From NCBI GenBank assembly GCA_904502265.1, contig CAJGDT010000001.1, positions 1 through 34,551 on the forward strand: a stretch of DNA of 34,551 bases, given 5' to 3'. Source of the stretch: an uncultured Barnesiella sp. (GTDB lineage Bacteria; Bacteroidota; Bacteroidia; Bacteroidales; Barnesiellaceae_A). The position numbers and the translations under genes are program-made. The notes under the pieces are model-generated. The model did not search any database and had not been told where the DNA came from. It worked only from the letters and a program-made list of their open reading frames with translations. This document shows, piece by piece, positions 1-34,551 of this stretch. Within the stretch, counting starts at the first letter, position 1, and every line of letters starts with the position of its first letter.

Positions 1-96
1 GCCACAGCGATGCAAAGATACAATTTAATATCCAAAAAAACTAAAGAATTTCTTAAAAACACATTATAAATTACACGCCTATGCGAGGCTTATTCT

Positions 97-1107
97 CTAT
101 GGTGCTGATATAGTGCTTGAATGGGGTTGTTCATTTTTTGTTTTTTCTTTTAAATGGTCGAAGTTGCATTGGCTGACAATGAGTATGCCGAATGTTATTC
201 GGTTGATGTCGCTGATGTTTCTTGGATCGTTTGTGTCGATAAATGTGTGTATGCAGGGGTGCTTCTCGATGAGTTTTAGGAGTGAAATCTCTGTCTCTAA
301 CAGCTCGTCAATGTCGGGCAAGGGTGTGCGATGAGCGATGTTATCGGGGGTGTTGTGTAGGAGTATCAGTAGTCGTGGTACTTGTGATAGTAGGGGGATG
401 GATGCGACAATGTGTTCTTTGCCATCGGGTGATAGGGAGGTGTAATAGCTCTCGCTGACCGGTGCTTGTGGTAGGTAGTCGAGTGATGAGTCGATAGTGC
501 CGTTGTCGTTGATGCATATGATGGCGCAGTGAAAGGGTGTGTTGTGATGCGAGTGATTTCTGTGGGATGTGTCGGTGGAGTGGTGTAGAGTGCAGTGTGA
601 ATGGGGTAGCTTGAGTGAGTACAGCGAAGCACTCTTTTCGGCGCTGCCAATGCTTAATATGGGGTGTATTGAGGTGGGGTGAATGTGGGCTGTTTGGAAG
701 AATGGGTGTTCTTCCCATTTGCTGTGTTTTTGGATGCTGTGAGGTGCAAAATATTGTTCGTTTGTTTGGTAGAAATTTACCTCTTTCCAGATGGGATTAT
801 TGGCATGTTTTTGTTGCCAAAAGTCTAATAATTTTCGCCCCATTTTTCCTCCCGGAAGAGCTAAGGAAAATCTCTTTTTGGGTCTATAAAGTTTGCTCTC
901 GATAATGACTTCGGGGCTGTTTATGGAAGAGCCTATTACTTGCTCGCGTGTAATGAATCGGGTTGATGCTATGTGCTTGAATAGCTGTTGTGTAATTCCT
1001 TCAAGAGCCTCTTCCAGATTGTGGTGTTCGTGTCGTTGATGCATGATGAAAATGTGTGTGGTTTTATGACTTTTTTGTCCTATAGTATAAATACATTTGT
1101 GGGGCAT
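97..1107 (-). CDS. hypothetical His-rich protein; possibly a degenerate NagB/Pgl (sugar-phosphate isomerase/lactonase) fold, function unassigned
   Basis: 336-aa ORF. The segment SLALPGGKMGRKLLDFW...WKEVNFYQTNEQYF loosely resembles the ALSGGSTP...W..V.FF.DER pattern of 6-phosphogluconolactonase/GlcN6P deaminase, but with the catalytic-region residues changed. The coding strand is very A/C-rich and uses CTA/CGA/AGA/ATA codons, unlike neighbouring genes. Confidence 0.55.
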   Translation of the reverse strand: MPHKCIYTIGQKSHKTTHIFIMHQRHEHHNLEEALEGITQQLFKHIASTRFITREQVIGSSINSPEVIIESKLYRPKKRFSLALPGGKMGRKLLDFWQQKHANNPIWKEVNFYQTNEQYFAPHSIQKHSKWEEHPFFQTAHIHPTSIHPILSIGSAEKSASLYSLKLPHSHCTLHHSTDTSHRNHSHHNTPFHCAIICINDNGTIDSSLDYLPQAPVSESYYTSLSPDGKEHIVASIPLLSQVPRLLILLHNTPDNIAHRTPLPDIDELLETEISLLKLIEKHPCIHTFIDTNDPRNISDINRITFGILIVSQCNFDHLKEKTKNEQPHSSTISAP

Positions 1108-1126
1108 TTTGTTCCATCTATTTTGC

Positions 1127-1176
1127 GAAAAAACACCGACTTTATATGCCTTGATTTCTACATATAAAGCCGGTGC
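1127..1176 (-). terminator. intrinsic-terminator-like hairpin inside the 5' leader of the 97-1107 gene (candidate attenuator)
   Basis: caccgactttatatg (1134-1148) pairs with catataaagccggtg (1161-1175), 14 of 15 bp. On the minus strand the hairpin is followed by TTTTTT (rc of 1128-1133), about 20 nt before the ATG at 1107. Confidence 0.5.
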
Positions 1177-1302
1177 TTTTTTACAATCATATAACCTAAT
1201 ATTTCAACTGCGTAATGTTGCGGTTTGTGCGTTTCCGCATCACTGCGTGTGCCGTTACAAACCGGGATAATTGCGAGAATAATCTTGTCAATTATCACAT
1301 TG

Positions 1303-1310
1303 CAAAGATA
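1303..1310 (-). promoter_or_regulatory. Bacteroidota -7 promoter box TATCTTTG
   Basis: The plus-strand caaagata is the reverse complement of TAnnTTTG. It lies about 195 nt upstream of the ATG at 1107. Confidence 0.45.
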
Positions 1311-1521
1311 GGTGTGTTTGGACTATGTGTACAATAGCTTGATGTAGTGATTTTGATAAGAGTCCTTACCAATAAATGATTAGTGAGGGTGAAAATACGG
1401 CAATTTACACTTGAGCCTTTTGCTTGTTTTTGTAATGTGTTGATATTTATGGAGATTGCGTGCCTGATAAATTGTTGAAAAATTCTTCTATTATTATTGT
1501 GTAAAAGCTAATAAAAATTAC

Positions 1522-1529
1522 TATTTTTG
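1522..1529 (+). promoter_or_regulatory. Bacteroidota -7 promoter box TATTTTTG upstream of purH
   Basis: Matches TAnnTTTG and ends 27 nt before the purH ATG. Confidence 0.5.
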
Positions 1530-1555
1530 CCGACACATAACGAAAAAATTAAGCA

Positions 1556-3079
1556 ATGACAACAGAGAAAAAAATAAAGACCGCGTTAGTGTCGGTTTTT
1601 CATAAAGATGGTCTTGATGACATTATCAAAATGTTGCATGCCGATGGCGTGGAGTTCCTCTCTACCGGCGGTACACAATCGTTTATAGAATCATTGGGTA
1701 TTCCCTGCAATGCAGTGGAAGACCTTACCGGTTATCCCTCAATATTGGGTGGTCGCGTAAAAACCTTGCACCCCAAAGTATTTGGCGGTATCCTTAATCG
1801 TCGCGACAATGAGACGGATGCAGCTCAGATTGCCGAGTATGAGATTCCCTCAATCGACTTGGTAATTGTCGATTTGTATCCTTTTGAGCAAACTGTTGCT
1901 TCGGGCGCTGAAGAGGCTGCGATTATCGAAAAGATTGATATAGGTGGTATCTCGCTTATCCGTGCTGCTGCCAAGAACTTCAACGATGTGGCAATTGTTG
2001 CATCGAAAGGTCAATATGGTATCTTGCTTGATATACTCAAACGCAATGGTGCTAAGACTACACTTGAAGATCGTCGTTTGTTGGCTCGTGAGGCTTTTGC
2101 TGTTTCGTCGGGTTATGATAGCGCTATCTTCAATTATTTCGATGGTGGCGAAGGTTCTACCTTCCGCGCTGCTGTTAATGGTAACAAAGCCTTGCGCTAT
2201 GGCGAGAATCCTCACCAAAAGGGCGCTTTCTATGGCGACTTCGACGCCATGTTTGAGCAACTTCACGGTAAAGAGATTTCGTACAACAACTTGCTTGATA
2301 TCGATGCCGCTGTATCGTTGATAGCCGAGTTTGACGAAACAACATTTGCGGTACTCAAGCACAATAACGCTTGTGGTATTGCATCGCGCGATACAATCCT
2401 CGATGCGTGGACAGCAGCACTCGAGTGCGACCCTGTGTCGGCTTTTGGTGGCGTGCTTATTGCCAACCGTCCTATTGACTTGGCTACTGCCGAGGAGGTA
2501 AACAAGATTTTCTTTGAAGTAATTATCGCTCCCGAATATGCTCCTGAGGCATTGGAAGTGTTGAAACAAAAGAAAAATCGTATTATCCTTGTTCAAAAGC
2601 AACCCAATACCACAACCAAGCAATATCGTTCGTTGTTGGGTGGCGTGTTGGTACAAGATCGCGACTTGCACACTGAGCAACCCGAAGAGTTGCGTCAAGC
2701 AACCGAGCGCGCTGTTGATGCCGACCGTATTGCCGACTTGCTCTTTGCCAACAAGATTGTGAAGCATAGCAAATCGAACGCTATTGTGCTTGCCAAAAAT
2801 CGTCAACTCTGTGCCAGTGGTGTAGGTCAAACATCTCGCGTTGATGCATTGCGCCAAGCTATCGAGAAGGCTCATTCGTTCAACTTCGACCTCAATGGCG
2901 CAGTGATGGCTTCTGATGCATTCTTCCCCTTCCCCGACTGCGTAGAGATTGCGCACAAGGCCGGTGTTGATGCTGTGATACAGCCTGGTGGTTCAGTACG
3001 TGACCAAGAGACTATTGACTATTGCAATGCTAATAACATCGCGATGGTAATGACCGGTATTCGTCATTTTAAACATTGA
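1556..3079 (+). CDS. purH: bifunctional AICAR formyltransferase / IMP cyclohydrolase
   Basis: 507 aa. The N-terminal MGS-like domain (ALVSVFHKDGL...LSTGGT), the YGENPHQ motif and the C-terminal AICARFT region are all typical PurH. Confidence 0.97.
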   Translation: MTTEKKIKTALVSVFHKDGLDDIIKMLHADGVEFLSTGGTQSFIESLGIPCNAVEDLTGYPSILGGRVKTLHPKVFGGILNRRDNETDAAQIAEYEIPSIDLVIVDLYPFEQTVASGAEEAAIIEKIDIGGISLIRAAAKNFNDVAIVASKGQYGILLDILKRNGAKTTLEDRRLLAREAFAVSSGYDSAIFNYFDGGEGSTFRAAVNGNKALRYGENPHQKGAFYGDFDAMFEQLHGKEISYNNLLDIDAAVSLIAEFDETTFAVLKHNNACGIASRDTILDAWTAALECDPVSAFGGVLIANRPIDLATAEEVNKIFFEVIIAPEYAPEALEVLKQKKNRIILVQKQPNTTTKQYRSLLGGVLVQDRDLHTEQPEELRQATERAVDADRIADLLFANKIVKHSKSNAIVLAKNRQLCASGVGQTSRVDALRQAIEKAHSFNFDLNGAVMASDAFFPFPDCVEIAHKAGVDAVIQPGGSVRDQETIDYCNANNIAMVMTGIRHFKH

Positions 3080-3104
3080 AAACTAACTTTTAAAACAAAA
3101 CAGA

Positions 3105-4124
3105 ATGGGACTTTTCTCATTGACACAAGAAATAGCTGTCGACCTTGGAACTGCCAATACCATTATCATCCATGATGGTAAGATAGTGGTAGATGAGCCC
3201 TCGGTTGTGGCACTTGAGAAGAAGACTGAGAAACTCGTAGCAGTGGGTGAGAAGGCTCGCCAAATGCACGAAAAAACAGCACCTCATATTACAACTATCC
3301 GTCCTTTGCGTGATGGCGTTATTGCCGACTTCTATGCTGCCGAGCAAATGATACGCGGTATGGTGAAGATGGTAAATCCTCAACGTCGTTGGTTTACTCC
3401 CTCGTTGCGCATGGTTGTATGTATACCTTCGGGTAGTACCGAGGTAGAGATACGTGCGGTGCGTGACTCGGCCGAGCATGCCGGTGGTCGTGATGTGTAT
3501 ATGATATATGAGCCCATGGCAGCTGCTATCGGTATTGGTATAGACGTTACGGCTCCCGAGGGTAACATGATTGTGGATATAGGTGGTGGTAGCACCGAGA
3601 TTGCTGTAATCTCATTGGGTGGTATCGTTTCTAACAAGTCTATCCGTATAGCCGGTGACGACCTTACTGCCGATATTCAGGAGTATATGCGTCGTCAGCA
3701 TAATGTGCGTATTGGTGAACGTACTGCCGAGTTGATCAAGATTAATGTAGGTTCGGCACTTACCGAGTTGGCTGATCCCCCAGAAGATTATATTGTGCAT
3801 GGTCCTAACCAAATGACCGCATTGCCTATGGAGATACCCGTATCGTACCAAGAGGTGTCGCACTGTATTGAGAAATCTATCTCAAAAATTGAGGCTGCAG
3901 TGCTCAGCGCCTTGGAGCAAACTCCTCCTGAGTTGTATGCCGACTTGGTGCGTAATGGTATATATTTGGCAGGTGGTGGCGCATTGTTGCGCGGTCTTGA
4001 CAAACGTTTGACTGACAAGATTGGTATTACCTTCCATATTGCCGATGATCCTTTGCACGCTGTTGCAAAAGGTACCGGTGTGGCATTGAAAAATATCGAT
4101 GAATTTAACTTCTTGATTCGATAA
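3105..4124 (+). CDS. mreB: rod shape-determining protein MreB
   Basis: 339 aa with actin-fold motifs DLGTANT and DIGGGSTE, and the expected position ahead of mreC/mreD. Confidence 0.97.
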   Translation: MGLFSLTQEIAVDLGTANTIIIHDGKIVVDEPSVVALEKKTEKLVAVGEKARQMHEKTAPHITTIRPLRDGVIADFYAAEQMIRGMVKMVNPQRRWFTPSLRMVVCIPSGSTEVEIRAVRDSAEHAGGRDVYMIYEPMAAAIGIGIDVTAPEGNMIVDIGGGSTEIAVISLGGIVSNKSIRIAGDDLTADIQEYMRRQHNVRIGERTAELIKINVGSALTELADPPEDYIVHGPNQMTALPMEIPVSYQEVSHCIEKSISKIEAAVLSALEQTPPELYADLVRNGIYLAGGGALLRGLDKRLTDKIGITFHIADDPLHAVAKGTGVALKNIDEFNFLIR

Positions 4125-4145
4125 TAAGCAGAGCTAATATTACCC

Positions 4146-4182
4146 CGAGTTACACACTTCGCATGTGAAGTTGTGTAACTCG
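4146..4182 (+). other. stable intergenic hairpin between mreB and mreC
   Basis: cgagttacaca / tgtgtaactcg gives 11 bp, plus an inner cttc/gaag 4 bp. No clear T-tract follows. Confidence 0.5.
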
Positions 4183-4210
4183 TTGCGGTAAAATAAAGAA
4201 CGACTACTCG

Positions 4211-5056
4211 ATGCGCAATCTTATAGACTTTCTTATCAAACATCACGCTTGGATATTTTTTATATTCTACGTAGTGTTGAGTTGTACATTGCTTTTTTCG
4301 TCAAATCCTTACCAGCGAAGCGTATTTTTCGGCTCGTCAAATAGAGTCGTATCGCAAGTGTACGAAATGACCGATGCGGTATCGGGCTACTTCGGGCTTC
4401 GTAAAGCCAATGAGGAGTTGTTGATGCAAAATGGTGAGTTGGCTATGGAAAACTTGCAGTTGCGCCGTCAATTGCAACGATACAGCTATGCGGCCGCTGC
4501 CGATTCGCTTGCACAAAGCGACCCCATGTTGCAACAGTATGACTTTGTTTTGGCTCGAGTTATCAATAATAGCGTGAGCCATCTGGAGAATTATATAACG
4601 CTCGATAAAGGTCGTGCCGATGGAGTGGAACCCGAAATGGCCGTGGTGGACCATCGTGGTATTGTGGGTATTGTCAATGTTGTTAATGAGCATAGTTCGG
4701 TAGCAATATCGGTGCTCAATACCAAATTGCATGTGAGTTGCAAGGTGAAAGGAACCGATTGTTTCGGATCGTTGGTGTGGGATGGTCGCAGTGCCGCCTA
4801 TGCTGTGCTTGAGGAGATGCCTCGCCACGTTGAGTTTGTACCAGGTGATACGATTGTTACAAGTGGTTTCTCGGCAGTATTTCCCGATGGCGTAATGGTG
4901 GGCACAATACATGACTATGCCAAGCAGAAGGATGACAATTTCTATGCTATGCAAGTCAAACTTTCAACTGACTTTACCCAGCTGGGTGTAGTACGTGTTA
5001 TTCGCAATCACACACAAGACCAACAGCAATTGTTGGAGAAGGAGGCTCGTAAATGA
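4211..5056 (+). CDS. mreC: rod shape-determining protein MreC
   Basis: 281 aa with an N-terminal TM, a coiled-coil (NEELLMQNGELAMENLQLRRQLQ) and a beta-rich C-terminal domain. It lies between mreB and mreD. Confidence 0.9.
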   Translation: MRNLIDFLIKHHAWIFFIFYVVLSCTLLFSSNPYQRSVFFGSSNRVVSQVYEMTDAVSGYFGLRKANEELLMQNGELAMENLQLRRQLQRYSYAAAADSLAQSDPMLQQYDFVLARVINNSVSHLENYITLDKGRADGVEPEMAVVDHRGIVGIVNVVNEHSSVAISVLNTKLHVSCKVKGTDCFGSLVWDGRSAAYAVLEEMPRHVEFVPGDTIVTSGFSAVFPDGVMVGTIHDYAKQKDDNFYAMQVKLSTDFTQLGVVRVIRNHTQDQQQLLEKEARK

Positions 5057-5571
5057 ATATTAATCTGTTGCGCGAAATAGGTATAGCGCTGATATTTGTA
5101 TTGTTGCAGGTATTGGTATTCAATCAGATACACCTCTTTGGTGTGGCTGTTCCTTTGGTGTTTATATATGTTATTTTTCGCATGCCGTTGTCTCTGTCTA
5201 CAGCGTGGTTGCTTACAGCCTCGTTTTTCTTGGGGTTGGTTGTAGACATTTTCAGTAATACGCCCGGCATGAATGCATTGGCTTGTACAATATTTGCCTT
5301 TTTGCGTCGACCTGGTTTATCGCTATACCTTCCCCATGGTAGCGATTACGTGGCCGAAGTACCATCGATACGAGGCTTTGGTATGTGGCTTTATGTGCGT
5401 TATTCGCTAACACTTTCATTGCTTTATTGTGTATTGTTGTTCTCAATAGAGTCGCTCTCGTTGTTCGACTTTCCCTATCTGCTCATGCGTATAGTGAGTA
5501 GCACACTGCTTACGTTTGTACTTATTCTTTGTATTGATAGCTTGAGTCAAGGTCGTGAGAAAAGATTATAA
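5053..5571 (+). CDS. mreD: rod shape-determining protein MreD
   Basis: 172-aa polytopic membrane protein. It has an ATGA overlap with the mreC stop and the conserved operon position. Confidence 0.85.
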   Translation: MNINLLREIGIALIFVLLQVLVFNQIHLFGVAVPLVFIYVIFRMPLSLSTAWLLTASFFLGLVVDIFSNTPGMNALACTIFAFLRRPGLSLYLPHGSDYVAEVPSIRGFGMWLYVRYSLTLSLLYCVLLFSIESLSLFDFPYLLMRIVSSTLLTFVLILCIDSLSQGREKRL

Positions 5572-7417
5572 TCTTGAAAAGAGAAAGTATGTTATTGCTA
5601 CAGCCGTTGTTGCGATTGTGGTAATCTATATTGTGCGCCTATTCTCGTTGCAAGTAGGTGATAATGACTATAAACGATTTGCCGATAGTAATGCATTTCA
5701 GCGAAAAGTGCTTTATCCGTCGCGTGGCTTTGTGTATGACCGCAATGGCGAGCTGTTGGTTTATAATCAGCCGGCCTATGATGTGATGATGATACCGCGC
5801 GAGATGCGTTCGCTCGATACGCTTGATTTTTGTAATACGTTGGGTATCGATCTTGAGCAGTTCAATCGTTATATTGCTGATATGAAGGATCGTCGCAAGA
5901 ATCCCGGCTACTCAACTTATACACCACAGGTTTTCATGACGCAACTTTCGGCTCGCGATTATGGTCGACTGCAGGAAAAGTTGTATCGTTACCCCGGTGT
6001 GTATATCCAAAACCGTGTGCTTCGTGAGTATAGTCGTCCTATTGCGGCCAATGTATTGGGTAACATTCGCGAGGTATCACCGTCGGATATAGAGCGCGAC
6101 GATTACTATCGTCGAGGTGACTACACTGGCGACCTGGGTGTGGAGAAGTCGTTTGAGGATGTATTGCGTGGAGTAAAAGGCGAGGAGATACTTTTGCGAG
6201 ATGCTCATGGACGCATCAAGGGTAAGTATGAAGATGGTAAATACGATGTTCAGCCTATATCGGGCCGTAATATAACGCTGTCGATAGATGCCGATTTGCA
6301 GGCTTATGGCGAGAAACTGATGCAAGGCAAGACGGGTGCGATTGTGGCTATAGAACCCTCGACAGGCGAGATATTGGCGCTTGTGTCGAGTCCTACCTAC
6401 GACCCCTCTATCCTGGTGGGTCGTGAACGTGGAAAAAATTATGCGCGCCTTACTCGTGATCCGGGCAATCCCCTTTACGACCGTGCTATTATGGCGGTTT
6501 ATCCTCCGGGTTCAACATTTAAGCCTACTCAGGGACTTATCTTCCTTGAGGAGGGTATAATCACGCCCAATACCAATTATCCCTGTACCGGTGGTTTTGT
6601 TGTAGGAGGTTTGCGAGTAGGTTGTCACGCGCATGCCGCACCCCTGCCGCTGATACCTTCGTTGGCCACATCGTGCAATGCATATTACTGTTACGGATTG
6701 CGCTCGATGCTCGATAACCGCAGCCTTTATGAGAGTACATCCGAGGCTTTCGAGATATGGAAGAACCACTTGGTGTCGATGGGCTATGGTTACAAATTGG
6801 GTATTGACCTTCCCGGTGAGAAGCGTGGTTTCTTGCCTAATAGTGCCTATTACGACAAGTTCTATGGTAAGAATCGATGGAAGGCTCTCACCATTATATC
6901 TATTGCGATAGGTCAGGGTGAGATATTGGCTACCCCATTGCAAATAGCCAACCTCGCTGCTACGGTGGCTAATCGGGGTTATTTCTACACGCCTCACGTT
7001 GTGAAGGCTATACAAGATAGTGTAATTGATACGACTTATACTGTACGTCGCTATCCTTCGATCGATGCCAATCATTATGATGCTATTGTAGAGGGTATGC
7101 GTATGGCTGTTACCGATGGAACCTGTCGCACGGCCAATCTTAAAGATATAGAGGTGTGTGGAAAGACCGGTACGGCGCAAAATCCCCATGGTCGCGACCA
7201 CTCGGCATTTATGGGATTTGCTCCGATGAATAATCCTCAAATAGCCATAGCCGTATATGTCGAAAATGCCGGATTTGGTGCAACCTATGGTGTTCCTATT
7301 GGTAGCTTGATGATGGAGTACTACCTCAAGGGTGAGATAACCGACCCGGCTCGCAAAGATCTTGAACAAAGAATGTTTAACTCGAAAGTTGTAGGTAATA
7401 GTGGCAAGAAACGTTGA
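5555..7417 (+). CDS. mrdA: penicillin-binding protein 2 (elongasome transpeptidase)
   Basis: 620 aa with an N-terminal TM and transpeptidase motifs STFK (PPGSTFKP) and KTGTA. The GTG start overlaps the mreD end. Confidence 0.93.
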   Translation: MRKDYNLEKRKYVIATAVVAIVVIYIVRLFSLQVGDNDYKRFADSNAFQRKVLYPSRGFVYDRNGELLVYNQPAYDVMMIPREMRSLDTLDFCNTLGIDLEQFNRYIADMKDRRKNPGYSTYTPQVFMTQLSARDYGRLQEKLYRYPGVYIQNRVLREYSRPIAANVLGNIREVSPSDIERDDYYRRGDYTGDLGVEKSFEDVLRGVKGEEILLRDAHGRIKGKYEDGKYDVQPISGRNITLSIDADLQAYGEKLMQGKTGAIVAIEPSTGEILALVSSPTYDPSILVGRERGKNYARLTRDPGNPLYDRAIMAVYPPGSTFKPTQGLIFLEEGIITPNTNYPCTGGFVVGGLRVGCHAHAAPLPLIPSLATSCNAYYCYGLRSMLDNRSLYESTSEAFEIWKNHLVSMGYGYKLGIDLPGEKRGFLPNSAYYDKFYGKNRWKALTIISIAIGQGEILATPLQIANLAATVANRGYFYTPHVVKAIQDSVIDTTYTVRRYPSIDANHYDAIVEGMRMAVTDGTCRTANLKDIEVCGKTGTAQNPHGRDHSAFMGFAPMNNPQIAIAVYVENAGFGATYGVPIGSLMMEYYLKGEITDPARKDLEQRMFNSKVVGNSGKKR

Positions 7418-8849
7418 TGTGTGGAAATCGGTAGACAAGTTTACAATATTTCTGTATGTTGTACTAGTCTTTTTTGGTTGGGTAAGTATCTACGCAGCCA
7501 GTTACGACTTTGACCAGGCAAGCATATTCGATTTTGCTGAGCGTTCGGGCAAGCAGCTTGTGTGGATTGGCTTGTCATTTGTGTTGGCGTCTGTTATTAT
7601 GCTCATAGATTCACGTATGTTCGAGACATATGCCTATCTTATATACATAGCATTTATTTTGTTATTGCTCTTTACCTTGGTTGTGGCCGATGAGGTGAAG
7701 GGTTCCCGATCGTGGCTGACGATAACTTCGTCGGTGCGTCTACAGCCGGCCGAGTTTGCCAAGTTTGCTACGGCTCTGGCAGTGGCCAAGATGTTCAATG
7801 GATATAACTTCAGGTTTACCAGTCTGCCTAATTTTTTCAAAATAGTAGGCTTGGTGATATTGCCAATGTTGATTATTGTGATGCAGAAGGAAACAGGATC
7901 GGCCTTGGTATATCTGTCATTTGTGTTAATGATGTACCGTGAAGGTATGACCGGTTTGGTACTATTTGGCGGTATTTGTGCTATCGTTTACTTTATATTG
8001 GGTATAAAGTTTAGTGCCGACATGTGGATGGGAGCGCCTTTAGGAGAAAGTATAGTGCTTATACTCATCTGTATTGTGTTAGTAGGTATCATACGCTATT
8101 TTGCCGAGAATAAATTGGTGGCGCGCAATCTCTCTATATTTTATATTCTTGTAGCGATTGTGGTCTCGATACTCATGCTATGTGATGTGGCAGTACCTAT
8201 GCTTTATGTGCTACTGGGTGTAGTGCTTTTGTCGGTGCTCTATCTTGTGGCGATTTATTTCTCGCACTTCTCGTCTAAGTTATTGGTTGCTGCGGCTGTA
8301 ACCATTGTATCGGTGGCGTTTCTCTTTTCGTGCAACTTTGTTTTCAGTAAGTTGCAACCTCACCAACGCACTCGCATAGAGGTGTTGTTGGGTATGAAAG
8401 AGGACTTGCGCGATGCAGGATACAATGTCAACCAGTCCAAAATTGCCATTGGTTCGGGCGGTTTCTGGGGAAAGGGGTTCTTGAATGGTACGCAGACCAA
8501 GCTCAAGTATGTGCCGGAGCAGGATACCGACTTTATTTTCTGTACTATTGGCGAGGAGGAAGGTTTCTGGGGCTCTTGTCTGGTGTTGGTGCTATTTACG
8601 GCTCTGATATTGCGTATCATGACTATTGCAGAGCGACAGCCACGACCCTTTGGCCGAGTTTATGCCTATTGTGTGCTGGGAATATTCTTCTTCCACCTGT
8701 TTATTAATATAGGTATGGTTATCGGATTGTGCCCGGTGATTGGTATTCCGTTGCCGTTCTTTAGTTATGGAGGCTCGTCGTTGTGGGGCTTTACCATATT
8801 GCTGTTTATACTTCTGCGTATCGATGCCTCGCGCAGTGAGCACTTCTGA
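7401..8849 (+). CDS. rodA: SEDS-family peptidoglycan polymerase RodA
   Basis: 482-aa polytopic membrane protein of the FtsW/RodA family (VPEQDTDFIF, GIPLPFFSYGGSS). The start codon is non-ATG (GTG), so its position is approximate. Confidence 0.9.
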   Translation: MARNVDVWKSVDKFTIFLYVVLVFFGWVSIYAASYDFDQASIFDFAERSGKQLVWIGLSFVLASVIMLIDSRMFETYAYLIYIAFILLLLFTLVVADEVKGSRSWLTITSSVRLQPAEFAKFATALAVAKMFNGYNFRFTSLPNFFKIVGLVILPMLIIVMQKETGSALVYLSFVLMMYREGMTGLVLFGGICAIVYFILGIKFSADMWMGAPLGESIVLILICIVLVGIIRYFAENKLVARNLSIFYILVAIVVSILMLCDVAVPMLYVLLGVVLLSVLYLVAIYFSHFSSKLLVAAAVTIVSVAFLFSCNFVFSKLQPHQRTRIEVLLGMKEDLRDAGYNVNQSKIAIGSGGFWGKGFLNGTQTKLKYVPEQDTDFIFCTIGEEEGFWGSCLVLVLFTALILRIMTIAERQPRPFGRVYAYCVLGIFFFHLFINIGMVIGLCPVIGIPLPFFSYGGSSLWGFTILLFILLRIDASRSEHF

Positions 8850-8869
8850 TAAGGTGTTTCCCTGGTAAT

Positions 8870-9235
8870 TTATTTATTAAATGAGTTGCGCTTGACGATA
8901 GCTGCTTCTAATGCTTTACGTCCAGCCTCGGTCATCAAGCCGCGCCTTTCGAGGTCGGCGCAACGTTGTATATTCAATTCGGTCCAGTGGCTGTTTTTGC
9001 GACGTGGTGATAGCCGTTGAGCCAGTCGCCCATCGGGTAATCGTTTCAAGGTAGAATCTATCCATCCGTAACATAATGCTTCCTCGACTACTTCTATATA
9101 AGGTATAACGCCCTCTCGTGGTACACAGCTACGCGAAGTTACTACCCAGCATACATGCTCGGTAGAGTGATTCGTTTCAAGCCAATGTCTCAAATCGGAA
9201 CGTTGGGTGTAGGGTAGAAGATTTATAATATCCAT
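8870..9235 (-). CDS. YdeI/OmpD-associated family protein
   Basis: 121 aa. The pattern RSDLRHWLETNH...WVV...EEALCYGWIDS...RLSPRRKNSHWTELN is characteristic of the YdeI/OmdA domain. Confidence 0.7.
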   Translation of the reverse strand: MDIINLLPYTQRSDLRHWLETNHSTEHVCWVVTSRSCVPREGVIPYIEVVEEALCYGWIDSTLKRLPDGRLAQRLSPRRKNSHWTELNIQRCADLERRGLMTEAGRKALEAAIVKRNSFNK

Positions 9236-9275
9236 ACTATCGGCTCAAGGCGTATTGTATGAATAGAGGCTTGAT

Positions 9276-9611
9276 TTACTCCTCGGTCTCTCTTGCTCGA
9301 GGTATGGCAATAGAGGTATAGAGTTGTAGAAATGCCGATATGGTAAGTAGAACAATCCAGTCGTTACCACCCTTAAACATCAGGTATGACGCAAATATCA
9401 GCATGAGTGTTGCCAAGAGTTCGATGAGAACCAGACGGCGCATGCGAGTGTTCTTGCCACGATAGGGTGTTATGAGACGTATGACCGACATGCCGGCTGC
9501 GCCTACAGCAAAGATGTAGGGAACCCACTCCTCGAAGAGGAAAAGAGGGAGTAAAGCACCTACTACAACGAGCATGGCCGATGCCTTGAAAATGATATCT
9601 TTTATATTCAT
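9276..9611 (-). CDS. small integral membrane protein, unknown function
   Basis: 111 aa with about 4 hydrophobic spans. Preferred over the overlapping 9373-9666 ORF, which is Arg/Ser/His-rich. Confidence 0.6.
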   Translation of the reverse strand: MNIKDIIFKASAMLVVVGALLPLFLFEEWVPYIFAVGAAGMSVIRLITPYRGKNTRMRRLVLIELLATLMLIFASYLMFKGGNDWIVLLTISAFLQLYTSIAIPRARETEE

Positions 9612-9622
9612 TACTTTGTGGA

Positions 9623-9979
9623 TTATTGGTTGTTGTTGAGAGTCGGTATATCGGCCGGAGACTCAACTATCAGATATACATCTTCGTAAGGAAGCTGCAT
9701 GCCATGTTTCTCTCGTGCTATGCGGTCTATTGTGACAATGTCCGACTCTGAGTTGTTTATTTCTTCTTGCAGTTGTTTTATCAAAGCCTCCTCTTTAGCA
9801 ATTTCTTGTTTGAGGGTTCTGATATGAGTATCGTTTTCGCAAATGTCTAAGTAACTATTATTCTTGAGAATAAATAGATGCCAGATGACAAAACCCACGA
9901 TGAGTGCTGCCGGGAGGTAGGGAATGATATTATGTTTGATATAGTGCAGTGTGGCTGCAAATTTCTCTTTCATGTTCAT
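9623..9979 (-). CDS. septum formation initiator family protein (FtsB/DivIC-like)
   Basis: 118 aa with a single N-terminal TM, a coiled-coil (IRTLKQEIAKEEALIKQLQEEI), and IDRIAREKHGMQLPYEDV, which resembles the FtsB C-terminal motif. Confidence 0.75.
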   Translation of the reverse strand: MNMKEKFAATLHYIKHNIIPYLPAALIVGFVIWHLFILKNNSYLDICENDTHIRTLKQEIAKEEALIKQLQEEINNSESDIVTIDRIAREKHGMQLPYEDVYLIVESPADIPTLNNNQ

Positions 9980-10000
9980 GATACGTGATGATGGCGTATT

Positions 10001-10708
10001 TTAAAGCAACAATTCGTCGGCCTTGATATATTCGTCGAGGAACTTAGCAACCAAGATGAGGCTGTTTATATCTTTCCACTTGATTTTATTCTCTTTGATA
10101 TATTTGTTGAATGCTTTTTTCTGATCAGATGTGAGCAATTCGTTGACACCTCGTTTGTTAGCTTGACATATTGCACGATCGTTTACAACCATAACAGTGC
10201 GGTTGATGGTTGGTAGGGTTCTTGTATTGTATTTGTTTTGAGTCATCTCTTTATAACGAAGTGCTGCCATGTTTCCGTGGTCGTTGAACGAAGCTACATT
10301 TTGTGTAGAAGCTGTTGTGGTAGGAGAACCGTATGCTCCACTACCATCGTTCAGTGCATTGAAGTCGCATTGACAAGTAGTGCCAATAACCACATAGTCT
10401 GTTTTGTGTAGACATGTAACATAGAGGTTTCCACGGCGTATCAATACGGTTTGATCTTCGCATACTACCGAGTCGATCTTATTACCGTCATGAGCAAGCA
10501 TGATTTTGTCGTTGTCGGTAAAGTGTAAGTCGTTTTTGATCAAATGCACGTTGATATTGGCACTTTCGGCCTTGCCATCGTTGTAATATACAATAGCAGG
10601 TTTAAAATCTTGGAACATATAGGGCCAACCCTCAGTAGGTTCGTATTCACGTGCATAGCCGGCTATGGTGGCGCATATAAACAATGCGATTGATACAAAT
10701 TTTTTCAT
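10001..10708 (-). CDS. secreted hypothetical protein
   Basis: 235 aa with an N-terminal signal peptide (MKKFVSIALFICATIAGYA). No recognisable motif. Confidence 0.65.
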   Translation of the reverse strand: MKKFVSIALFICATIAGYAREYEPTEGWPYMFQDFKPAIVYYNDGKAESANINVHLIKNDLHFTDNDKIMLAHDGNKIDSVVCEDQTVLIRRGNLYVTCLHKTDYVVIGTTCQCDFNALNDGSGAYGSPTTTASTQNVASFNDHGNMAALRYKEMTQNKYNTRTLPTINRTVMVVNDRAICQANKRGVNELLTSDQKKAFNKYIKENKIKWKDINSLILVAKFLDEYIKADELLL

Positions 10709-10932
10709 AACTTATTTGGATTAATGTTTGACTTCGAGCAACGAATTTACGCATATTTTTTAATTTTTATATGGTTTTGTTTTTTATTTTATTGCGAGAG
10801 GGTTGTTTTTAAACATTTTTAGTTCATTTAAGTCTAATAACAGGCGATTGAGGATGTCGATATTATTATATATAATAGGTGTTTCTATGTGTTAATTTAA
10901 TAAATATTTGAGAGTCTAAAGCGAAAATAACG

Positions 10933-10940
10933 TATCTTTG
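10933..10940 (+). promoter_or_regulatory. Bacteroidota -7 promoter box TATCTTTG upstream of the M16 peptidase
   Basis: Exact TAnnTTTG, ending 33 nt before the ATG at 10973. Confidence 0.55.
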
Positions 10941-10972
10941 CAGTCTGGAAAACAATAATCACTAAATAACTT

Positions 10973-13888
10973 ATGAATATGAAAACAAGAAAATTAGGCA
11001 TGCTGTTGCTGTTGCTCATCACCACCTGCTTCTATTCGGTGGCGCAATTGAGCACCTTTACTTTGCGTAATGGCGCAACAGTTTACATCTGGGAAGACAA
11101 GTCGCAACCCGATGTGTATGGTATGGTTACCTTCAATGTAGGTTCTATTGACGATCCTGTACAATATACAGGTTTGGCTCACTACCTCGAACACGTTATG
11201 TTTAAAGGTACACAAACAATAGGTGCTCTTGACTGGGGTAAAGAGAAACCCTTGTATGAGCAAATTATTGCCAAATATGACGAGATGGCAGCTACCACTG
11301 ATGTTAAGGCTAAGGAGGCTCTTGGTCTTGAAATCAATAAACTCTCGGTAGAAGCTGCTCAATATGCCGCTGCCAATGAGTTTACTTTGTTGGTAGACGG
11401 TATGGGTGGTCAAGGTCTTAATGCAGGTACCGGTTATGACCAAACTATGTACTACAATACATTCCCTCCCACACAACTCGAAAAGTGGTTGGAGCTTTAT
11501 AGCGAGCGTCTTCTCGATCCCGTATTCCGTGGCTTCCAAACAGAGCTTGAGGCTGTGTATGAGGAGTATAACATGTACCAAGATAACATAGGTTCGAACC
11601 TCTCTCAATTTATCTTTGGTGAGGCTTTCAAGGGCACTCCCTATGGTCGTCCTATCATTGGTTTGCCCGAGCACTTGAAAAATCCCAGCTTGAGCAACTT
11701 GATTAACTTCTATGAGGACTGGTATGGTCCCGAAAATATGGCTATTATTCTTGTTGGTAATCTCGATGCTGCCAAGGCTGTGTCGCTCGTTCGTCAAAAG
11801 TTTGAGCGTATTCCTCGTCGCGGTGTTCAAACACACGCCGAGATCAATCGCACTCCCTTCAGCGGTCGCAAGGTTATCTCTGAGAAACTTTTCTACCAAC
11901 CCTTTGTAGCTATGGTTTACAATGGTGTTGCTTCAAACTCGGCCGACGAAATCGCCTTGTCGGTAGCTACACAATTGCTCACCAACGGCCAATCAACCGG
12001 TATTCTCGACAAACTCGCCGTTGATGGTACTATCATGGGTGCTGCTGCATCGCCTGTGTCATTCCGTAACGCCGGTATCGTAATGCTCCAAATCTTCCCC
12101 GCTTTCGACCAAAGCCAAGGCAAATATGACAGCCATGCTTCGGTTGAGAAGATGATGGTTAATGCTATCGAGCAATTGCGCAGTGGTGCATTTACAGTTG
12201 AACAACTTGAGGCCGTGAAGAATGCGATGATTCGCGACTTCCAATTGGGTATGGAGTCGAACAATGCCAAGGCTCAAAATCTCTCGAATCTCTTCAATAC
12301 AGGTACTAACCCCGTAGAACTTGTAAACTATACTCAAAACGTTGCTGCTATTACTCCCGAGGATATTATCAACGTGGTAAACAAATACCTTAACAACGAT
12401 GTTTTGGTAGTAAATGTACAAGAGATAAGAGGCGACCGTAAGGTGACAAAACTCGACAAGGTTGCTAAACCCGGTTATCAACCCGTTGAGGCTGTTCGTG
12501 GTGTGAAGAGTGAGTATGCTCAATACCTCGAGTCAATGGAAGTTCCCGCTCCCGAGCCCGACTATTGTGACTTCAGCTCAGTACAAGAGCGTCCTATCAA
12601 TACTCGCAGTAAACTCTATTATACAGAAAATCCCGAGAACGAGGTTTATAGCCTTACATTGCGTTATGGTGTAGGTACTCGTCGCATGCCTATCTTGGCT
12701 TATGCCGTTCCTTTGATGAACAACGCCGGTACAATGGCTCACCTCACTCCCTACGAGTTTAAGCAAGCATTGGCTCACCTCAATACTACTATCAACTACT
12801 CGGTATCTAAGGACTATATGACTGTAACACTCTATGGTTCGGAGAGCTCGCTTACAGCTGCTTGCCAACTCTTGCAGCGTCAAATTCTCATGCCCCAATT
12901 GGACGAGAAGCAATTGCAAGGTATCATTGGTCAAGAGTATAGCTCACGTATGAGCGAGAAGGAGAGCGTAGAGTCGCAACAACAAGCCTTGATGCAATAC
13001 ATGCTCTATGGTCAAAACTCAGACTTCCTTAACCGTATGCCTCTCCAAAAGGTAGTAGAACTCTCGGCCGGTGAGTTGTCTGCAGCCTTCCGTGAGGCTA
13101 CCAACTATGAGTTTACTGCTCACTATGTAGGTACAATGCCCTTCGAGCAAGTATATCAAATCTTGAGCACCAACTTGCCTCTTATCGAGAACGAGACTGT
13201 ATCTCACTCACCCGAGGTAATGGACCGTGAAGAATATACTGAGAATACTATCTACTTCTTGCCCAATGACAAGGCTAAACAAAGCAACATCTACTTCTTT
13301 GTAGAGGGTCAACCCTTCGATATCAATGAGTCTATCACAATGGAAGCCTTTACAACATACTTCGGTGCCGGTTTCGGTAGCCTCGTTGTAGACGAGATTC
13401 GTGAGAAACGTGCTATGGCTTATACTGCTTATGGTGCTGTGAATGCTCCCCAATTGCCCGGTAAAGATTGGATGTTTATGGGTTATGTAGGCACACAAGC
13501 TGACAAGACTCTCGAAGCATTGCAAGTATACACCGACTTGTTGAACGACATGCCTCAAGCTCGTGAAAACTTTGACGTAATCAAGACCAACATGCGCGAG
13601 TCGCTCTTGAGCGAGAAGCCCGGTTTCCGTAACCGTAGCATGGTGTTTGAGTACTGGAAGCGCATGGGCTACACTCAAGACCCCGCTATCGACAACATGA
13701 AGCGCATCGAAGAACTTTCTTTCGACGATGTTGTGAAGTTCTACGAAGAGAATATCAAGGGCAAACCTATTGCTATTGCTATTGTAGGTAGTCCTAAGGA
13801 TGTTAAGGAGAAAGACTTGGCTAAGTTTGGTAAAGTTGTTAAGATCAAACGTAGCGAACTCTACACCGACGATTCGCTCTCGTTCTAA
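10973..13888 (+). CDS. M16 (pitrilysin/insulinase) family zinc peptidase, secreted
   Basis: 971 aa with a signal peptide and the inverted zinc motif HxxEH (HYLEHVMFKGT). It has the double-length M16 architecture. Confidence 0.9.
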   Translation: MNMKTRKLGMLLLLLITTCFYSVAQLSTFTLRNGATVYIWEDKSQPDVYGMVTFNVGSIDDPVQYTGLAHYLEHVMFKGTQTIGALDWGKEKPLYEQIIAKYDEMAATTDVKAKEALGLEINKLSVEAAQYAAANEFTLLVDGMGGQGLNAGTGYDQTMYYNTFPPTQLEKWLELYSERLLDPVFRGFQTELEAVYEEYNMYQDNIGSNLSQFIFGEAFKGTPYGRPIIGLPEHLKNPSLSNLINFYEDWYGPENMAIILVGNLDAAKAVSLVRQKFERIPRRGVQTHAEINRTPFSGRKVISEKLFYQPFVAMVYNGVASNSADEIALSVATQLLTNGQSTGILDKLAVDGTIMGAAASPVSFRNAGIVMLQIFPAFDQSQGKYDSHASVEKMMVNAIEQLRSGAFTVEQLEAVKNAMIRDFQLGMESNNAKAQNLSNLFNTGTNPVELVNYTQNVAAITPEDIINVVNKYLNNDVLVVNVQEIRGDRKVTKLDKVAKPGYQPVEAVRGVKSEYAQYLESMEVPAPEPDYCDFSSVQERPINTRSKLYYTENPENEVYSLTLRYGVGTRRMPILAYAVPLMNNAGTMAHLTPYEFKQALAHLNTTINYSVSKDYMTVTLYGSESSLTAACQLLQRQILMPQLDEKQLQGIIGQEYSSRMSEKESVESQQQALMQYMLYGQNSDFLNRMPLQKVVELSAGELSAAFREATNYEFTAHYVGTMPFEQVYQILSTNLPLIENETVSHSPEVMDREEYTENTIYFLPNDKAKQSNIYFFVEGQPFDINESITMEAFTTYFGAGFGSLVVDEIREKRAMAYTAYGAVNAPQLPGKDWMFMGYVGTQADKTLEALQVYTDLLNDMPQARENFDVIKTNMRESLLSEKPGFRNRSMVFEYWKRMGYTQDPAIDNMKRIEELSFDDVVKFYEENIKGKPIAIAIVGSPKDVKEKDLAKFGKVVKIKRSELYTDDSLSF

Positions 13889-13912
13889 TAAGAGACTGAT
13901 ATAACTCAATGC

Positions 13913-13948
13913 AAAGAGCCATCTTCCGTGCGGAGGTTGGCTCTTTTG
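13913..13948 (+). terminator. rho-independent terminator after the M16 peptidase
   Basis: aaagagcca (13913-13921) pairs with tggctcttt (13938-13946), followed by T-rich sequence. Confidence 0.7.
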
Positions 13949-14061
13949 TGTTATGTATATGTAACGTGCGGTAAGATTGTTGAGTGAGGCGCGATTCTGT
14001 GACAAATGAAGAAATGGAATAAAAATTCAATTAATTTGTTTTGAATATTCTTGCTTTTGTT

Positions 14062-14069
14062 TAATTTTG
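14062..14069 (+). promoter_or_regulatory. Bacteroidota -7 promoter box TAATTTTG upstream of the CotH-like gene
   Basis: Matches TAnnTTTG and ends 31 nt before the ATG at 14100. Confidence 0.5.
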
Positions 14070-14099
14070 TAAAATGTTAATTTCTTAATCACAATAGTT

Positions 14100-15656
14100 A
14101 TGAAGGTAAAAAAGATGTTATTAATGTTGGTAATTTTGATTACCATGCAGGGGTATGGCATGTCGCATAAGGCGACTGATGATGTATATGCTCCTATTAC
14201 TAATCTGCCAACGATATTTATTGATACCGAGAATGGCGCAGCAATAACTAGCAAAGATGATTATGTCAATGCGGTAATTACCGTGAGGGGTGCAGCCAAT
14301 GAGGAGGATAACATAACCGAAGTTCCTGCCGAGATAAAGGGTAGAGGAAACTCGACTTGGAAAATGGCCAAGAAGCCCTATCGACTCAAGTTTGAGGACA
14401 AAATCAACTTTTTGGGAAATGAAGCCAAAGAGAAGAACTGGGTGCTCTTGGCTAACTATGCCGACAAGACATTGTTGCGCAATGCCTTGGCTTTCGAGAC
14501 CGCGCGTGCTTTGTTCAACTTTGAGTTTACTCCGTCTGTTACGTTTGTTGATGTGGTGCTCAATGGCAAGAATATAGGTAGCTATCTGCTCACCGACCAA
14601 GTAGAGGTAAAGAAGAGCCGAGTGTCGGTTATGGAGCAACCGACAACTGTGGTACAAGGCAACCCCGAAATTACCGGAGGATACCTTATTGAGGTGGATG
14701 GATTTGCCGAAAAAGAAATATCTTGGTTCAAGACGGCAAAAGATATGAAGGTAACTATCAAGTATCCCAAGGATGATGAAATCAATGCGTCGCAGAAGAA
14801 CTATATTCAAAACTATACTCAGCGCATGGAGAATGCACTCTTCTCGGAACGGTTTGATGACCCTGAAAAGGGTTGGCGTCATTATATTGATGAAGACTCT
14901 TGGGTCAATTGGTATATTGCTTGCGAGTTGTTTGGCAACTCCGACTCGTGGTGGAGTACCTATATGTATAAGGAGCGTGGCGAAAAGTTTAAGTATGGCC
15001 CTATATGGGATTTCGATATTGCTTTCAACAACGACTATCGCATAGGAAATGCTACCGAAAAGTTTATGCGCTCGGCAGGTTGTGAGCCGAAGACTTGGAT
15101 AAAACGCTGGTGGGAGGATGAGACTTTGCAAAAACAGGTAAAGAAGCGTTGGGTAGAAATGGGCGCCGAAAATATTAAGGAGTTTATGCTCAGTTATATT
15201 GATAGTATGGAGGTCGTATTGGATGAATCGCAGAAAAATAACTACGAGATATGGCCTACACTCGACACTCGTGTGCACTATGAATATTCGGTGCGTGGAT
15301 CGTATGAGGCCGAGGTACAGGCGTTGAGAGAATATGTTGATGCACGTATTAGATTTCTTGATCTGATATGGCGAGTACGTGCCGATATTGACGAGAAGGT
15401 TGTAGATGGAAGTATAATCGAAATGCCATACAACCATATTGAACAAGGCGAAAATATCAGACTGACACGTGTGCAAGGAATGGCAAATGTTGCCATAACC
15501 TTGATTGATGGTAAGGTGGTGTACTCGGCACAACATGTGGCCGATGCCAACAATAATGTTGTAATAGATAGTAGTTCGCTACAGGCCGGATTGTATATTG
15601 TAGTCGCGAGTGATGCTCGGAGCAATGTGTTCAGAGGTCGCTTGCTGGTAGAATAG
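14100..15656 (+). CDS. CotH kinase family protein with probable T9SS C-terminal sorting domain
   Basis: 518 aa with a signal peptide and CotH-like blocks (KKPYRLKF, WVLLANYADKTLLRNALAFE, GGYLIEVD, PIWDFDIAFNN). The C-terminal ~70 aa is a beta-rich tail (ITLIDGKVVYS...LQAGLYIVVAS...RGRLLVE) resembling a type A T9SS CTD. Confidence 0.8.
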   Translation: MKVKKMLLMLVILITMQGYGMSHKATDDVYAPITNLPTIFIDTENGAAITSKDDYVNAVITVRGAANEEDNITEVPAEIKGRGNSTWKMAKKPYRLKFEDKINFLGNEAKEKNWVLLANYADKTLLRNALAFETARALFNFEFTPSVTFVDVVLNGKNIGSYLLTDQVEVKKSRVSVMEQPTTVVQGNPEITGGYLIEVDGFAEKEISWFKTAKDMKVTIKYPKDDEINASQKNYIQNYTQRMENALFSERFDDPEKGWRHYIDEDSWVNWYIACELFGNSDSWWSTYMYKERGEKFKYGPIWDFDIAFNNDYRIGNATEKFMRSAGCEPKTWIKRWWEDETLQKQVKKRWVEMGAENIKEFMLSYIDSMEVVLDESQKNNYEIWPTLDTRVHYEYSVRGSYEAEVQALREYVDARIRFLDLIWRVRADIDEKVVDGSIIEMPYNHIEQGENIRLTRVQGMANVAITLIDGKVVYSAQHVADANNNVVIDSSSLQAGLYIVVASDARSNVFRGRLLVE

Positions 15657-15676
15657 GCAAAAGGTATAGAATAGAG

Positions 15677-15720
15677 CAAAGCCCTATTGCATGGCTATAG
15701 AAGCGGTGCAATAGGGCTTG
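15677..15720. terminator. bidirectional terminator hairpin between convergent genes
   Basis: aagccctattgca pairs with tgcaatagggctt in a 13-bp stem, between the CotH-like stop (15656) and the nitroreductase stop (15742). Confidence 0.7.
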
Positions 15721-15741
15721 TTGTATTGTGGCTTAATGGTC

Positions 15742-16488
15742 TTATTTGAATCCTTGTGTTGCAATAAACTCTCGCCACACTTGTGTAAAGTGTTCGTTGT
15801 CTTTGAGGGTATAGCGTACATCGGTAAATACTTGTGCAAGGGTCTCCTTGTTGTTTTCCTCGACAAAGTGGCGATTGATGGGTAGGGACTCTTTCTCGGC
15901 ATACAACTCTTTGATGCGCTCGAGGGTGTAGTCGTTGTATTGTTCGTGATGGATACAAGCTTCAATAGGAAGGCGCTCGACTTGCTCGGGCATGCCGTCG
16001 GGATATCCTACGGTGAGTGTTGCTACGGGAACAACACGTTGGGGGAGGTTGAGTATCTCTGCTATTTGGGGCGCATTGTAGGTGGTAGTGCCTAAGTAGC
16101 AGCAACCCAATCCGCGAGCCTCGGCAGCAGTGTTGAATTGTTGAGCAACCAAGAGGGCATCAATCATCGCAGTGTTGAACGAAATGAAGTTGTCGTAGCC
16201 GGGTTGAGCGTTGCTTGCCTCACACCATTTGACAAAGCGGTTGAAATCGGCGCAGAAAGTAAGTACGACTGCAGCACTGGTAACAGTGGGTTGGTTGAAG
16301 TGAGTGGGTGCAAGTCGACGTTTCATCTCATCGTCGCGAGTTACGACTACGCTATACAATTGCATGCCGCCTGTAGTAGGAGCTCTAAAGGCTGCTTCGA
16401 AGAGTTCGTTAAGAAGTTCATTGCTTACGGGCGCATTGCTGTATCGTCTGATGGTGCGTCTGTTGCGCAGTAGTTCCATGGTATCCAT
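15742..16488 (-). CDS. NfsA-like nitroreductase family oxidoreductase
   Basis: The start is trimmed to MDTMELLRNRRTIRRYS (ATG at 16488) because the longer ORF runs into the tRNA and its terminator. The nitroreductase N-terminal RRSxR-type motif and a length of 248 aa fit the family. Confidence 0.88.
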   Translation of the reverse strand: MDTMELLRNRRTIRRYSNAPVSNELLNELFEAAFRAPTTGGMQLYSVVVTRDDEMKRRLAPTHFNQPTVTSAAVVLTFCADFNRFVKWCEASNAQPGYDNFISFNTAMIDALLVAQQFNTAAEARGLGCCYLGTTTYNAPQIAEILNLPQRVVPVATLTVGYPDGMPEQVERLPIEACIHHEQYNDYTLERIKELYAEKESLPINRHFVEENNKETLAQVFTDVRYTLKDNEHFTQVWREFIATQGFK

Positions 16489-16540
16489 AATGTTTGAGGA
16501 TGTTGAGGGTTGATGTATGAATAAGGTATATGTAACTATA

Positions 16541-16566
16541 CAAAAAAAGCTGTCGTTTGACAGCTC
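16541..16566 (-). terminator. rho-independent terminator after tRNA-Tyr
   Basis: On the minus strand: agctgtc-aaac-gacagct followed by TTTTTTT. Confidence 0.75.
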
Positions 16567-16572
16567 TCTTTG

Positions 16573-16655
16573 TGGGCGAAGATGGATTCGAACCACCGAA
16601 GGTAAAAACCAGCAGATTTACAGTCTGCCCCATTTGGCCACTCTGGTATTCGCCC
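16573..16655 (-). tRNA. tRNA-Tyr (anticodon GTA), long variable arm
   Basis: The reverse complement reads GGGCGAATACCAGAGTGGCCAAATGGGGCAGACTGTAAATCTGCTGGTTTTTACCTTCGGTGGTTCGAATCCATCTTCGCCCA. The acceptor stem is GGGCGAA/TTCGCCC, the anticodon stem-loop GCAGACTGTAAATCTGC is identical to E. coli tRNA-Tyr, and the T-loop GGTTCGAATCC is present. CCA is not encoded. Confidence 0.93.
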
Positions 16656-16667
16656 CTTTTGCGAGTG

Positions 16668-16675
16668 CAAAGATA
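16668..16675 (-). promoter_or_regulatory. Bacteroidota -7 promoter box TATCTTTG driving tRNA-Tyr
   Basis: The reverse complement of caaagata lies 13 nt upstream of the tRNA 5' end. Confidence 0.6.
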
Positions 16676-16786
16676 AGCATAAAAGTATCAATTATGCAAC
16701 TTTATAGCGCGCTTTTTTTGCAATATTTTCAACTTTTTTGCTGGCTCGTTCGCAATATGCTGTTATACAGCGCGTTGTATTGCTTT

Positions 16787-17296
16787 CTACTTTGCGTCGC
16801 TGAGTGACAAGATTGTCATATTTGTCATCTTTAGTGCGGTTGCGGCGCATTCGCTACCCTTGTTACCCATGCAACCACCTGCTCGGTCGAGGGCTTGTTG
16901 CATATTGTTGGTGGTAATGACGCCAAATATTACGGGTACGCTTTCTTTGAGGTTTAACTCGGTGACGCCATGTGTCACACTATCGCACACATAATCGAAG
17001 TGGGGTGTATCGCCACGTACTACGCAACCCAATACGATTACGGCATCGGGTTTGGTGTTAACGATCATGCGTTTAGCTCCGTAGGTTAGCTCTACAGTAC
17101 CGGGAACGCGCGAAATAAGGATATTCTCGGGGCATACTCCATGTTGAGTGAGAGTTTCGATGGCACCTTGCATGAGCGGAGAGATTATATTGTCGTTCCA
17201 CTCGGCGGCAACGATACCAACTTTGAGTTTCTTGCAGTGTTCAACAGAGGGCATGCCGGCTGTAAATACTTGCATATTGTCACTTACATTTGCCAT
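16787..17296 (-). CDS. ribH: 6,7-dimethyl-8-ribityllumazine synthase
   Basis: 169 aa. The sequence VGIVAAEWNDNI...VPGTVELTY...VIVLGCVVRGDTPHFDYVC is the typical RibH signature. Confidence 0.95.
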   Translation of the reverse strand: MANVSDNMQVFTAGMPSVEHCKKLKVGIVAAEWNDNIISPLMQGAIETLTQHGVCPENILISRVPGTVELTYGAKRMIVNTKPDAVIVLGCVVRGDTPHFDYVCDSVTHGVTELNLKESVPVIFGVITTNNMQQALDRAGGCMGNKGSECAATALKMTNMTILSLSDAK

Positions 17297-17310
17297 AGTA
17301 GTAGGTATTT

Positions 17311-17346
17311 TATAAAAAGGGGCTGTGTTGTTACGCAGCCCCTTTG
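17311..17346 (-). terminator. rho-independent terminator after the TPR gene
   Basis: aaaggggctg (17316-17325) pairs with cagccccttt (17336-17345). The minus strand is followed by TTTTT. Confidence 0.75.
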
Positions 17347-17371
17347 ATATTGTGTATACTTTGTTGCTTGA

Positions 17372-18028
17372 TTATTTTACACGCTCAATGTATGAGTCGA
17401 TAGTAGCCGCTTGTTGAGAAGTGGGATACTCTTTCTTGATTTGCTCGTATACTTTCAAAGCAGCAGCTTTGTCACCGAGTTTCTCATAAACGTTGGCGGC
17501 TTTGAACAAATAGATGGGTGAGAATACCTCGTTGTTGGCAGATTTAGCAGCCTTTTCGAAGTATTTTACAGCCTCGGCTGCATTGTCCATGTTTACGAGA
17601 GCGTTACCGATAGCAGCGGTAACTGCGGGAGCTATCAAAGCATCGTTTGCGCTGAACTTGCTCAAGTAAGTCTTGGCATTTTCATAGTCGCCCATCTCGT
17701 AGTATGCCAAACCGGCGTATACGTTGGCAATGTTGCCGGCTTTAGTTGAGCCATAGTTGTCGATAACTGTAAGCAAGCCATCGAACTCTTCGTTGCCGTT
17801 AAGGGCGAGTTCGTAAGACTCTTGCTCAAATACCAATACTGATTGGAACAAAGCCTCTTGAGCCTTTTCTTCGCGAGGCTCAAAGTAGAATTGTTTCACT
17901 GCCAAAAACAATGCAATAACTGCAATGATTGCTACCAATACAGACATGATTGTCTTTTGGTTTTTTACTAAAAATCTTTCTGATGACGAAACTTCATGTA
18001 CCATTTCGTCTTTCTTTTGTTCTGTCAT
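17372..18028 (-). CDS. membrane-anchored tetratricopeptide-repeat protein (YfgM-like)
   Basis: 218 aa with an N-terminal TM (IMSVLVAIIAVIALFLAV) followed by TPR-like Ala/Tyr-rich helices. The ribH-adjacent position is common in Bacteroidales. Confidence 0.75.
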   Translation of the reverse strand: MTEQKKDEMVHEVSSSERFLVKNQKTIMSVLVAIIAVIALFLAVKQFYFEPREEKAQEALFQSVLVFEQESYELALNGNEEFDGLLTVIDNYGSTKAGNIANVYAGLAYYEMGDYENAKTYLSKFSANDALIAPAVTAAIGNALVNMDNAAEAVKYFEKAAKSANNEVFSPIYLFKAANVYEKLGDKAAALKVYEQIKKEYPTSQQAATIDSYIERVK

Positions 18029-18082
18029 ATTCTTGTATTATTTTTTATTCCTTGTTTCTGAGTGCATTTTGCATTCGACCGA

Positions 18083-18090
18083 CAAAATTA
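18083..18090 (-). promoter_or_regulatory. Bacteroidota -7 promoter box TAATTTTG upstream of the TPR gene
   Basis: The reverse complement of caaaatta lies 55 nt upstream of the ATG at 18028. Confidence 0.4.
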
Positions 18091-18170
18091 ATTGTTTTCT
18101 TTTGATATACGAAATTTCGCGCTCATTTTTTTACTTACAAATTGCTAATAATGCTCGTAATTGCGCAATT

Positions 18171-18614
18171 TTACCCTTTTCGGAATCTTGATGCCATCAA
18201 AATGCCTGTTGTTGACAATATTGTTATTGCCATGATAATGAGATGGTATGCCCACGAAGGTGTTGATTTGCTCTCTATCTCATTGGGTGGATGTCGGTAT
18301 GGAATGGAATCGATGGTGTGTATTTCTTGCATTTGTATAGTTATGCTGTCTTGTCGAGGTTCGATGGTGAGAGTGTGGTGTAGAGTACCGTTTGAGATAG
18401 TGGCCATGCTGTGTGCTCCATTGCCTTGCAGCAGACTTGTGGTGTCGGAGGTGCGATTGCTGTGTGATTCGCCTTGGGTAACTATCTCTATTATAGTGTC
18501 TCTCAGGGTTATGTACTCTTTGTGACTCCTATCGGTGGGAATGTATATGGTCTTGGTACATGCTATTGTGCCGGCGAGGCCAAGGATTGTAACAATAGTG
18601 ATTAGTTGTTTCAT
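18171..18614 (-). CDS. lipoprotein with C-terminal transmembrane anchor (unimolecular-spanin-like topology)
   Basis: The start is trimmed to MKQLITIVTILGLAGTIAC (lipobox-like Cys), giving 147 aa. The middle is Thr/Ser/His/Ile-rich, with a C-terminal TM WAYHLIIMAITILSTTGILMA followed by SRFRKG. The ATG overlaps the endolysin TGA (ATGA). Confidence 0.6.
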   Translation of the reverse strand: MKQLITIVTILGLAGTIACTKTIYIPTDRSHKEYITLRDTIIEIVTQGESHSNRTSDTTSLLQGNGAHSMATISNGTLHHTLTIEPRQDSITIQMQEIHTIDSIPYRHPPNEIESKSTPSWAYHLIIMAITILSTTGILMASRFRKG

Positions 18615-19018
18615 GCGTGTATCACCTCCCCTCTGTTGTTGCCATTGCGGCAGTAGCTTACATGTATCCACGCCGGACCTTGGCTATTGCCGCGTTCCCA
18701 TATCAATTGATCGAAGGGCATATTGAGTAAAATGTCAAACAATTTTCGATTTACTTGTGGCGACTCGGTGCATATATCTGCAGCTTCTCCTGTAAGATGT
18801 TGACTATTAGGTACTCCGCCTACACATTTGTTTAGTGTTTTGCTGCGATATCCGCTATTCACGCGAATGGGTTTTCGCAATGTTTCGCGAGCCGGGTCGA
18901 GTATATGCACCGCAAGTGCTGTAAGGTTTTCTGTAACTTCGGGGGTCGGAGTGTTGTCTATATGTAGTTGTCGAGCCAGAGCACTGTCTGTAAGTTCGGC
19001 TATTGTAAAATATTTCAT
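18611..19018 (-). CDS. peptidase M15 family (D-Ala-D-Ala carboxypeptidase-like) phage-type endolysin
   Basis: The start is trimmed to MKYFTIAEL, giving 135 aa. The pattern SGYRS...NKCVGGVPNSQHLTGEAADI...WIHVSY matches the Peptidase_M15_3 zinc-site pattern (H...D...H). It has ATGA overlaps on both sides. Confidence 0.82.
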   Translation of the reverse strand: MKYFTIAELTDSALARQLHIDNTPTPEVTENLTALAVHILDPARETLRKPIRVNSGYRSKTLNKCVGGVPNSQHLTGEAADICTESPQVNRKLFDILLNMPFDQLIWERGNSQGPAWIHVSYCRNGNNRGEVIHA

Positions 19019-19248
19019 ACGCCACCTCCGTTCTTGTCGTCTGTTGTGTGTGTGCGTACTCGGTAGCTGTAGTCTACCCCGAATAAAGCTCCGGCAAAGG
19101 TTACAACTTCGCCAAAAGCAACCAATACACTCTGATGAATTTCGCCCTCGGGATGTGTCCAAAATCCCGAAAATATAAGTACTATACCTGCCAGGCACAT
19201 GACGCATGCTGTGGTGAGGTGGACTGCCAATTTATTTATATTTGTCAT
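19015..19248 (-). CDS. holin-like small membrane protein (2 TM, charged C-terminus)
   Basis: The start is trimmed to MTNINKLAVHL, giving 77 aa. It has two hydrophobic spans (LTTACVMCLAGIVLIFSGFW and SVLVAFGEVVTFAGALFGV), then RVRTHTTDDKNGGGV. It sits immediately upstream of, and is translationally coupled to, the endolysin. Confidence 0.6.
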   Translation of the reverse strand: MTNINKLAVHLTTACVMCLAGIVLIFSGFWTHPEGEIHQSVLVAFGEVVTFAGALFGVDYSYRVRTHTTDDKNGGGV

Positions 19249-19374
19249 ACTCTTATTTTTTACTGCAAAGATGCAATGCAATAAGAGCTGACGAGTGCGA
19301 TAGAGAGAATTTGGGAAATAATATTTTGTTGTAGAATTTTTATAAAAACACTTGCATATATATTTATATGTGTG

Positions 19375-19382
19375 TAAATTTG
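19375..19382 (+). promoter_or_regulatory. Bacteroidota -7 promoter box TAAATTTG upstream of the GrpE-like gene
   Basis: Matches TAnnTTTG and ends 32 nt before the ATG at 19414. Confidence 0.5.
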
Positions 19383-19413
19383 CCATAATAATAACCTTTT
19401 ATTTCTATTTACC

Positions 19414-20220
19414 ATGGGATTATTTGGAAACAATAATGAGAGCGAATTGAGAAGCTTTGAGCAAACTATAGAACGTTTGAAATCGGAGTATGCTTCTCTT
19501 GAGGAAGAAAATAGAGCAAAGGATATCGAGATAGAACGCTTGAAAAAAGTGATAGAAGGTATGGGTGCTCAAGAAGAAAAAGCTTTCCCGACACCTGAGG
19601 TACCTACAGAGGAAGCCCCTGTGAATGTGCCGAGTGTCGATTATACTCCGGCATTAGAGGCACTCAATGCTTCGCTTAACGAGCTCAAGGAGCAAGCCAT
19701 TGCACAAAAGGCCTTGATGGAGGAGCATAAAGTATTGCTCGGATATCGCGACCGACAAGATGACAACATGCGTGCCATGCACAAGGAGTTGGAGCAGTAT
19801 AAGAGTGACTTCTTTGTGAAGATAACTCAACCCTACTTGAAAGCACTGCTTGACTTGCATAGCCGCTTCAATAGCACTTATACACACTTTGATCAACTCG
19901 ACAATTCGGAATGTAACTGGGAGGAGTTGTATGGCAATCTTATGAAGGAGTTTAAGAGCGCCATTATGGCCTTGAGTGACCGTGCATACAACGACTTTGG
20001 TATAGAATACTACGAGCCCGAGATAGGAGAGGAGTTTAATCGCAAGTTGCATCAACAACTGCAAGGCGATTCGGTAGAAACAACCAATCCCGAACTAAAC
20101 ACCAAGATAGCCCAAGTGGTGTGTGGTGGTTTTATCAATATCGACACCGAGAAGGTAGTGCGTTATGCACGTGTGAAAGTGTATAAGTATACCGAGGCAA
20201 CCCCGACAACAGAATCTTAA
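19414..20220 (+). CDS. GrpE-like nucleotide exchange factor (divergent, accessory)
   Basis: 268 aa with an N-terminal coiled-coil (RSFEQTIERLKSEYASLEEENRAKDIEIERLKK) and a Pro/Glu linker. The C-terminal part aligns by eye to the GrpE four-helix bundle and beta domain (...FGIEYYEPEIGEEFNRKLHQQL...VVCGGFINIDTEKVVRYARVKVYK versus GrpE G..FDP..H.A...GY....V.R.A.V.V.K). Confidence 0.7.
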   Translation: MGLFGNNNESELRSFEQTIERLKSEYASLEEENRAKDIEIERLKKVIEGMGAQEEKAFPTPEVPTEEAPVNVPSVDYTPALEALNASLNELKEQAIAQKALMEEHKVLLGYRDRQDDNMRAMHKELEQYKSDFFVKITQPYLKALLDLHSRFNSTYTHFDQLDNSECNWEELYGNLMKEFKSAIMALSDRAYNDFGIEYYEPEIGEEFNRKLHQQLQGDSVETTNPELNTKIAQVVCGGFINIDTEKVVRYARVKVYKYTEATPTTES

Positions 20221-20248
20221 GAGTAAACAAACAAAAATATATAGAACT

Positions 20249-21841
20249 ATGGCAAACGATAAAAGTAGAGCCGTATATGGCATAGACTTGGGTACAACAT
20301 TTAGTTGTATTGCACAAGTAGACCGATATGATCAAGCAGTGGTACTTCGCAACTTCGAAGGCGATGCAACTACTCCTTCGGTAGTGTACATCGAGTCGGA
20401 GAGTAACATGATTGTGGGTAAAGAGGCTAAGAACCAATTGGCTGTGGAGCCCGAAAAGACTGTAGCGTTTATCAAACGCGAGATAGGTAATGATGAGGCT
20501 TTCGACAAGAGCAAGAATACAACACCTATGCACCTCGACCCTGTTGAGATCTCGGCGCTTATTCTTAAGAAACTTGTACAAGATGCCAATAACTTGGGCG
20601 AAAATCCCGAGCCTATCACCGACGTTGTTATTACTTGTCCCGCATACTTTGGTAACAAAGAGCGCTTGCAAACCAAACAAGCCGGTATCAGTGCCGGTCT
20701 CAATGTGTTGGCTATTATCAATGAGCCTACTGCAGCCGCTATCTCGTATGGATTGAAGGTCGACGAGCGTCGCACTATTCTTGTATATGACCTCGGTGGT
20801 GGTACATTCGACGTTACCATTATTGCCGTTAACGGTGGTGCTATCAAGGTTATTGCTACCGGTGGTGACCACCACTTGGGTGGTGTCGACTGGGATACCG
20901 AGTTGGCTAAATATGTGCTCAACACATTCAACTCTCAAAATGGCACTTCTTATGAGTTCGATTCACTCTCGCCCAATGCTCGTTATGAGTTGTTGCTCAA
21001 TGCCGAGAACTGGAAGAAGAACCTTACTGCCAAGCAAAAGGTTAAGATTAACTTCTCGTATGAAGGTAAATCGGTTAACTTTGAACTTCCTCGTGAGACA
21101 TTTAATGCCATTACCGAGGATCGCTTGAATGAGACTATCGATGCAACACGCAAGATTATCGAGCTTGCTGAGGAGAAGGGCTATAAGAAAATCGACGAGA
21201 TTATCCTTGTAGGTGGTAGTAGTAAGATGCCTCAAATCAAGGATCGCGTAGAGGCTGAGTTTGGCTTGCCTACTCACATTACCGACCCCGACGAGTGTGT
21301 GGCTAAGGGTGCTGCTATCTTTGCCATGAACGAGGCTTATGATGCTGCCTTGAAGAAATCGGAGGAAGAGGGTACTAAGGCTCCCGAACCTCTCATGACC
21401 AAGCGTACTCGCGTAGTTAATGTAACAAGTAAGACCTACGGCCTTGGTCTTATCGATAACCAAGTGGGTAACATGATTTTTGCCAACACAACATTGCCCG
21501 TATCGCGCACTCGTGTGTTTGAGACAGTACGCGACGGTCAAACCGGTGTAACATTGCCCATCTACGAGAGTGACTTTACCGATGAGGAGAAAGACCAAAC
21601 TGTTGAAGACCGCTTCTGTAACTTGGCTACCGAGGATATATCGGAATTGAAGTTGACAGGCAACCACCCCAAAGGAACCGAGATTAAGGTTACATTCAGC
21701 ATTAGCGAAGAGGGTATCCTCAGTGTTAACGCTACTCGCGAAAGCGATGTAATAGACTTCCAATTGAAGGTGGCAGGTGTGAAGAGTGAAGATGAGTTGA
21801 GAAAGTCTCAAAACTTCATTGCTAACGCCACTGTTGAATAA
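20249..21841 (+). CDS. Hsp70 family protein, lidless (HscC-like length), accessory paralog
   Basis: 530 aa with the full actin-like NBD (GIDLGTTFS, DLGGGTFDV, LVGGSSKMPQI) and an SBD-beta region. It ends without the alpha-helical lid or an EEVD-type tail. Confidence 0.92.
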   Translation: MANDKSRAVYGIDLGTTFSCIAQVDRYDQAVVLRNFEGDATTPSVVYIESESNMIVGKEAKNQLAVEPEKTVAFIKREIGNDEAFDKSKNTTPMHLDPVEISALILKKLVQDANNLGENPEPITDVVITCPAYFGNKERLQTKQAGISAGLNVLAIINEPTAAAISYGLKVDERRTILVYDLGGGTFDVTIIAVNGGAIKVIATGGDHHLGGVDWDTELAKYVLNTFNSQNGTSYEFDSLSPNARYELLLNAENWKKNLTAKQKVKINFSYEGKSVNFELPRETFNAITEDRLNETIDATRKIIELAEEKGYKKIDEIILVGGSSKMPQIKDRVEAEFGLPTHITDPDECVAKGAAIFAMNEAYDAALKKSEEEGTKAPEPLMTKRTRVVNVTSKTYGLGLIDNQVGNMIFANTTLPVSRTRVFETVRDGQTGVTLPIYESDFTDEEKDQTVEDRFCNLATEDISELKLTGNHPKGTEIKVTFSISEEGILSVNATRESDVIDFQLKVAGVKSEDELRKSQNFIANATVE

Positions 21842-21867
21842 GAAATATTATACCCTACCCATAGAGG

Positions 21868-21887
21868 TTGTGTCACATGTGACACAA
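21868..21887. promoter_or_regulatory. perfect 20-bp palindrome TTGTGTCACATGTGACACAA in the Hsp70 / 840-aa gene spacer
   Basis: Self-complementary over 21868-21887. It could be an operator or an intra-operon RNA hairpin. Confidence 0.5.
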
Positions 21888-21909
21888 GCTTGTGTTTGAA
21901 TATATATAG

Positions 21910-24432
21910 ATGGATAAGACACTTCTAAAGCAGAAAGTTGCCGAGTGGGAGAAGGCATGCAGTTTCTTTGCCACCCCCGACATTGTTAAGCAGCTCGATA
22001 AAGACGAGAACGAGGCAATTGTATTTCTGAGCAACTTCTGGCGTGACAAAGAGTTTGACAAGGAGGCATGCCAAAAGCGTATCGACCTACTCAAGCATTG
22101 CGATAAATTGCACTCGAACAATCGTGAGATTATCGAAAAGAGCAAGACTCTGCGAGGTATTGCTCAGACATTTTATACCAAGGATTTCGCATCGTTTGAC
22201 GAGTTTCGCAAAGAGTTGGGATGGACGCCGGGAACAAAGAAAGCTCCTATACCCGAGCCTAAGAAGGCGCCTGTGCCTACTCCCAAGCCCGACTCTACGC
22301 CGCAACATGACGAGGCTCTGATAGCTACTAATGTACAGAAGTGGTCGCGTTCATTGCAGTTCCTTAAGAGTGAGGAGATCACGCCACAGCTCGACACCGC
22401 CGAGATTACGGCTATTGAGGTGCTGAGCGATATGTGGCGACGTCCTTCATTTCAGCCTGATATGAAGGAGGAGGCTGCCGATATGGTAAAGGTGTTGATA
22501 AGCTCGCACAAGTTGCACTCGAACAATCGCGAGATTATTGAACATAGCAAGAACTTATGTGCGGTGGCGCGTAAGATGTATGATGATAAGAAGAACTTCG
22601 ATATCTACAAGAAAGCCCTTTCGGAGTATTATAAAAATAATAAACCTCCTCGTCGCGAGCAGCCTGTTCCTGAGAAGAAAAAGAAGCCGATACCTCAATC
22701 ACCTCGTAGAGATAGCGAGTTGATTATACGCGATGTGCTCTTTGCCGATACAACCTACAACAATGAGATTATCAAGGACTTTGGCAAGGTGCTCTTTACC
22801 AATACGCAGTATATAGTGCCTCGCCTGTCAGTGTCGAGCGAGTACTATGGTACTGAGACGATAGAGGTAATCTTGAAATATCCCAATGGCGAAACTTGTA
22901 GCTATGATACCGAAGTGACATTCAGCGGTAAGGGCGATTATACATTGTCGGGTTGGGGTAGCAAGAGTGGAACATCGTATGCATCATACGGTTTCGTTGA
23001 GTACACCTTCAAGTGCAAGGGTAAGAAGTTGTGGCAAGGTCATGTTACCATAGGTCGCGACGCTAACAGCCCACGCTTGCCTGAGATATCGACTGTTAAG
23101 TTTGGTGCAGTTGATTACGACGGTAACATCAAGGTGAACTTTGGCTCGCCCATTCCTACCGGTATACCCTACTTGAAGCCTCGCATTGTGGTGTCGAACA
23201 ACTTCCGTGGTGCGGTTACTATCAATATAACCTTTGAGTATAAGGATAAGGATGCCGATCGTACATCGAGCGAAATCAGTATCCAAGGCCCCGGCGAATA
23301 CGACTTGACGGGTTGGGGTCGTCGTGATTGTACCTATTGGAAAGAGAATGAGACTGTGAAGGTTACCTTTAGTTGTGAGGGTAAAGTGCTCTATACGACT
23401 AATGTGAAAATTGGTTCGGGCGGTGGCTGGAGTCCCAAGAAGACTTATAATACACCGCATCGACGCAGTAGCTCGGGCGACTCATTGTGGGCACGTTTTG
23501 ATGATAAGATTCGCTCTATAGGTGAGAGGCTGGAGGATAGTAATGAGATATTGACATCAATAATTTCTGTTATTCTCTTTTTGGGCTTGGCAGCCGGTGT
23601 AGTATTTGAATGGATCGATGAAGGATTTTGGGCTGCCCTTATTACAGGTGCAGTAGGCTTTGTAGTGTTATCGTTTGTTATCGCTATAATGAGCTTTATT
23701 ATGCCAATAATAGTCTTCGTGCTGCAATTGGTGTTTAGGAATGCTTGGACATTCCTTATCGCGCTTATTCTTCTCTTTGGCCCATCGATAGCTGCTCTTG
23801 TGGGTGGCGTGGCGAGTGCTATATTTGCCCGTGATGATAGTGACGAGCAGGTTATTGAGCAAGTAGTAGCAATGCCTACATCAACTTACTATTGCACAGC
23901 GCAATCGGGTGTGATAGTGCGTCAAAGTCCATCGAAAACGGCTACACAATTGGGTGGATTGCAGTATAACGAAGAGGTGGAAGTATATGAAATAGAAAAC
24001 GGATATGCCCGCATCGACTACTATGGTCAAGAGGCTTGGGTCAGCAGCCAATATATTACCATGAGTGAGGGCGAGGCTTTCTTGATTGAAAATGCTAAAC
24101 GTAAAGATGTGAAAATCCTTGCAAGTGGATTACAATATGAGGTAGTGAAGAAGGGAAAAGGCAAGAAACCCTATGCGCATAGTGATATAAAGTGTACCTA
24201 TACCTGCTCGTTGCCCGACGGAACGGTCTTGGATAGCGCTACCGAGCCTATGGAGTTTAACCTGGGTGGTGTGATAAAAGGCTTTGCCGAAGGTGTTATG
24301 CAGATGAAGGAAGGTGCTCGATACATCCTGTATGTGCCGGCCAATTTGGGCTATGGTAATAATGCCGTCGGCAATATACCACCTCACGCTACTGTCATAT
24401 ACGATGTGACGCTTGTAGAGATAGTAGACTGA
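21910..24432 (+). CDS. multidomain membrane protein: 2x J-like helical modules, 2x beta-rich repeats, TM bundle, SH3b, FKBP-type PPIase
   Basis: 840 aa with internal duplications (aa ~25-100 versus ~160-245; aa ~270-382 versus ~390-502). A hydrophobic block spans aa ~547-640. There is an SH3b-like segment (YYCTAQSGVIVRQSPS...GYARIDYYGQEAWVSSQYI) and a C-terminal Mip/FklB-type FKBP domain (LASGLQYEVVKKGKG...FNLGGVIKGFAEGVMQMKEGARYILYVPANLGYG...VIYDVTLVEI). Confidence 0.85.
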   Translation: MDKTLLKQKVAEWEKACSFFATPDIVKQLDKDENEAIVFLSNFWRDKEFDKEACQKRIDLLKHCDKLHSNNREIIEKSKTLRGIAQTFYTKDFASFDEFRKELGWTPGTKKAPIPEPKKAPVPTPKPDSTPQHDEALIATNVQKWSRSLQFLKSEEITPQLDTAEITAIEVLSDMWRRPSFQPDMKEEAADMVKVLISSHKLHSNNREIIEHSKNLCAVARKMYDDKKNFDIYKKALSEYYKNNKPPRREQPVPEKKKKPIPQSPRRDSELIIRDVLFADTTYNNEIIKDFGKVLFTNTQYIVPRLSVSSEYYGTETIEVILKYPNGETCSYDTEVTFSGKGDYTLSGWGSKSGTSYASYGFVEYTFKCKGKKLWQGHVTIGRDANSPRLPEISTVKFGAVDYDGNIKVNFGSPIPTGIPYLKPRIVVSNNFRGAVTINITFEYKDKDADRTSSEISIQGPGEYDLTGWGRRDCTYWKENETVKVTFSCEGKVLYTTNVKIGSGGGWSPKKTYNTPHRRSSSGDSLWARFDDKIRSIGERLEDSNEILTSIISVILFLGLAAGVVFEWIDEGFWAALITGAVGFVVLSFVIAIMSFIMPIIVFVLQLVFRNAWTFLIALILLFGPSIAALVGGVASAIFARDDSDEQVIEQVVAMPTSTYYCTAQSGVIVRQSPSKTATQLGGLQYNEEVEVYEIENGYARIDYYGQEAWVSSQYITMSEGEAFLIENAKRKDVKILASGLQYEVVKKGKGKKPYAHSDIKCTYTCSLPDGTVLDSATEPMEFNLGGVIKGFAEGVMQMKEGARYILYVPANLGYGNNAVGNIPPHATVIYDVTLVEIVD

Positions 24433-24460
24433 TAGTCGTTGCGTAGTGCTCCGGATACAG

Positions 24461-24496
24461 ACAAGGCAGAGTAACCATTTGGTTGCTCTGCCTTGT
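24461..24496. terminator. bidirectional terminator hairpin
   Basis: acaaggcagagtaacc-attt-ggttgctctgccttgt forms a 16-bp stem (one G:U) between convergent stops at 24432 and 24517. Confidence 0.8.
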
Positions 24497-24516
24497 TTAT
24501 AGTGGATGTTATATCT

Positions 24517-25623
24517 TTAGTGATTCAACTCAACCTTTTGGGTAGCGGGTTGGGTCTCGTTGCGGTGGTTCACGGCATTAATGACCTCAGTAGCAAGCAT
24601 GCGGAAGGCTAAACCTGATGCGGTGTCGTCGAGTGCTACGGGATGACCGGCATCACCACCATCGCAGATGCTTTGTACCAAGGGTATCTGACCGAGCAGT
24701 GCTACGCCCATCTCTTCGGCAAGGCGCTTACCTCCTTCTCGGCCAAAGATATAGTAGCGATTCTCGGGCAACTCGGCAGGTGTAAACCAACTCATGTTCT
24801 CGACCAAGCCGAGGATGGGTACATTCACCTTATCGCCCATAAACATGCTAATACCCTTGCGAGCATCGGCCAACGCTACTTCTTGCGGTGTTGTAACCAC
24901 GATAGCTCCGGTGATACCCAATGTCTGTACAAGGGTGAGGTGGATGTCGCTTGTGCCGGGAGGAAGGTCAAGTACGAAGAAGTCCAGTTCGTCCCATGCA
25001 GCATCAGTGATGAGTTGTTTCAGTGCGTTGCTGGCCATACCGCCGCGCCACAATACGGCATCTTCTTTGTTTACAAAAAATCCGATAGAAAGCACTTTAA
25101 CACCGTACTTTTCGATGGGTACAATGTAGCTGTGACCGTTGCGCTCTTCGGCATATACTTTTTCGTCTTCGATATCAAACATCTTGGGAGCTGAAGGACC
25201 GAAGATGTCGGCGTCGAGCAAACCTACCTTATAGCCCGACATGGCAAGTGCCACAGCGAGGTTTGAAGCTACAGTAGATTTTCCTACGCCACCTTTGCCC
25301 GACGATACGGCGATGATATTCTTGACACCGGGTAGGGGATTTTCGCGAGTGGGACGTGCTGCTACACGGAATTTTACACCAATGTTGCCTTGTATCTCTA
25401 CATCGGGGGCAACAAATGTGAGGATGGCAGCCTCGGCGGCTTTTACAACTGAACGGATGAAGGGGTCATTCTCTTTGTCGAAAATGAGTGTAAAACTCAC
25501 CTTGCGACCGTCGATGCGAATGTCGTCCTCAATCATGTCGTTCTCGACAAGGCTCTTGCCATTGCCGGGATAACGCACCTGCGATAGTGCGTCGGTAATG
25601 AGTGTGGGGTATAGAGTATCCAT
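24517..25623 (-). CDS. mrp: Mrp/NBP35/ApbC family Fe-S cluster carrier ATPase
   Basis: 368 aa with an N-terminal DUF59-like domain, the deviant Walker A SGKGGVGKST, and a C-terminal CxxC-type region. Confidence 0.92.
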   Translation of the reverse strand: MDTLYPTLITDALSQVRYPGNGKSLVENDMIEDDIRIDGRKVSFTLIFDKENDPFIRSVVKAAEAAILTFVAPDVEIQGNIGVKFRVAARPTRENPLPGVKNIIAVSSGKGGVGKSTVASNLAVALAMSGYKVGLLDADIFGPSAPKMFDIEDEKVYAEERNGHSYIVPIEKYGVKVLSIGFFVNKEDAVLWRGGMASNALKQLITDAAWDELDFFVLDLPPGTSDIHLTLVQTLGITGAIVVTTPQEVALADARKGISMFMGDKVNVPILGLVENMSWFTPAELPENRYYIFGREGGKRLAEEMGVALLGQIPLVQSICDGGDAGHPVALDDTASGLAFRMLATEVINAVNHRNETQPATQKVELNH

Positions 25624-25650
25624 ACTGAATTAATCTTTATTATTGTGTCA

Positions 25651-25658
25651 CAAAGGTA
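25651..25658 (-). promoter_or_regulatory. Bacteroidota -7 promoter box TACCTTTG upstream of mrp
   Basis: The reverse complement of caaaggta lies 28 nt upstream of the ATG at 25623. Confidence 0.5.
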
Positions 25659-25659
25659 G

Positions 25660-25697
25660 TAAAAAAAACGATATGCACCGCGGTGGCGCATATCGTT
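25660..25697 (-). terminator. rho-independent terminator after pgi
   Basis: A GC-rich hairpin acgatatgcaccgc/ggtggcgcatatcgt. The minus strand is followed by TTTTTTTT (rc of 25661-25668). Confidence 0.7.
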
Positions 25698-25722
25698 GTA
25701 TTGTTATAATAGTATAAAGCTA

Positions 25723-27069
25723 TTACAATCTTTCGCGAATGGCTTTGCTCTCAGCCTCGTAACCTGGCTTGTCGAGCAAGGCAAACATGTTGCGCTTATA
25801 GTCCTCAACACCGGGTTGGTTGAAGGGGTTTACGCCCAAGATGTAACCACTGATACCGCAAGCCTTCTCGAAGAAGTAGATGAGTTGGCCCAAGTAACGC
25901 TCGGTGAGGGCGGGAATCTCGATCTTGATGTTGGGCACACCACCATCAACGTGAGCAATTTGTGTACCGAGTTCGGCCATTTGGTTTACCTCATCCACAC
26001 GCTTACCTGCGAGGAAGTTGAGGCCGTCAAGGTTGTCCTTGTCGGCAGGAATTACTACATTGTGGCGCATAGAACCTACCGAGAGAACGGTCTCGAATAT
26101 GGTGCGCTCGCCATCTTGTATCCATTGACCCATTGAGTGCAAGTCGGTAGTAAAGTCAACCGATGCAGGGAATATACCGAGGTGGTCTTTACCCTCACTC
26201 TCGCCATAGAGTTGTTTCCACCACTCAGCGAGGAAGTGCAATTTGGGGTTGAAGTTGGCAAGAATCTCAATCTTCTTACCCGATTGGTACAAGGCGTTGC
26301 GAGTAGCAGCGTAGATGGCAGCGGGATTCTCAGCGAAAGGTACATCCTCGGCACAAGCCTTTTGCATCTCTACTGCACCGGCTACCAAGGCGCGAATGTC
26401 AAATCCGGCGATGGCAATAGGCAACAAACCTACGGGCGAGAGTACCGAGAAGCGACCGCCTACATTGTCCTCGATAACGAAAGTCTTGTAACCCTCGGTA
26501 TCGGCCAACTTGCGCAATGCACCACGGGCAGCGTCTGTAACGGCTACGATGCGTTGGCCGGCCTCCTCTTTACCTACTTGCTTCTCGAGTTGTTCCTTGA
26601 GCAAACGGAAAGCGATGGCAGGCTCGGTAGTAGTACCTGATTTAGAGATAACTACGATGCCAAATTGCTTGTCGGCAAGAAGCTCTTGCAATTCGTAAAG
26701 GTAGTCTTCGCCAATATTTTGACCGGCAAAGAGTACAATAGGAGCGTCGTGCTTGCTGCGGAGGAACTCGAAACTGTTAGAGAGAGCCTCTATAACGGCT
26801 TTAGCACCAAGATAGCTACCGCCAATACCTATTACAACCACAATCTCGCATTTTGATTGCAACTTGCGGGCTGCGTTTTCTACATCTTGCAAGTGTTCAT
26901 CGGTAATCTCGGCGGGAAGGTTCAACCAGCCAAGGAAGTCGTTACCAAGACCTGTTCCTTTATGTAGTTGCTCAATGCCGTTCATGGCTTTGCCTTCCAA
27001 GGCAAATACATCTTCGCGGCTGATAGAGCCAAGAGCTTTGTCAATAATCAAGTTAATCTTTTTTTCCAT
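25723..27069 (-). CDS. pgi: glucose-6-phosphate isomerase
   Basis: 448 aa, short-type PGI ([34 protein letters not shown]). Confidence 0.95.
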
Positions 27070-27109
27070 TTCTTTTTTCCTATTGAATTATATTGTCTAA
27101 TGTAACGTT

Positions 27110-28108
27110 TTATAAGAAAGAGTCGGCCATGTGGGCAATAGCTTTCTTTACCGACACGCGACGGTAGAGAATGTCGTACATGCACTCGAGGATGGGCATC
27201 GATACTTCATATCGCTTATTAACCTCATGCATACACTTTGTGCCATAGTAGCCTTCGGCAATCATATCCATCTCTACTTGAGCTGCTTTAACTGAGTATC
27301 CACGGCCTATCATAGTACCAAAGTTGTGGTTGCGGCTGAAGCGTGAATAGGCAGTAACAAGCAAGTCGCCCAAATAAACCGAGTCGCTCATGTCGCGAAC
27401 GATGTCGGGCGATGCTACTTGCAGGAAGTGTGACATCTCTTTCAATGCGTTCGACACGAGCATGGCTTGGAAGTTATCGCCGAAGCGTGAACCTTGGCAC
27501 ACACCCGATGCTATTGCATATACGTTCTTGAGAACGGCACAATATTCTATACCTATTACATCGCTTGATACAATAGTGCGCAACTTGTTGCATGAGAGAG
27601 CCTTGGCAAAGCAACGAGCACGCTCTATATCCTGACATCCGACAGTGAGGTATGACAAGCGCTCAAGAGCAACCTCCTCGGCGTGGCAAGGACCACCAAT
27701 AACAGCCATATTGCCGTCGTCTACACCATATACTTTCTTGAAGTAGTCTGTGACAATAAGGTTTTCGTCGGGAACGATACCTTTGATAGCAGTAACAAGA
27801 AACTTGTCTTTGATATCGGCGGTAAGTTTCTCAAGGTGCGACTTGAGATAGGGCGAAGGAGTTGCAAACACGAGTGTGTCGGCCTCATTAGCCACCTGGT
27901 TGATGTCTGAGCAAAAGTCGATACGACTCGGATCAAAAGCTACATCTGATAAGTATGCAGGGTTGTGACCATCGCGAATGAAATCGGCGATGCGGTCATC
28001 ACGGCGCATATACCACAATATTCTTTGCTCGTTGTTGAGTATCAACTTAGCCAATGCAGTAGCCCAGCTACCACCACCCATGATGGCTATTTTACCGGTT
28101 GATTGCAT
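27110..28108 (-). CDS. gpsA: NAD(P)H-dependent glycerol-3-phosphate dehydrogenase
   Basis: The start is trimmed to MQSTGKIAIMGGGSWATALA (Rossmann GxGxxA/G), which avoids overlap with lysS. Length is 332 aa. Confidence 0.92.
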   Translation of the reverse strand: MQSTGKIAIMGGGSWATALAKLILNNEQRILWYMRRDDRIADFIRDGHNPAYLSDVAFDPSRIDFCSDINQVANEADTLVFATPSPYLKSHLEKLTADIKDKFLVTAIKGIVPDENLIVTDYFKKVYGVDDGNMAVIGGPCHAEEVALERLSYLTVGCQDIERARCFAKALSCNKLRTIVSSDVIGIEYCAVLKNVYAIASGVCQGSRFGDNFQAMLVSNALKEMSHFLQVASPDIVRDMSDSVYLGDLLVTAYSRFSRNHNFGTMIGRGYSVKAAQVEMDMIAEGYYGTKCMHEVNKRYEVSMPILECMYDILYRRVSVKKAIAHMADSFL

Positions 28109-28113
28109 AATCT

Positions 28114-29844
28114 TTATTTTTGTATTTGAGCAATCCACTCTGTCACGTTATCGACAGTGGGGTTGGTCAAATTGAGTTTGTATTTTTTATTTACACCACA
28201 TATTTCTTGGTGCAATTTGGCAGGATTTACCTCGGCCATATCGGCTACTGTAAGATAGCCGGCCTTTTGTATAGGAGCTACCCATTCGGCAGGTACACCA
28301 ATGGCAGTATATGCTGCTTCGTTGTCGCGCTTTTGAGTCTTTTCGGGGCGCATTTGGGGGAAGAGCAATACCTCTTGGATAGTAGATTGGTTAGTCATAA
28401 ACATAACCAAGCGGTCGATACCGATACCGATACCGGCTGTGGGAGGCATACCATATTCGAGGGCACGCAAAAAGTCTTGGTCGATAAACATCGCTTCGTC
28501 GTCGCCTTTCTCCGAGAGGCTTAACTGATACATGAAACGCTCGCGTTGGTCGACGGGGTCGTTCAACTCAGAGTAGGCATTGGCCAACTCTTTACCATTT
28601 ACCATCAGCTCGAAACGCTCAGTCAAGTTGGGATTGTCGCGGTGACGCTTGGTAAGGGGCGACATTTCGATGGGGTAGTCGGTAATGAAGGTGGGTTGTA
28701 TATAGTTGCCTTCGCATTTCTCGCCGAATATCTCGTCGATGAGTTTGCCTTTACCCATGGTCTCGTCGGTCTCGATATCCAACTGACGGCACACTTCGCG
28801 CAATTCTTCTTCGCCCATGCCGGTAATGTCGATGCCGGTATGTTCTTGGATGGCTTCAATCATAGTTACGCGACGGTATGGGGCCTTGAAGCTTACTTTG
28901 TTTTCACCAATCATTACCTCGGTTGTACCGTTTACGGCTATACATATCTTCTCGAGCAATTCCTCGGTGAAGCTCATGAGCCAATTGTAGTCTTTGTACG
29001 AAACGTACAACTCCATACAAGTGAACTCGGGGTTGTGTGTGCGGTCCATACCCTCATTGCGGAAGTTGCGCGAGAATTCGTAAACACCCTCAAATCCACC
29101 TACGATGAGGCGTTTGAGATACAACTCGTTGGCAATACGCAAGTATAGGGGGATGTCGAGTGCATTGTGGTGAGTGATGAAAGGACGTGCTGCAGCACCA
29201 CCGGGGATGGCTTGCAACACGGGAGTATCTACCTCAACATAACCGTGTGCATTCATAAAGTCGCGCATAGTGTTGAATACGGTAGCACGCTTCAAGAAGA
29301 TGTCTTTAACACCCTCGTTTACTACCAAGTCGACATAGCGTTGACGATAGCGCAACTCGGGGTCGGTGAATGCATCGTATACCACGCCGTCTTTCATCTT
29401 GACAACGGGCAGGGGACGCAACGACTTAGATAATACAGTGAGCTCTTGTGCGTGGATGGTGATTTCACCCATTTGTGTGCGGAAAACAAAGCCCTTGATA
29501 CCAACAAAGTCACCGATATCCAAGAGTTTCTTGAATACAGTGTTGTATAGTTCTTTATCTTCACCGGGACAAAGGTCATCGCGTGAGATGTATACTTGGA
29601 TGCGACCTTTAGAGTCTTTGAGCTCCATAAATGAGGCTTTACCCATGATACGGCGGCTCATGATACGACCGGCTACCGATACTTGTCGGGGCTCGGCTTC
29701 GTCGCTGAAGTTCTCTTTAATTTCGGTAGTATATGCGTTTACCGGATATTCGGCTGCGGGATAAGGCTCTATGCCTATACGACGCAACTCTTCCATACTG
29801 TTGCGACGTATGATTTCCTGTTCGCTTAATTCTAAAATGTTCAT
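28114..29844 (-). CDS. lysS: lysine--tRNA ligase (class II) with Bacteroidales-type C-terminal extension
   Basis: The start is trimmed to [14 protein letters not shown], giving 576 aa. It has an OB-fold N-domain and class II motifs ([16 protein letters not shown]). Confidence 0.95.
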
Positions 29845-29871
29845 GCTTCTTAAGTTATATACTATTCGTTG

Positions 29872-29879
29872 CAAATATA
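29872..29879 (-). promoter_or_regulatory. Bacteroidota -7 promoter box TATATTTG upstream of lysS
   Basis: The reverse complement of caaatata lies 28 nt upstream of the ATG at 29844. Confidence 0.5.
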
Positions 29880-30025
29880 ATAAATAATATACTTATCTCC
29901 TATTTTTTGCGATTCTATTTAGTATTGTAAGTAGTGCAATGGTTTGTGCAACGCAGTGCAACAAATCGTAAAACTCTTGCCATTGAATGATGCTATAGTT
30001 GTATAGTTGTGATAGATGCGTGGTT

Positions 30026-30037
30026 GCAAACGTTTGC
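30026..30037. promoter_or_regulatory. perfect 12-bp palindrome GCAAACGTTTGC (LacI/PurR-type operator-like)
   Basis: Self-complementary. It matches the core of the classical PurR-box/LacI-family half-site arrangement and lies between the lysS promoter and the candidate sRNA promoter. Confidence 0.4.
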
Positions 30038-30092
30038 GTGTACAATTTGCAGAAAAATTACTTTTCTTGTTGCGAGGTTTCGTGTGAGGCAG

Positions 30093-30100
30093 TACCTTTG
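30093..30100 (+). promoter_or_regulatory. Bacteroidota -7 promoter box TACCTTTG with no downstream ORF
   Basis: Exact TAnnTTTG, with a TTG about 25 nt upstream. The next 340 nt hold no ORF of 60 aa or more and end in a strong terminator. Confidence 0.5.
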
Positions 30101-30162
30101 CACCGTGAATGACAGATAAATGTTTTCACACTCTGCATTTGTAATGTAGACCCCATACTAAT

Positions 30163-30292
30163 AGGTTAAGGTAAAGATTGGTTTTATTATCAAATTTAGG
30201 TTTAGAATAGGTTTTTTAAGGTTATAGATTGTTTAAAGTTAGATTTGATTGTTTGTTAGGTTTTTCATAAGGTTAAGGAATTAAGAAGATTG
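30163..30292 (+). repeat. short-motif array: 6x AGGTT and 3x AGATTG
   Basis: AGGTT occurs at 30163, 30198, 30209, 30219, 30258 and 30270. AGATTG occurs at 30175, 30226 and 30287. The composite AAGGT(T)A-n-AGATTG recurs at 30168-30180, 30218-30231 and 30269-30292. Confidence 0.7.
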
Positions 30293-30405
30293 TTAGTGAA
30301 CCGTGGTGCTGTCGTGAGATAGGGAAGCCACAAAGCCTTGAAAAAGGCGGGTTACAAGATTTGTGACCCACGGAGTGAGCAGGAAACTGCCTCCGAAAGA
30401 ATACG

Positions 30406-30445
30406 CAAAGGAGAATATCGGTGATATTCTCCTTTGTTGCTTTTA
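30406..30445 (+). terminator. rho-independent terminator of the candidate sRNA
   Basis: caaaggagaatatc-ggt-gatattctcctttg forms a 14-bp perfect stem followed by ttgctttta. Confidence 0.75.
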
Positions 30446-30515
30446 TAGGGTTAGTTGTTGTGATCTGAGTTATCTTGCGCTTTGATTCTGGTGCGCAACA
30501 TACTGCAGCACTTAT

Positions 30516-30908
30516 TTATCTCATCTTTTCGAGAATTTTGCGTAGATAATCTTGTCCTATCGATAACTGCGTGCGCATGTAGTCAAGTTGGCTGATGAGC
30601 AAGTTGATTTTCTCTTCTTGTTTCTTAATAGTGTTTTCTTGATCTTTGAGTGTGTTTAGTAACTCTTCCAAGTTATTCGACTTCTCTTCAAGTATCATTT
30701 CACCTTCGCCAAGTATAAACCATGTGGGGTTAAGCTCAGGGTATGTGCGCAGTATCTTAACAATACTATCATAAGAAAGACCTTTGCCCGAGCGTCTTTG
30801 TTTGCCAAGTGTACCTACGGCAATTTTTGCCTGTACAGTTATGCGGTTGTCGTTTAATCCTTTGCATTGCATAAATGCATCCAGACGGGTAAATAATGTG
30901 CTCTCCAT
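30516..30908 (-). CDS. phage CI-repressor-type HTH protein with C-terminal coiled-coil
   Basis: 130 aa. The N-terminal part, F..RLDAFMQCKGLNDNRI...IAVGTLGKQRR...LSYDSIVKILRTYPELNPTWFILGEGEM, resembles the Phage_CI_repr HTH domain ending in the L.G.GEM motif. The C-terminal part is a heptad-rich helix (LEELLNTLKDQENTIKKQEEKINLLISQL). Confidence 0.7.
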   Translation of the reverse strand: MESTLFTRLDAFMQCKGLNDNRITVQAKIAVGTLGKQRRSGKGLSYDSIVKILRTYPELNPTWFILGEGEMILEEKSNNLEELLNTLKDQENTIKKQEEKINLLISQLDYMRTQLSIGQDYLRKILEKMR

Positions 30909-31035
30909 GTTTTTTCAGTGTAAGGTATATGCCTTTTAGGGCGATGTTTCTATGTGAAAAGTAGATTTATCGGTGTAAAGTTAATATTTTTTTTGAATAA
31001 TGATGCGAATGTATATACATATTTCATACTTGGAG

Positions 31036-31074
31036 CAAAAAAAAAGTTCGAGGAGTATGAATTCCTCGAACTTT
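31036..31074 (-). terminator. rho-independent terminator after the GH13 gene
   Basis: aaagttcgagga (31043-31054) pairs with tcctcgaacttt (31063-31074). The minus strand is followed by a 9-T run. Confidence 0.8.
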
Positions 31075-31100
31075 GGCAATTAAATATAGAAATATGTCAA

Positions 31101-33839
31101 TTATTTTTTCACAAACTTCATGCTTTGGCTGTTGTCACCATCTTGGATGTTGAGGATGTACATGCCGGTAGGAAGGTCGCGTACTTCGACACAATTTCCT
31201 TGTGCTTGCTTAACTACTGCACCCGATAGGTTGATTACCGAGAGTGTACCTTGAGCATTGGTGTACACATAGTCGCATGCGGGGTTGGGATATATGGTGT
31301 ACTCAAACTTGTCGTTCTCGACATTATCAACACCTGTTACCTCGAAGTTGGTGTAGATAAAACAGCTGTTGGCAGGTACCGATTGGGTGTAGTTGGCACT
31401 GCTTACTTGGATTGTTTCGTCAGTAAGCAAGTTGGTCCAAGTACCTACTTTGGGGAAGTTGATGGTGTAGTTACCGTCTTTCTCGGTGAGGTTTATGGCT
31501 ACTACCACACTCTTAGTGCCATCGGCGCTGGTGAGTGTTACGAAACGGCCGTTGTACCAGTCGCCTCTGCTCAACTTGTAGCTCAATGAGGCATTGGGTG
31601 TAAACAACTCGGCGTGGTAGTTGCGCAAGGTGTTCAACTTGGCGTAGGCCATCCACAAGCGGTGACGCTCGGGGTCTTGGGCATATTCCCATTTCACGGG
31701 TTTTTCGGCAGTGCGGTCGCCGTTGTAGTTGATACTGTAGTCATAGCCAAGCTCACCAAATTGCCATATCATCTTAGGACCGGGGATGGTGAGGAATTGA
31801 GCTGCATTGGCAATGGCTTGGTCCATGCGAGCAGCGAGGTCGTTTTTCACATCCAAGTGGCCATAGGTTACGGCCTTGTATGTTGTGCGCTCCTCGTCGT
31901 GGCTCTCCATGTAACCCACCAAACTATTTTTAGGCATGCTGCTACCGTTGGCATATACGCCTGTTACGTCGCATACATAACCCATAGCTCCTTCGCAGTA
32001 CTCGTGGTTCATGTTGCGCCATAGCATCATACCGGCCTCGGCCAATGCTTTTTCTTCACCACCGTCGCAGAAGTGCTCAAGAATCATGCAAGCGTTGGGG
32101 TTTACCTCTTTGATTGCATTGTAGTATGTCTTGAGGATGTCGATACGTGATTGGTCGTAGTTTGAGGCGGTGTTGTCGTTGCAAGGACGATTGGTGAAGC
32201 CCTTGGTAAGGTCAAAGCGGAAACCGTCAATCTTGTACTCGGTGAGGAGGTATTGGAGGTTGCGCTTGATATACTCTTTCACACCACTTACTGTGTGGTT
32301 GAAGTCGTGGAACACGCTGAAGGGGTGAGGAGCATCTACGTTGAACCAGGGGTTGTTCGATGCAGTTTTGTTGTTCTTGGCATCCCACCACAACTTACAG
32401 TAGGGGAAGTTACCTGTAGCGTGGTTGTACACTACGTCGAAGAATACGGCGATACCCAACTTGTGACACTCGTCGATAAACTTGCGGTAGTCATCGTCGG
32501 TACCGTAGGCCTTATCCAATGCAAAGAAATATGCAGGGTTGTAACCCCAACTGAGGTTGCCGTCGAACTCTTGTACGGGCATCAACTCGATGGCATTTAC
32601 ACCAAGGCTTTGCAAGTAGGGGAGTTTCTCCATTGCAGCTTTGAGTGATTTTTCGGCTGTAAAGTCGCGGAGAAGCAACTCGTAGATAACCAAGTTGTCG
32701 CGGTTCTTGACAGTAAAGTCGGTTACTTCCCATTGATAGTCCGATCCGGTAGTCTTGAATACGGTAGCGGGTTGTTCCCAAGCCTCTTCGGGGAATTCGC
32801 GTAAGCCGGGATATATGCTCTCGTCAATCCATTTGTCATTCCAGGGGTCGAGGATTTTGGTTGAGTAAGGGTCGGCAAAGCGAATAGCATCGCCATTTTG
32901 AGGTATTACGTGATATTGGAAGGCGTATTCTACACCGGGCTCAAGGCCATCGATTGTAATCCACCAGCACTTGTTGGTATTGTCGCGCTTCATCATGAAG
33001 TCGTTGCTCAACTGCCAGTTGCTATTATCGCCCACCCAGAAGATGTATTGGCTGTATTTTCCTTGTTTATCGCTATCGAAGAATACAAATGTTACTGTAT
33101 TTTCATCGATGATGTTGATACCCTCCTTTGTGCCGGCAGGGCGAGTTTCCTCTACTACAGGTCCGCATACAGTAAGGCGAGCGCTCACTTCGTGCGACTC
33201 TTCGCCTATGGTAGCTTTCGCAGTGAATATGTAATCGCCTTTTGTGGCAAAGTTAATATTTTGTGTGAGCTTATTTGTAGCGTTGGCTTTGTACTCTTGT
33301 GTACCATTGGGACCGGTCACTGTCAGTACCAAGTCGGCATCTTTAGTTGCTGTTGCCGAGATGTCTATGCTTGAACCTTCAGTGGCAATACCCGATGCGG
33401 GAATACCTTCGATTGTGGCATATAGTGCGCCATCCTCGCAAGGTATCATGATGTCGGGGCGTGTTTGTTTCGAGCCATCGGCATTACGTATTACCACACC
33501 GATGGTGTTTATCTCAATGTCGGCTTTGAAATATTCGCGGATAGTGGGGCCGAGAGTTATTGACCAAGTGTTGTCGCTCTCTTTTACCATTTTGTATTTG
33601 GCGTCGTTGTCACACCATTGTTTGGGTCCATTGTGCCATGTTTTTGTTGCGTCAACTACACCAATGTGTACGTAAAGTTCGTCGCTTGCACCGAAAATCT
33701 TGTTTGTGTCAATCCAAGTTATTTTGCCCTCTTTGTCGGCATTCAGCGGACTGGGGTTGGTCATGTATGTACCTGTTTGTGCCCATGCAGCTACAGTAGT
33801 GAGTAGTGTTGCGATAAAAAGAAAAAATCTCTTTTGCAT
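31101..33839 (-). CDS. GH13 alpha-amylase family glycoside hydrolase with N-terminal accessory domains and T9SS C-terminal sorting domain
   Basis: 912 aa with a signal peptide and GH13 conserved regions (FDVVYNH, DGFRFDLTKG, EHF, YMESHDE). The C-terminus YTIYPNP...LPTGMYILNIQDGDNSQSMKFVKK is a typical type A T9SS CTD. Confidence 0.9.
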   Translation of the reverse strand: MQKRFFLFIATLLTTVAAWAQTGTYMTNPSPLNADKEGKITWIDTNKIFGASDELYVHIGVVDATKTWHNGPKQWCDNDAKYKMVKESDNTWSITLGPTIREYFKADIEINTIGVVIRNADGSKQTRPDIMIPCEDGALYATIEGIPASGIATEGSSIDISATATKDADLVLTVTGPNGTQEYKANATNKLTQNINFATKGDYIFTAKATIGEESHEVSARLTVCGPVVEETRPAGTKEGINIIDENTVTFVFFDSDKQGKYSQYIFWVGDNSNWQLSNDFMMKRDNTNKCWWITIDGLEPGVEYAFQYHVIPQNGDAIRFADPYSTKILDPWNDKWIDESIYPGLREFPEEAWEQPATVFKTTGSDYQWEVTDFTVKNRDNLVIYELLLRDFTAEKSLKAAMEKLPYLQSLGVNAIELMPVQEFDGNLSWGYNPAYFFALDKAYGTDDDYRKFIDECHKLGIAVFFDVVYNHATGNFPYCKLWWDAKNNKTASNNPWFNVDAPHPFSVFHDFNHTVSGVKEYIKRNLQYLLTEYKIDGFRFDLTKGFTNRPCNDNTASNYDQSRIDILKTYYNAIKEVNPNACMILEHFCDGGEEKALAEAGMMLWRNMNHEYCEGAMGYVCDVTGVYANGSSMPKNSLVGYMESHDEERTTYKAVTYGHLDVKNDLAARMDQAIANAAQFLTIPGPKMIWQFGELGYDYSINYNGDRTAEKPVKWEYAQDPERHRLWMAYAKLNTLRNYHAELFTPNASLSYKLSRGDWYNGRFVTLTSADGTKSVVVAINLTEKDGNYTINFPKVGTWTNLLTDETIQVSSANYTQSVPANSCFIYTNFEVTGVDNVENDKFEYTIYPNPACDYVYTNAQGTLSVINLSGAVVKQAQGNCVEVRDLPTGMYILNIQDGDNSQSMKFVKK

Positions 33840-33860
33840 TGTACTTGTTTTTTATGTGAT

Positions 33861-33907
33861 TAAAAACAGACAAGGTGGCACACCGTGTTGGGTGTGCCAG
33901 CCTTGTC
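33861..33907 (-). terminator. rho-independent terminator after the SusE/F-like gene
   Basis: gacaaggtggcacacc pairs with ggtgtgccagccttgtc in a 16-bp stem with a 1-nt bulge. The minus strand is followed by TGTTTTT. Confidence 0.75.
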
Positions 33908-33922
33908 AATATACTATAACTC

Positions 33923-34551
33923 TTAGAGTTTTGTTACAGTGTAGTAGGGTGTTTGAGCGCAGAAGTAGAAGCGTACTTCGTAGTCGCCGGCCTCTTCAAC
34001 CTTGAAGTTACCACCATCAGCAACGAGAGTACCGTCGCCGGCACCTGCATCACCATAGTTGATAGCCCAGTCAGAGTTGGCACGAATCTTGAACTCAGCA
34101 CCTGCGTCCAATGTAGCAGTAGCTACCAAGTAGTCCATACCATCCTCTGTAGAGAGAGTCATGGCGATGTCGGGGTTAGTACCCCACTCGTTGAATGTAC
34201 CTACAAGACCCCAAGTTTCAACTGTGCGGAGGATAGTGAGTGTGAGGTTGGTTGCATCGAATGCTACCTCGTAGCTGAAGCCTGCATATTGAGTAATGTT
34301 GCCTGCACCACCGTCGGTAGAGAGGAGCATAGTAGTAGCCTCTGCAGCAGCTTCTTCGCCTGCACCGTAGTTAATACCGCTCCAGTCCTCTTGAGTAGAG
34401 ATCTTCCAACCGTTAGCGCCTTGGCCGTTCAATACGAGCCAGCCTTGTGCGGGTGCACCGGCTACGCTGTAAAGACGTTGACCGTTAGTTTGGCTCCAAC
34501 CGCTGAAGTCACCTACAACGAAGTACTCAACAACGTCGGGAACTACCTCTA
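33923..34551 (-). CDS. SusE/SusF-like starch-binding outer-membrane protein (partial, 5' end outside window)
   Basis: The frame stays open upstream of the listed TTG start to the window edge. It has repeated beta-sandwich CBM-like units with WGLVGTFNEWG...IRANSDWAINYG, typical of SusE/F starch-binding domains. Confidence 0.7.
   Translation of the reverse strand, partial: EVVPDVVEYFVVGDFSGWSQTNGQRLYSVAGAPAQGWLVLNGQGANGWKISTQEDWSGINYGAGEEAAAEATTMLLSTDGGAGNITQYAGFSYEVAFDATNLTLTILRTVETWGLVGTFNEWGTNPDIAMTLSTEDGMDYLVATATLDAGAEFKIRANSDWAINYGDAGAGDGTLVADGGNFKVEEAGDYEVRFYFCAQTPYYTVTKL

Follow-up and report, generated by a model that had tools for sequence, protein, structure and literature searches.

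What do phage-type lysis genes do on the chromosome of a gut bacterium when their neighbours are housekeeping genes? The question is raised by a 34,551-nt stretch of DNA (hereafter, the window) from an uncultured Barnesiella sp. (assembly GCA_904502265.1, contig CAJGDT010000001.1), in which an initial annotation had singled out three small minus-strand genes, here denoted g1, g2 and g3. These were read as a holin-like protein, an M15 endolysin and a u-spanin-like lipoprotein, together forming a domesticated or remnant lysis module. Below, we examine each protein, its relatives in phages and bacteria, the history of the locus and its upstream region, and weigh the explanations that the cassette admits.

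Cassette layout and chromosomal setting

The three genes are joined by ATGA overlaps, which inspection of the sequence placed exactly at 19018-19015 (g1/g2) and 18614-18611 (g2/g3), as had been claimed (Table 1). Spacers of 165 bp and 142 bp separate the cassette from its neighbours, namely a divergently oriented Hsp70/GrpE/FKBP-SH3b module on one side and TPR-ribH on the other. The larger open reading frames of the window include purH, mreBCD, PBP2, rodA, an M16 peptidase, ribH, the Hsp70 module and a T9SS amylase, and synteny with one of the related genomes (L001) adds PGI, GpsA, LysS and Mrp. Consistent with the earlier reading of the window as free of phage structural and integration genes, none of these larger frames encodes an integrase, terminase, capsid or tail protein; the scan covered all but the small frames at 8870-9979 and 30516-30908. 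No transcription factor gene is present among the neighbours, and a comparison of the three proteins with the PADLOC defence families gave no match. Because neither a cargo gene nor a dedicated regulator is evident beside the cassette, its function has to be inferred.

Table 1 Features of the cassette and its upstream region, with positions in the window
Feature	Position	Strand	Description
g1	19248-19015	minus	ATG at 19248, TGA 19017-19015; 77 aa; two membrane spans
g2	19018-18611	minus	ATG 19018-19016, TGA 18613-18611; 135 aa; M15/LAS zinc peptidase (predicted)
g3	18614-18171	minus	ATG 18614-18612, TAA 18173-18171; 147 aa; lipoprotein (predicted) with C-terminal membrane anchor
g3 signal peptide and lipobox	18558-18614	minus	Residues 1-19, ending ...GLAGTIAC, with Cys19
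g3 C-terminal TM helix	18192-18254	minus	Residues ~121-141, followed by SRFRKG; from hydropathy and AF2 (helix 120-146)
Promoter-like region of the cassette	19264-19302	minus	TATCGCA 19302-19296; GCATCTTTGCA 19274-19264; A-rich leader of ~15 nt to the g1 ATG
Metatranscriptome-covered stretch	18400-18705		Near-identical contigs across the g2/g3 junction

The central gene and its phage relatives

The product of g2 matches the Pfam family Peptidase_M15_3 (PF08291; E = 1.5e-16; score 60.9 bits, cut-off 23.2; alignment to positions 1-107 of a 108-position profile) and the endolysins of PHROG 894 (E = 1.9e-31). Its N-terminus, MKYFTIAELTDSALARQL, is not hydrophobic, and neither a signal peptide nor a SAR domain is present, in agreement with the original description of a Peptidase_M15-type enzyme devoid of a signal peptide. 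The zinc ligands H74, D81 and H119, provided by an SxHxxGxAxD motif and a distal histidine, are invariant in the 18 and in the 16 homologues aligned. The AF2 model is of high quality (pLDDT 96.3, pTM 0.90) and confidently displays the LAS fold; its top PDB match in Foldseek is 1lbu (E = 5.6e-6, TMq 0.67), to the zinc-site region of which the motif also aligns, and further matches include VanXY, LdcB, hedgehog N-domains and the phage endolysins LysB4 and Ply500. Thus, g2 is predicted to encode a cytoplasmic endolysin-type peptidoglycan peptidase of the M15A group with the LAS fold and an intact catalytic site.

Homologues of g2 were found in 354 phage records, with the best matches in Bacteroides and crAss-like phages. 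The endolysins of these phages (PHROG 894; BF486P2, BKR1, cr125_1) are of equal size and share 50-58% identity with g2 over the full length, representing its closest phage relatives and the sister group of the chromosomal proteins. Like g2, they are encoded downstream of a holin-type membrane protein gene and upstream of a gene for a membrane-anchored protein, but these neighbours are members of other families, comprising larger holins and coiled-coil proteins that carry a TM segment at the N-terminus. The domesticated clade is further set apart by its own 4-residue insertion (GNxxGPAW) and by its location on a chromosome without virion genes.

A holin-like protein upstream of the endolysin

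The g1 protein has two hydrophobic spans, at residues ~11-30 and ~41-58, separated by an acidic loop (PEGEIH). With K6 at the N-terminus and a charged C-terminal tail, DYSYRVRTHTTDDKNGGGV, the distribution of charges predicts an N-in/C-in topology. Small size, two TM segments, a charged C-tail and a position upstream of an endolysin are all features of class II holins, and g1 displays each of them; 42 alignment columns are invariant across 9 species. The g1 family comprises at least 4431 clusters, none of which bears a name other than ‘hypothetical’, although some derive from Caudoviricetes. Its members are located directly upstream of M15 or amidase endolysin genes in phages and in many Tannerellaceae loci; in two loci of our set (L049 and L050), a g1-like gene is followed by one for an M15 peptidase. 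Searches of Pfam, PHROG and NCBIfam yielded no significant match for g1, with the best hits falling below thresholds. The class II holin-like assignment made initially is thus borne out by architecture and phage context, but not by a profile match to a described holin family.

A u-spanin-like lipoprotein at the end of the cassette

The third protein begins with a lipoprotein signal. In the periplasmic domain that follows, there are four sequons of the form D-[ST]-[IVT] (D39/T40, D57/T58, D89/S90 and D102/S103); a variable linker connects this domain to the TM helix, and the protein ends in a basic tail. Cys19 is invariant in 21 of 21 aligned family members and is the predicted site of lipidation, which would anchor the protein in the outer membrane. 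Bacteroidota lipoproteins destined for the cell surface carry an acidic export signal; residues +2 to +5 of g3 (TKTI) contain none, from which a periplasmic orientation is predicted. Pattern scans of IMG/VR combined with a profile search recovered a large g3 family, the profile matching at least 1181 representative clusters. Among the best 148 of these 1181, a cysteine follows a hydrophobic stretch in 141, a C-terminal TM segment is present in 134 and both the lipobox cysteine and the TM segment in 127. The family signature is a set of four D-[ST]-[AILVMT] triplets, which correspond to the Bacteroidota O-glycosylation sequon. A periplasmic cysteine is absent from the g3 of the window and, by a rough count, is found in that region in 65 of the 127 members. 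DSSP assigned six strands and no helix to residues 20-119, but because the underlying AF2 model is poor (pLDDT 61, pTM 0.27), this points only weakly to a beta-rich periplasmic domain.

Profile searches for holin and spanin families, which had been suggested as a check of the original reading, returned no match for g3, as for g1; for g3 they covered Pfam, NCBIfam and PHROG, including the PHROG spanin families. Likewise, tblastn against 50,697 GenBank phage records (INPHARED) yielded no g3 match, and a profile search of genome contigs with a narrow g3 alignment retrieved known loci only. The criteria for u-spanins, and 13 u-spanin families, have been described by Kongari et al. 2018 (PMC6139136). 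With phage T1 gp11 and other u-spanins, g3 shares the N-terminal lipoprotein signal, the C-terminal TM segment, the last position in the cassette and the association with different endolysin types (PMC6139136). A mostly beta periplasmic domain free of cysteine is a further u-spanin trait; the g3 of the window has no cysteine there, and its domain may likewise be beta-rich. It differs from u-spanins in having no detectable sequence similarity to any PHROG spanin family and in the four O-glycosylation sequons, which are a trait of the g3 family. Accordingly, ‘u-spanin-like’ remains an apt description in terms of lipobox, C-terminal TM segment and cassette position, whereas similarity to a described spanin family was not found.

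Relatives of g1 and g3 in phage lysis cassettes

In L048, a contig of myovirus type that encodes a tail sheath and a baseplate hub, a g1-like gene (62% identity), an amidase endolysin gene and a g3-like gene occur in this order. In two other loci (L036 and L034), a g3-like gene directly follows genes for phrog_873 and phrog_181 endolysins, and in five more (L033, L035, L042, L043 and L046) it adjoins terminase and tail-fibre genes. In phages, the g1 and g3 families thus flank interchangeable endolysins, namely M15, amidase, phrog_873 and GH19-like enzymes. The same accessory genes beside unrelated endolysins are a hallmark of lysis cassettes, and g1 and g3 are therefore regarded as parts of such a cassette; the terms ‘holin-like’ and ‘u-spanin-like’ are used here on the strength of architecture and phage context. 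Unlike u-spanin genes, some phage g3-like genes are followed by one for a coiled-coil protein with a TM segment at its N-terminus; in several contigs, this protein shows a weak match to the Rz-like phrog_739 (E = 0.005). In those phages, the g3-like protein might need a partner instead of acting by itself.

Conservation and origin of the locus

Comparison of related genomes, all of them MAGs, had been proposed along with the original reading, which placed the cassette between TPR-ribH and the Hsp70 module. The trio occupies precisely this site, between the GrpE-like/Hsp70/FKBP module and TPR-ribH-nitroreductase, in L001, L003-L008, L010, L054, L057 and L058, that is, at the same site with housekeeping genes on both sides in at least 11 species-level genomes. 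In one further genome (L009), only the TPR-ribH side of the locus is kept. The cassette is present in every relative whose TPR protein is at least 72% identical and is absent from more distant genomes with TPR-ribH; the clade carrying it consists of Barnesiellaceae-type Bacteroidales from the guts of ruminants and other animals. A second phage-free site was identified in three Barnesiella species, where the trio is flanked on one side by queA and genes for a TPR lipoprotein and a membrane protein, and on the other by genes for secreted proteins. Neither L009 nor the Barnesiella locus retains the adjacency to the Hsp70 module, so that a functional tie to that module is not supported.

In the M15 tree, the copies from the clade of the window and those from Barnesiella form one clade (support 100/91), the sister group of which are the Bacteroides phage endolysins (100/99); the Parabacteroides copies are placed farther off. 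Judging by sequence relationships, both chromosomal sites stem from a single acquisition. The cassette is of phage origin, stands as an orphan in the chromosome and has been inherited vertically.

Selection and codon usage

All three reading frames are intact across the carriers compared. Estimates of dN/dS amount to 0.115 for g1, 0.110 for g2 and 0.31 for g3 (0.17 in its core), close to those of the housekeeping flanks (TPR, 0.086; ribH, 0.10; Hsp70, 0.058), all values being approximate because dS is saturated (~1.1-1.7). The cassette is under purifying selection. Of the two states that had been considered initially, domesticated or remnant, the orphan site, the intact frames and this selection support the former and exclude the latter.

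The cassette had also been credited with foreign codon usage. Its codons are indeed atypical: ATA accounts for 61% of isoleucine codons versus 29% in the background, CGT for 0% of arginine codons versus 40% and GGT for 16% of glycine codons versus 59%. The per-codon likelihood of -1.23 lies in the tail of the range of the window genes (-0.92 to -1.25), not beyond it, and the G+C content equals that of the flanks. The same bias is found in the orthologous cassettes of 10 out of 11 species, between which synonymous sites are saturated. Recent horizontal acquisition was therefore rejected as the source of the bias, which instead has been maintained over time and is of the kind typical of genes expressed at a low level; the atypical codons are real, but a recent foreign origin is not what they reflect.

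Upstream region and transcription

Two blocks upstream of g1, TATCGCA and GCATCTTTGCA, are the only invariant ones in an otherwise diverged spacer of 165-370 bp in 8 species. The second block holds a Bacteroides-type -7 box (xAxxTTTG). Both are also found ahead of the cassette at the second Barnesiella locus, as well as in L009, L057 and L058, and are missing upstream of the phage and Parabacteroides copies. The conserved region is probably the own promoter of the cassette, which travels with it, and the TATCGCA element hints at regulation. A scan for sigma-70-type promoters and terminators detected nothing above chance; Bacteroidota promoters differ from that consensus. In a separate scan of the window, the pattern TATCGCA-gap-WTTTG gave one chance match inside a gene, the real site having CTTTG and thus falling outside the pattern.

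Three gut metatranscriptomic runs each contained a piece extending across the g2/g3 junction, two of them of 240 and 271 nt with 1 mismatch each, and the depth over the cassette (~3) resembles that over the TPR and GrpE-like flanks. The cassette is thus probably transcribed in the gut, DNA carry-over being another possible source of these contigs. Bulk transcripts at the level of the flanks are poorly compatible with a strictly silent suicide module; low-level expression throughout and expression in a subpopulation would account for them alike.

Relation to known systems

The closest known systems are domesticated lysis cassettes, the type 10 secretion systems (T10SS). These are clusters of holin, endolysin and spanin genes outside phages, located amid essential genes and acting through subpopulation lysis; their function has been demonstrated only in a few Enterobacterales, and related holin/endolysin-based toxin export has been reported for clostridial toxin loci (PMC10847048). 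As in Serratia marcescens (ChiWXYZ, SmaLC) and Yersinia entomophaga (YenLC, HolA-PepB-Rz/Rz1; PMC10847048), the cassette of the window is kept by its host outside phages, and holin, LAS-fold zinc-peptidase endolysin and spanin functions would be encoded together among housekeeping genes. There are differences as well. The T10SS belong to Enterobacterales and the present cassette to Bacteroidota; the outer-membrane step of the T10SS relies on an Rz/Rz1 pair, whereas the cassette offers a single lipoprotein with a TM segment; g2 is M15A-like (1lbu) and only remotely similar to ChiX (5opz, Foldseek E = 0.12); and g1 is unrelated to known holin families. Furthermore, the T10SS have co-regulated cargo and a bimodal regulator, neither of which was found beside the cassette.

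Tannerellaceae and other Bacteroidales encode modules composed of genes for an HU-like protein, a small membrane protein and a cell-wall hydrolase, annotated only as HU family DNA-binding protein, hypothetical protein and D-Ala-D-Ala carboxypeptidase family metallohydrolase. A genome may carry several such modules, whereas the cassette of the window is single; their M15 proteins are only 35-44% identical to g2, and genes for C39-ABC/HlyD peptide export are frequently found next to them. An HU-like gene precedes the module in 58 out of 83 loci (L048-L130) but in none of the Barnesiellaceae cassette loci in the set, and the cassette of the window differs from the Tannerellaceae-type modules both in lacking the HU gene and in having its own promoter-like element. 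Literature searches on Barnesiella holins and endolysins and on Bacteroides spanins retrieved no prior description.

Proposed function and alternatives

We consider it probable that the locus is a phage-derived lysis cassette domesticated by its host lineage, probably for self-controlled lysis and release of cell contents. An ancestor of the Barnesiellaceae-type gut clade took over its holin-endolysin-spanin module from a phage of Bacteroidales, and the module has since been passed on vertically as a self-contained unit with its conserved promoter-like element. We infer hole formation, muralytic activity, lipidation and outer-membrane disruption, as well as the biological purpose, along the following lines. 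The class II-type holin-like g1 would build up in the inner membrane and open it at a trigger point, upon which the signal-less g2 would enter the periplasm and cleave the peptide stems of peptidoglycan. Spanning the envelope, with the lipid on Cys19 in the outer membrane and the C-terminal helix in the inner one, g3 would then disrupt or fuse the outer membrane once the wall is gone. The genes are lethal by design, yet purifying selection has kept them throughout the clade, with no member lacking them. The most likely use therefore appears to be that part of the population lyses in a regulated manner and, as in the T10SS, releases its contents to the benefit of kin. Autolysis, the release of vesicles or DNA and the export of cargo, as envisaged initially, are all conceivable forms that it could take.

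An unlikely alternative is a role in the envelope that does not involve death, in which the M15 protein would act as a housekeeping carboxy- or endopeptidase, g1 would leak small amounts of it into the periplasm and g3 would serve as a tether or regulator, so that the wall is remodelled. The flank-like level of bulk gut transcripts could be explained in this way, as could the facts that g2 structurally resembles a DD-carboxypeptidase (1lbu) more than any characterised endolysin and that 42 invariant columns are unusual for a holin. The original T10SS model in Serratia was also non-lytic, but has been overturned by cryo-ET (PMC10847048). Against such a role, the exact architecture and gene order of phage lysis cassettes have been kept, relatives of the genes occupy genuine lysis positions in phages and the non-optimal codon usage retained across lineages suits tightly limited expression of toxic genes.

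Somewhat unlikelier still is that the cassette provides helper lysis for an unlinked tailocin, GTA-like particle or satellite, or acts in abortive infection by lysing the cell before phage progeny mature. The conserved TATCGCA block, a possible regulator site of the cassette’s own, would fit either role, and pyocins and PBSX-type particles depend on phage-type lysis cassettes. Nevertheless, no particle gene is encoded within 15 kb on either side, be it in the window or at any syntenic locus, and the failure of the three proteins to match any PADLOC defence family speaks against abortive infection.

An old prophage in neutral decay, of which the cassette would be the remnant, might be suspected where no other phage genes are nearby and codon usage is atypical, but it is highly improbable given that frames, catalytic residues and the promoter-like element are kept in at least 14 species at saturated synonymous divergence, that both ATGA overlaps are preserved in most species and that dN/dS ranges from 0.11 to 0.31. 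Least credible of all is the edge of an intact prophage or mobile element reaching past the cassette, which had been named as the finding that would overturn the original reading: lysis genes often lie at prophage ends and some relatives are located in predicted viral contigs, but housekeeping genes abut the cassette on both sides, the synteny of both flanks, kept in at least 10 species, excludes it, the larger frames of the window include no phage structural or integration gene and four sequencing runs mapped to the window contained no joint skipping the cassette.

Implications for gut Bacteroidales

If the domesticated-cassette reading is correct, a cassette of the core genome would allow gut Barnesiellaceae to release cytoplasmic and periplasmic goods, DNA or vesicles. 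Whether this amounts to the first type-10-like programmed lysis in Bacteroidota, fired in a subpopulation and executed with an undescribed family of single-chain spanins of more than 1000 clusters whose action depends on host O-glycosylation, is a tentative proposition that we regard as possible, though rather doubtful. The last element follows from the four host O-glycosylation sequons at the core of the g3 family, which, if true, would render its action dependent on the general O-glycosylation system of Bacteroidota and raise a new question, namely whether phage lysis proteins need glycosylation by the host.

The proposal assigns testable roles to two large ‘hypothetical’ families of Bacteroidales phages, one a holin candidate (at least 4431 clusters) and the other u-spanin-like (at least 1181), and would make lysis genes easier to annotate in gut phages, among them relatives of therapeutic interest. 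More broadly, a cassette kept by selection in an abundant clade of gut Bacteroidales would bring programmed altruistic lysis to the Gram-negative phylum that dominates the gut, where enzymes, DNA or vesicles could be released in this way.

A coupled three-gene cassette in a housekeeping region

Three translationally coupled genes, encoding a holin-like protein (g1), an M15 peptidase of the endolysin type (g2) and a lipoprotein resembling unimolecular spanins (g3), form a cassette on the minus strand of the window, with two ATGA start/stop overlaps located exactly where the initial annotation had placed them. The rest of the window is of housekeeping character (purH, mreBCD, PBP2, rodA, M16 peptidase, nitroreductase, ribH, Hsp70 module, Mrp, PGI, GpsA, LysS and a T9SS amylase), with TPR-ribH and the Hsp70 module flanking the cassette, and no phage structural or integration gene was found among its larger ORFs, in agreement with what had been described. 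A complete rod-shape/elongasome cluster, consisting of mreB, mreC, a 172-aa mreD-like ORF, PBP2 and rodA, lies ~10 kb from the cassette, with no evidence linking the two.

Features of the cassette region, with pairwise Nei-Gojobori dN/dS estimates, which are rough because dS is saturated (about 1.1-1.7)
Feature	Coordinates in window	Strand	Length	dN/dS
Cassette	18171-19248	minus
g1	19248-19015	minus	77 aa	0.115
g2	19018-18611	minus	135 aa	0.110
g3	18614-18171	minus	147 aa	0.31; periplasmic core 0.17; about 0.7 in signal and in linker plus TM parts
Promoter-like element	19264-19302	minus
TATCGCA block	19302-19296	minus
GCATCTTTGCA block	19274-19264	minus
TPR (flank)				0.086
ribH (flank)				0.10
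Hsp70 (flank)				0.058
Elongasome cluster	3105-8849
M16 peptidase gene	10973-13888

Conservation and origin of the cassette

Only seven close clusters of g3 were found among the 5.8 billion proteins searched. Relatives of the cassette were gathered from the contigs of the g3 clusters and from species-representative genomes retrieved by way of g1 and the neighboring TPR gene. The trio recurs at the equivalent site in at least 11 species-level genomes of gut Bacteroidales from ruminants and other animals, with a divergent GrpE-like/Hsp70/FKBP module on one side and TPR-ribH-nitroreductase on the other; NCBI labels of the carrier genomes differ, one being Barnesiella. The cassette is present in every relative with a TPR protein at least 72% identical, and absent from more distant TPR-ribH genomes. 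In one species (L009), it adjoins TPR-ribH, but an M16 peptidase gene upstream replaces the Hsp70 module. This gene, located directly upstream of the cassette in L009/L055 (uncultured Porphyromonadaceae bin.76; 2960-5869), is the counterpart of the M16 gene of the window, which places a rearrangement breakpoint just outside the cassette promoter region.

A second site, devoid of phage genes and conserved, harbors the trio in three Barnesiella species. Conserved synteny at both sites rules out that the cassette is the edge of an intact prophage, a possibility which the initial annotation had itself raised. In the maximum-likelihood tree of M15 peptidases, copies from the two sites group together in a single clade (support 100/91), whose sister group comprises Bacteroides and crAss-like phage endolysins (100/99), with the many Parabacteroides copies lying farther away. 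The simplest history compatible with this tree would be that the cassette was captured once and then inherited vertically, changing its site once or twice.

Reading frames are intact across saturated divergence, which argues against decay, and dN/dS values are low. Thus, of the two possibilities originally offered, a domesticated or a remnant module, the latter is excluded and the former is favored, and the cassette is, judging from these comparisons, maintained by selection. The G+C content of the cassette is that of its flanks. The atypical codons noted earlier are indeed apparent (ATA 61% vs 29% in the background, CGT 0% vs 40%, GGT 16% vs 59%) but remain inside the range spanned by the window itself, near its extreme. 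Non-optimal usage, compared with the respective flanks, is common to orthologous cassettes in 10 of the 11 species, so that it represents a maintained trait, and recent import is rejected as its cause; plausibly, these codons restrict cassette expression.

In the otherwise divergent spacer upstream of g1, two blocks are invariant, TATCGCA and GCATCTTTGCA, the latter including a Bacteroides-type -7 box (putative promoter). Both blocks recur at the second Barnesiella locus (~60 nt before g1 in L059, L061 and L062), whereas neither precedes the phage or Parabacteroides copies. TATCGCA, at about -50 relative to the ATG, could be a regulator site. Near-identical contigs spanning the g2/g3 junction are present in three gut metatranscriptomes at a depth similar to that of flanking genes, to which DNA carry-over may contribute.

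Components of the cassette

As initially described, g1 has two predicted TM spans and a charged tail; an acidic loop lies between the spans. It is a member of a very large family without a name, whose clusters, numbering at least 4431, all carry the label 'hypothetical' and in part derive from Caudoviricetes assemblies. In more than 60 loci of Tannerellaceae and Parabacteroides, the gene immediately downstream of a g1 homolog encodes an M15 peptidase. Such g1-like plus M15 modules (L064-L130, e.g., L103:124-7060 and L070:273-7117) occur in several copies per genome and often also include a lipoprotein bearing a TM segment at its C-terminus. Among the 83 loci L048-L130, 58 have an HU-like gene before the module, often along with a 154-aa gene, and about 12-16 module loci immediately follow genes for a C39-peptidase ABC exporter, HlyD and, in some cases, VKOR, although these counts are not independent because some loci are orthologous. 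The latter neighborhood is that of a bacteriocin-type export locus rather than of phage genes.

The g2 protein, which lacks a signal peptide, is assigned to Peptidase_M15_3 by Pfam (E 1.5e-16) and to the 'endolysin' family 894 by PHROG (E 1.9e-31), bearing out its earlier assignment. The zinc ligands H74, D81 and H119 are invariant in aligned homologs, and the AF2 model (pLDDT 96.3) has the LAS peptidase fold, closest to Streptomyces zinc DD-peptidase 1lbu. In crAss-like phage cr125_1 (L031, 2118-4818), the M15 endolysin gene and its neighbors show in-frame TAG codons when read with table 11, which fits the stop-codon reassignment known in some crAss-like phages. The M15 gene of L050, an IMG/VR 'viral' contig carrying an integrase (phrog_1), is identical to a chromosomal copy of Parabacteroides sp. 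Marseille-P3160 (L123), indicating that some of the 'viral contigs' used are prophage predictions from bacterial genomes.

The predicted lipoprotein signal of g3 ends at Cys19, and the C-terminal hydrophobic helix is followed by SRFRKG, consistent with the original description. Profile searches returned no Pfam, PHROG or NCBIfam family, and g3 bears no sequence relation to any described spanin family. Its own family includes at least 1181 representative clusters by profile search (348 of these at E no higher than 1e-10); 127 of the 148 best representatives combine a lipobox-type Cys with a TM segment at the C-terminus. In predicted architecture, the protein corresponds to the unimolecular spanins as recognized by Kongari et al. 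(PMC6139136), with an outer membrane lipoprotein signal, a C-terminal TM segment and the last position in the cassette; the periplasmic part may likewise be of the beta type, as suggested by a poor AF2 model (pLDDT 61).

Phage members of the g3 family directly follow unrelated endolysins, such as phrog_873 (L036) and GH19-like phrog_181 (L034), or adjoin terminase and tail-fibre genes. In L048, an IMG/VR contig with tail sheath and baseplate hub genes, a g1 homolog (62% identity) precedes an amidase endolysin, which is followed by a g3-family protein. That g1 and g3 hold their place around interchangeable endolysins is the pattern expected of holins and spanins. In several phages (L033, L035, L042, L043 and L046, e.g., L046:5441-5866), the g3-like gene is followed by one for a ~140-aa protein that combines a TM segment at its N-terminus with a coiled coil and a Cys-rich C-terminus and shows a weak Rz-like spanin match (phrog_739, E 0.005). 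Thus, the g3 family may sometimes act with a partner; the follower may be that partner or a holin.

Conservation within the g3 family is highest at four D-[ST]-[AILVMT] triplets (D39-T-I, D57-T-T, D89-S-I and D102-S-I in the window protein), the three-residue motif of the Bacteroidota general O-glycosylation system (PMC8550257). Representatives carry 3.53 triplets on average, compared with 0.43 in shuffled sequences, and 130 of 148 have at least three; the density is 2.24 per 100 residues, versus 0.27 in the other proteins of the window. Phage copies (e.g., L035, L036, L042 and L046) carry the triplets too, which may reflect glycosylation of a phage lysis protein by the host or a structural repeat.

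Predicted function and relation to known systems

Judging from its components, the module would probably act as follows: g1 would permeabilize the inner membrane, the signal-less g2 would thereby enter the periplasm and cut peptide stems of peptidoglycan, and g3, bridging both membranes, would then disrupt the outer membrane. Although full activation would kill the cell, the module is retained as a core locus, so that controlled lysis of part of the population is its best-supported purpose. Less likely alternatives are a non-lytic role in wall remodeling and a function on behalf of an unlinked particle or in defence; the cassette proteins match no PADLOC families.

Regulated lysis of a cell fraction is now the established mode of action of the type 10 secretion systems (T10SS), holin/endolysin/spanin clusters found outside phages, among essential genes (PMC10847048). 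The cassette differs from these in phylum, in having the spanin-like role on a single chain, in its unrelated holin family and only distantly related peptidase (g2 vs ChiX 5opz, Foldseek E 0.12), and in that no cargo or regulator was identified here. The fixed phage-free loci, selection and the single M15 clade support the original interpretation in its 'domesticated' form, and by analogy the module would be a T10SS-like lysis cassette. Its g1 and g3 components each represent a large, previously undescribed protein family of Bacteroidales phages.

Follow-up and report, generated by a model that had tools for sequence, protein, structure and literature searches.

A conserved operon of gut Bacteroidales encoding a lidless Hsp70, a GrpE-like protein and a membrane protein with an undescribed helical module

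Operon layout and conservation

In the window (the whole stretch of 34,551 nucleotides that was analysed), three co-directional ORFs on the + strand encode proteins of 268, 530 and 840 aa, here called genes 1, 2 and 3. They lie exactly where the preliminary description had placed them, separated by spacers of 28 nt (20221-20248, gene 1/gene 2) and 68 nt (21842-21909, gene 2/gene 3). The features of the locus are:

19375-19382, + strand: TAAATTTG, which fits the Bacteroidota -7 consensus TAnnTTTG, 31 nt 5' of the first ATG
19414-20220, + strand: gene 1, GrpE-family nucleotide exchange factor, 268 aa (Pfam GrpE, PF01025)
20249-21841, + strand: gene 2, lidless Hsp70, 530 aa, with nucleotide-binding domain (NBD), modified linker and SBD-beta, stopping after helix A
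21864-21891, + strand: stem-loop followed by a T-run, inside the spacer between gene 2 and gene 3
21910-24432, + strand: gene 3, membrane partner, whole gene, 840 aa (ORF and domain matches)
21910-22227, + strand: helical module copy 1, residues 1-106 (HMM match), proposed Hsp70-docking element
22306-22629, + strand: helical module copy 2, residues 133-240 (HMM E 2.2e-33)
22726-23412, + strand: tandem FnIII/Ig-like beta-sandwich pair, residues 273-382 and 393-501, predicted cytoplasmic
23542-23826, + strand: membrane block of three long helices, residues 545-571, 573-610 and 612-639 (AF2 secondary structure)
23905-24417, + strand: SH3b (666-716) and FKBP_N/FKBP_C isomerase (719-836) (Pfam), predicted periplasmic
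24456-24501, + strand: strong hairpin between the convergent gene 3 and Mrp/ApbC gene

The box upstream of gene 1 was read as TAAATTTG at the position first described, and this motif is by itself weak evidence. Within the window, TANNTTTG occurs 39 times against 27 expected, and because this enrichment is only mild, the case for TAAATTTG as a promoter is a positional argument only. The terminator proposed after gene 3 corresponds to a real hairpin (arms 24456-24477 and 24480-24501; dG -34.4 kcal/mol, z = -7.9), which none of 200 shuffled sequences equalled in stability; it is a probable bidirectional terminator closing the operon. As for the stem-loop between gene 2 and gene 3, all 8 related loci compared retain its stem sequence in an otherwise divergent spacer, and its consensus forms 13 pairs (-18.7 kcal/mol) around a loop that varies in sequence and length. 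This element is probably a partial terminator or attenuator that would set the partner:chaperone ratio. Codon usage of the three genes correlates with that of the other genes of the window at RSCU r = 0.65-0.85, inside the range of the local housekeeping genes, in agreement with the preliminary description.

Whether the triad co-occurs in relatives, a test proposed at the outset, was addressed in 23 loci from Bacteroidaceae-like MAGs, Barnesiella, Rikenellaceae, Prevotella, Marinifilum and other metagenomes. The order GrpE-like protein, Hsp70 and module-bearing membrane protein was adjacent and co-directional in 22 of them; at the exception, L021, the context of the module protein is that of a Ser/Thr kinase, and no Hsp70 lies less than 6 kb away. 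In the lineage of the window, the operon occupies a fixed housekeeping context (ribH, TPR, Mrp and pgi) in at least nine species, with a stable architecture of the partner, and conservation of the Hsp70 matches that of pgi. Some relatives' loci sit in mobile or defence-like neighbourhoods. The three-gene operon is conserved in gut Bacteroidales.

The lidless Hsp70 and its GrpE-like neighbour

The suspected GrpE likeness of the C-terminal half of the gene 1 product was borne out by profile searches: residues 82-258 matched Pfam PF01025 with 39.4 bits (gathering cut-off 25.8), and the top PDB profile match was T. thermophilus GrpE (3a6m), through the beta-domain motif P..G..F.P..H.A. The corresponding motif EP.vGd.FnPk.HqA is conserved in the family alignment (A5). 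This GrpE domain is preceded by an extra N-terminal coiled coil (approximately residues 8-55) and an acidic/Pro linker, and the protein falls under every NCBIfam GrpE equivalog cut-off (13.9 versus 266 bits). NCBI labels the relatives of genes 1 and 2 "nucleotide exchange factor GrpE" and "Hsp70 family protein".

Gene 2 had been described as an Hsp70 with an NBD and an SBD-beta that stops at 530 aa without a lid, and the searches agree: it matches Pfam HSP70 with 349 bits over profile positions 1-501 of 599. The alignment to E. coli DnaK covers 4-515 and places the C-terminal end at about DnaK residue 526, and the lid is therefore absent; the family ends at DnaK-equivalent positions 524-526 in 120 of its 122 members. 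The SBD-beta core is normal, and the helical lid, the C-terminal tail and the VLLLD linker are all missing. Against the NCBIfam DnaK equivalog the protein scores 334 bits (cut-off 648), and its identity is 36-39% to DnaK and 32-33% to HscC. The Hsp70 ATPase residues D8, K70, E171, D194, T199 and D201 are conserved in 122/122 members (gaps aside). K55 (121 of 122 members) and E267 (all 122), which form the pair bridging the nucleotide cleft and are lacking as a pair in HscA and HscC, are kept as well, which would agree with a need for an exchange factor. Between relatives the Hsp70 is 96-98% identical, compared with 80-85% for ribH, a sign of strong purifying selection on the ATPase; for the GrpE-like protein and the partner the figure is 71-84%. 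The family is rare: when one genome from each of 185,579 species was scanned with a single peptide pattern, only 11 species genomes contained it.

In DnaK-type proteins, R167 and Q378 bind the Asp of the HPD motif of J domains, their basic helix II is bound by E206, D211, E217 and D477, stimulation by the J domain requires the VLLLD linker and D393, and the NBD-SBD clamp consists of K414-D326 and D481-R167 (PMC8215388). Across the lidless family, R167 is replaced by A, G or S in 122/122 members, with further changes of Q378 to Y/F, E217 to K, D326 to I, K414 to A and D393 to N, so that the J-domain contact residues are all lost and part of the clamp is uniformly replaced. HscA and HscC keep R167, Q378, E217, D326 and D393. 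Judged from these residues, the lidless Hsp70 is an unlikely target of canonical J domains, and some other J-type action would be compatible with the lost contacts. No PF00226 (DnaJ) gene was listed in the examined neighbourhoods or among the window ORFs scanned. This residue-level loss supports the earlier suggestion of a dedicated, probably orthogonal Hsp70 machine.

Gene 3 and its helical module

Orthologues of gene 3 (835-990 aa) hold the equivalent position in nine related genomes. The protein opens with a module of about 105 aa, present in two copies that share 38-39% identity and predicted by AF2 as a bundle of 5-6 helices (pLDDT 95.1, pTM 0.86). Its conserved positions are W13, L29, E33, A36, L40, W44, H68-x-N-N, K79, R82, Y89 and F99. 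No Pfam family matched it, and fold searches gave no match in the PDB (best E 0.97, best TM 0.46) or among the viral structures of BFVD; the module is an undescribed domain. The J-like modules suspected at first are thus real repeats, but they are not J domains.

The module is found in 136 clusters among 1.84 billion proteins. It begins at residue 1 in most of the proteins carrying it, and a TM segment lies downstream in 87 of 98 full-length proteins. The linker behind it is rich in Pro (17% versus 5%) and net basic. The module is fused to a range of domains, most of them typical of the periplasm or cell wall; relatives swap SH3b/FKBP for TonB_C, thioredoxin/AhpC, Sel1, or MORN plus DUF805. 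The smallest partners, of about 200-300 aa, carry one TM segment and no elaborate domains, and in these cases the operon is also present.

Beyond the modules of gene 3, the beta-sandwich pair was modelled with pLDDT mostly >90, and Foldseek matched it to the tandem FnIII domains of RbmA (7e-8) and also to transglutaminase C-terminal barrels. A juxtamembrane helix (526-543, AF2) precedes the membrane block. From the AF2 helices and the charge bias we predict an N-terminus-in, C-terminus-out topology, which the loop charges fit (DEG outside, RN inside, and RDDSDEQ outside after the last helix). In some relatives beta-sandwich repeats lie on either side of the TM segment, and the topology may therefore vary. 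The C-terminal Pfam matches all exceed their cut-offs (SH3_3 48.7, FKBP_N 28.9 and FKBP_C 70.7 bits), and NCBIfam matches to FklB/FkpA-type and BamJ-type FKBPs fall under theirs. Gene 3 had been described as a membrane protein with chaperone-related domains: the membrane assignment stands, as does one such domain, the predicted periplasmic FKBP, and the N-terminal repeats are not J-like.

Interpretation and relation to known Hsp70 systems

We propose, with about as much confidence as doubt, that the operon encodes a self-contained, specialised Hsp70/NEF system that operates without a J-domain protein at the cytoplasmic face of the inner membrane. Adjacency suits a partnership between module and Hsp70, in which the module may bind or activate the chaperone, and a role for the module as a dedicated client tag is just as conceivable. 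It is very unlikely that these genes are instead the housekeeping DnaK-GrpE pair, followed by an unrelated downstream gene; this reading would account for their superfamilies, the concordant NCBI labels and the host-like codon usage. Yet both equivalog scores fall far short, the lid, tail, VLLLD linker and J-contact residues are missing, dnaJ is not nearby, the single-pattern scan found the family in so few species, and an unrelated third gene is hard to reconcile with the strict link to the module protein. With dnaK reported in 98.9% of bacterial genomes (PMC11019930), it is very unlikely that this is the genome's only dnaK/grpE pair.

We consider it rather improbable that gene 3 is a dedicated client, which Hsp70/GrpE would fold, insert or hold through the module as a recognition tag, possibly as IscU is recognised by HscA. 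The strict one-to-one adjacency, a module at the extreme N-terminus and thus first out of the ribosome, and Pro-rich basic linkers suited to SBD binding speak for it, and DnaK helps DjlC and other membrane-anchored proteins in their biogenesis (PMC8215388). However, the small one-TM partners have no obvious special folding need, the module is well folded rather than an unfolded degron-like tag, and the conserved hairpin suggests that the partner is made below the level of the chaperone, as expected of a cofactor. A conflict or anti-phage system, with Hsp70/GrpE as an NTP-dependent switch and the module as adaptor to variable membrane sensors or effectors, is similarly doubtful. It may resemble the HSP70-GrpE theme of GAP1-N2 systems, where a DnaJ-fused FNIII-repeat protein fills the partner's place. 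A constant pair is joined to a highly variable third gene whose only common part is the N-terminal adaptor, the partner has FnIII-like repeats, and some loci carry two Hsp70 paralogues or adjoin VapE/helicase or methylase genes, DUF4062 plus an NPHP3_N STAND-like gene, or Schlafen AlbA_2 and a DUF87 HerA-like ATPase; moreover, the lone module protein without a nearby Hsp70 is a kinase with PP2C and vWA neighbours, matching another GAP1-N2 theme (PMC7159879). Against this, no PADLOC model matches the three proteins except the coiled-coil LmuB (E 0.003), the window ORFs and neighbourhoods scanned contain no DO-GTPase or GAP1 gene, the partner bears SH3b and FKBP and no recognisable toxic effector, and the housekeeping context, stable partner, pgi-like conservation and host-like codon usage of this lineage also speak against it.

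Several known systems share parts of the arrangement. E. coli HscC with DjlB/DjlC is likewise a specialised short, non-essential-type Hsp70 beside its own membrane-anchored partners. HscC and the lidless family share structural deletions relative to DnaK: 6 aa are missing from the IIB loop, where the gap overlaps the GrpE-signature region, the D211 loop is lost, and NBD lobe I carries a deletion. A quartet test grouped them in 391/500 bootstraps, and Sel1 domains are found both at the HscC locus and in some of the module proteins. However, HscC (556 aa) keeps a shortened lid and R167, Q378, E217, D326 and D393, depends on the J domain of DjlC for activation and probably works without GrpE (PMC8215388), whereas the lidless Hsp70 has a GrpE-family gene alongside, a partner without a J domain and no HscC L1,2 insertion. 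Canonical DnaK-GrpE shares the GrpE-family exchange factor and the K55-E267 pair, and differs from the lidless Hsp70 in sequence and in having lid, tail and J interface; canonical GrpE lacks the extra coiled coil of gene 1, which fails the GrpE equivalog models. DjlA, an inner-membrane J-protein, is an anchored dedicated cofactor bringing DnaK to the inner membrane, as proposed here for gene 3, but works through a canonical J domain.

Among published systems, the nearest analogue is the HSP70-GrpE theme of the GAP1-N2 DO-GTPase conflict systems (Kaur, Burroughs, Iyer and Aravind 2020, eLife; PMC7159879). These systems, found mainly in actinobacteria and firmicutes, are predictions from comparative genomics and not characterised. 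In them, as in the operon here, HSP70 and GrpE share a neighbourhood, at times together with another HSP70 gene, and the partner consists of FNIII-type repeats and carries an Hsp70 cofactor domain at one end (here a proposed role). Also common to both are a membrane-proximal arrangement with SH3 and beta-sandwich domains beyond the TM segment and a parallel kinase, PP2C and vWA theme. The defining components of the GAP1-N2 systems are a DO-GTPase and a GAP1 protein, both absent from the window ORFs and neighbourhoods scanned, and their FNIII protein has a true DnaJ or TPRs; here a new helical domain stands in DnaJ's place and the Hsp70 J interface is lost.

In the specialised Hsp70/NEF system that we propose, the module would replace the J domain as docking and regulatory element of the lidless Hsp70 and probably recruit it to the membrane. 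Its conserved polar residues E33, the H68-x-N-N loop (helices 4/5), K79 and R82 form a candidate contact surface, and the Pro-rich basic linker may be the segment bound by the open, lidless SBD-beta; a preference for positively charged peptides is described for HscC-type Hsp70s (PMC8215388). The GrpE-like dimer would reset the ATPase, and the hairpin between gene 2 and gene 3 probably holds the partner sub-stoichiometric. Gene 3 would span the membrane and present its peptidoglycan-binding SH3b and FKBP isomerase to the periplasm. Given module docking, an exchange factor and a membrane-spanning partner, the ATP cycle would most likely govern the assembly state or conformation of this envelope-spanning protein or, alternatively, make chaperone power available at the site of gene 3 to clients in the membrane and envelope.

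Organization, setting and synteny of the operon

The ORFs found in the window matched exactly the coordinates that the preliminary description had assigned to the three genes, which are separated by 28 nt (gene 1 to gene 2) and 68 nt (gene 2 to gene 3). The operon and its candidate signals are as follows.

19375-19382, TAAATTTG, match to the TAnnTTTG pattern, 31 nt 5' of the gene 1 ATG
19414-20220, + strand, gene 1, ORF for the GrpE-like protein of 268 aa
20249-21841, + strand, gene 2, ORF for the Hsp70 of 530 aa
21864-21891, stem-loop with a T-run, in the 68-nt spacer before gene 3
21910-24432, + strand, gene 3, ORF for the membrane partner of 840 aa
24456-24501, 22-nt inverted repeat (hairpin) between the convergent gene 3 and Mrp/ApbC gene

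The operon had been credited with a TAnnTTTG box of its own. TAAATTTG is present where this box was placed, but since the pattern is only mildly enriched over the whole window (39 matches against 27 expected), its placement is suggestive, not decisive; a sigma-70 promoter scan is uninformative in Bacteroidota. The terminator proposed after gene 3 was supported by the inverted repeat, which folds at -34.4 kcal/mol (z = -7.9), and the GC content and codon usage of the operon agree with the remainder of the window, as expected from the earlier view that it is not an obvious recent import. The stem in the second spacer is kept in all eight related loci, and the loop and other spacer sequence diverge. 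This stem-loop is probably an attenuator holding the amount of the partner below that of the chaperone, a pattern that it would share with J-proteins, whose amounts are known to lie below that of the chaperone (PMC8215388).

The window is ordinary chromosomal housekeeping DNA. A complete rod-shape operon (3105-8849; mreB, mreC, a short ORF at 5053-5571, PBP2 and rodA) comes after purH, about 10 kb upstream of the triad, and a protein of the CotH-kinase family (14100-15656) and one of the alpha-amylase family (912 aa, 31101-33839) both end in a T9SS Por_Secre_tail, consistent with a Bacteroidota origin of the window. Beside the operon, a divergent trio on the - strand (18171-19386) encodes a small membrane protein, a Peptidase_M15_3 protein and a protein of about 150 aa whose N-terminus is lipoprotein-like; the arrangement is reminiscent of a holin-endolysin-spanin lysis cassette. 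The trio keeps its position in nine related MAG loci, including those in which the Mrp-pgi block downstream lies elsewhere, and is a poor match to the window in codon usage (RSCU r 0.07 and 0.31). The mechanically called ORFs at 18611-19207 and 19015-19386 exceed the genes of about 135 aa and 80 aa in relatives.

Whether the triad co-occurs across Bacteroidota had been raised as a question. The order GrpE-like gene, Hsp70 gene, module-protein gene (the module being the helical domain of about 105 aa at the N-terminus of gene 3) was found in 22 of the 23 loci inspected, which came from ruminant-gut Bacteroidaceae-like MAGs, Barnesiella, Rikenellaceae, Prevotella, Marinifilum and metagenomes. 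L021 (2949-4865) is the sole exception: there the module occupies residues 372-474 inside a Ser/Thr protein kinase, with no Hsp70 nearby, and the vWA, PP2C, LRR, MORN-like and FGE-sulfatase genes around it echo the kinase-PP2C-vWA theme of the GAP1-N2 systems, defined by DO-GTPase and GAP1 core genes (PMC7159879). A genome scan with the GrpE-like alignment, which used a single peptide pattern and is thus an undercount, placed the family in at least 11 species.

In the window lineage the operon lies in a fixed ribH-TPR...Mrp-pgi context, with 96-98% identity for the Hsp70, 80-85% for ribH and 71-84% for the GrpE-like protein and the partner. Other loci have mobile or defence-like neighbours, or genes for an M48 protease and for an AAA ATPase. 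In Marinifilum (L001 3076-6576), a same-strand Peptidase_M48 (HtpX-like) gene and a gene for a 748-aa AAA ATPase lie upstream of the triad, which hints at membrane protein quality control, and in Rikenellaceae loci the convergent neighbour is ClpB. In Prevotella-type loci (L002 8001-11206; L003 3334-6531; L018 6121-9301; L025 1793-4986) the GrpE-like gene is followed by a tandem pair of paralogous genes for lidless Hsp70s and then by the module-protein gene. They form part of longer operons in which the other genes, DUF6175 among them, lack annotation, and which adjoin either VapE-like primase and helicase genes or one STAND-like gene with DUF4062 and NPHP3_N.

The lidless Hsp70 and its GrpE-like companion

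Gene 2 matched Pfam HSP70 with 349 bits, and its scores were about half of the cut-offs for the DnaK equivalogs (334.3 bits against 648 for NF001413; 327.8 against 822.55 for TIGR02350) and the HscA equivalog (317 against 708.55). We aligned 122 members of its family with E. coli DnaK, HscA and HscC (residue numbers are those of E. coli DnaK). The catalytic residues D8, K70, E171, D194, T199 and D201 are kept throughout, as are P143, P419 and L484, and F426 and Q433 are kept in nearly all members, so that the gene 2 Hsp70 should hydrolyse ATP and bind peptides. The missing helical lid of the 530-aa product, noted from the outset, was borne out by the alignment: gene 2 ends at the DnaK equivalent of about residue 526, after helix A and with no helix B to E, and 120 of the 122 members terminate at 524-526, directly past helix A, indicating that absence of the lid is typical of the family and not the result of truncation.

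The surfaces through which DnaK responds to J-proteins are altered as well; the roles of these interface and linker residues are documented (PMC8215388). The J-domain contact R167 is A, G or S in all 122 members and Arg in none, Q378 is replaced by Y or F, E217 by K (115/122) and E206 by N, V or T, and the D211 loop is deleted. The VLLLD linker reads T[RT]VVN, with D393 changed to N in 118 members, and T or N takes the place of D148, a residue on the signal path leading to K70. At the clamp salt bridge, Ala replaces K414 in 121 of the 122 members and Ile replaces D326 in 114, apparently a concerted exchange of an ionic contact for a hydrophobic one. HscA and HscC hold on to all of the J-interface, linker and clamp residues replaced here. 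Conversely, the K55-E267 pair across the nucleotide cleft is kept in the family and lost in HscA and HscC, a retention that fits a need for an exchange factor.

Reviews recognize three prokaryotic Hsp70 types only, and the gene 2 family fails the defining tests of each. Canonical DnaK (36-39% identity) was rejected on the equivalog cut-offs, on the 530-aa length without a lid and on the replaced J interface and VLLLD393 linker; HscA was rejected on an equivalog score far below its cut-off and on the absence of isc genes nearby. HscC shares just 32-33% identity. HscC-type proteins, of 550-580 aa, have a lid that is shortened but present, with a nine-residue deletion in helix B, NBD deletions at the GrpE-signature loop, the D211 loop and lobe I residues 76-101, an insertion of 4-8 residues in the SBD-beta loop L1,2, and a dedicated J-domain partner of the DjlB/DjlC type encoded nearby (PMC8215388). 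The gene 2 family lacks helices B to E altogether. The three NBD deletions are common in kind to both (in the family, 6 aa at 287-292, 4 aa at the D211 loop and 17 aa in lobe I), although the last is shorter than that of E. coli HscC, and the family has no L1,2 insertion, where E. coli HscC has an extra NRQG. No J domain was detected in gene 3, in its neighbours or in the Pfam lists of 12 other loci, and no dnaJ among the window ORFs scanned (34.5 kb). In a four-point quartet test the family grouped with HscC in 391 of 500 bootstraps, a grouping to which long-branch attraction possibly contributes. HscC with its membrane J-proteins DjlB and DjlC is the nearest functional parallel to the triad.

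The GrpE homology claimed for gene 1 also held. The protein matched Pfam GrpE (PF01025) with 39.4 bits over a 25.8 cut-off; the match spans residues 82-258 and model positions 7-165 of 165, an additional leucine-zipper-like coiled coil precedes it, and relatives carry precomputed PF01025 annotation. With the family profile, T. thermophilus GrpE was the top PDB sequence, with the classic beta-domain motif aligned. Gene 1 fell below all NCBIfam GrpE equivalogs (best model 13.9 bits against a 266-bit cut-off); it is a member of the GrpE family and not a housekeeping GrpE equivalog. A putative nucleotide-exchange role on gene 2 is supported by its adjacency to the Hsp70 gene (22 of 23 loci) and by the conservation of the K55-E267 pair.

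The helical module and the membrane partner

Residues 1-106 and 133-240 of gene 3 are two copies of one domain, for which we found no Pfam or NCBIfam family; the first 650 residues of the protein contain no known domain of either database. An AlphaFold2 model of the module built on 61 homologues is a helical bundle (pLDDT 95.1, pTM 0.86). Foldseek returned no significant PDB match (best E 0.97, best TM 0.46) and no match in BFVD, and a viral origin was rejected on the latter result. A J-domain identity for the modules that the preliminary description called J-like was not supported by any of three approaches: PF00226 was absent even at E <= 10, hhalign against the E. coli DnaJ J domain gave a probability of 0.3%, and none of the 89 weak PDB matches is a J-domain structure. 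A lid supplied in trans was likewise unsupported, as hhalign against DnaK residues 505-638 gave 0.3% and the sole lid structure among the Foldseek matches, 3lof, ranked 15th (E 4.8).

A word-index search with the module alignment yielded only four fragments, so that an exhaustive HMMER search was needed; among 1.84 billion representative proteins, it located the module in 136 clusters only, all nameless or annotated as hypothetical protein. The module begins at residue 1 in most carriers, occurs twice in 29 proteins and has a TM segment downstream in 87 of 98 full-length proteins; the linker after the module is Pro-rich and net basic. Its conserved polar positions are E33 (97%), H68 (94%), K79 and R82, with N-N following H68 (as H68-x-N-N) in the loop between helices 4 and 5. 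Fused parts are SH3_3 (29 of 85), MORN (15), TonB_C (6), Sel1 (4) and FKBP (3), and further DUF805, CD225, AhpC/thioredoxin and protein kinase. In loci L020 (5985-6521) and L023 (8013-9074) the genes right after the module protein encode a YkuD L,D-transpeptidase and another SH3_3 protein, which adds to the peptidoglycan-related flavour of the partners.

A second model, of gene 3 residues 245-660, contains two FnIII/Ig-like sandwiches, for which Foldseek matched RbmA at 7e-8, and three long membrane helices. The C-terminus carries SH3_3, FKBP_N (28.9 bits, cut-off 22) and FKBP_C (70.7 bits, cut-off 21.1), and belongs to the FKBP-type peptidyl-prolyl isomerase family. Loop charges fit a predicted topology with the N-terminus in and the C-terminus out, which would make SH3b and FKBP periplasmic, in line with the TonB_C, thioredoxin and FKBP domains of relatives, all of them typical of the periplasm.

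A candidate J-independent Hsp70 system

These results support a dedicated Hsp70/exchange-factor pair that is J-domain-independent and that a new helical domain links to a membrane partner. Strict adjacency, the N-terminal cytoplasmic placement of the module, the polar residues conserved on its surface and the corresponding loss of the J interface suggest that the module may dock on or activate the Hsp70, to which we give roughly even chances. That the domain represents a new class of Hsp70 co-chaperone in place of the J domain is a more tentative proposal, which we regard as possible but somewhat doubtful.

The tie to gene 3 could also be a dedicated-client relationship, which we judge unlikely. 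Equally unlikely in our estimate is a conflict system. The HSP70-GrpE theme of GAP1-N2 systems, in which an FNIII-repeat protein accompanies HSP70 and GrpE, is the nearest architectural parallel, and the triad with its tandem FnIII-like sandwiches follows it; there, however, a DnaJ-fused FNIII-repeat protein sits in the place of the partner, and the defining DO-GTPase and GAP1 genes are missing from the operon and its flanks in the window. PADLOC 2.0 had no match to a known anti-phage defence system for genes 2 and 3, and for gene 1 gave a coiled-coil match to LmuB alone (E 0.0029). A plain housekeeping DnaK-GrpE pair agrees with the Pfam families of genes 1 and 2, but both proteins score below the equivalog cut-offs and the lid and J contacts are gone, making this reading highly improbable.

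To our knowledge, all characterized Hsp70s (DnaK, HscA, HscC and eukaryotic) are J-protein-driven and have a helical lid. The clade described here keeps the ATPase and peptide-binding core, and has discarded the lid and all J-contact residues. Purifying selection on it is nevertheless strong, and it is firmly linked to a GrpE relative of its own and to a new domain that is modelled with confidence. Literature searches found no description of the triad or of the helical domain, in agreement with the initial impression of an unfamiliar architecture. If the module docks on or activates the chaperone, it would constitute a second way of controlling the Hsp70 cycle and an orthogonal chaperone module, possibly useful in engineering, and would point to a connection, so far unexplored, by which the energy of a cytoplasmic chaperone reaches envelope-spanning proteins in abundant gut Bacteroidales. 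If the module is indeed a co-chaperone in place of the J domain, this would be the first known Hsp70 machine running without any J-domain protein. As the module heads single- and multi-pass proteins ending in SH3b, TonB_C, FKBP or thioredoxin, cytoplasmic ATP hydrolysis would on that reading drive changes in how a periplasmic protein in contact with the cell wall is folded or assembled, as in an ATP-driven transmembrane actuator or signalling device. Even the conservative reading gives an Hsp70 subfamily and a domain family that are both new and worth naming.

Follow-up and report, generated by a model that had tools for sequence, protein, structure and literature searches.

Every Hsp70 is, to our knowledge, considered to require J-domain proteins as partners. 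In the mitochondrial import motor, mtHsp70 and the GrpE-type factor Mge1 are membrane-tethered by Tim44, together with a pair made up of the J-protein Pam18 and the J-like Pam16, which has no HPD. The bacterial grpE–dnaK–dnaJ operon sets exchange factor, Hsp70 and third partner in that order, DjlA is a membrane-anchored protein that presents its J-domain to housekeeping DnaK in the cytoplasm, and in Escherichia coli the specialised Hsp70 HscC (hscC–djlC locus) has as partners DjlC and DjlB, which combine an N-terminal Hsp70-interacting domain with a membrane anchor. The locus described here differs from the Hsp70–GrpE systems that Kaur et al. 2020 described, which come from actinobacteria and firmicutes, are linked with GAP1-N2 GTPases and include genuine DnaJ fusions. 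Recent reviews regard bacterial DnaK derivatives as largely unexplored (PMC13580251), and no description of the present cassette was found in the literature.

The cassette lies on the forward strand of a 34,551-nucleotide stretch of DNA from an uncultured Barnesiella sp. (contig CAJGDT010000001.1), the whole of which is referred to as the window. Its first gene (19414–20220) encodes a GrpE-like nucleotide exchange factor of 268 aa with an N-terminal coiled coil (Pfam GrpE, E 6.5e-10); residues 82–258 score 39.4 bits against PF01025, where the cut-off is 25.8 bits, and the protein reaches no NCBIfam GrpE equivalog threshold and is therefore a divergent member of the GrpE family. The second gene (20249–21841) encodes a lidless Hsp70 of 530 aa, consisting of a nucleotide-binding domain (NBD), a linker and the β part of the substrate-binding domain (SBD-β) (Pfam HSP70, E 5.7e-104). 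The third (21910–24432) encodes a protein of 840 aa that opens with two homologous helical modules and is separated from the Hsp70 gene by a terminator-like hairpin (21866–21895). The window copy of this hairpin is slightly degraded; in 10 orthologous loci it has an 11–12 bp stem (GAGGTTGTGTC / GACACAACCTC), a variable loop and then a T-run, usually CATTTTT.

The order of the cassette is that of grpE–dnaK–dnaJ, with significant homology for GrpE and Hsp70 and conserved ATPase residues, but the third gene has no J-domain, G/F region or DnaJ C-terminal domains, and the Hsp70 differs from DnaK in having no lid and in the replacement of its J-contact residues. HscC–DjlC/DjlB is similar in pairing a specialised Hsp70 with an anchored partner whose N-terminal domain is, in our case, predicted to interact with it; HscC and the cassette Hsp70 both lack the segment corresponding to DnaK 76–101 and the D211 loop (PMC8215388), and Sel1-repeat proteins occur in both the hscC–djlC and the module-family contexts. 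However, R167, D393 and a lid, if a shortened one, are present in HscC, which functions with no GrpE, whereas the cassette Hsp70 has none of these three features and is accompanied by a GrpE-like gene, and DjlB and DjlC have recognisable J-domains with HPE (79–94% probability in hhalign, against 1.8% for the modules). The cassette Hsp70 does not fit the HscC subfamily, being no closer to HscC (32% identity) than to DnaK (34%); E. coli HscC has the sequences AVRLINEP and VILTD and, with its lid, reaches 556 aa. DjlA resembles the 840-aa protein as a membrane-anchored protein with an Hsp70-interacting domain in the cytoplasm (again predicted here), but its J-domain is canonical (97.9% in hhalign) and C-terminal, and orientation and domain order are reversed between the two. 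The likeness to the mitochondrial motor, which extends to a GrpE-type factor, membrane helical partners and paired related helical modules, is one of analogy only: Pam16 keeps the J fold, whereas the module model finds no J-fold match, and no translocon is encoded here.

Conservation of the cassette

The order GrpE-like protein, lidless Hsp70, module protein is kept in 40 of the 45 genome loci that could be assessed, and a further two to three loci carry a divergent module; a GrpE-like homologue lies directly upstream of Hsp70 in nearly all related loci. These loci were located with a DNA pattern for the Hsp70-specific stretch VVNVTSKTYG, there being no stretch of the module conserved enough for such a search, and the synteny count is therefore independent of the module. 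Paired loci span Prevotella, Alistipes, Bacteroidaceae, Muribaculaceae, Fibrobacter and others, with changing flanking genes, and the same order is found in most metagenome contigs checked, again with unrelated flanks. Dozens of Bacteroidales species from gut and rumen carry the cassette, cultured carriers among them being Bacteroides hominis CLA-AA-H207, Prevotella sp. 885 and Phocaeicola plebeius. With pairwise distances that correlate between Hsp70 and module (r 0.88, Mantel p 0.001), the two genes form a pair that is conserved and inherited together. An upstream M15 peptidase cluster was considered as a further component and rejected, being conserved in five close relatives only, and a known defence system or phage origin was likewise set aside, with no meaningful PADLOC match and no DNA match to phages.

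The lidless Hsp70 and its J-binding surface

The Hsp70 covers positions 1–501 of the 599 in the Pfam HSP70 profile, and its alignment stops near DnaK residue 525, leaving the protein without the helical lid (SBD-α). The catalytic residues D8, T11, T12, K70, E171, D194 and D201 are kept in all 48 Hsp70s of the subfamily, and in the same 48 the J-binding surface is rebuilt. Two of these changes had been pointed out in a preliminary description of this DNA, and both were borne out. The DnaK segment YFND reads YFGN (20645–20656; N147 to G, D148 to N), with Gly in 48/48 of the subfamily and T, N or Q at 148. The equivalent of DnaK R167 is Ala155 (GCT, 20711–20713), as seen in a HMMER alignment to a solved DnaK structure in which AGLNVLAIINEPTAAA, beginning at Hsp70 residue 149, places Ala155 opposite the Arg of AGLNVLRIVNEP; the subfamily has Ala (33), Gly (9), Ser (4) or Asp (2) here, and never Arg. 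Other J-contact positions have also changed across the 48 sequences, with Q378 replaced by Tyr or Phe, D393 by Asn (48/48) and D211 lost in the deletion of residues 209–212, and further subfamily changes include E217 to Lys or Arg, D326 to Ile and K414 to Ala.

R167 of DnaK has more than one role, as it also clamps D481 of SBD-β (PMC8215388, which sets out the roles of these DnaK residues). The K414–D326 clamp beside it has Ala and Ile on its two sides in the cassette Hsp70, and the loss of R167 would therefore have a second explanation within the Hsp70 itself, in altered contacts between NBD and SBD-β. Because both the J-domain surface and part of these contacts are rebuilt, housekeeping J-proteins are unlikely to drive this Hsp70, and a private Hsp70 system apart from DnaK/DnaJ is a reasonable reading because the Hsp70/module pair is conserved and co-inherited. 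The preliminary description had gone further and proposed a private pairing that had co-evolved by compensation, with a D-to-N change in a degenerate J-domain loop answered by the loss of R167. The conserved, co-inherited pair and the J surface altered in 48/48 agree with the privacy of the system, but not the compensation, as no covariation was seen between the loop residue and Hsp70 position 167; no subfamily Hsp70 has Arg there, and even the Hsp70 upstream of an HPSSD-type module has Ala.

The tandem modules and their family

The two modules occupy residues 1–111 (21910–22242) and 133–245 (22306–22644) of the 840-aa protein. They are 38% identical over 136 columns, a duplication far beyond chance given the BLASTP E-value of 1e-25 between the N-terminal halves, and they match the family HMM at E 5e-58 and 3.7e-51, respectively. 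The repeats had earlier been taken as some 75 aa long and starting at 21982; they are in fact about 110 aa, and that start would drop the first 24 residues of module 1. A Pro/Lys-rich linker, identified from the translation, joins the two (residues 112–132, 22243–22305), model confidence dropping past residue 103. AlphaFold predicts module 1 as a domain of six helices (3–20, 23–26, 31–46, 51–68, 72–89 and 93–103; pLDDT 87.6).

Neither module has a match in Pfam, NCBIfam, PADLOC or the PDB, and Foldseek finds no significant structural neighbour of the model in the PDB (350,542 chains; best E 0.8) or BFVD, although the β repeats of the same protein did yield significant matches. Two marginal leads were rejected: the ColG collagenase helper subdomain, found in a profile search of PDB sequences at E 2e-4 overall, spans module positions 8–55 only, has per-domain E-values of 0.44 and 16 and is taken as a chance match, and the sole trace of a module acting as an Hsp70 lid in trans is a human Hsp70 C-terminal domain at Foldseek E 5.2 and TM 0.30.

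The best-conserved part of the modules is the block KLHSNNREIIE, which, as already reported, is identical in both copies (residues 66–76, 22105–22137, and residues 201–211, 22510–22542). In the model it covers the end of helix 4, of which H68 is the final residue, a three-residue turn (S69–N70–N71) and the start of helix 5. The near-identity of the two copies in DNA also stands, at 88% over 43 nt (22105–22147 against 22510–22552). The same codon is used at 10 of 13 shared residues, where about 5.7 would be expected from codon usage in the window (P about 0.014); across 21 orthologues this count ranges from 3/8 up to 12/13, and near-identity in DNA is therefore not general. It mostly reflects amino-acid constraint plus codon bias, local gene conversion between the copies being possible in the window genome as an occasional event. 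The family consensus at the block is [KN]-[LKY]-H-[SGPA]-x-[ND]-[RKL]-[DE]-[IL], with the His kept in 129 of 136 modules. It is absent from the most divergent relatives (L047, L051), and the loop may therefore be structural. The fourth position, counted from the His as first, is Asn in 92 and Asp in 19 of the 136; the corresponding N71 caps the N-terminus of helix 5 in the model, and this alone could account for the conservation of N/D there.

A word-indexed homologue search with residues 1–250 gave just three fragmentary matches, and an exhaustive profile search was required to reveal the family, which comprises 131 clusters (50% identity), 76 with E≤1e-10, and which as a whole matches nothing in Pfam, NCBIfam or PADLOC. 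Nearly all members carry the module at the N-terminus, in one or two copies, and E33, H68 and K79 are its invariant, surface-type residues. Among the 87 family proteins with 350 aa or more, 76 have a hydrophobic block after it (Kyte–Doolittle), and a Pro lies about 10 residues past its end in 92 of 130 members, the linkers being conserved in composition and not in sequence. The C-termini vary, leaving the module as the sole constant part of the downstream protein: among 83 members Pfam finds SH3_3 (32), MORN (19), TonB_C (6), Sel1 (4), FKBP (3), thioredoxin and others, and a DnaJ domain in none. At present members are named by their C-termini only, for example as 'TonB family protein'. The module domain deserves its own family definition.

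In the 840-aa protein the modules are followed by two β-sandwich repeats (residues 268–391 and 389–512, 22711–23445; mutual match E 2e-20), predicted as all β with a pLDDT of 94.8 and with weak Foldseek similarity to the sandwiches of UNC119, PDE6-delta and RhoGDI (TM about 0.5). They were considered as DnaJ C-terminal domains and rejected, as the sandwich is Ig-like and none of the top 50 Foldseek matches is such a domain. A hydrophobic membrane block, probably of three to four helices (residues 544–640, 23539–23829; Kyte–Doolittle scan), leads to a bacterial SH3 domain (residues 666–716, 23905–24057; Pfam SH3_3, E 8.8e-13) and an FKBP-type peptidyl-prolyl isomerase made up of an FKBP_N tail and FKBP_C (residues 719–836, 24064–24417; Pfam E 2.1e-6 and 1.3e-19), which also matches NCBIfam FKBP-type PPIase models at E 1e-26.

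Possible roles: a dedicated partner of the Hsp70, its client or a J-domain

Gene linkage points to the reading that we favour with a little better than even confidence, in which the module is a dedicated, non-J dock or regulator of a private Hsp70 on the cytoplasmic side of the membrane and the constant handle of a membrane-protein family. This cytoplasmic domain of about 110 residues is the N-terminal part of inner-membrane proteins with variable C-termini and would dock and/or regulate the lidless Hsp70 there. It would thus stand where the J-protein stands in grpE–dnaK–dnaJ, in gene order as in function, while not being a J-domain by descent or fold. The data establish the domain family with its predicted fold and architecture, the linkage of the genes and the remodelling of the Hsp70 surface; the successive steps of binding to the Hsp70, triggering of ATP hydrolysis and use of the energy by the C-terminal domains are all inferred.

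Linkage and correlated distances would be expected equally if the module protein were instead a dedicated client, with the SBD binding modules or basic, Pro-rich linkers and the ATP cycle holding, unfolding or pulling the cytoplasmic part. An Hsp70 without a lid binds and releases substrate quickly, which would suit such a role, as would the basic Pro/Lys-rich linkers after each module and the pace of module evolution, about twice that of the Hsp70 (mean divergence 60% against 30%). However, a folded, well-conserved six-helix domain with three invariant residues is atypical as an extended Hsp70 substrate, and the linkers show no conservation of sequence beyond their composition. We regard the client role as unlikely.

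The identification of the modules as degenerate J-domains, with HSN in place of HPD, was the central claim of the preliminary description and is not supported; no test identified the module as a J-domain. Neither the 840-aa protein nor either module matched Pfam DnaJ (PF00226) at E≤10, and among the 110 modules of the family none did so at E≤1. In hhalign, the profile of these 110 sequences gave a probability of 1.8% against a J-domain profile of 11 members, all confirmed as PF00226, and the best local alignment was out of the register proposed earlier; as positive controls, HscB, auxilin, SV40 T antigen, DjlA, DjlB and DjlC reached 79–98% against the same profile as single sequences. Foldseek of the module model against the PDB returned no J-domain among the top 50 matches, none of which was better than E 0.8. 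The compact four-helix J fold is not matched by the six helices of the model, in which about 50 residues precede the putative helix II and the turn is of three residues, shorter than the loop that separates helices II and III in J-domains.

The modules could still be extremely degenerate J-domains or convergent J-like hairpins, whose H-x-x-N/D turn between two long antiparallel helices would enter the NBD–linker groove and trigger ATP hydrolysis. They occupy the operon position of the J-protein, and a nearly invariant His closes a helix, with a short polar turn and then another long helix after it. Among the 136 modules, the residue after this His is Ser in 44, Gly in 35, Pro in 24 and Ala in 16; HPAD or HPTD occurs in a few members, and two cluster representatives only (P0078, P0100) have a literal HPD. 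Profiles can also miss J-like domains, as suggested by a Pam16 control with an approximate sequence, which gave 0.4% against the J profile, although the lack of a J-fold match in Foldseek tells against a domain of the Pam16/Tim16 type as well. Against this stand the results above and the variability of the loop: of the H-S-N expected to be conserved, the His is, but the residue equated with Asp35 of HPD is Asn in only 70 modules (51%) and otherwise mostly Ala (20), Ser (19), Gly (10) or Asp (3), and the His-Pro-Asp of J-domains is not invariant across the 136. With no covariation with position 167, and an Hsp70 that has lost the partners of HPD (R167 absent, Q378 Tyr or Phe, D211 deleted), we consider a J-like action distinctly improbable.

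It is more improbable still that the modules do something with no bearing on the Hsp70, for instance helping the membrane protein to oligomerise or acting as its scaffold, and are no more than neighbours of the Hsp70 in one operon: no Hsp70 gene adjoins two HP[AT]D-type family members (P0027, P0080) on their short contigs, and two lidless-Hsp70 loci have no module protein, being followed by sHsp and ClpB (L041) or by a secreted protein (L052), but the pair is adjacent in 40–43 of 45 loci across many taxa despite changing flanks, and the module alone is constant while C-termini vary.

A bolder form of the dock or regulator reading, put forward tentatively, is that of a J-domain-independent Hsp70 machine, in which recruitment and ATPase control would have passed to a new helical fold, and cytoplasmic ATP turnover would be coupled, via a partner that spans the membrane, to SH3b, TonB_C, FKBP or thioredoxin domains in the periplasm of gut Bacteroidales. 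The cassette is a clean and compact test case of three genes, in which the Hsp70 lacks both lid and J-contacts and the place of the J-protein gene is taken by one whose product opens with a domain that databases do not recognise. If the module protein is only a client, this would still be an unusual case of an Hsp70 and a GrpE dedicated to a single membrane-protein family. Should the module control the Hsp70, the regulation of Hsp70s would have been solved a second time and independently, in a way that links a cytoplasmic chaperone to envelope-facing domains.

The three genes and the module family

Three close-packed genes on the forward strand of the window encode a GrpE-like protein of 268 aa (19414-20220; Pfam GrpE, E 6.5e-10), a lidless Hsp70 of 530 aa (20249-21841; Pfam HSP70, E 5.7e-104, covering only positions 1-501 of the 599 in the profile) and a protein of 840 aa (21910-24432). 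The last of these is composed of two N-terminal helical modules (aa 1-111 and 133-245), Pro/Lys-rich linkers, two beta repeats (aa 268-512, window 22711-23445), a hydrophobic block (aa 544-640), a bacterial SH3 domain (aa 666-716) and an FKBP prolyl isomerase (aa 719-836). A preliminary description had presented the modules as tandem degenerate J-domains beside an Hsp70 with an altered J-binding site, and its coordinates all proved correct: the two copies of KLHSNNREIIE lie at 22105-22137 and 22510-22542, the codon for Ala155 of the Hsp70 (GCT) at 20711-20713 within AGLNVLAIINEPTAAA, and the YFGN segment at 20645-20656. The two N-terminal halves are indeed paralogous (38% identity, E 1e-25); the duplication therefore stands, while the repeats are larger than was thought, so that the start first assigned clips module 1. 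The reported near identity of the motif copies in DNA also holds, with the 43-nt stretches around the motif being 88% identical. The same codon is used at 10 of 13 shared residues, where about 5.7 would be expected (P ~0.014), and across 21 orthologues the count ranges from 3/8 to 12/13. On these counts the similarity is mostly protein constraint and codon bias, with local gene conversion between the copies being possible in some genomes.

Single module sequences have no match in Pfam, NCBIfam, PADLOC or PDB sequences. A profile of five module copies, scored against 1.84 billion representative proteins, matched 131 clusters at E<=1e-3 and 76 at E<=1e-10; one family member is labelled 'TonB family protein' in RefSeq, after its C-terminus only. 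The module nearly always occupies the extreme N-terminus, as one copy in 103 proteins and two in 29, and the most conserved residues among 136 full-length modules are W13, L29, E33, A36, L40, W44, F49, H68, K79, Y89, F96 and F99. An AlphaFold model from 110 family sequences is confident (pLDDT 87.6, pTM 0.73) and has six helices (3-20, 23-26, 31-46, 51-68, 72-89 and 93-103), with H68 at the end of helix 4 and a tight turn, S69-N70-N71, after it. Foldseek found no significant neighbour of this model (best E 0.8 in PDB and 1.1 in BFVD), and since an identical search with the protein's beta repeat did yield 28 matches at E<=1e-3, their absence is a property of the module and not of the method.

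The beta repeats, of about 120 aa each, match each other (E 2e-20) and are modelled as beta-sandwiches (AlphaFold pLDDT 94.8) that weakly resemble the lipid-binding sandwiches UNC119, PDE6-delta and RhoGDI (Foldseek E ~2e-4, TM ~0.5). The repeat is present in about 43 related proteins, on either the N- or the C-terminal side of the membrane block, and Pfam gives DUF7850 below threshold only. In the C-terminal regions of 83 family members, Pfam found SH3_3 in 32, MORN in 19, TonB_C in six, Sel1 in four and FKBP in three, with CD225, thioredoxin/AhpC and others in a few each. Of 87 long members, 76 have a hydrophobic block after the modules. TonB_C, FKBP with FKBP_N, TlpA-like thioredoxins and SH3b usually lie outside the cytoplasm, and the proteins, because they begin directly with the module, presumably carry no signal peptide; together these features make a cytoplasmic N-terminus and an external C-terminus the likely topology, although the presence of the beta repeat on either side of the membrane block, depending on the member, weakens that assignment.

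The cassette across genomes

The exact 840-aa protein was not found in the gene index. Four diverse family members, located by exact sequence, all lie directly 3' of a gene for an Hsp70 of 525-532 aa that is itself preceded by a GrpE-like gene, and their flanking genes are unrelated. For an unbiased count, DNA encoding the Hsp70-specific [VI]VNVTSKTYG was sought in one genome per species (185,579 species), giving 52 loci, nearly all from gut or rumen Bacteroidales (Prevotella, Alistipes, Bacteroidaceae, Muribaculaceae, Barnesiella, Phocaeicola and Bacteroides hominis). Single loci from Fibrobacter (L047), Flexilinea (L015), Bulleidia (L018) and a Methanomethylophilaceae MAG labelled archaeal (L051) could reflect horizontal transfer in gut communities or binning error; L047 and L051 have a divergent module without the conserved His. 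Seven loci end too early for judging, and among the 45 assessed an HMM-detected module gene lies directly 3' of the Hsp70 in 40. The gene in that place has a related yet divergent N-terminus in three of the remaining five (L011, L038 and L051), and the module protein is replaced by a secreted protein in L052 and by other chaperones in L041, where the GrpE-like and lidless Hsp70 genes are followed by those for an Hsp20-type small heat-shock protein and ClpB (498-6437). Two lidless Hsp70 genes stand in tandem in L043 (3-3246) and L032 (6121-7999). A GrpE-like gene is found 5' of the Hsp70 wherever upstream sequence exists. Pairwise distances of Hsp70s and modules are correlated (r 0.88, Mantel p 0.001), with the modules diverging about twice as fast.

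The Hsp70 gene and that for the 840-aa protein are 68 nt apart, and a terminator-like hairpin (21866-21895) lies between them. Ten orthologous loci (L025, L012, L035, L019, L001, L014, L016, L036, L006 and L004) have a stem of 11-12 bp (GAGGTTGTGTC / GACACAACCTC) with compensatory changes at three pairs, a variable loop and then a T-run, usually CATTTTT; the window copy is mismatched at one pair and its T-run is weaker. The hairpin may act as an attenuator, holding the membrane partner at a lower level than the Hsp70. Just upstream of the GrpE-like gene, and divergent from it, is a reverse-strand trio (18171-19386) in which a Peptidase_M15_3 gene, within an ORF at 18611-19207, is flanked by small ORFs at 19015-19386, with weak membrane-domain Pfam matches, and at 18171-18671. 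It resembles a small lysis-type or cell-wall cassette, and was rejected as part of the Hsp70 system as lineage-local synteny, being conserved in five close relatives only (L001, L014, L025, L033 and L049). A contig from sheep rectum labelled 'Bacteroidaceae bacterium RGIG6227' (L025) shares about 82% DNA identity with the window across 7.7 kb and also carries the flanking Mrp/ParA-type ATPase gene (24517-25623 in the window); the window itself probably derives from a related Bacteroidaceae species of hindgut or rumen.

The Hsp70 surface

Forty-eight subfamily Hsp70s were aligned to the sequence of E. coli DnaK; independently of it, Ala155 pairs with the Arg of AGLNVLRIVNEP when the Hsp70 is aligned by HMMER to a solved DnaK structure (4rtf). 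The catalytic and allosteric core (DnaK D8, T11, T12, K70, R151, E171, D194 and D201) is retained in all 48. In the canonical pair, DnaJ H33 touches the backbone of DnaK L391, P34 touches P419 and D35 touches R167 and Q378, D211 is a further J-contact residue, and in the ATP state the pairs R167-D481 and D326-K414 serve as clamps between NBD and SBD-beta (Mayer 2021, PMC8215388). In the subfamily R167 is Ala (33), Gly (nine), Ser (four) or Asp (two) and never Arg, N147 is Gly in all 48, D148 is Thr, Asn or Gln, E206 is mostly Asn or Val and D208 mostly Asn, residues 209-212, including D211, are deleted in all 48, E217 is Lys or Arg in 45, Q378 is Tyr or Phe, and D393 of the linker is Asn in all 48. 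The loss of R167 first noticed in the window is thus borne out, and extends to the whole canonical J surface, which is consistently rebuilt. D481 is Glu in 46, D326 is Ile in 42 and K414 is Ala in 46; as both sides of the D326/K414 clamp are replaced, the loss of R167 may be due to changed docking between the domains of a lidless Hsp70 no less than to a new partner. The window Hsp70 is also without about six residues at DnaK 291-296, and DnaK 290-295 is the GrpE-signature motif, missing from HscA and HscC (PMC8215388). With this region lost but a dedicated GrpE-like neighbour kept, the Hsp70-GrpE interface may also be private.

Role of the module and its relation to J-domains

The N-terminal module is the sole feature common to all of the downstream proteins and travels with the Hsp70, and on these grounds it is probably the part of the system that faces the Hsp70. 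As a handle tethered to the membrane, it would dock and/or regulate a private Hsp70-GrpE pair, filling the slot usually held by a J-protein but with a different fold; it might trigger ATP hydrolysis as a functional J analogue, possibly via the His turn, or might only tether the Hsp70. The leading alternative, in which the module protein is simply a dedicated client of the Hsp70, is unlikely.

True J-domain homology is unlikely. Neither window module matches Pfam DnaJ at E<=10, none of 110 family modules does so at E<=1, and Pfam finds a DnaJ domain in none of the full-length family members. Between the 110-sequence module profile and a profile of 11 J-domains (all verified as PF00226) hhalign gave a probability of 1.8%, with module helix 5 paired with J helix II in the best local alignment, a register that differs from the one first drawn. 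Among the controls, HscB, auxilin, SV40 T antigen and DjlA, single divergent J-domains absent from the profile, reached 94-98%, and authentic E. coli sequences with HPE 94% (DjlB) and 79% (DjlC); the J-like domain of yeast Pam16 was missed at 0.4%, so an extreme J-like relic could escape sequence methods alone. No J-domain was among the top 50 Foldseek matches of the module model, about 50 helical residues precede the putative helix II, and the turn has three residues where J-domains have a longer loop.

The loop, read as HSN in place of HPD, points the same way. Its His is conserved, present in 129 of 136 modules and followed by Ser, Gly, Pro or Ala, whereas the residue equated with DnaJ Asp35 varies (Asn 70, Ala 20, Ser 19, Gly 10, Asp 3). 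The next residue is Asn in 92 and Asp in 19; N71 caps the N-terminus of helix 5, and may be conserved for that structural reason. The suggested compensation between D-to-N in the loop and R-to-A in the Hsp70 shows no covariation: no subfamily member has Arg at the R167 position, which leaves the loop without a counterpart to vary with. The strongest point left in favour of a J-like function is a minority of family members reading HPAD, HPTD, HPSSD or even HPD at the turn; in the Hsp70 encoded before an HPSSD-type module, the R167 position is nonetheless Ala. Members with an HPD or HPSSD turn (cluster representatives P0078, locus L059, and P0114, L061/L062) adjoin an Hsp70. Those with HPAD or HPTD (P0027, L002; P0080, L060) have none adjoining on their short contigs, and this HP[AT]D subgroup may act with an Hsp70 from another locus, perhaps DnaK. 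That modules and Hsp70s are merely co-located is very unlikely.

Among known systems E. coli HscC, which works with DjlB and DjlC, two J-proteins anchored in the membrane, comes closest. HscC has both NBD deletions as well, but keeps R167, D393, a lid and partners that carry a J-domain; its identity to the lidless Hsp70, which forms a separate subfamily, is only 32%. The canonical grpE-dnaK-dnaJ operon comes next, and the mitochondrial import motor, in which a J and a J-like protein are paired, is alike by analogy only. The cassette, of which no description was found in the literature searched, differs from known systems in its probably non-J partner domain, complete loss of the lid, rebuilt J surface and retained dedicated GrpE. 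The modules are probably not two degenerate J-domains in which the loss of an Asp-Arg contact was compensated, and the finding is real and worth following, though not for the reason first proposed: the module is an unannotated domain family, by which the third component of a lidless, R167-less and so far uncharacterised Hsp70 system of gut Bacteroidales can be recognised.

Follow-up and report, generated by a model that had tools for sequence, protein, structure and literature searches.

The window, a 34,551-nucleotide stretch of DNA from an uncultured gut Bacteroidales bacterium, contains a three-gene module on the forward strand. It consists of a GrpE-like gene, a gene for a lidless Hsp70, and a single ORF (21910-24432) whose translation gives a protein of 840 aa. 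The domain order of this protein is two helical N-modules, two beta repeats, a hydrophobic block, an SH3_3 domain and a Mip-type FKBP domain. The initial annotation dealt with 22717-24432, corresponding to aa 270-840. Features of the module are listed below with the evidence used for each of them.

19414..20220, + strand: GrpE-like gene, first of the module (Pfam GrpE, E 6.5e-10)
20249..21841, + strand: lidless Hsp70, 530 aa (Pfam HSP70, E 5.7e-104, profile positions 1-501 of 599)
21910..22224, + strand: helical N-module 1, presumed Hsp70-facing head, aa 1-105 (all-helical in AF2)
22309..22641, + strand: helical N-module 2, aa 134-244 (similarity to module 1; AF2)
22714..23067, + strand: beta-sandwich repeat 1, aa 269-386 (similarity to repeat 2; AF2)
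23077..23430, + strand: beta-sandwich repeat 2, aa 390-507 (similarity to repeat 1; AF2)
23485..23538, + strand: conserved juxtamembrane amphipathic helix, aa 526-543 (AF2)
23542..23622, + strand: TM helix 1, aa 545-571, predicted to run from cytoplasm to periplasm (hydrophobicity, AF2)
23626..23733, + strand: TM helix 2, aa 573-608, predicted to run from periplasm to cytoplasm (AF2, one 36-residue helix)
23743..23823, + strand: TM helix 3, aa 612-638, predicted to run from cytoplasm to periplasm (AF2)
23905..24057, + strand: SH3b domain, aa 666-716, predicted periplasmic (Pfam SH3_3, E 8.8e-13)
24064..24144, + strand: stub of the Mip/FkpA connecting helix, aa 719-745 (Pfam FKBP_N, positions 71-97 of 97 only)
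24166..24417, + strand: FKBP prolyl-isomerase domain, aa 753-836 (Pfam FKBP_C, E 1.3e-19)

The initial annotation had raised the possibility of a fusion or assembly artefact. An error of assembly or gene calling that joined the gene of an Hsp70 partner to a separate FKBP gene has practically no chance of being the explanation and is refuted by the same uninterrupted ORF in 16 species genomes and in assemblies made independently from many samples, by RNA contigs that lie inside the ORF, and by the retention of the fusion in many metagenome contigs. The module is transcribed, with metatranscriptome contigs covering all three genes at 0-2 mismatches and flanking regions unmatched. Close homologues of the 840-aa protein are named only 'FklB' or 'hypothetical' in databases, and our literature searches did not find its architecture described.

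The order of GrpE-like gene, lidless Hsp70 and 840-aa partner was found in 16/16 genomes of related species, where it holds across several different genomic neighbourhoods. The GrpE-like gene (40-84% identity) precedes the Hsp70 gene, and the Hsp70 gene lies directly upstream of the partner gene, in all 16 loci. The Hsp70 is far more conserved across these loci (80-98% identity) than the membrane partner (41-84%). Upstream of the module, divergent genes encode a Peptidase_M15_3 and a small 2-TM protein. A functional link to this M15 'lysis-like' cassette was considered and set aside, because the cassette is syntenic with the module in the closest relatives only.

The two N-modules are similar to each other (38% identity, E 2e-21), and H68, S78 and K79 (module 1 numbering) are invariant across 32 copies of the module. 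These heads had been described as J-like, but they gave no sign of a J-domain. A Pfam scan of the 840-aa protein at E up to 0.1 returned no DnaJ family, a profile of the 32 copies searched against the PDB at E up to 10 returned no J-protein, and the modules have the motif H-S-N-N in place of the HPD of J-domains. The link of the heads to the Hsp70 cycle is therefore drawn from gene order alone. The N-modules occupy the gene slot expected for a J-protein beside a private lidless Hsp70 and its GrpE, and they are an unannotated helical building block. Comparing profiles of the N-module and of the head of the relative P0108 showed no relation, so these Hsp70s are accompanied by heads of more than one family. 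At one locus (L020), a soluble paralogue consisting of the N-module and four beta repeats is encoded within the same operon, which shows that a head together with beta repeats works as a cytoplasmic unit.

The two repeats with a shared skeleton reported in the initial annotation are real: they align without gaps over 110 residues with 33% identity (E 5e-21), G.G.Y...GWG is invariant across 32 copies of the repeat, and in AF2 each repeat is an all-beta domain of eight strands (pLDDT of 93 for the single-repeat model, and 75-90 for the repeats in the full-length model). They belong to an unannotated beta-sandwich family of 251 clusters, the domain being about 120 residues long. The family is not confined to the cytoplasm: most members are in secreted Bacteroidota proteins, and relatives carry the repeats on either side of the membrane. 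The fold search that had been suggested gave a beta-sandwich, but only with generic matches. The best Foldseek matches were the lipid-binding beta-sandwiches of UNC119, PDE6-delta and RhoGDI, and these were weak (best E 1.3e-3 with TMq 0.57, TM-score 0.5-0.58, rmsd about 5 A, identity 5-10%), a likeness of the generic Ig-like sandwich kind with no evidence of a lipid pocket. Searched by sequence against the PDB, the repeat pair had only a chance-level match to a phage cement protein (E 0.086), and Foldseek of the repeat against viral structures gave no match below E 1e-3. Foldseek of the full-length model was dominated by FKBP matches, so that search is uninformative on the other domains.

The number of spans in the hydrophobic block (94 residues, aa 547-640) had been called ambiguous, and from hydropathy alone we agree; AF2 gives three helices (545-571, 573-608 and 612-638). 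W527 and G538 are invariant and F530 is nearly so in the juxtamembrane helix, as are W613 and F615, with N611 nearly so, around TM helix 3; sequences like the juxtamembrane helix also precede the TM block of kinase-headed relatives. Lys/Arg residues lie on the predicted cytoplasmic sides of the block, with mean numbers of 2.6 in the N flank, 0 in loop 1 (an acidic loop of 4 residues after TM helix 1), 1.4 in the end of helix 2 and loop 2 (homologues place Lys/Arg in the last third of TM helix 2), and 0.8 in the C flank, where the mean number of Asp/Glu is 4.8. The order in single-span relatives is a Lys/Arg-rich flank, TM, SH3_3, beta repeat and TonB_C. FKBP, TlpA-like thioredoxin and TonB_C are domain types typical of the periplasm, and tails of these types follow the block in orthologues. 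Taken with the AF2 helices, the Lys/Arg pattern and the single-span relatives, these tails make an odd number of spans with a periplasmic C-terminus, as had been supposed, the best-supported of the predicted topologies. Going by the model, the 840-aa protein most likely has three spans in the inner membrane, which would place the beta-sandwich pair on the cytoplasmic side and SH3b and FKBP on the periplasmic side. We consider a cytoplasmic N-terminus and a periplasmic C-terminus probable, and the repeats of this protein, unlike the mostly secreted members of their family, are predicted to face the cytoplasm.

There is a slim chance that the span count is even, with four helices and with SH3b and FKBP in the cytoplasm, so that the protein would be a membrane-anchored cytoplasmic co-chaperone. 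The helix 2 region is an uncharged hydrophobic stretch of 37 residues, with Pro599 close to its centre, and might form a hairpin, which would give four spans and a cytoplasmic C-terminus; FKBPs and SH3-like domains are known from the cytoplasm too, and AF2 is not a topology predictor. However, helix 2 is continuous in AF2 (pLDDT about 80), and a fourth span would either leave a last helix of only about 14 residues or bury the conserved residues of 610-613 (N611, W613). Moreover, proteins having a homologous block and a TonB_C tail (P0108 and L008/P0019) require an odd count, the SH3_3 domain is on the far side of the membrane in single-span relatives, and the C flank is strongly acidic.

Both domains assigned to the C-terminal part by the initial annotation were found, but the Mip-type segment is reduced to the end of the connecting helix, and the dimerisation helices are missing. 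The SH3_3 match scores 48.7 bits against a cutoff of 27, and AF2 models the domain as a small all-beta barrel (pLDDT about 80); SH3b comes after the TM region in nearly all relatives that we examined. The FKBP_C match scores 70.7 bits against a cutoff of 21.1, and the FKBP model superimposes on Legionella Mip and E. coli FkpA with an rmsd of about 1.1 A (36-40% identity, Foldseek E about 1e-11). In FKBP12 numbering, the pocket residues Y26, D37, V55, I56 and Y82 are kept, and F36L, W59F and F99Y are changed, all three of which are conservative changes. With its pocket largely intact, the domain is a predicted prolyl isomerase; among orthologues the pocket drifts, with Y82F, W59L/V and D37E in some. 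The SprA-bound PPI 6h3i_B matches the domain in both sequence and fold, and a match to NCBIfam BamJ is below its cutoff. The FKBP domain and the connecting-helix end are features shared with Mip, FkpA and FklB and with the Bacteroidota FKBPs of the T9SS translocon and BAM. Unlike Mip, FkpA and FklB, the FKBP here has neither dimerisation helices nor a signal peptide and forms the last 15% of an 840-residue membrane protein. Where the Mip/FkpA subgroup has a full FKBP_N and a signal peptide, this domain comes after SH3b and the TM block. In orthologues it is replaceable, as tails interchange between FKBP, TlpA-like thioredoxin, TonB_C or nothing. Among 28 matches, 14 have an FKBP tail and 6 a thioredoxin-type tail, these counts including 4 that have both. 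Pfam finds no TonB_C in the 840-aa protein; it is present in the orthologue P0019/L008 and also in the relatives P0067, P0108, P0055 and P0119.

The region of aa 520-720, comprising the TM block and SH3b, shares 27-34% identity (E 1e-22 to 1e-39) with the corresponding region of P0108, encoded in an Hsp70 operon, and of P0046 and P0113, which are headed by kinases. The kinase heads in relatives with this cassette are Ser/Thr kinases, and P0113, with its homologous TM block, and P0055, both kinase-headed, are the kinases of vWA-PP2C-kinase triads. Sequence comparison identifies the three-helix TM and SH3b cassette as an unannotated building block that recurs with kinase heads. A word-based homologue search with the TM-SH3b region alone recovered close orthologues only, so no census was taken from it. 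Distant relatives are encoded directly after a lidless Hsp70, some within a kinase-vWA-PP2C-MORN operon, and some adjoin a YkuD L,D-transpeptidase.

The trans-envelope interpretation of the initial annotation is partly supported by these results: the fusion is real and odd spans are best supported, but the heads gave no J-domain signal and the beta repeats are of a family not confined to the cytoplasm. Since the cassette stands behind Ser/Thr kinase heads in vWA-PP2C-kinase triads, we read the 840-aa protein as a receptor-like transducer that would link the envelope to a private Hsp70, a function to which we give an even chance. The periplasmic SH3b and the exchangeable tail, which is FKBP in this protein and thioredoxin, TonB_C or a further beta-sandwich in relatives, would bind peptidoglycan or unfolded envelope proteins. 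The state on the periplasmic side would then be relayed across the three-helix block and would govern engagement of the private Hsp70 and GrpE by the cytoplasmic head at the membrane. The binding of Hsp70, the direction of signalling and the ligands are what we infer. The initial annotation had proposed that one polypeptide couples the Hsp70 cycle to the prolyl isomerase; an Hsp70 cycle that drives or is coupled to the isomerase would be pure conjecture, and the swapping of tails and the kinase-headed relatives of the cassette point rather to a sensor or transducer. Several observations go against the transducer reading. The head has no detectable J-domain and its contact with Hsp70 is drawn from gene order, the single-span relative P0027 has no neighbouring Hsp70, and the beta-sandwich has generic fold matches only. 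FKBP and thioredoxin tails are enzymes or foldases, and an effector role fits them as well as a sensor role does.

The transducer reading can be compared to PknB/PrkC-type receptor Ser/Thr kinases and the kinases of TerY-P triads, which follow a similar logic of cytoplasmic head, TM and wall-binding ectodomain; kinase-headed relatives of the triad type have a TM-block and SH3b cassette homologous to the one in the window. Unlike PknB and PrkC, the protein has no kinase domain, its helical head is associated with an Hsp70, and SH3b takes the place of PASTA. Judged from its anchor and the adjacent Hsp70 gene, the protein is a membrane-anchored Hsp70 partner, the interaction being putative. In E. 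coli, the specialised Hsp70 HscC is encoded beside a membrane-anchored partner thought to position HscC at the inner membrane (PMC8215388). As with HscC and DjlC/DjlB, and with DjlA, a dedicated Hsp70 here adjoins the gene of a membrane-anchored partner. In contrast to HscC and DjlC/DjlB, no J-domain is detectable in the head, a GrpE of its own belongs to the system, a conserved three-helix block takes the place of a tail anchor, and the protein carries a large folded, predicted periplasmic part of SH3b and FKBP.

An inside-out chaperone relay is an alternative that we find rather unlikely. The protein would be a tether keeping the private Hsp70 against the inner surface of the membrane, where envelope proteins would be held or handed over, FKBP or thioredoxin would fold the same clients after export, and SH3b would anchor the complex to peptidoglycan. 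DnaJ has a J-domain, a G/F linker and two substrate-binding beta domains, and the head, linker and two beta-sandwiches of the 840-aa protein may be seen as analogous to this layout. The frequency of foldase tails given above and the largely intact FKBP pocket are also consistent with a relay, and E. coli HscC works with membrane-anchored DjlC and DjlB (PMC8215388). However, several orthologues have no foldase tail at all (SH3b alone) or have TonB_C, and the pocket residues drift within the family. The same TM-SH3b cassette is used by kinase heads, which are signalling outputs, and the three short helices have no channel-like features.

The protein could also serve a defence or stress (conflict) system as its arm for envelope surveillance, which we judge distinctly unlikely. 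The periplasmic part would detect phage attack or wall damage, and Hsp70 would act as switch or effector, a role that has been proposed for it in other conflict systems. Distant relatives are in operons with a vWA-PP2C-kinase triad and MORN, and TerY-P-like triads have been reported as stress switches and stand-alone antiphage systems (PMC11090510). Also in line with such a system are a TIR-headed protein that carries the same beta repeat behind one TM, the much faster evolution of the partner than of the Hsp70, and the divergent Peptidase_M15_3 and 2-TM genes upstream. Against it, a PADLOC scan of the three module proteins returned nothing for two of them and, for the GrpE-like protein, just weak matches at chance level, and an IMG/VR scan found no relative, its match being to an unrelated fragment of an FKBP. 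Across the 16 species, housekeeping genes surround the module, other defence genes are not evident and there is no effector of the toxin type, and the linkage to the M15 cassette is confined to the closest relatives. The Hsp70-GrpE conflict systems described in PMC7159879 are centred on GTPases and come from actinobacteria and firmicutes, and identity with them was rejected on these grounds.

We consider it very unlikely that the module is an ATP-driven trans-envelope machine, in which the Hsp70 cycle would be coupled, mechanically or allosterically, through the three-helix block to the periplasmic part. If it were, cytoplasmic ATP would power work in the ATP-free periplasm through SH3b and an FKBP, thioredoxin or TonB_C tail, making the module an equivalent, built on Hsp70, of TonB/Tol, or of the mitochondrial import motor operating across the inner membrane of a bacterium. 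In the import motor, the membrane J or J-like partners Pam18, Pam16 and Tim44 hold mtHsp70 and Mge1, a GrpE homologue. Unlike the motor, the system in the window has no translocase, and the likeness would be one of function only.

To our knowledge, bacterial Hsp70 systems are described as cytoplasmic, and the known membrane partners DjlA and DjlC have no folded periplasmic part. To judge from the predicted model, no described Hsp70 system appears to share a build of cytoplasmic head, three spans and periplasmic SH3b and FKBP. A private Hsp70-GrpE pair is always encoded here with a membrane protein that very likely bears a periplasmic wall-binding domain and a foldase. We know of no counterparts of the Cpx or Rcs envelope-stress pathways described for Bacteroidota, and the module is a testable candidate for communication between the envelope and cytoplasmic chaperones in this group. 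The analysis also defines three unannotated building blocks, namely the helical head, the beta-sandwich of about 120 residues and the three-helix TM and SH3b cassette. The cassette is found again behind kinase heads, and the beta-sandwich turns up also in a TIR-headed protein.

The window protein is encoded by a single open reading frame, the third gene of a tight set that opens with a GrpE-like protein and an Hsp70. Only its last quarter is named by Pfam. The genes of the set, the named domains and the genes divergent from the set are as follows.

19414-20220, plus strand: GrpE-like protein (Pfam GrpE, E 6.5e-10), first gene
20249-21841, plus strand: Hsp70 of 530 aa, second gene, Pfam match ending at model position 501 of 599
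21910-24432, plus strand: window protein of 840 aa, third gene
aa 666-716 of the window protein, plus strand: SH3_3
aa 719-745 of the window protein, plus strand: FKBP_N, last 27 positions only
aa 753-836 of the window protein, plus strand: FKBP_C
18171-19248, minus strand: 77-aa protein with two TM spans, Peptidase_M15_3 protein (E 4e-16), 166-aa protein without Pfam match

Because its match stops short of the model's end, we regard the Hsp70 as lidless. In the AlphaFold2 model of the full-length window protein (16-sequence alignment, mean pLDDT 78), two helical bundles are followed by two eight-stranded all-beta domains, a helix (526-543), three long helices (545-571, 573-608 and 612-638), a small beta barrel and an FKBP fold, with four disordered linkers between the domains. 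The two beta repeats proposed in the initial annotation are well supported (aa 269-386 versus 390-507: 33% identity, gapless, E 5e-21), the hydrophobic block was recovered at aa 547-640, and the two N-terminal helical modules, or heads, are also duplicated (38% identity, E 2e-21). The heads had been called J-like. This was not borne out, since they have no DnaJ match in Pfam, no J-protein was found in the PDB profile search, and they carry HSNN in place of the HPD motif of J-domain proteins. The window Hsp70 reads VLAIINEPTAA by eye; we take the E. coli DnaK counterpart to be VKRIINEPTAA, in which case the J-contact arginine R167 would be alanine.

The FKBP part of the supposed Mip-type domain was found by Pfam and superimposes in the model on Legionella Mip and E. 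coli FkpA (~1.1 A, 36-40% identity), but the Mip connecting helix is reduced to a stub, so that the protein is not a full Mip/FkpA and its domain belongs to the FKBP family rather than to the dimeric Mip/FkpA subgroup. Matches to FkpA, FklB and BamJ (NCBIfam) are below threshold. The FKBP12-equivalent pocket residues Y26, D37, V55, I56 and Y82 are retained, with the changes F36L, W59F and F99Y.

Four lines of evidence bear on membrane topology. First, the hydrophobic stretch 573-608 is modelled as one helix, giving three helices in total and not four. Second, the mean number of Lys+Arg across 16 orthologues is 2.6 in the 20 residues preceding helix 1, 0 in the acidic loop of four residues that follows this helix, 1.4 at the end of helix 2 and the next loop, and 0.8 past helix 3, where the flank averages 4.8 acidic residues; this distribution fits an in-out-in-out arrangement. 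Third, the beta-repeat profile search returned many single-span relatives without signal peptide, ordered as head, Lys/Arg-rich flank, TM, SH3_3, beta repeats and TonB_C, whose single span must place the SH3_3 side outside. Fourth, orthologue tails past the SH3b consist of FKBP, FKBP with a TlpA-like thioredoxin, thioredoxin alone, TonB_C, an extra beta repeat or nothing, and the related protein P0108, with a three-helix block 33.5% identical to that of the window protein, ends in TonB_C. Domains of both kinds, TonB_C and TlpA-type thioredoxin, are periplasmic. We therefore predict with considerable confidence that the N-terminus is inside and the C-terminus outside. The odd span number initially considered agrees with all four lines, although helix 2, with 37 uncharged residues and a central proline, could be a hairpin; this is the main doubt, and it would favour the rival reading of a four-span, wholly cytoplasmic protein.

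The beta-repeat pair had been described as cytoplasmic. A fold search gave only generic PDB matches for the repeat (UNC119, PDE6-delta and RhoGDI as best, E ~1e-3, TM-score 0.5-0.58) and none among viral models, although one repeat was modelled very well (pLDDT 93). When 1.84 billion representatives were searched with a repeat profile, 251 clusters were recovered. Among 75 sampled proteins the repeat co-occurs with SH3_3 (16), BACON (14), MORN (10), protein kinase (6) and TonB_C (6), and it is mainly extracytoplasmic because a signal peptide or lipobox starts most of them. The repeats precede the TM block in the window-protein family and lie on both sides of it in the relatives P0023, P0037, P0085 and P0104. 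Their predicted position here agrees with the initial description, but the domain type is not specific to the cytoplasm, and its presence on either side of the membrane argues for a putative general binding module. In the related locus L020:891-7770, four genes encode GrpE, Hsp70, a soluble 599-aa protein and, last, a membrane paralogue of 715 aa with SH3b at its end; the soluble paralogue, with one head and four beta repeats but without TM, shows that head and repeats form a cytoplasmic unit.

We consider it most likely that the window protein is a receptor-like transducer, in which the steps from topology onward are those that we infer. On the periplasmic side, the SH3b and tail would sense peptidoglycan, or else envelope proteins that are unfolded or rich in proline. 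This state would be relayed across the membrane by the three-helix block and the juxtamembrane helix, which is conserved, after which the head and beta-sandwiches would engage the private pair of Hsp70 and GrpE at the membrane. The foldase tails and DnaJ-like layout could also suit a chaperone relay running from inside to outside, the main rival. The boldest reading, an Hsp70-powered trans-envelope machine, seems to us unlikely. The HscC-DjlC/DjlB arrangement and that of DjlA are closest to the window module in working (PMC8215388). No description of the architecture was found in the literature searched, and we rate the protein as a variant, previously undescribed there, among membrane-tethered Hsp70 partners.

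The transducer reading can be compared with a wider modular family. The cassette at aa 520-720 (juxtamembrane helix, three-helix block, linker and SH3b) has homologous counterparts at the corresponding position in P0108, in P0060 and in two proteins with kinase heads, P0046 and P0113 (27-37% identity, E 1e-22 to 1e-39). P0113 and P0055, two kinase-headed proteins with readable contexts, each supply the kinase in a triad of the vWA-PP2C-kinase type; descriptions of such triads present them as signalling switches (TerY-P) and, in one form, as antiphage systems (PMC11090510). Four distant relatives with other heads (P0085, P0037, P0067 and P0108) lie directly 3' of a lidless Hsp70, P0085 in locus L023; a fifth, P0027, has no adjacent Hsp70. 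In L026:563-6774, Hsp70 and the 1007-aa partner P0037 are followed by a YkuD L,D-transpeptidase and by a separate SH3_3/SH3_4 protein, an order that hints at a peptidoglycan link. The operons of P0067 and P0108 (L024:1-9728 and L028:1-9220) run kinase, vWA, PP2C, MORN, unknown 300-aa protein, lidless Hsp70 and membrane partner with SH3_3 and TonB_C, and join a TerY-P-like triad to an Hsp70 module. P0095 (635 aa), with a TIR_2 head, one TM and two beta-repeat copies, is possibly an envelope-sensing TIR protein. Since kinase, TIR and other heads occur on related chassis, the plan of cytoplasmic head, beta-sandwiches, TM, SH3b and variable periplasmic tail is reused with signalling-type heads. 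In L033:76-11272, vWA, PP2C and a kinase-headed membrane protein with the cassette precede six consecutive radical-SAM genes.

A search of 5.8 billion proteins gave 28 relatives with the same N-terminal two thirds from independent assemblies, and a scan of GTDB species genomes gave 16 loci, all in ruminant-gut Bacteroidales MAGs. The order GrpE-like, Hsp70, partner is kept in every one of them while flanking genes vary among distant loci, and with the fusion recurring in independent assemblies an assembly or gene-calling artefact is refuted. Identity across the loci is 80-98% for Hsp70, only 41-84% for the partner, and 40-84% for partner and GrpE taken together; within the partner, conservation is highest in the heads (70 and 66%) and lowest in the TM block (41%). 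The fast evolution of the partner, together with the TerY-P and TIR relatives, would suit a defence or stress system, but this reading is weakened by the absence of PADLOC and phage links and by housekeeping neighbours. The minus-strand set at 18171-19248 adjoins the module in the nine closest loci only.

For each of the three genes there are gut metatranscriptome contigs that match parts of it with 0-2 mismatches; adjoining regions stay uncovered (none on 18900-19480), so the module is probably expressed. Depth is ~100-fold higher over an Hsp70 segment (20646-20839); because this peak has loose ends on both sides, we attribute it to reads of other organisms' conserved Hsp70 motif rather than to local expression.

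Follow-up and report, generated by a model that had tools for sequence, protein, structure and literature searches.

Protein-sequestering sRNAs are known from Proteobacteria, where CsrB, RsmY and RsmZ (acting on CsrA/RsmA) and CrcZ (acting on Hfq/Crc) are RNAs of a few hundred nucleotides that carry many copies of a short motif. The enterobacterial, Hfq-dependent sRNA GcvB uses a C-free, G/U-rich single-stranded region to target the C/A-rich leaders of many mRNAs. Bacteroidota are, to our knowledge, without Hfq, ProQ and CsrA, and we know of no handles on their global post-transcriptional control so far other than the RRM-1 proteins (RbpB) and the short sRNAs GibS and FopS. The lack of Hfq and CsrA has been reported for Bacteroides, as has a wide distribution of RRM-1 proteins across Bacteroidota (PMC13370968). 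GibS and FopS of B. thetaiotaomicron are intergenic sRNAs, each transcribed from a sigma-ABfr-type promoter of its own and ended by an intrinsic terminator, and each has a long, low-GC, C-poor single-stranded region that serves as the seed and is also where RbpB binds (PMC7366714, PMC11697453). In both sRNAs the seed spans 30-50 nt and is directed at start-codon regions (PMC7366714, PMC11697453). On FopS, CLIP places RbpB at the C-poor seed ...UAGUAUUAGAUUUAAGGUUAA..., also given as GUGUUUUUCAUAGUAUUAGAUUUAAGGUUAACAAA; the bound seed includes UAGAUU and AAGGUU, and RbpB titrates FopS away from its targets (PMC11697453). In addition, Bacteroides RbpB, an RRM-1 protein, bound a threefold repeat of the C-free G/U/A motif GUAGGAUA with a Kd of 5.1 uM (10.1101/2021.04.27.441718).

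The locus described here lies in a 34,551-nt stretch of DNA (the window) from an uncultured Barnesiella sp. (GenBank assembly GCA_904502265.1, contig CAJGDT010000001.1, positions 1 to 34,551). With high confidence, the segment ~30105-30445 on the + strand is a genuine, conserved, stand-alone non-coding RNA gene of ~340 nt. The RNA starts with two hairpins (P1-P2), continues with a C-poor array of ~140 nt and ends with hairpins P3-P6 and a terminator. Judged by its sequence, it is a previously undescribed sRNA family, confined to one uncultured gut Bacteroidales clade; the general kind of sRNA is already known, and it is the family itself that is new. The intergenic position, the type of promoter and terminator and the long, low-GC, C-poor single-stranded region are shared with GibS and FopS (PMC7366714, PMC11697453), as are the short words UAGAUU, AAGGUU and GUUUUUCAUA and a link to polysaccharide-utilisation control; the RNA gene adjoins a locus of the starch-utilisation type that includes SusF and an amylase. 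The differences are nevertheless considerable. GibS and FopS are ~80-145 nt long, with one seed at the extreme 5' end, whereas the present RNA begins with two hairpins, its array starts ~55 nt in and holds about ten motif copies, and six hairpins, covarying or conserved, enclose the array, unlike the region in GibS and FopS. FopS is present in 12-15 copies per genome and the present RNA in one copy in the window, no second copy having been found there by profile. The best local alignment to the published FopS R1' consensus gave a score of 21, versus 17.1 +/- 2.8 for composition-matched shuffles (P = 0.12). Homology with FopS or GibS was rejected on this result and on the lack of an Rfam match, and the RNA is regarded as an analogue of FopS rather than a homologue because the similarity does not rise above composition.

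The likeness to CsrB and CrcZ is one of multivalent decoy architecture, and CrcZ is of similar size. The motifs themselves differ, being WAGRUU in the present RNA, GGA in CsrB/RsmZ and an A-rich CA motif in CrcZ, and so does their setting, since CsrB-type motifs lie in hairpin loops and those of the present RNA in one long unstructured, C-free stretch. A sponge for CsrA is expected to carry many GGA or ANGGA motifs, mostly in loops; the RNA has five GGA, only one of them in the array (AAGGAA, 30276-30281). GcvB belongs to another phylum, is Hfq-dependent and has no sequence or structure match to the RNA, whose array is far longer and has repeated motifs. CsrA and Hfq, the partners of CsrB and CrcZ, are absent from Bacteroides (PMC13370968), and no Rfam match to CsrB or CrcZ was obtained.

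Full-length homologues are present in 15 syntenic loci, always with a small HTH gene on one side and lysS on the other. MAGs of the clade include GCA_017522135.1, GCA_052839365.1 and GCA_052829365.1. In a scan anchored on LysS, with one genome per GTDB species (80 loci), the RNA was carried only by L001, a 'Bacteroidaceae' MAG from sheep rectum whose LysS is 92% identical; the profile found no homologue in the remaining 79 loci, which come from Coprobacter, Parabacteroides, Bacteroides, Muribaculaceae and other Bacteroidales. The small gene is a 130-aa ORF with 99 homologue clusters. Nine of these clusters, 59-84% identical to the window ORF by alignment, were looked up, giving 14 loci with the common gene order SusF, T9SS-tailed alpha-amylase, small ORF, a gap of 570-1060 nt, LysS, GpsA and PGI. 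Every one of these gaps has a full-length RNA homologue, whose orientation is opposite to that of the genes. E-values of the homologues ran from 4e-16 to 1e-85 when the single sequence was the query and from 5e-70 to 3e-109 for the profile. Two remoter homologues of the small ORF (50-51% identical), in other contexts on short contigs, have no RNA alongside. Likewise, a search of viral contigs for the invariant 21-mer of the array returned 0 matches, distant blastn gave one 36-nt chance match in phages and none in plasmids, and metagenomes scanned for a pattern of two DNA blocks taken from the invariant segments gave three matches, all by chance (an ABC-type CDS and others). The predicted fold of the 130-aa ORF (mean pLDDT 89) has an HTH domain like that of lambda, 434 and P22 c2, with a long C-terminal helix; no family assignment was found for it.

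In the window the element occupies a 670-nt gap between lysS and the 130-aa ORF, both on the - strand (Table 1). TAnnTTTG, or TTTG, is the consensus promoter element of Bacteroides. The exact TAnnTTTG box that had been proposed from the sequence is indeed in place, and 13 of 13 aligned homologues have the extended -7 box, TACCTTTGCA, without any change. A TTG (-33) element, 19-20 nt upstream of the -7 box, and an A-rich AAAAATT element are conserved among the homologues, and the predicted transcription start is at ~30105-30107. The features that define an independent transcription unit here (a Bacteroidetes sigma-ABfr promoter with TAnnTTTG at -7 and TTG at -33 at a spacing of ~19-21 nt, and an intrinsic terminator with a GC-containing hairpin and U tract) are all present and all conserved. 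The perfect 14-bp hairpin with a T-rich tail proposed as terminator was recovered as a 14-nt inverted repeat, 30406-30419/30423-30436, followed by TTGCTTTTAT, and scores as a terminator on the + strand. Read on the - strand, too, it resembles a terminator, which the convergent small ORF may share.

Table 1. Coordinates of the RNA gene, its control elements and the flanking genes in the window.
Feature	Coordinates	Strand	Description	Evidence
Palindrome	30026-30037		even palindrome GCAAACGTTTGC, family consensus tGCAAnCGnTTGCa; candidate operator	aligned upstream regions
Promoter	30052-30100	+	A-rich GAAAAATT 30052-30059; -33-like TTGTTG 30067-30072; -7 box TACCTTTG 30093-30100	
5' domain	30105-30150	+	hairpins P1 30105-30129 and P2 30132-30150	per-sequence folds, covariation
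Central array	30161-30295	+	nearly C-free, predicted unpaired; ten AGRTT (WAGRUU) motifs	composition, shuffles, RNAalifold
AGRTT motif starts	30163, 30175, 30198, 30209, 30219, 30226, 30241, 30258, 30270, 30287	+		sequence
Invariant 21-mer	30166-30186	+	TTAAGGTAAAGATTGGTTTTA; one AAGGU, one AGAUUG, U tract	alignment
Invariant block	30245-30253	+	TTGATTGTT	alignment
Last array motif	30286-30292	+	AAGATTG, conserved; GATT invariant	alignment
P3	30303-30331	+	outer stem GTGG/CCAC, internal loop, inner stem CTGTC/GATAG, GUGA (GNRA) loop	covariation
P4	30335-30348	+	GCCUU-GAAA-AAGGC	per-sequence folds, alignment
P5	30349-30369	+	GGGUUACAA/UUGUGACCC	per-sequence folds
P6	30371-30395	+	CGGAG...GCAG-GAAA-CUGC-CUCCG	per-sequence folds
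Intrinsic terminator	30405-30446	+	14-15 bp stem 30405-30437, tail UUGCUUUUAU	terminator scoring, covariation
lysS	28114-29844	-	divergent from the element	
130-aa ORF	30516-30908	-	convergent with the element	

The flanking domains are supported by comparison of the homologues. In the 5' domain, each homologue alone adopts the same P1/P2 fold, 90.9% of cells are paired versus 24-55% with the partners slid, compensatory changes occur at four pairs, and the covariation score was reached by 0 of 500 shuffles. On the 3' side, P3, P4 and the terminator jointly have 95.9% of cells paired, versus 40-55% in slid controls, with 16 pairs showing double changes and a covariation score that was again reached by 0 of 500 shuffles; the terminator contributes compensatory changes at 11 of 15 pairs, with 100% of cells paired. 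Compensatory changes are found in both stems of P3. Covariation support for P4 is weak because its changes fall on one side only. P5 was left out of the column counts, the MAFFT alignment there being too poor, but per-sequence folds keep the stem despite differing sequence and variable length among homologues (for example GGAGGUUGCAG/CUGCAACCUCC). In P6, GAGCAGGAAACTGC is largely conserved, and the region is rearranged in two homologues (L087 and L088). The initial annotation had described two GAAA-capped hairpins, which are present at 30335-30348 and 30379-30390, and a third capped hairpin, with a GUGA loop, was found at 30309-30322. Its suggested closing helix ccgtgg/ccacgg did not hold: GTGG (30303-30306) pairs locally with CCAC (30328-30331) instead, and homologues have compensatory variants of this outer P3 stem (GAAGTT/AACTTC, ACAGC/GCTGT).

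The minimum free energy z-score of the RNA is -5.6. Within the helices of the homologue alignment, G.U cells exceed A.C cells by 41 to 5, which identifies the + strand as the one that is transcribed and folded. As originally noted, the region has no ORF of 60 aa or more, the longest overlapping ORFs having 32-40 aa. The 11-codon ATG...TAA reading frame at 30109-30144 is real, sits within the two covarying hairpins P1 and P2, and its ATG is absent from distant homologues. No ORF inside the element is conserved, frame and position varying from one homologue to the next, and a coding function was rejected on these grounds. An Rfam scan and a comparative alignment had been proposed at the outset as checks. 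The former, run with Rfam 15, assigned no known family: over the whole window at gathering thresholds the sole match was a tRNA at 16573-16655, and a permissive scan of 29800-30600 (E <= 10) gave three chance-level matches of 11-19 bits against thresholds of 60-290. The families covered include 6S, tmRNA, RNase P, SRP, CsrB/Rsm, CrcZ and the Bacteroidales/Bacteroides motifs; ARAGORN found no tmRNA either. In the alignment, both the covarying hairpins and the motif array are kept in the homologous intergenic regions. The proposal of a novel sRNA is thus strongly backed, with promoter, terminator and covarying hairpins retained in 15 syntenic loci, no conserved ORF and no Rfam match.

Several readings place the function of the element at the level of DNA or in cis, namely an iteron or operator array, a leader of lysS on the - strand, or an insulator that loads Rho through a G-free, C-rich stretch, the last of which would act on - strand read-through from the small ORF toward lysS. 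Rho prefers G-free, C-rich stretches, and the - strand of the array would be G-free and C-richer; the motifs are direct repeats in a single orientation, a terminator-like signal is present on both strands, and the position of the element, between small ORF and lysS, is constant. Against such readings, the + strand promoter is invariant, the helices favour the + strand and a DNA array would need no covarying flanking hairpins, so that as a group they appear very improbable. The iteron-like array offered as an alternative in the initial annotation is disfavoured, in that a covarying transcription unit encloses the repeats with the strand fixed as +, and because avoidance of C is a strand-specific, RNA-level property. 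A replication origin or iteron array was rejected for the same enclosure of the repeats and for the lack of DnaA boxes, none being matched at up to one mismatch in 29845-30515. The element is also not the leader of lysS because this gene has its own conserved proximal promoter, the box TATATTTG on the - strand at 29872-29879, ~28 nt upstream of the ATG. T-box, L-box and other cis-regulators of lysS were rejected, the helices favouring the opposite strand and Rfam giving no T-box or Lysine riboswitch match.

The most distinctive part of the RNA is the central array. It contains two C in 135 nt, a property that had gone unnoticed in the initial annotation, and the depletion is kept, at 3-5 C per ~140 nt, in 13 of 13 homologues. 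The repeated words that had first drawn attention to the region were counted correctly, with AGGTT present six times and AGATTG three times, and the composite of AAGGT (starts 30168, 30218, 30269) and AGATTG (starts 30175, 30226, 30287) recurs at a spacing of 50-61 nt, close to the 50-60 nt first estimated. Their enrichment also withstands composition-matched shuffling (5000 shuffles of the 141-nt array stretch): AGGTT was expected 1.25 times by dinucleotide shuffle (P = 4e-4), AGATTG 0.06 times, and the generalised WAGRTT, observed ten times, 1.46 times (P < 2e-4). The number of AGRTT motifs is 7-10 in 12 of 13 homologues, the exception being L092 with three. Within 850 kb of Bacteroidales loci, the combination of motif cluster and C-poor window is seen only in the RNA family. 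RNAalifold found no covariation-supported helix in the array; the one structure it predicts there is a weak hairpin of seven pairs (columns 99-117), invariant and lying within the region of the 21-mer. A weak AUCA/UGAU pairing (inverted repeat I2) was also noticed in the array, and its conservation is inconsistent by eye. The array motifs are therefore copies of a short word that are enriched over composition, kept in number across homologues and predicted to be accessible. The 21-mer is identical in 13 of 13 aligned homologues and also in L099. High site multiplicity is not strictly needed, because L092 retains the invariant blocks with only three AGRTT motifs.

The reading considered most likely, with a probability of roughly 35-40%, is that the RNA may be a multivalent decoy for an RRM-1 (RbpB-like) protein that binds single-stranded RNA. 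The initial annotation had suggested a sponge or scaffold for some RNA-binding protein, and RbpB now gives this suggestion a concrete candidate. Since without C only A-U and G.U pairs can form, the C-free array would remain single-stranded and exposed, and the flanking hairpins would shield the ends of the RNA. The array could then act in trans as a multivalent platform that titrates an RRM-1 (RbpB-like) protein, and titration would shift the balance among this protein, sRNAs and mRNAs. Its words UAGGUU, UAGGAUU, AAGGUU and UAGAUU resemble the reported specificity of RbpB, as far as sequence comparison can tell, and the first array site is AUAGGAUUAAGG in 6 of 13 homologues. It should be borne in mind that the RbpB motifs are those of B. 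thetaiotaomicron, another clade, and that RbpB affinities are only micromolar. The three AGRTT motifs of L092 and the background level of similarity to the FopS seed count against the decoy reading. No RRM gene was found within the window. A related possibility is that the array would be a decoy or scaffold for another single-strand-binding factor, such as ribosomal protein S1 or the 30S subunit, a KH or cold-shock protein, or an RNase. The same evidence from the array (C-depletion, motif enrichment and uniqueness in 850 kb) could be accommodated in this way, and the antisense of the array resembles a typical Bacteroidales start region (AACCUUAUGAAAAAC), by which the sense strand may be described as an 'anti-leader'. 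Set against this, RbpB is the sole experimentally defined C-free G/U/A-binding specificity found for Bacteroidota, and a factor of another type seems quite unlikely.

Close behind the decoy reading comes the possibility, somewhat unlikely when taken by itself, that the RNA is a base-pairing sRNA with multiple seeds, in which the C-free stretch would pair in trans with the G-poor, C/A-rich leaders or starts of several mRNAs and repress their translation. The same array motifs could pair with G-poor mRNA leaders that contain AAYCU; the targets would carry AACCU or AAUCU, as might susC-like or other envelope-protein genes, and an RRM-1 protein may compete for the same sequence. The G/U-rich R1 region of GcvB offers a parallel, as do the single-stranded, low-GC seeds of GibS and FopS described above, and the FopS seed words UAGAUU and AAGGUU have complements in susC leaders. 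The invariant 21-mer and the TTGATTGTT block resemble seeds fixed by conserved partners, and a base-pairing partner fits better than protein sites because both segments are over-conserved for a degenerate protein-site array. Furthermore, the start regions (-40 to +5) of the 26 genes in the window are G-poor, with 15% G, and the neighbouring locus is of the starch-utilisation type. Nevertheless, the array showed no excess complementarity to these 26 start regions (mean -11.7 kcal/mol, versus -12.5 kcal/mol for shuffled queries), AAYCT was neither clustered at the gene starts nor enriched in the start regions, and the rest of the window contained no complement of the 21-mer. These searches covered only ~40 kb of unique clade sequence, so that their negative outcome carries little weight. 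The seed of GibS and FopS is 5'-terminal, whereas the array of the present RNA is internal. The sequence tests do not separate the decoy from base-pairing.

The decoy reading, like that of a base-pairing sRNA, concerns an RNA whose synthesis is probably regulated. The palindrome GCAAnCGnTTGC is centred ~74 nt upstream of the predicted start and aligned in 11 of 11 upstream regions looked at; GCAANCGNTTGC occurs in exactly one copy per locus in 15 of 15 family loci and in 1 of 84 other loci, and the window holds one palindrome match at up to one mismatch. Even palindromes with a central CG are a hallmark of LacI-family operators (PMC4052901), and the form of the present palindrome suggests a sugar- or nucleoside-responsive dimeric regulator. 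The palindrome is probably an operator for a dimeric transcription factor of LacI-family type, and such a regulator, bound at about -74, probably sets transcription of the RNA, which would link the RNA to carbon status. A more ambitious proposal combines these elements, whereby a sponge RNA for RRM-1 proteins, governed by a LacI-type sugar-sensing switch, would reset polysaccharide-utilisation control and be the first natural protein-titrating RNA in Bacteroidota; in this complete form it is doubtful.

A decoy-like RNA whose motifs resemble those of RbpB would offer a candidate RNA antagonist of RRM-1 proteins and, if it is truly an RRM-1 sponge, would correspond in function to CsrB or CrcZ. 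Even as a multi-seed sRNA, its design would be unusual, in that covarying hairpin domains flank a single strand kept free of C, with a candidate LacI-type operator upstream. With an RNA of this kind, the catalogued riboregulators of Bacteroidales would extend to uncultured lineages of the livestock gut.

The predicted ~340-nt RNA gene is preceded by an even palindrome, GCAAACGTTTGC (consensus tGCAAnCGnTTGCa), situated ~74 nt 5' of its predicted start, which looks like a putative operator of the LacI/PurR/CcpA type. The palindrome is retained in one copy at every one of the 15 syntenic loci carrying homologues of the RNA (L001, L084-L096 and L099), and is nearly missing from 84 further loci of Bacteroidales. 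Three direct GTGCAA words, spaced by ~11-13 nt, also lie between the promoters of lysS and the RNA; they are similar to the half-sites of the palindrome, are retained in closer relatives and are adjoined by a tandem repeat of TATAGTTG (2.6 copies). Compared with the window, L092 (4409-5466) and L093/L094 (4421-5335) have 250-490 nt more between the small ORF and LysS, the extra sequence lying upstream of the RNA promoter.

A convergent ORF of 130 aa is a constant neighbour of the RNA in the clade. Its homologues form ~99 clusters, nearly all from uncultured Bacteroidales, and searches of Pfam, NCBIfam and PHROG gave no assignment. Its AlphaFold2 model (mean pLDDT 89) has a five-helix HTH domain like those of lambda, 434 and P22 c2, together with a ~50-residue helix. 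The hairpin at 30405-30437 could function as a common terminator of the ORF and the RNA. In the window and in L084-L095, the small ORF and the RNA adjoin a SusF/SusE-like gene followed by an alpha-amylase whose C-terminus carries a T9SS sorting domain. These two genes make up the 3' end of a locus of the starch-utilisation type, and this arrangement is conserved. Elsewhere in the window, a mechanically called nitroreductase ORF with a GTG start overruns into a tRNA-Tyr (GTA) gene and, therefore, its true start is probably further downstream.

Features of the window by position
Feature	Position	Strand	Remark
Genes with upstream TAATC(A/C)	starts 9611, 10708, 10973, 14100, 33839	-, -, +, +, -	
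Nitroreductase ORF	15742-16596		
tRNA-Tyr (GTA)	16572-16655	-	
GTGCAA words and TATAGTTG repeat	29934-29962, 29994-30015		
GCAAACGTTTGC	30026-30037		palindrome
Antisense mini-ORF region	30239-30268	-	in array
TAGATTTG	30240-30247		in array
Hairpin	30405-30437		
130-aa ORF	30516-30908	-	convergent with RNA
SusF/SusE-like gene, alpha-amylase	31101-34551	-	

Within the array, the nearly C-free motif-repeat stretch of the RNA, TAGATTTG fits the Bacteroides -7 consensus TAnnTTTG and is retained in most homologues as TAGATTTG or TAAATTTG. It may be an internal promoter giving rise to a shorter transcript of ~190 nt, or the match may be a coincidence arising from the motif composition. The antisense of the array has the look of a start region typical of Bacteroidales, including a mini-ORF of 9 codons (AACCTT ATG AAA AAC CTA ACA AAC AAT CAA ATC TAA), the ATG of which is not conserved, because CAT is replaced by GAT or AAT in distant homologues.

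TAATC(A/C) words occur in the window at 4.3 per kb in start regions versus 0.63 per kb in coding sequence, and are found 5' of the ATG, at ~10-25 nt by eye, in 5/26 genes. Three of these five genes encode domains typical of secreted proteins, namely an M16 peptidase and, both with T9SS tails, a CotH protein and an amylase. With a terminal G.U, pairing would be possible between GAUUG in the RNA and UAAUC, but over just ~6 bp.
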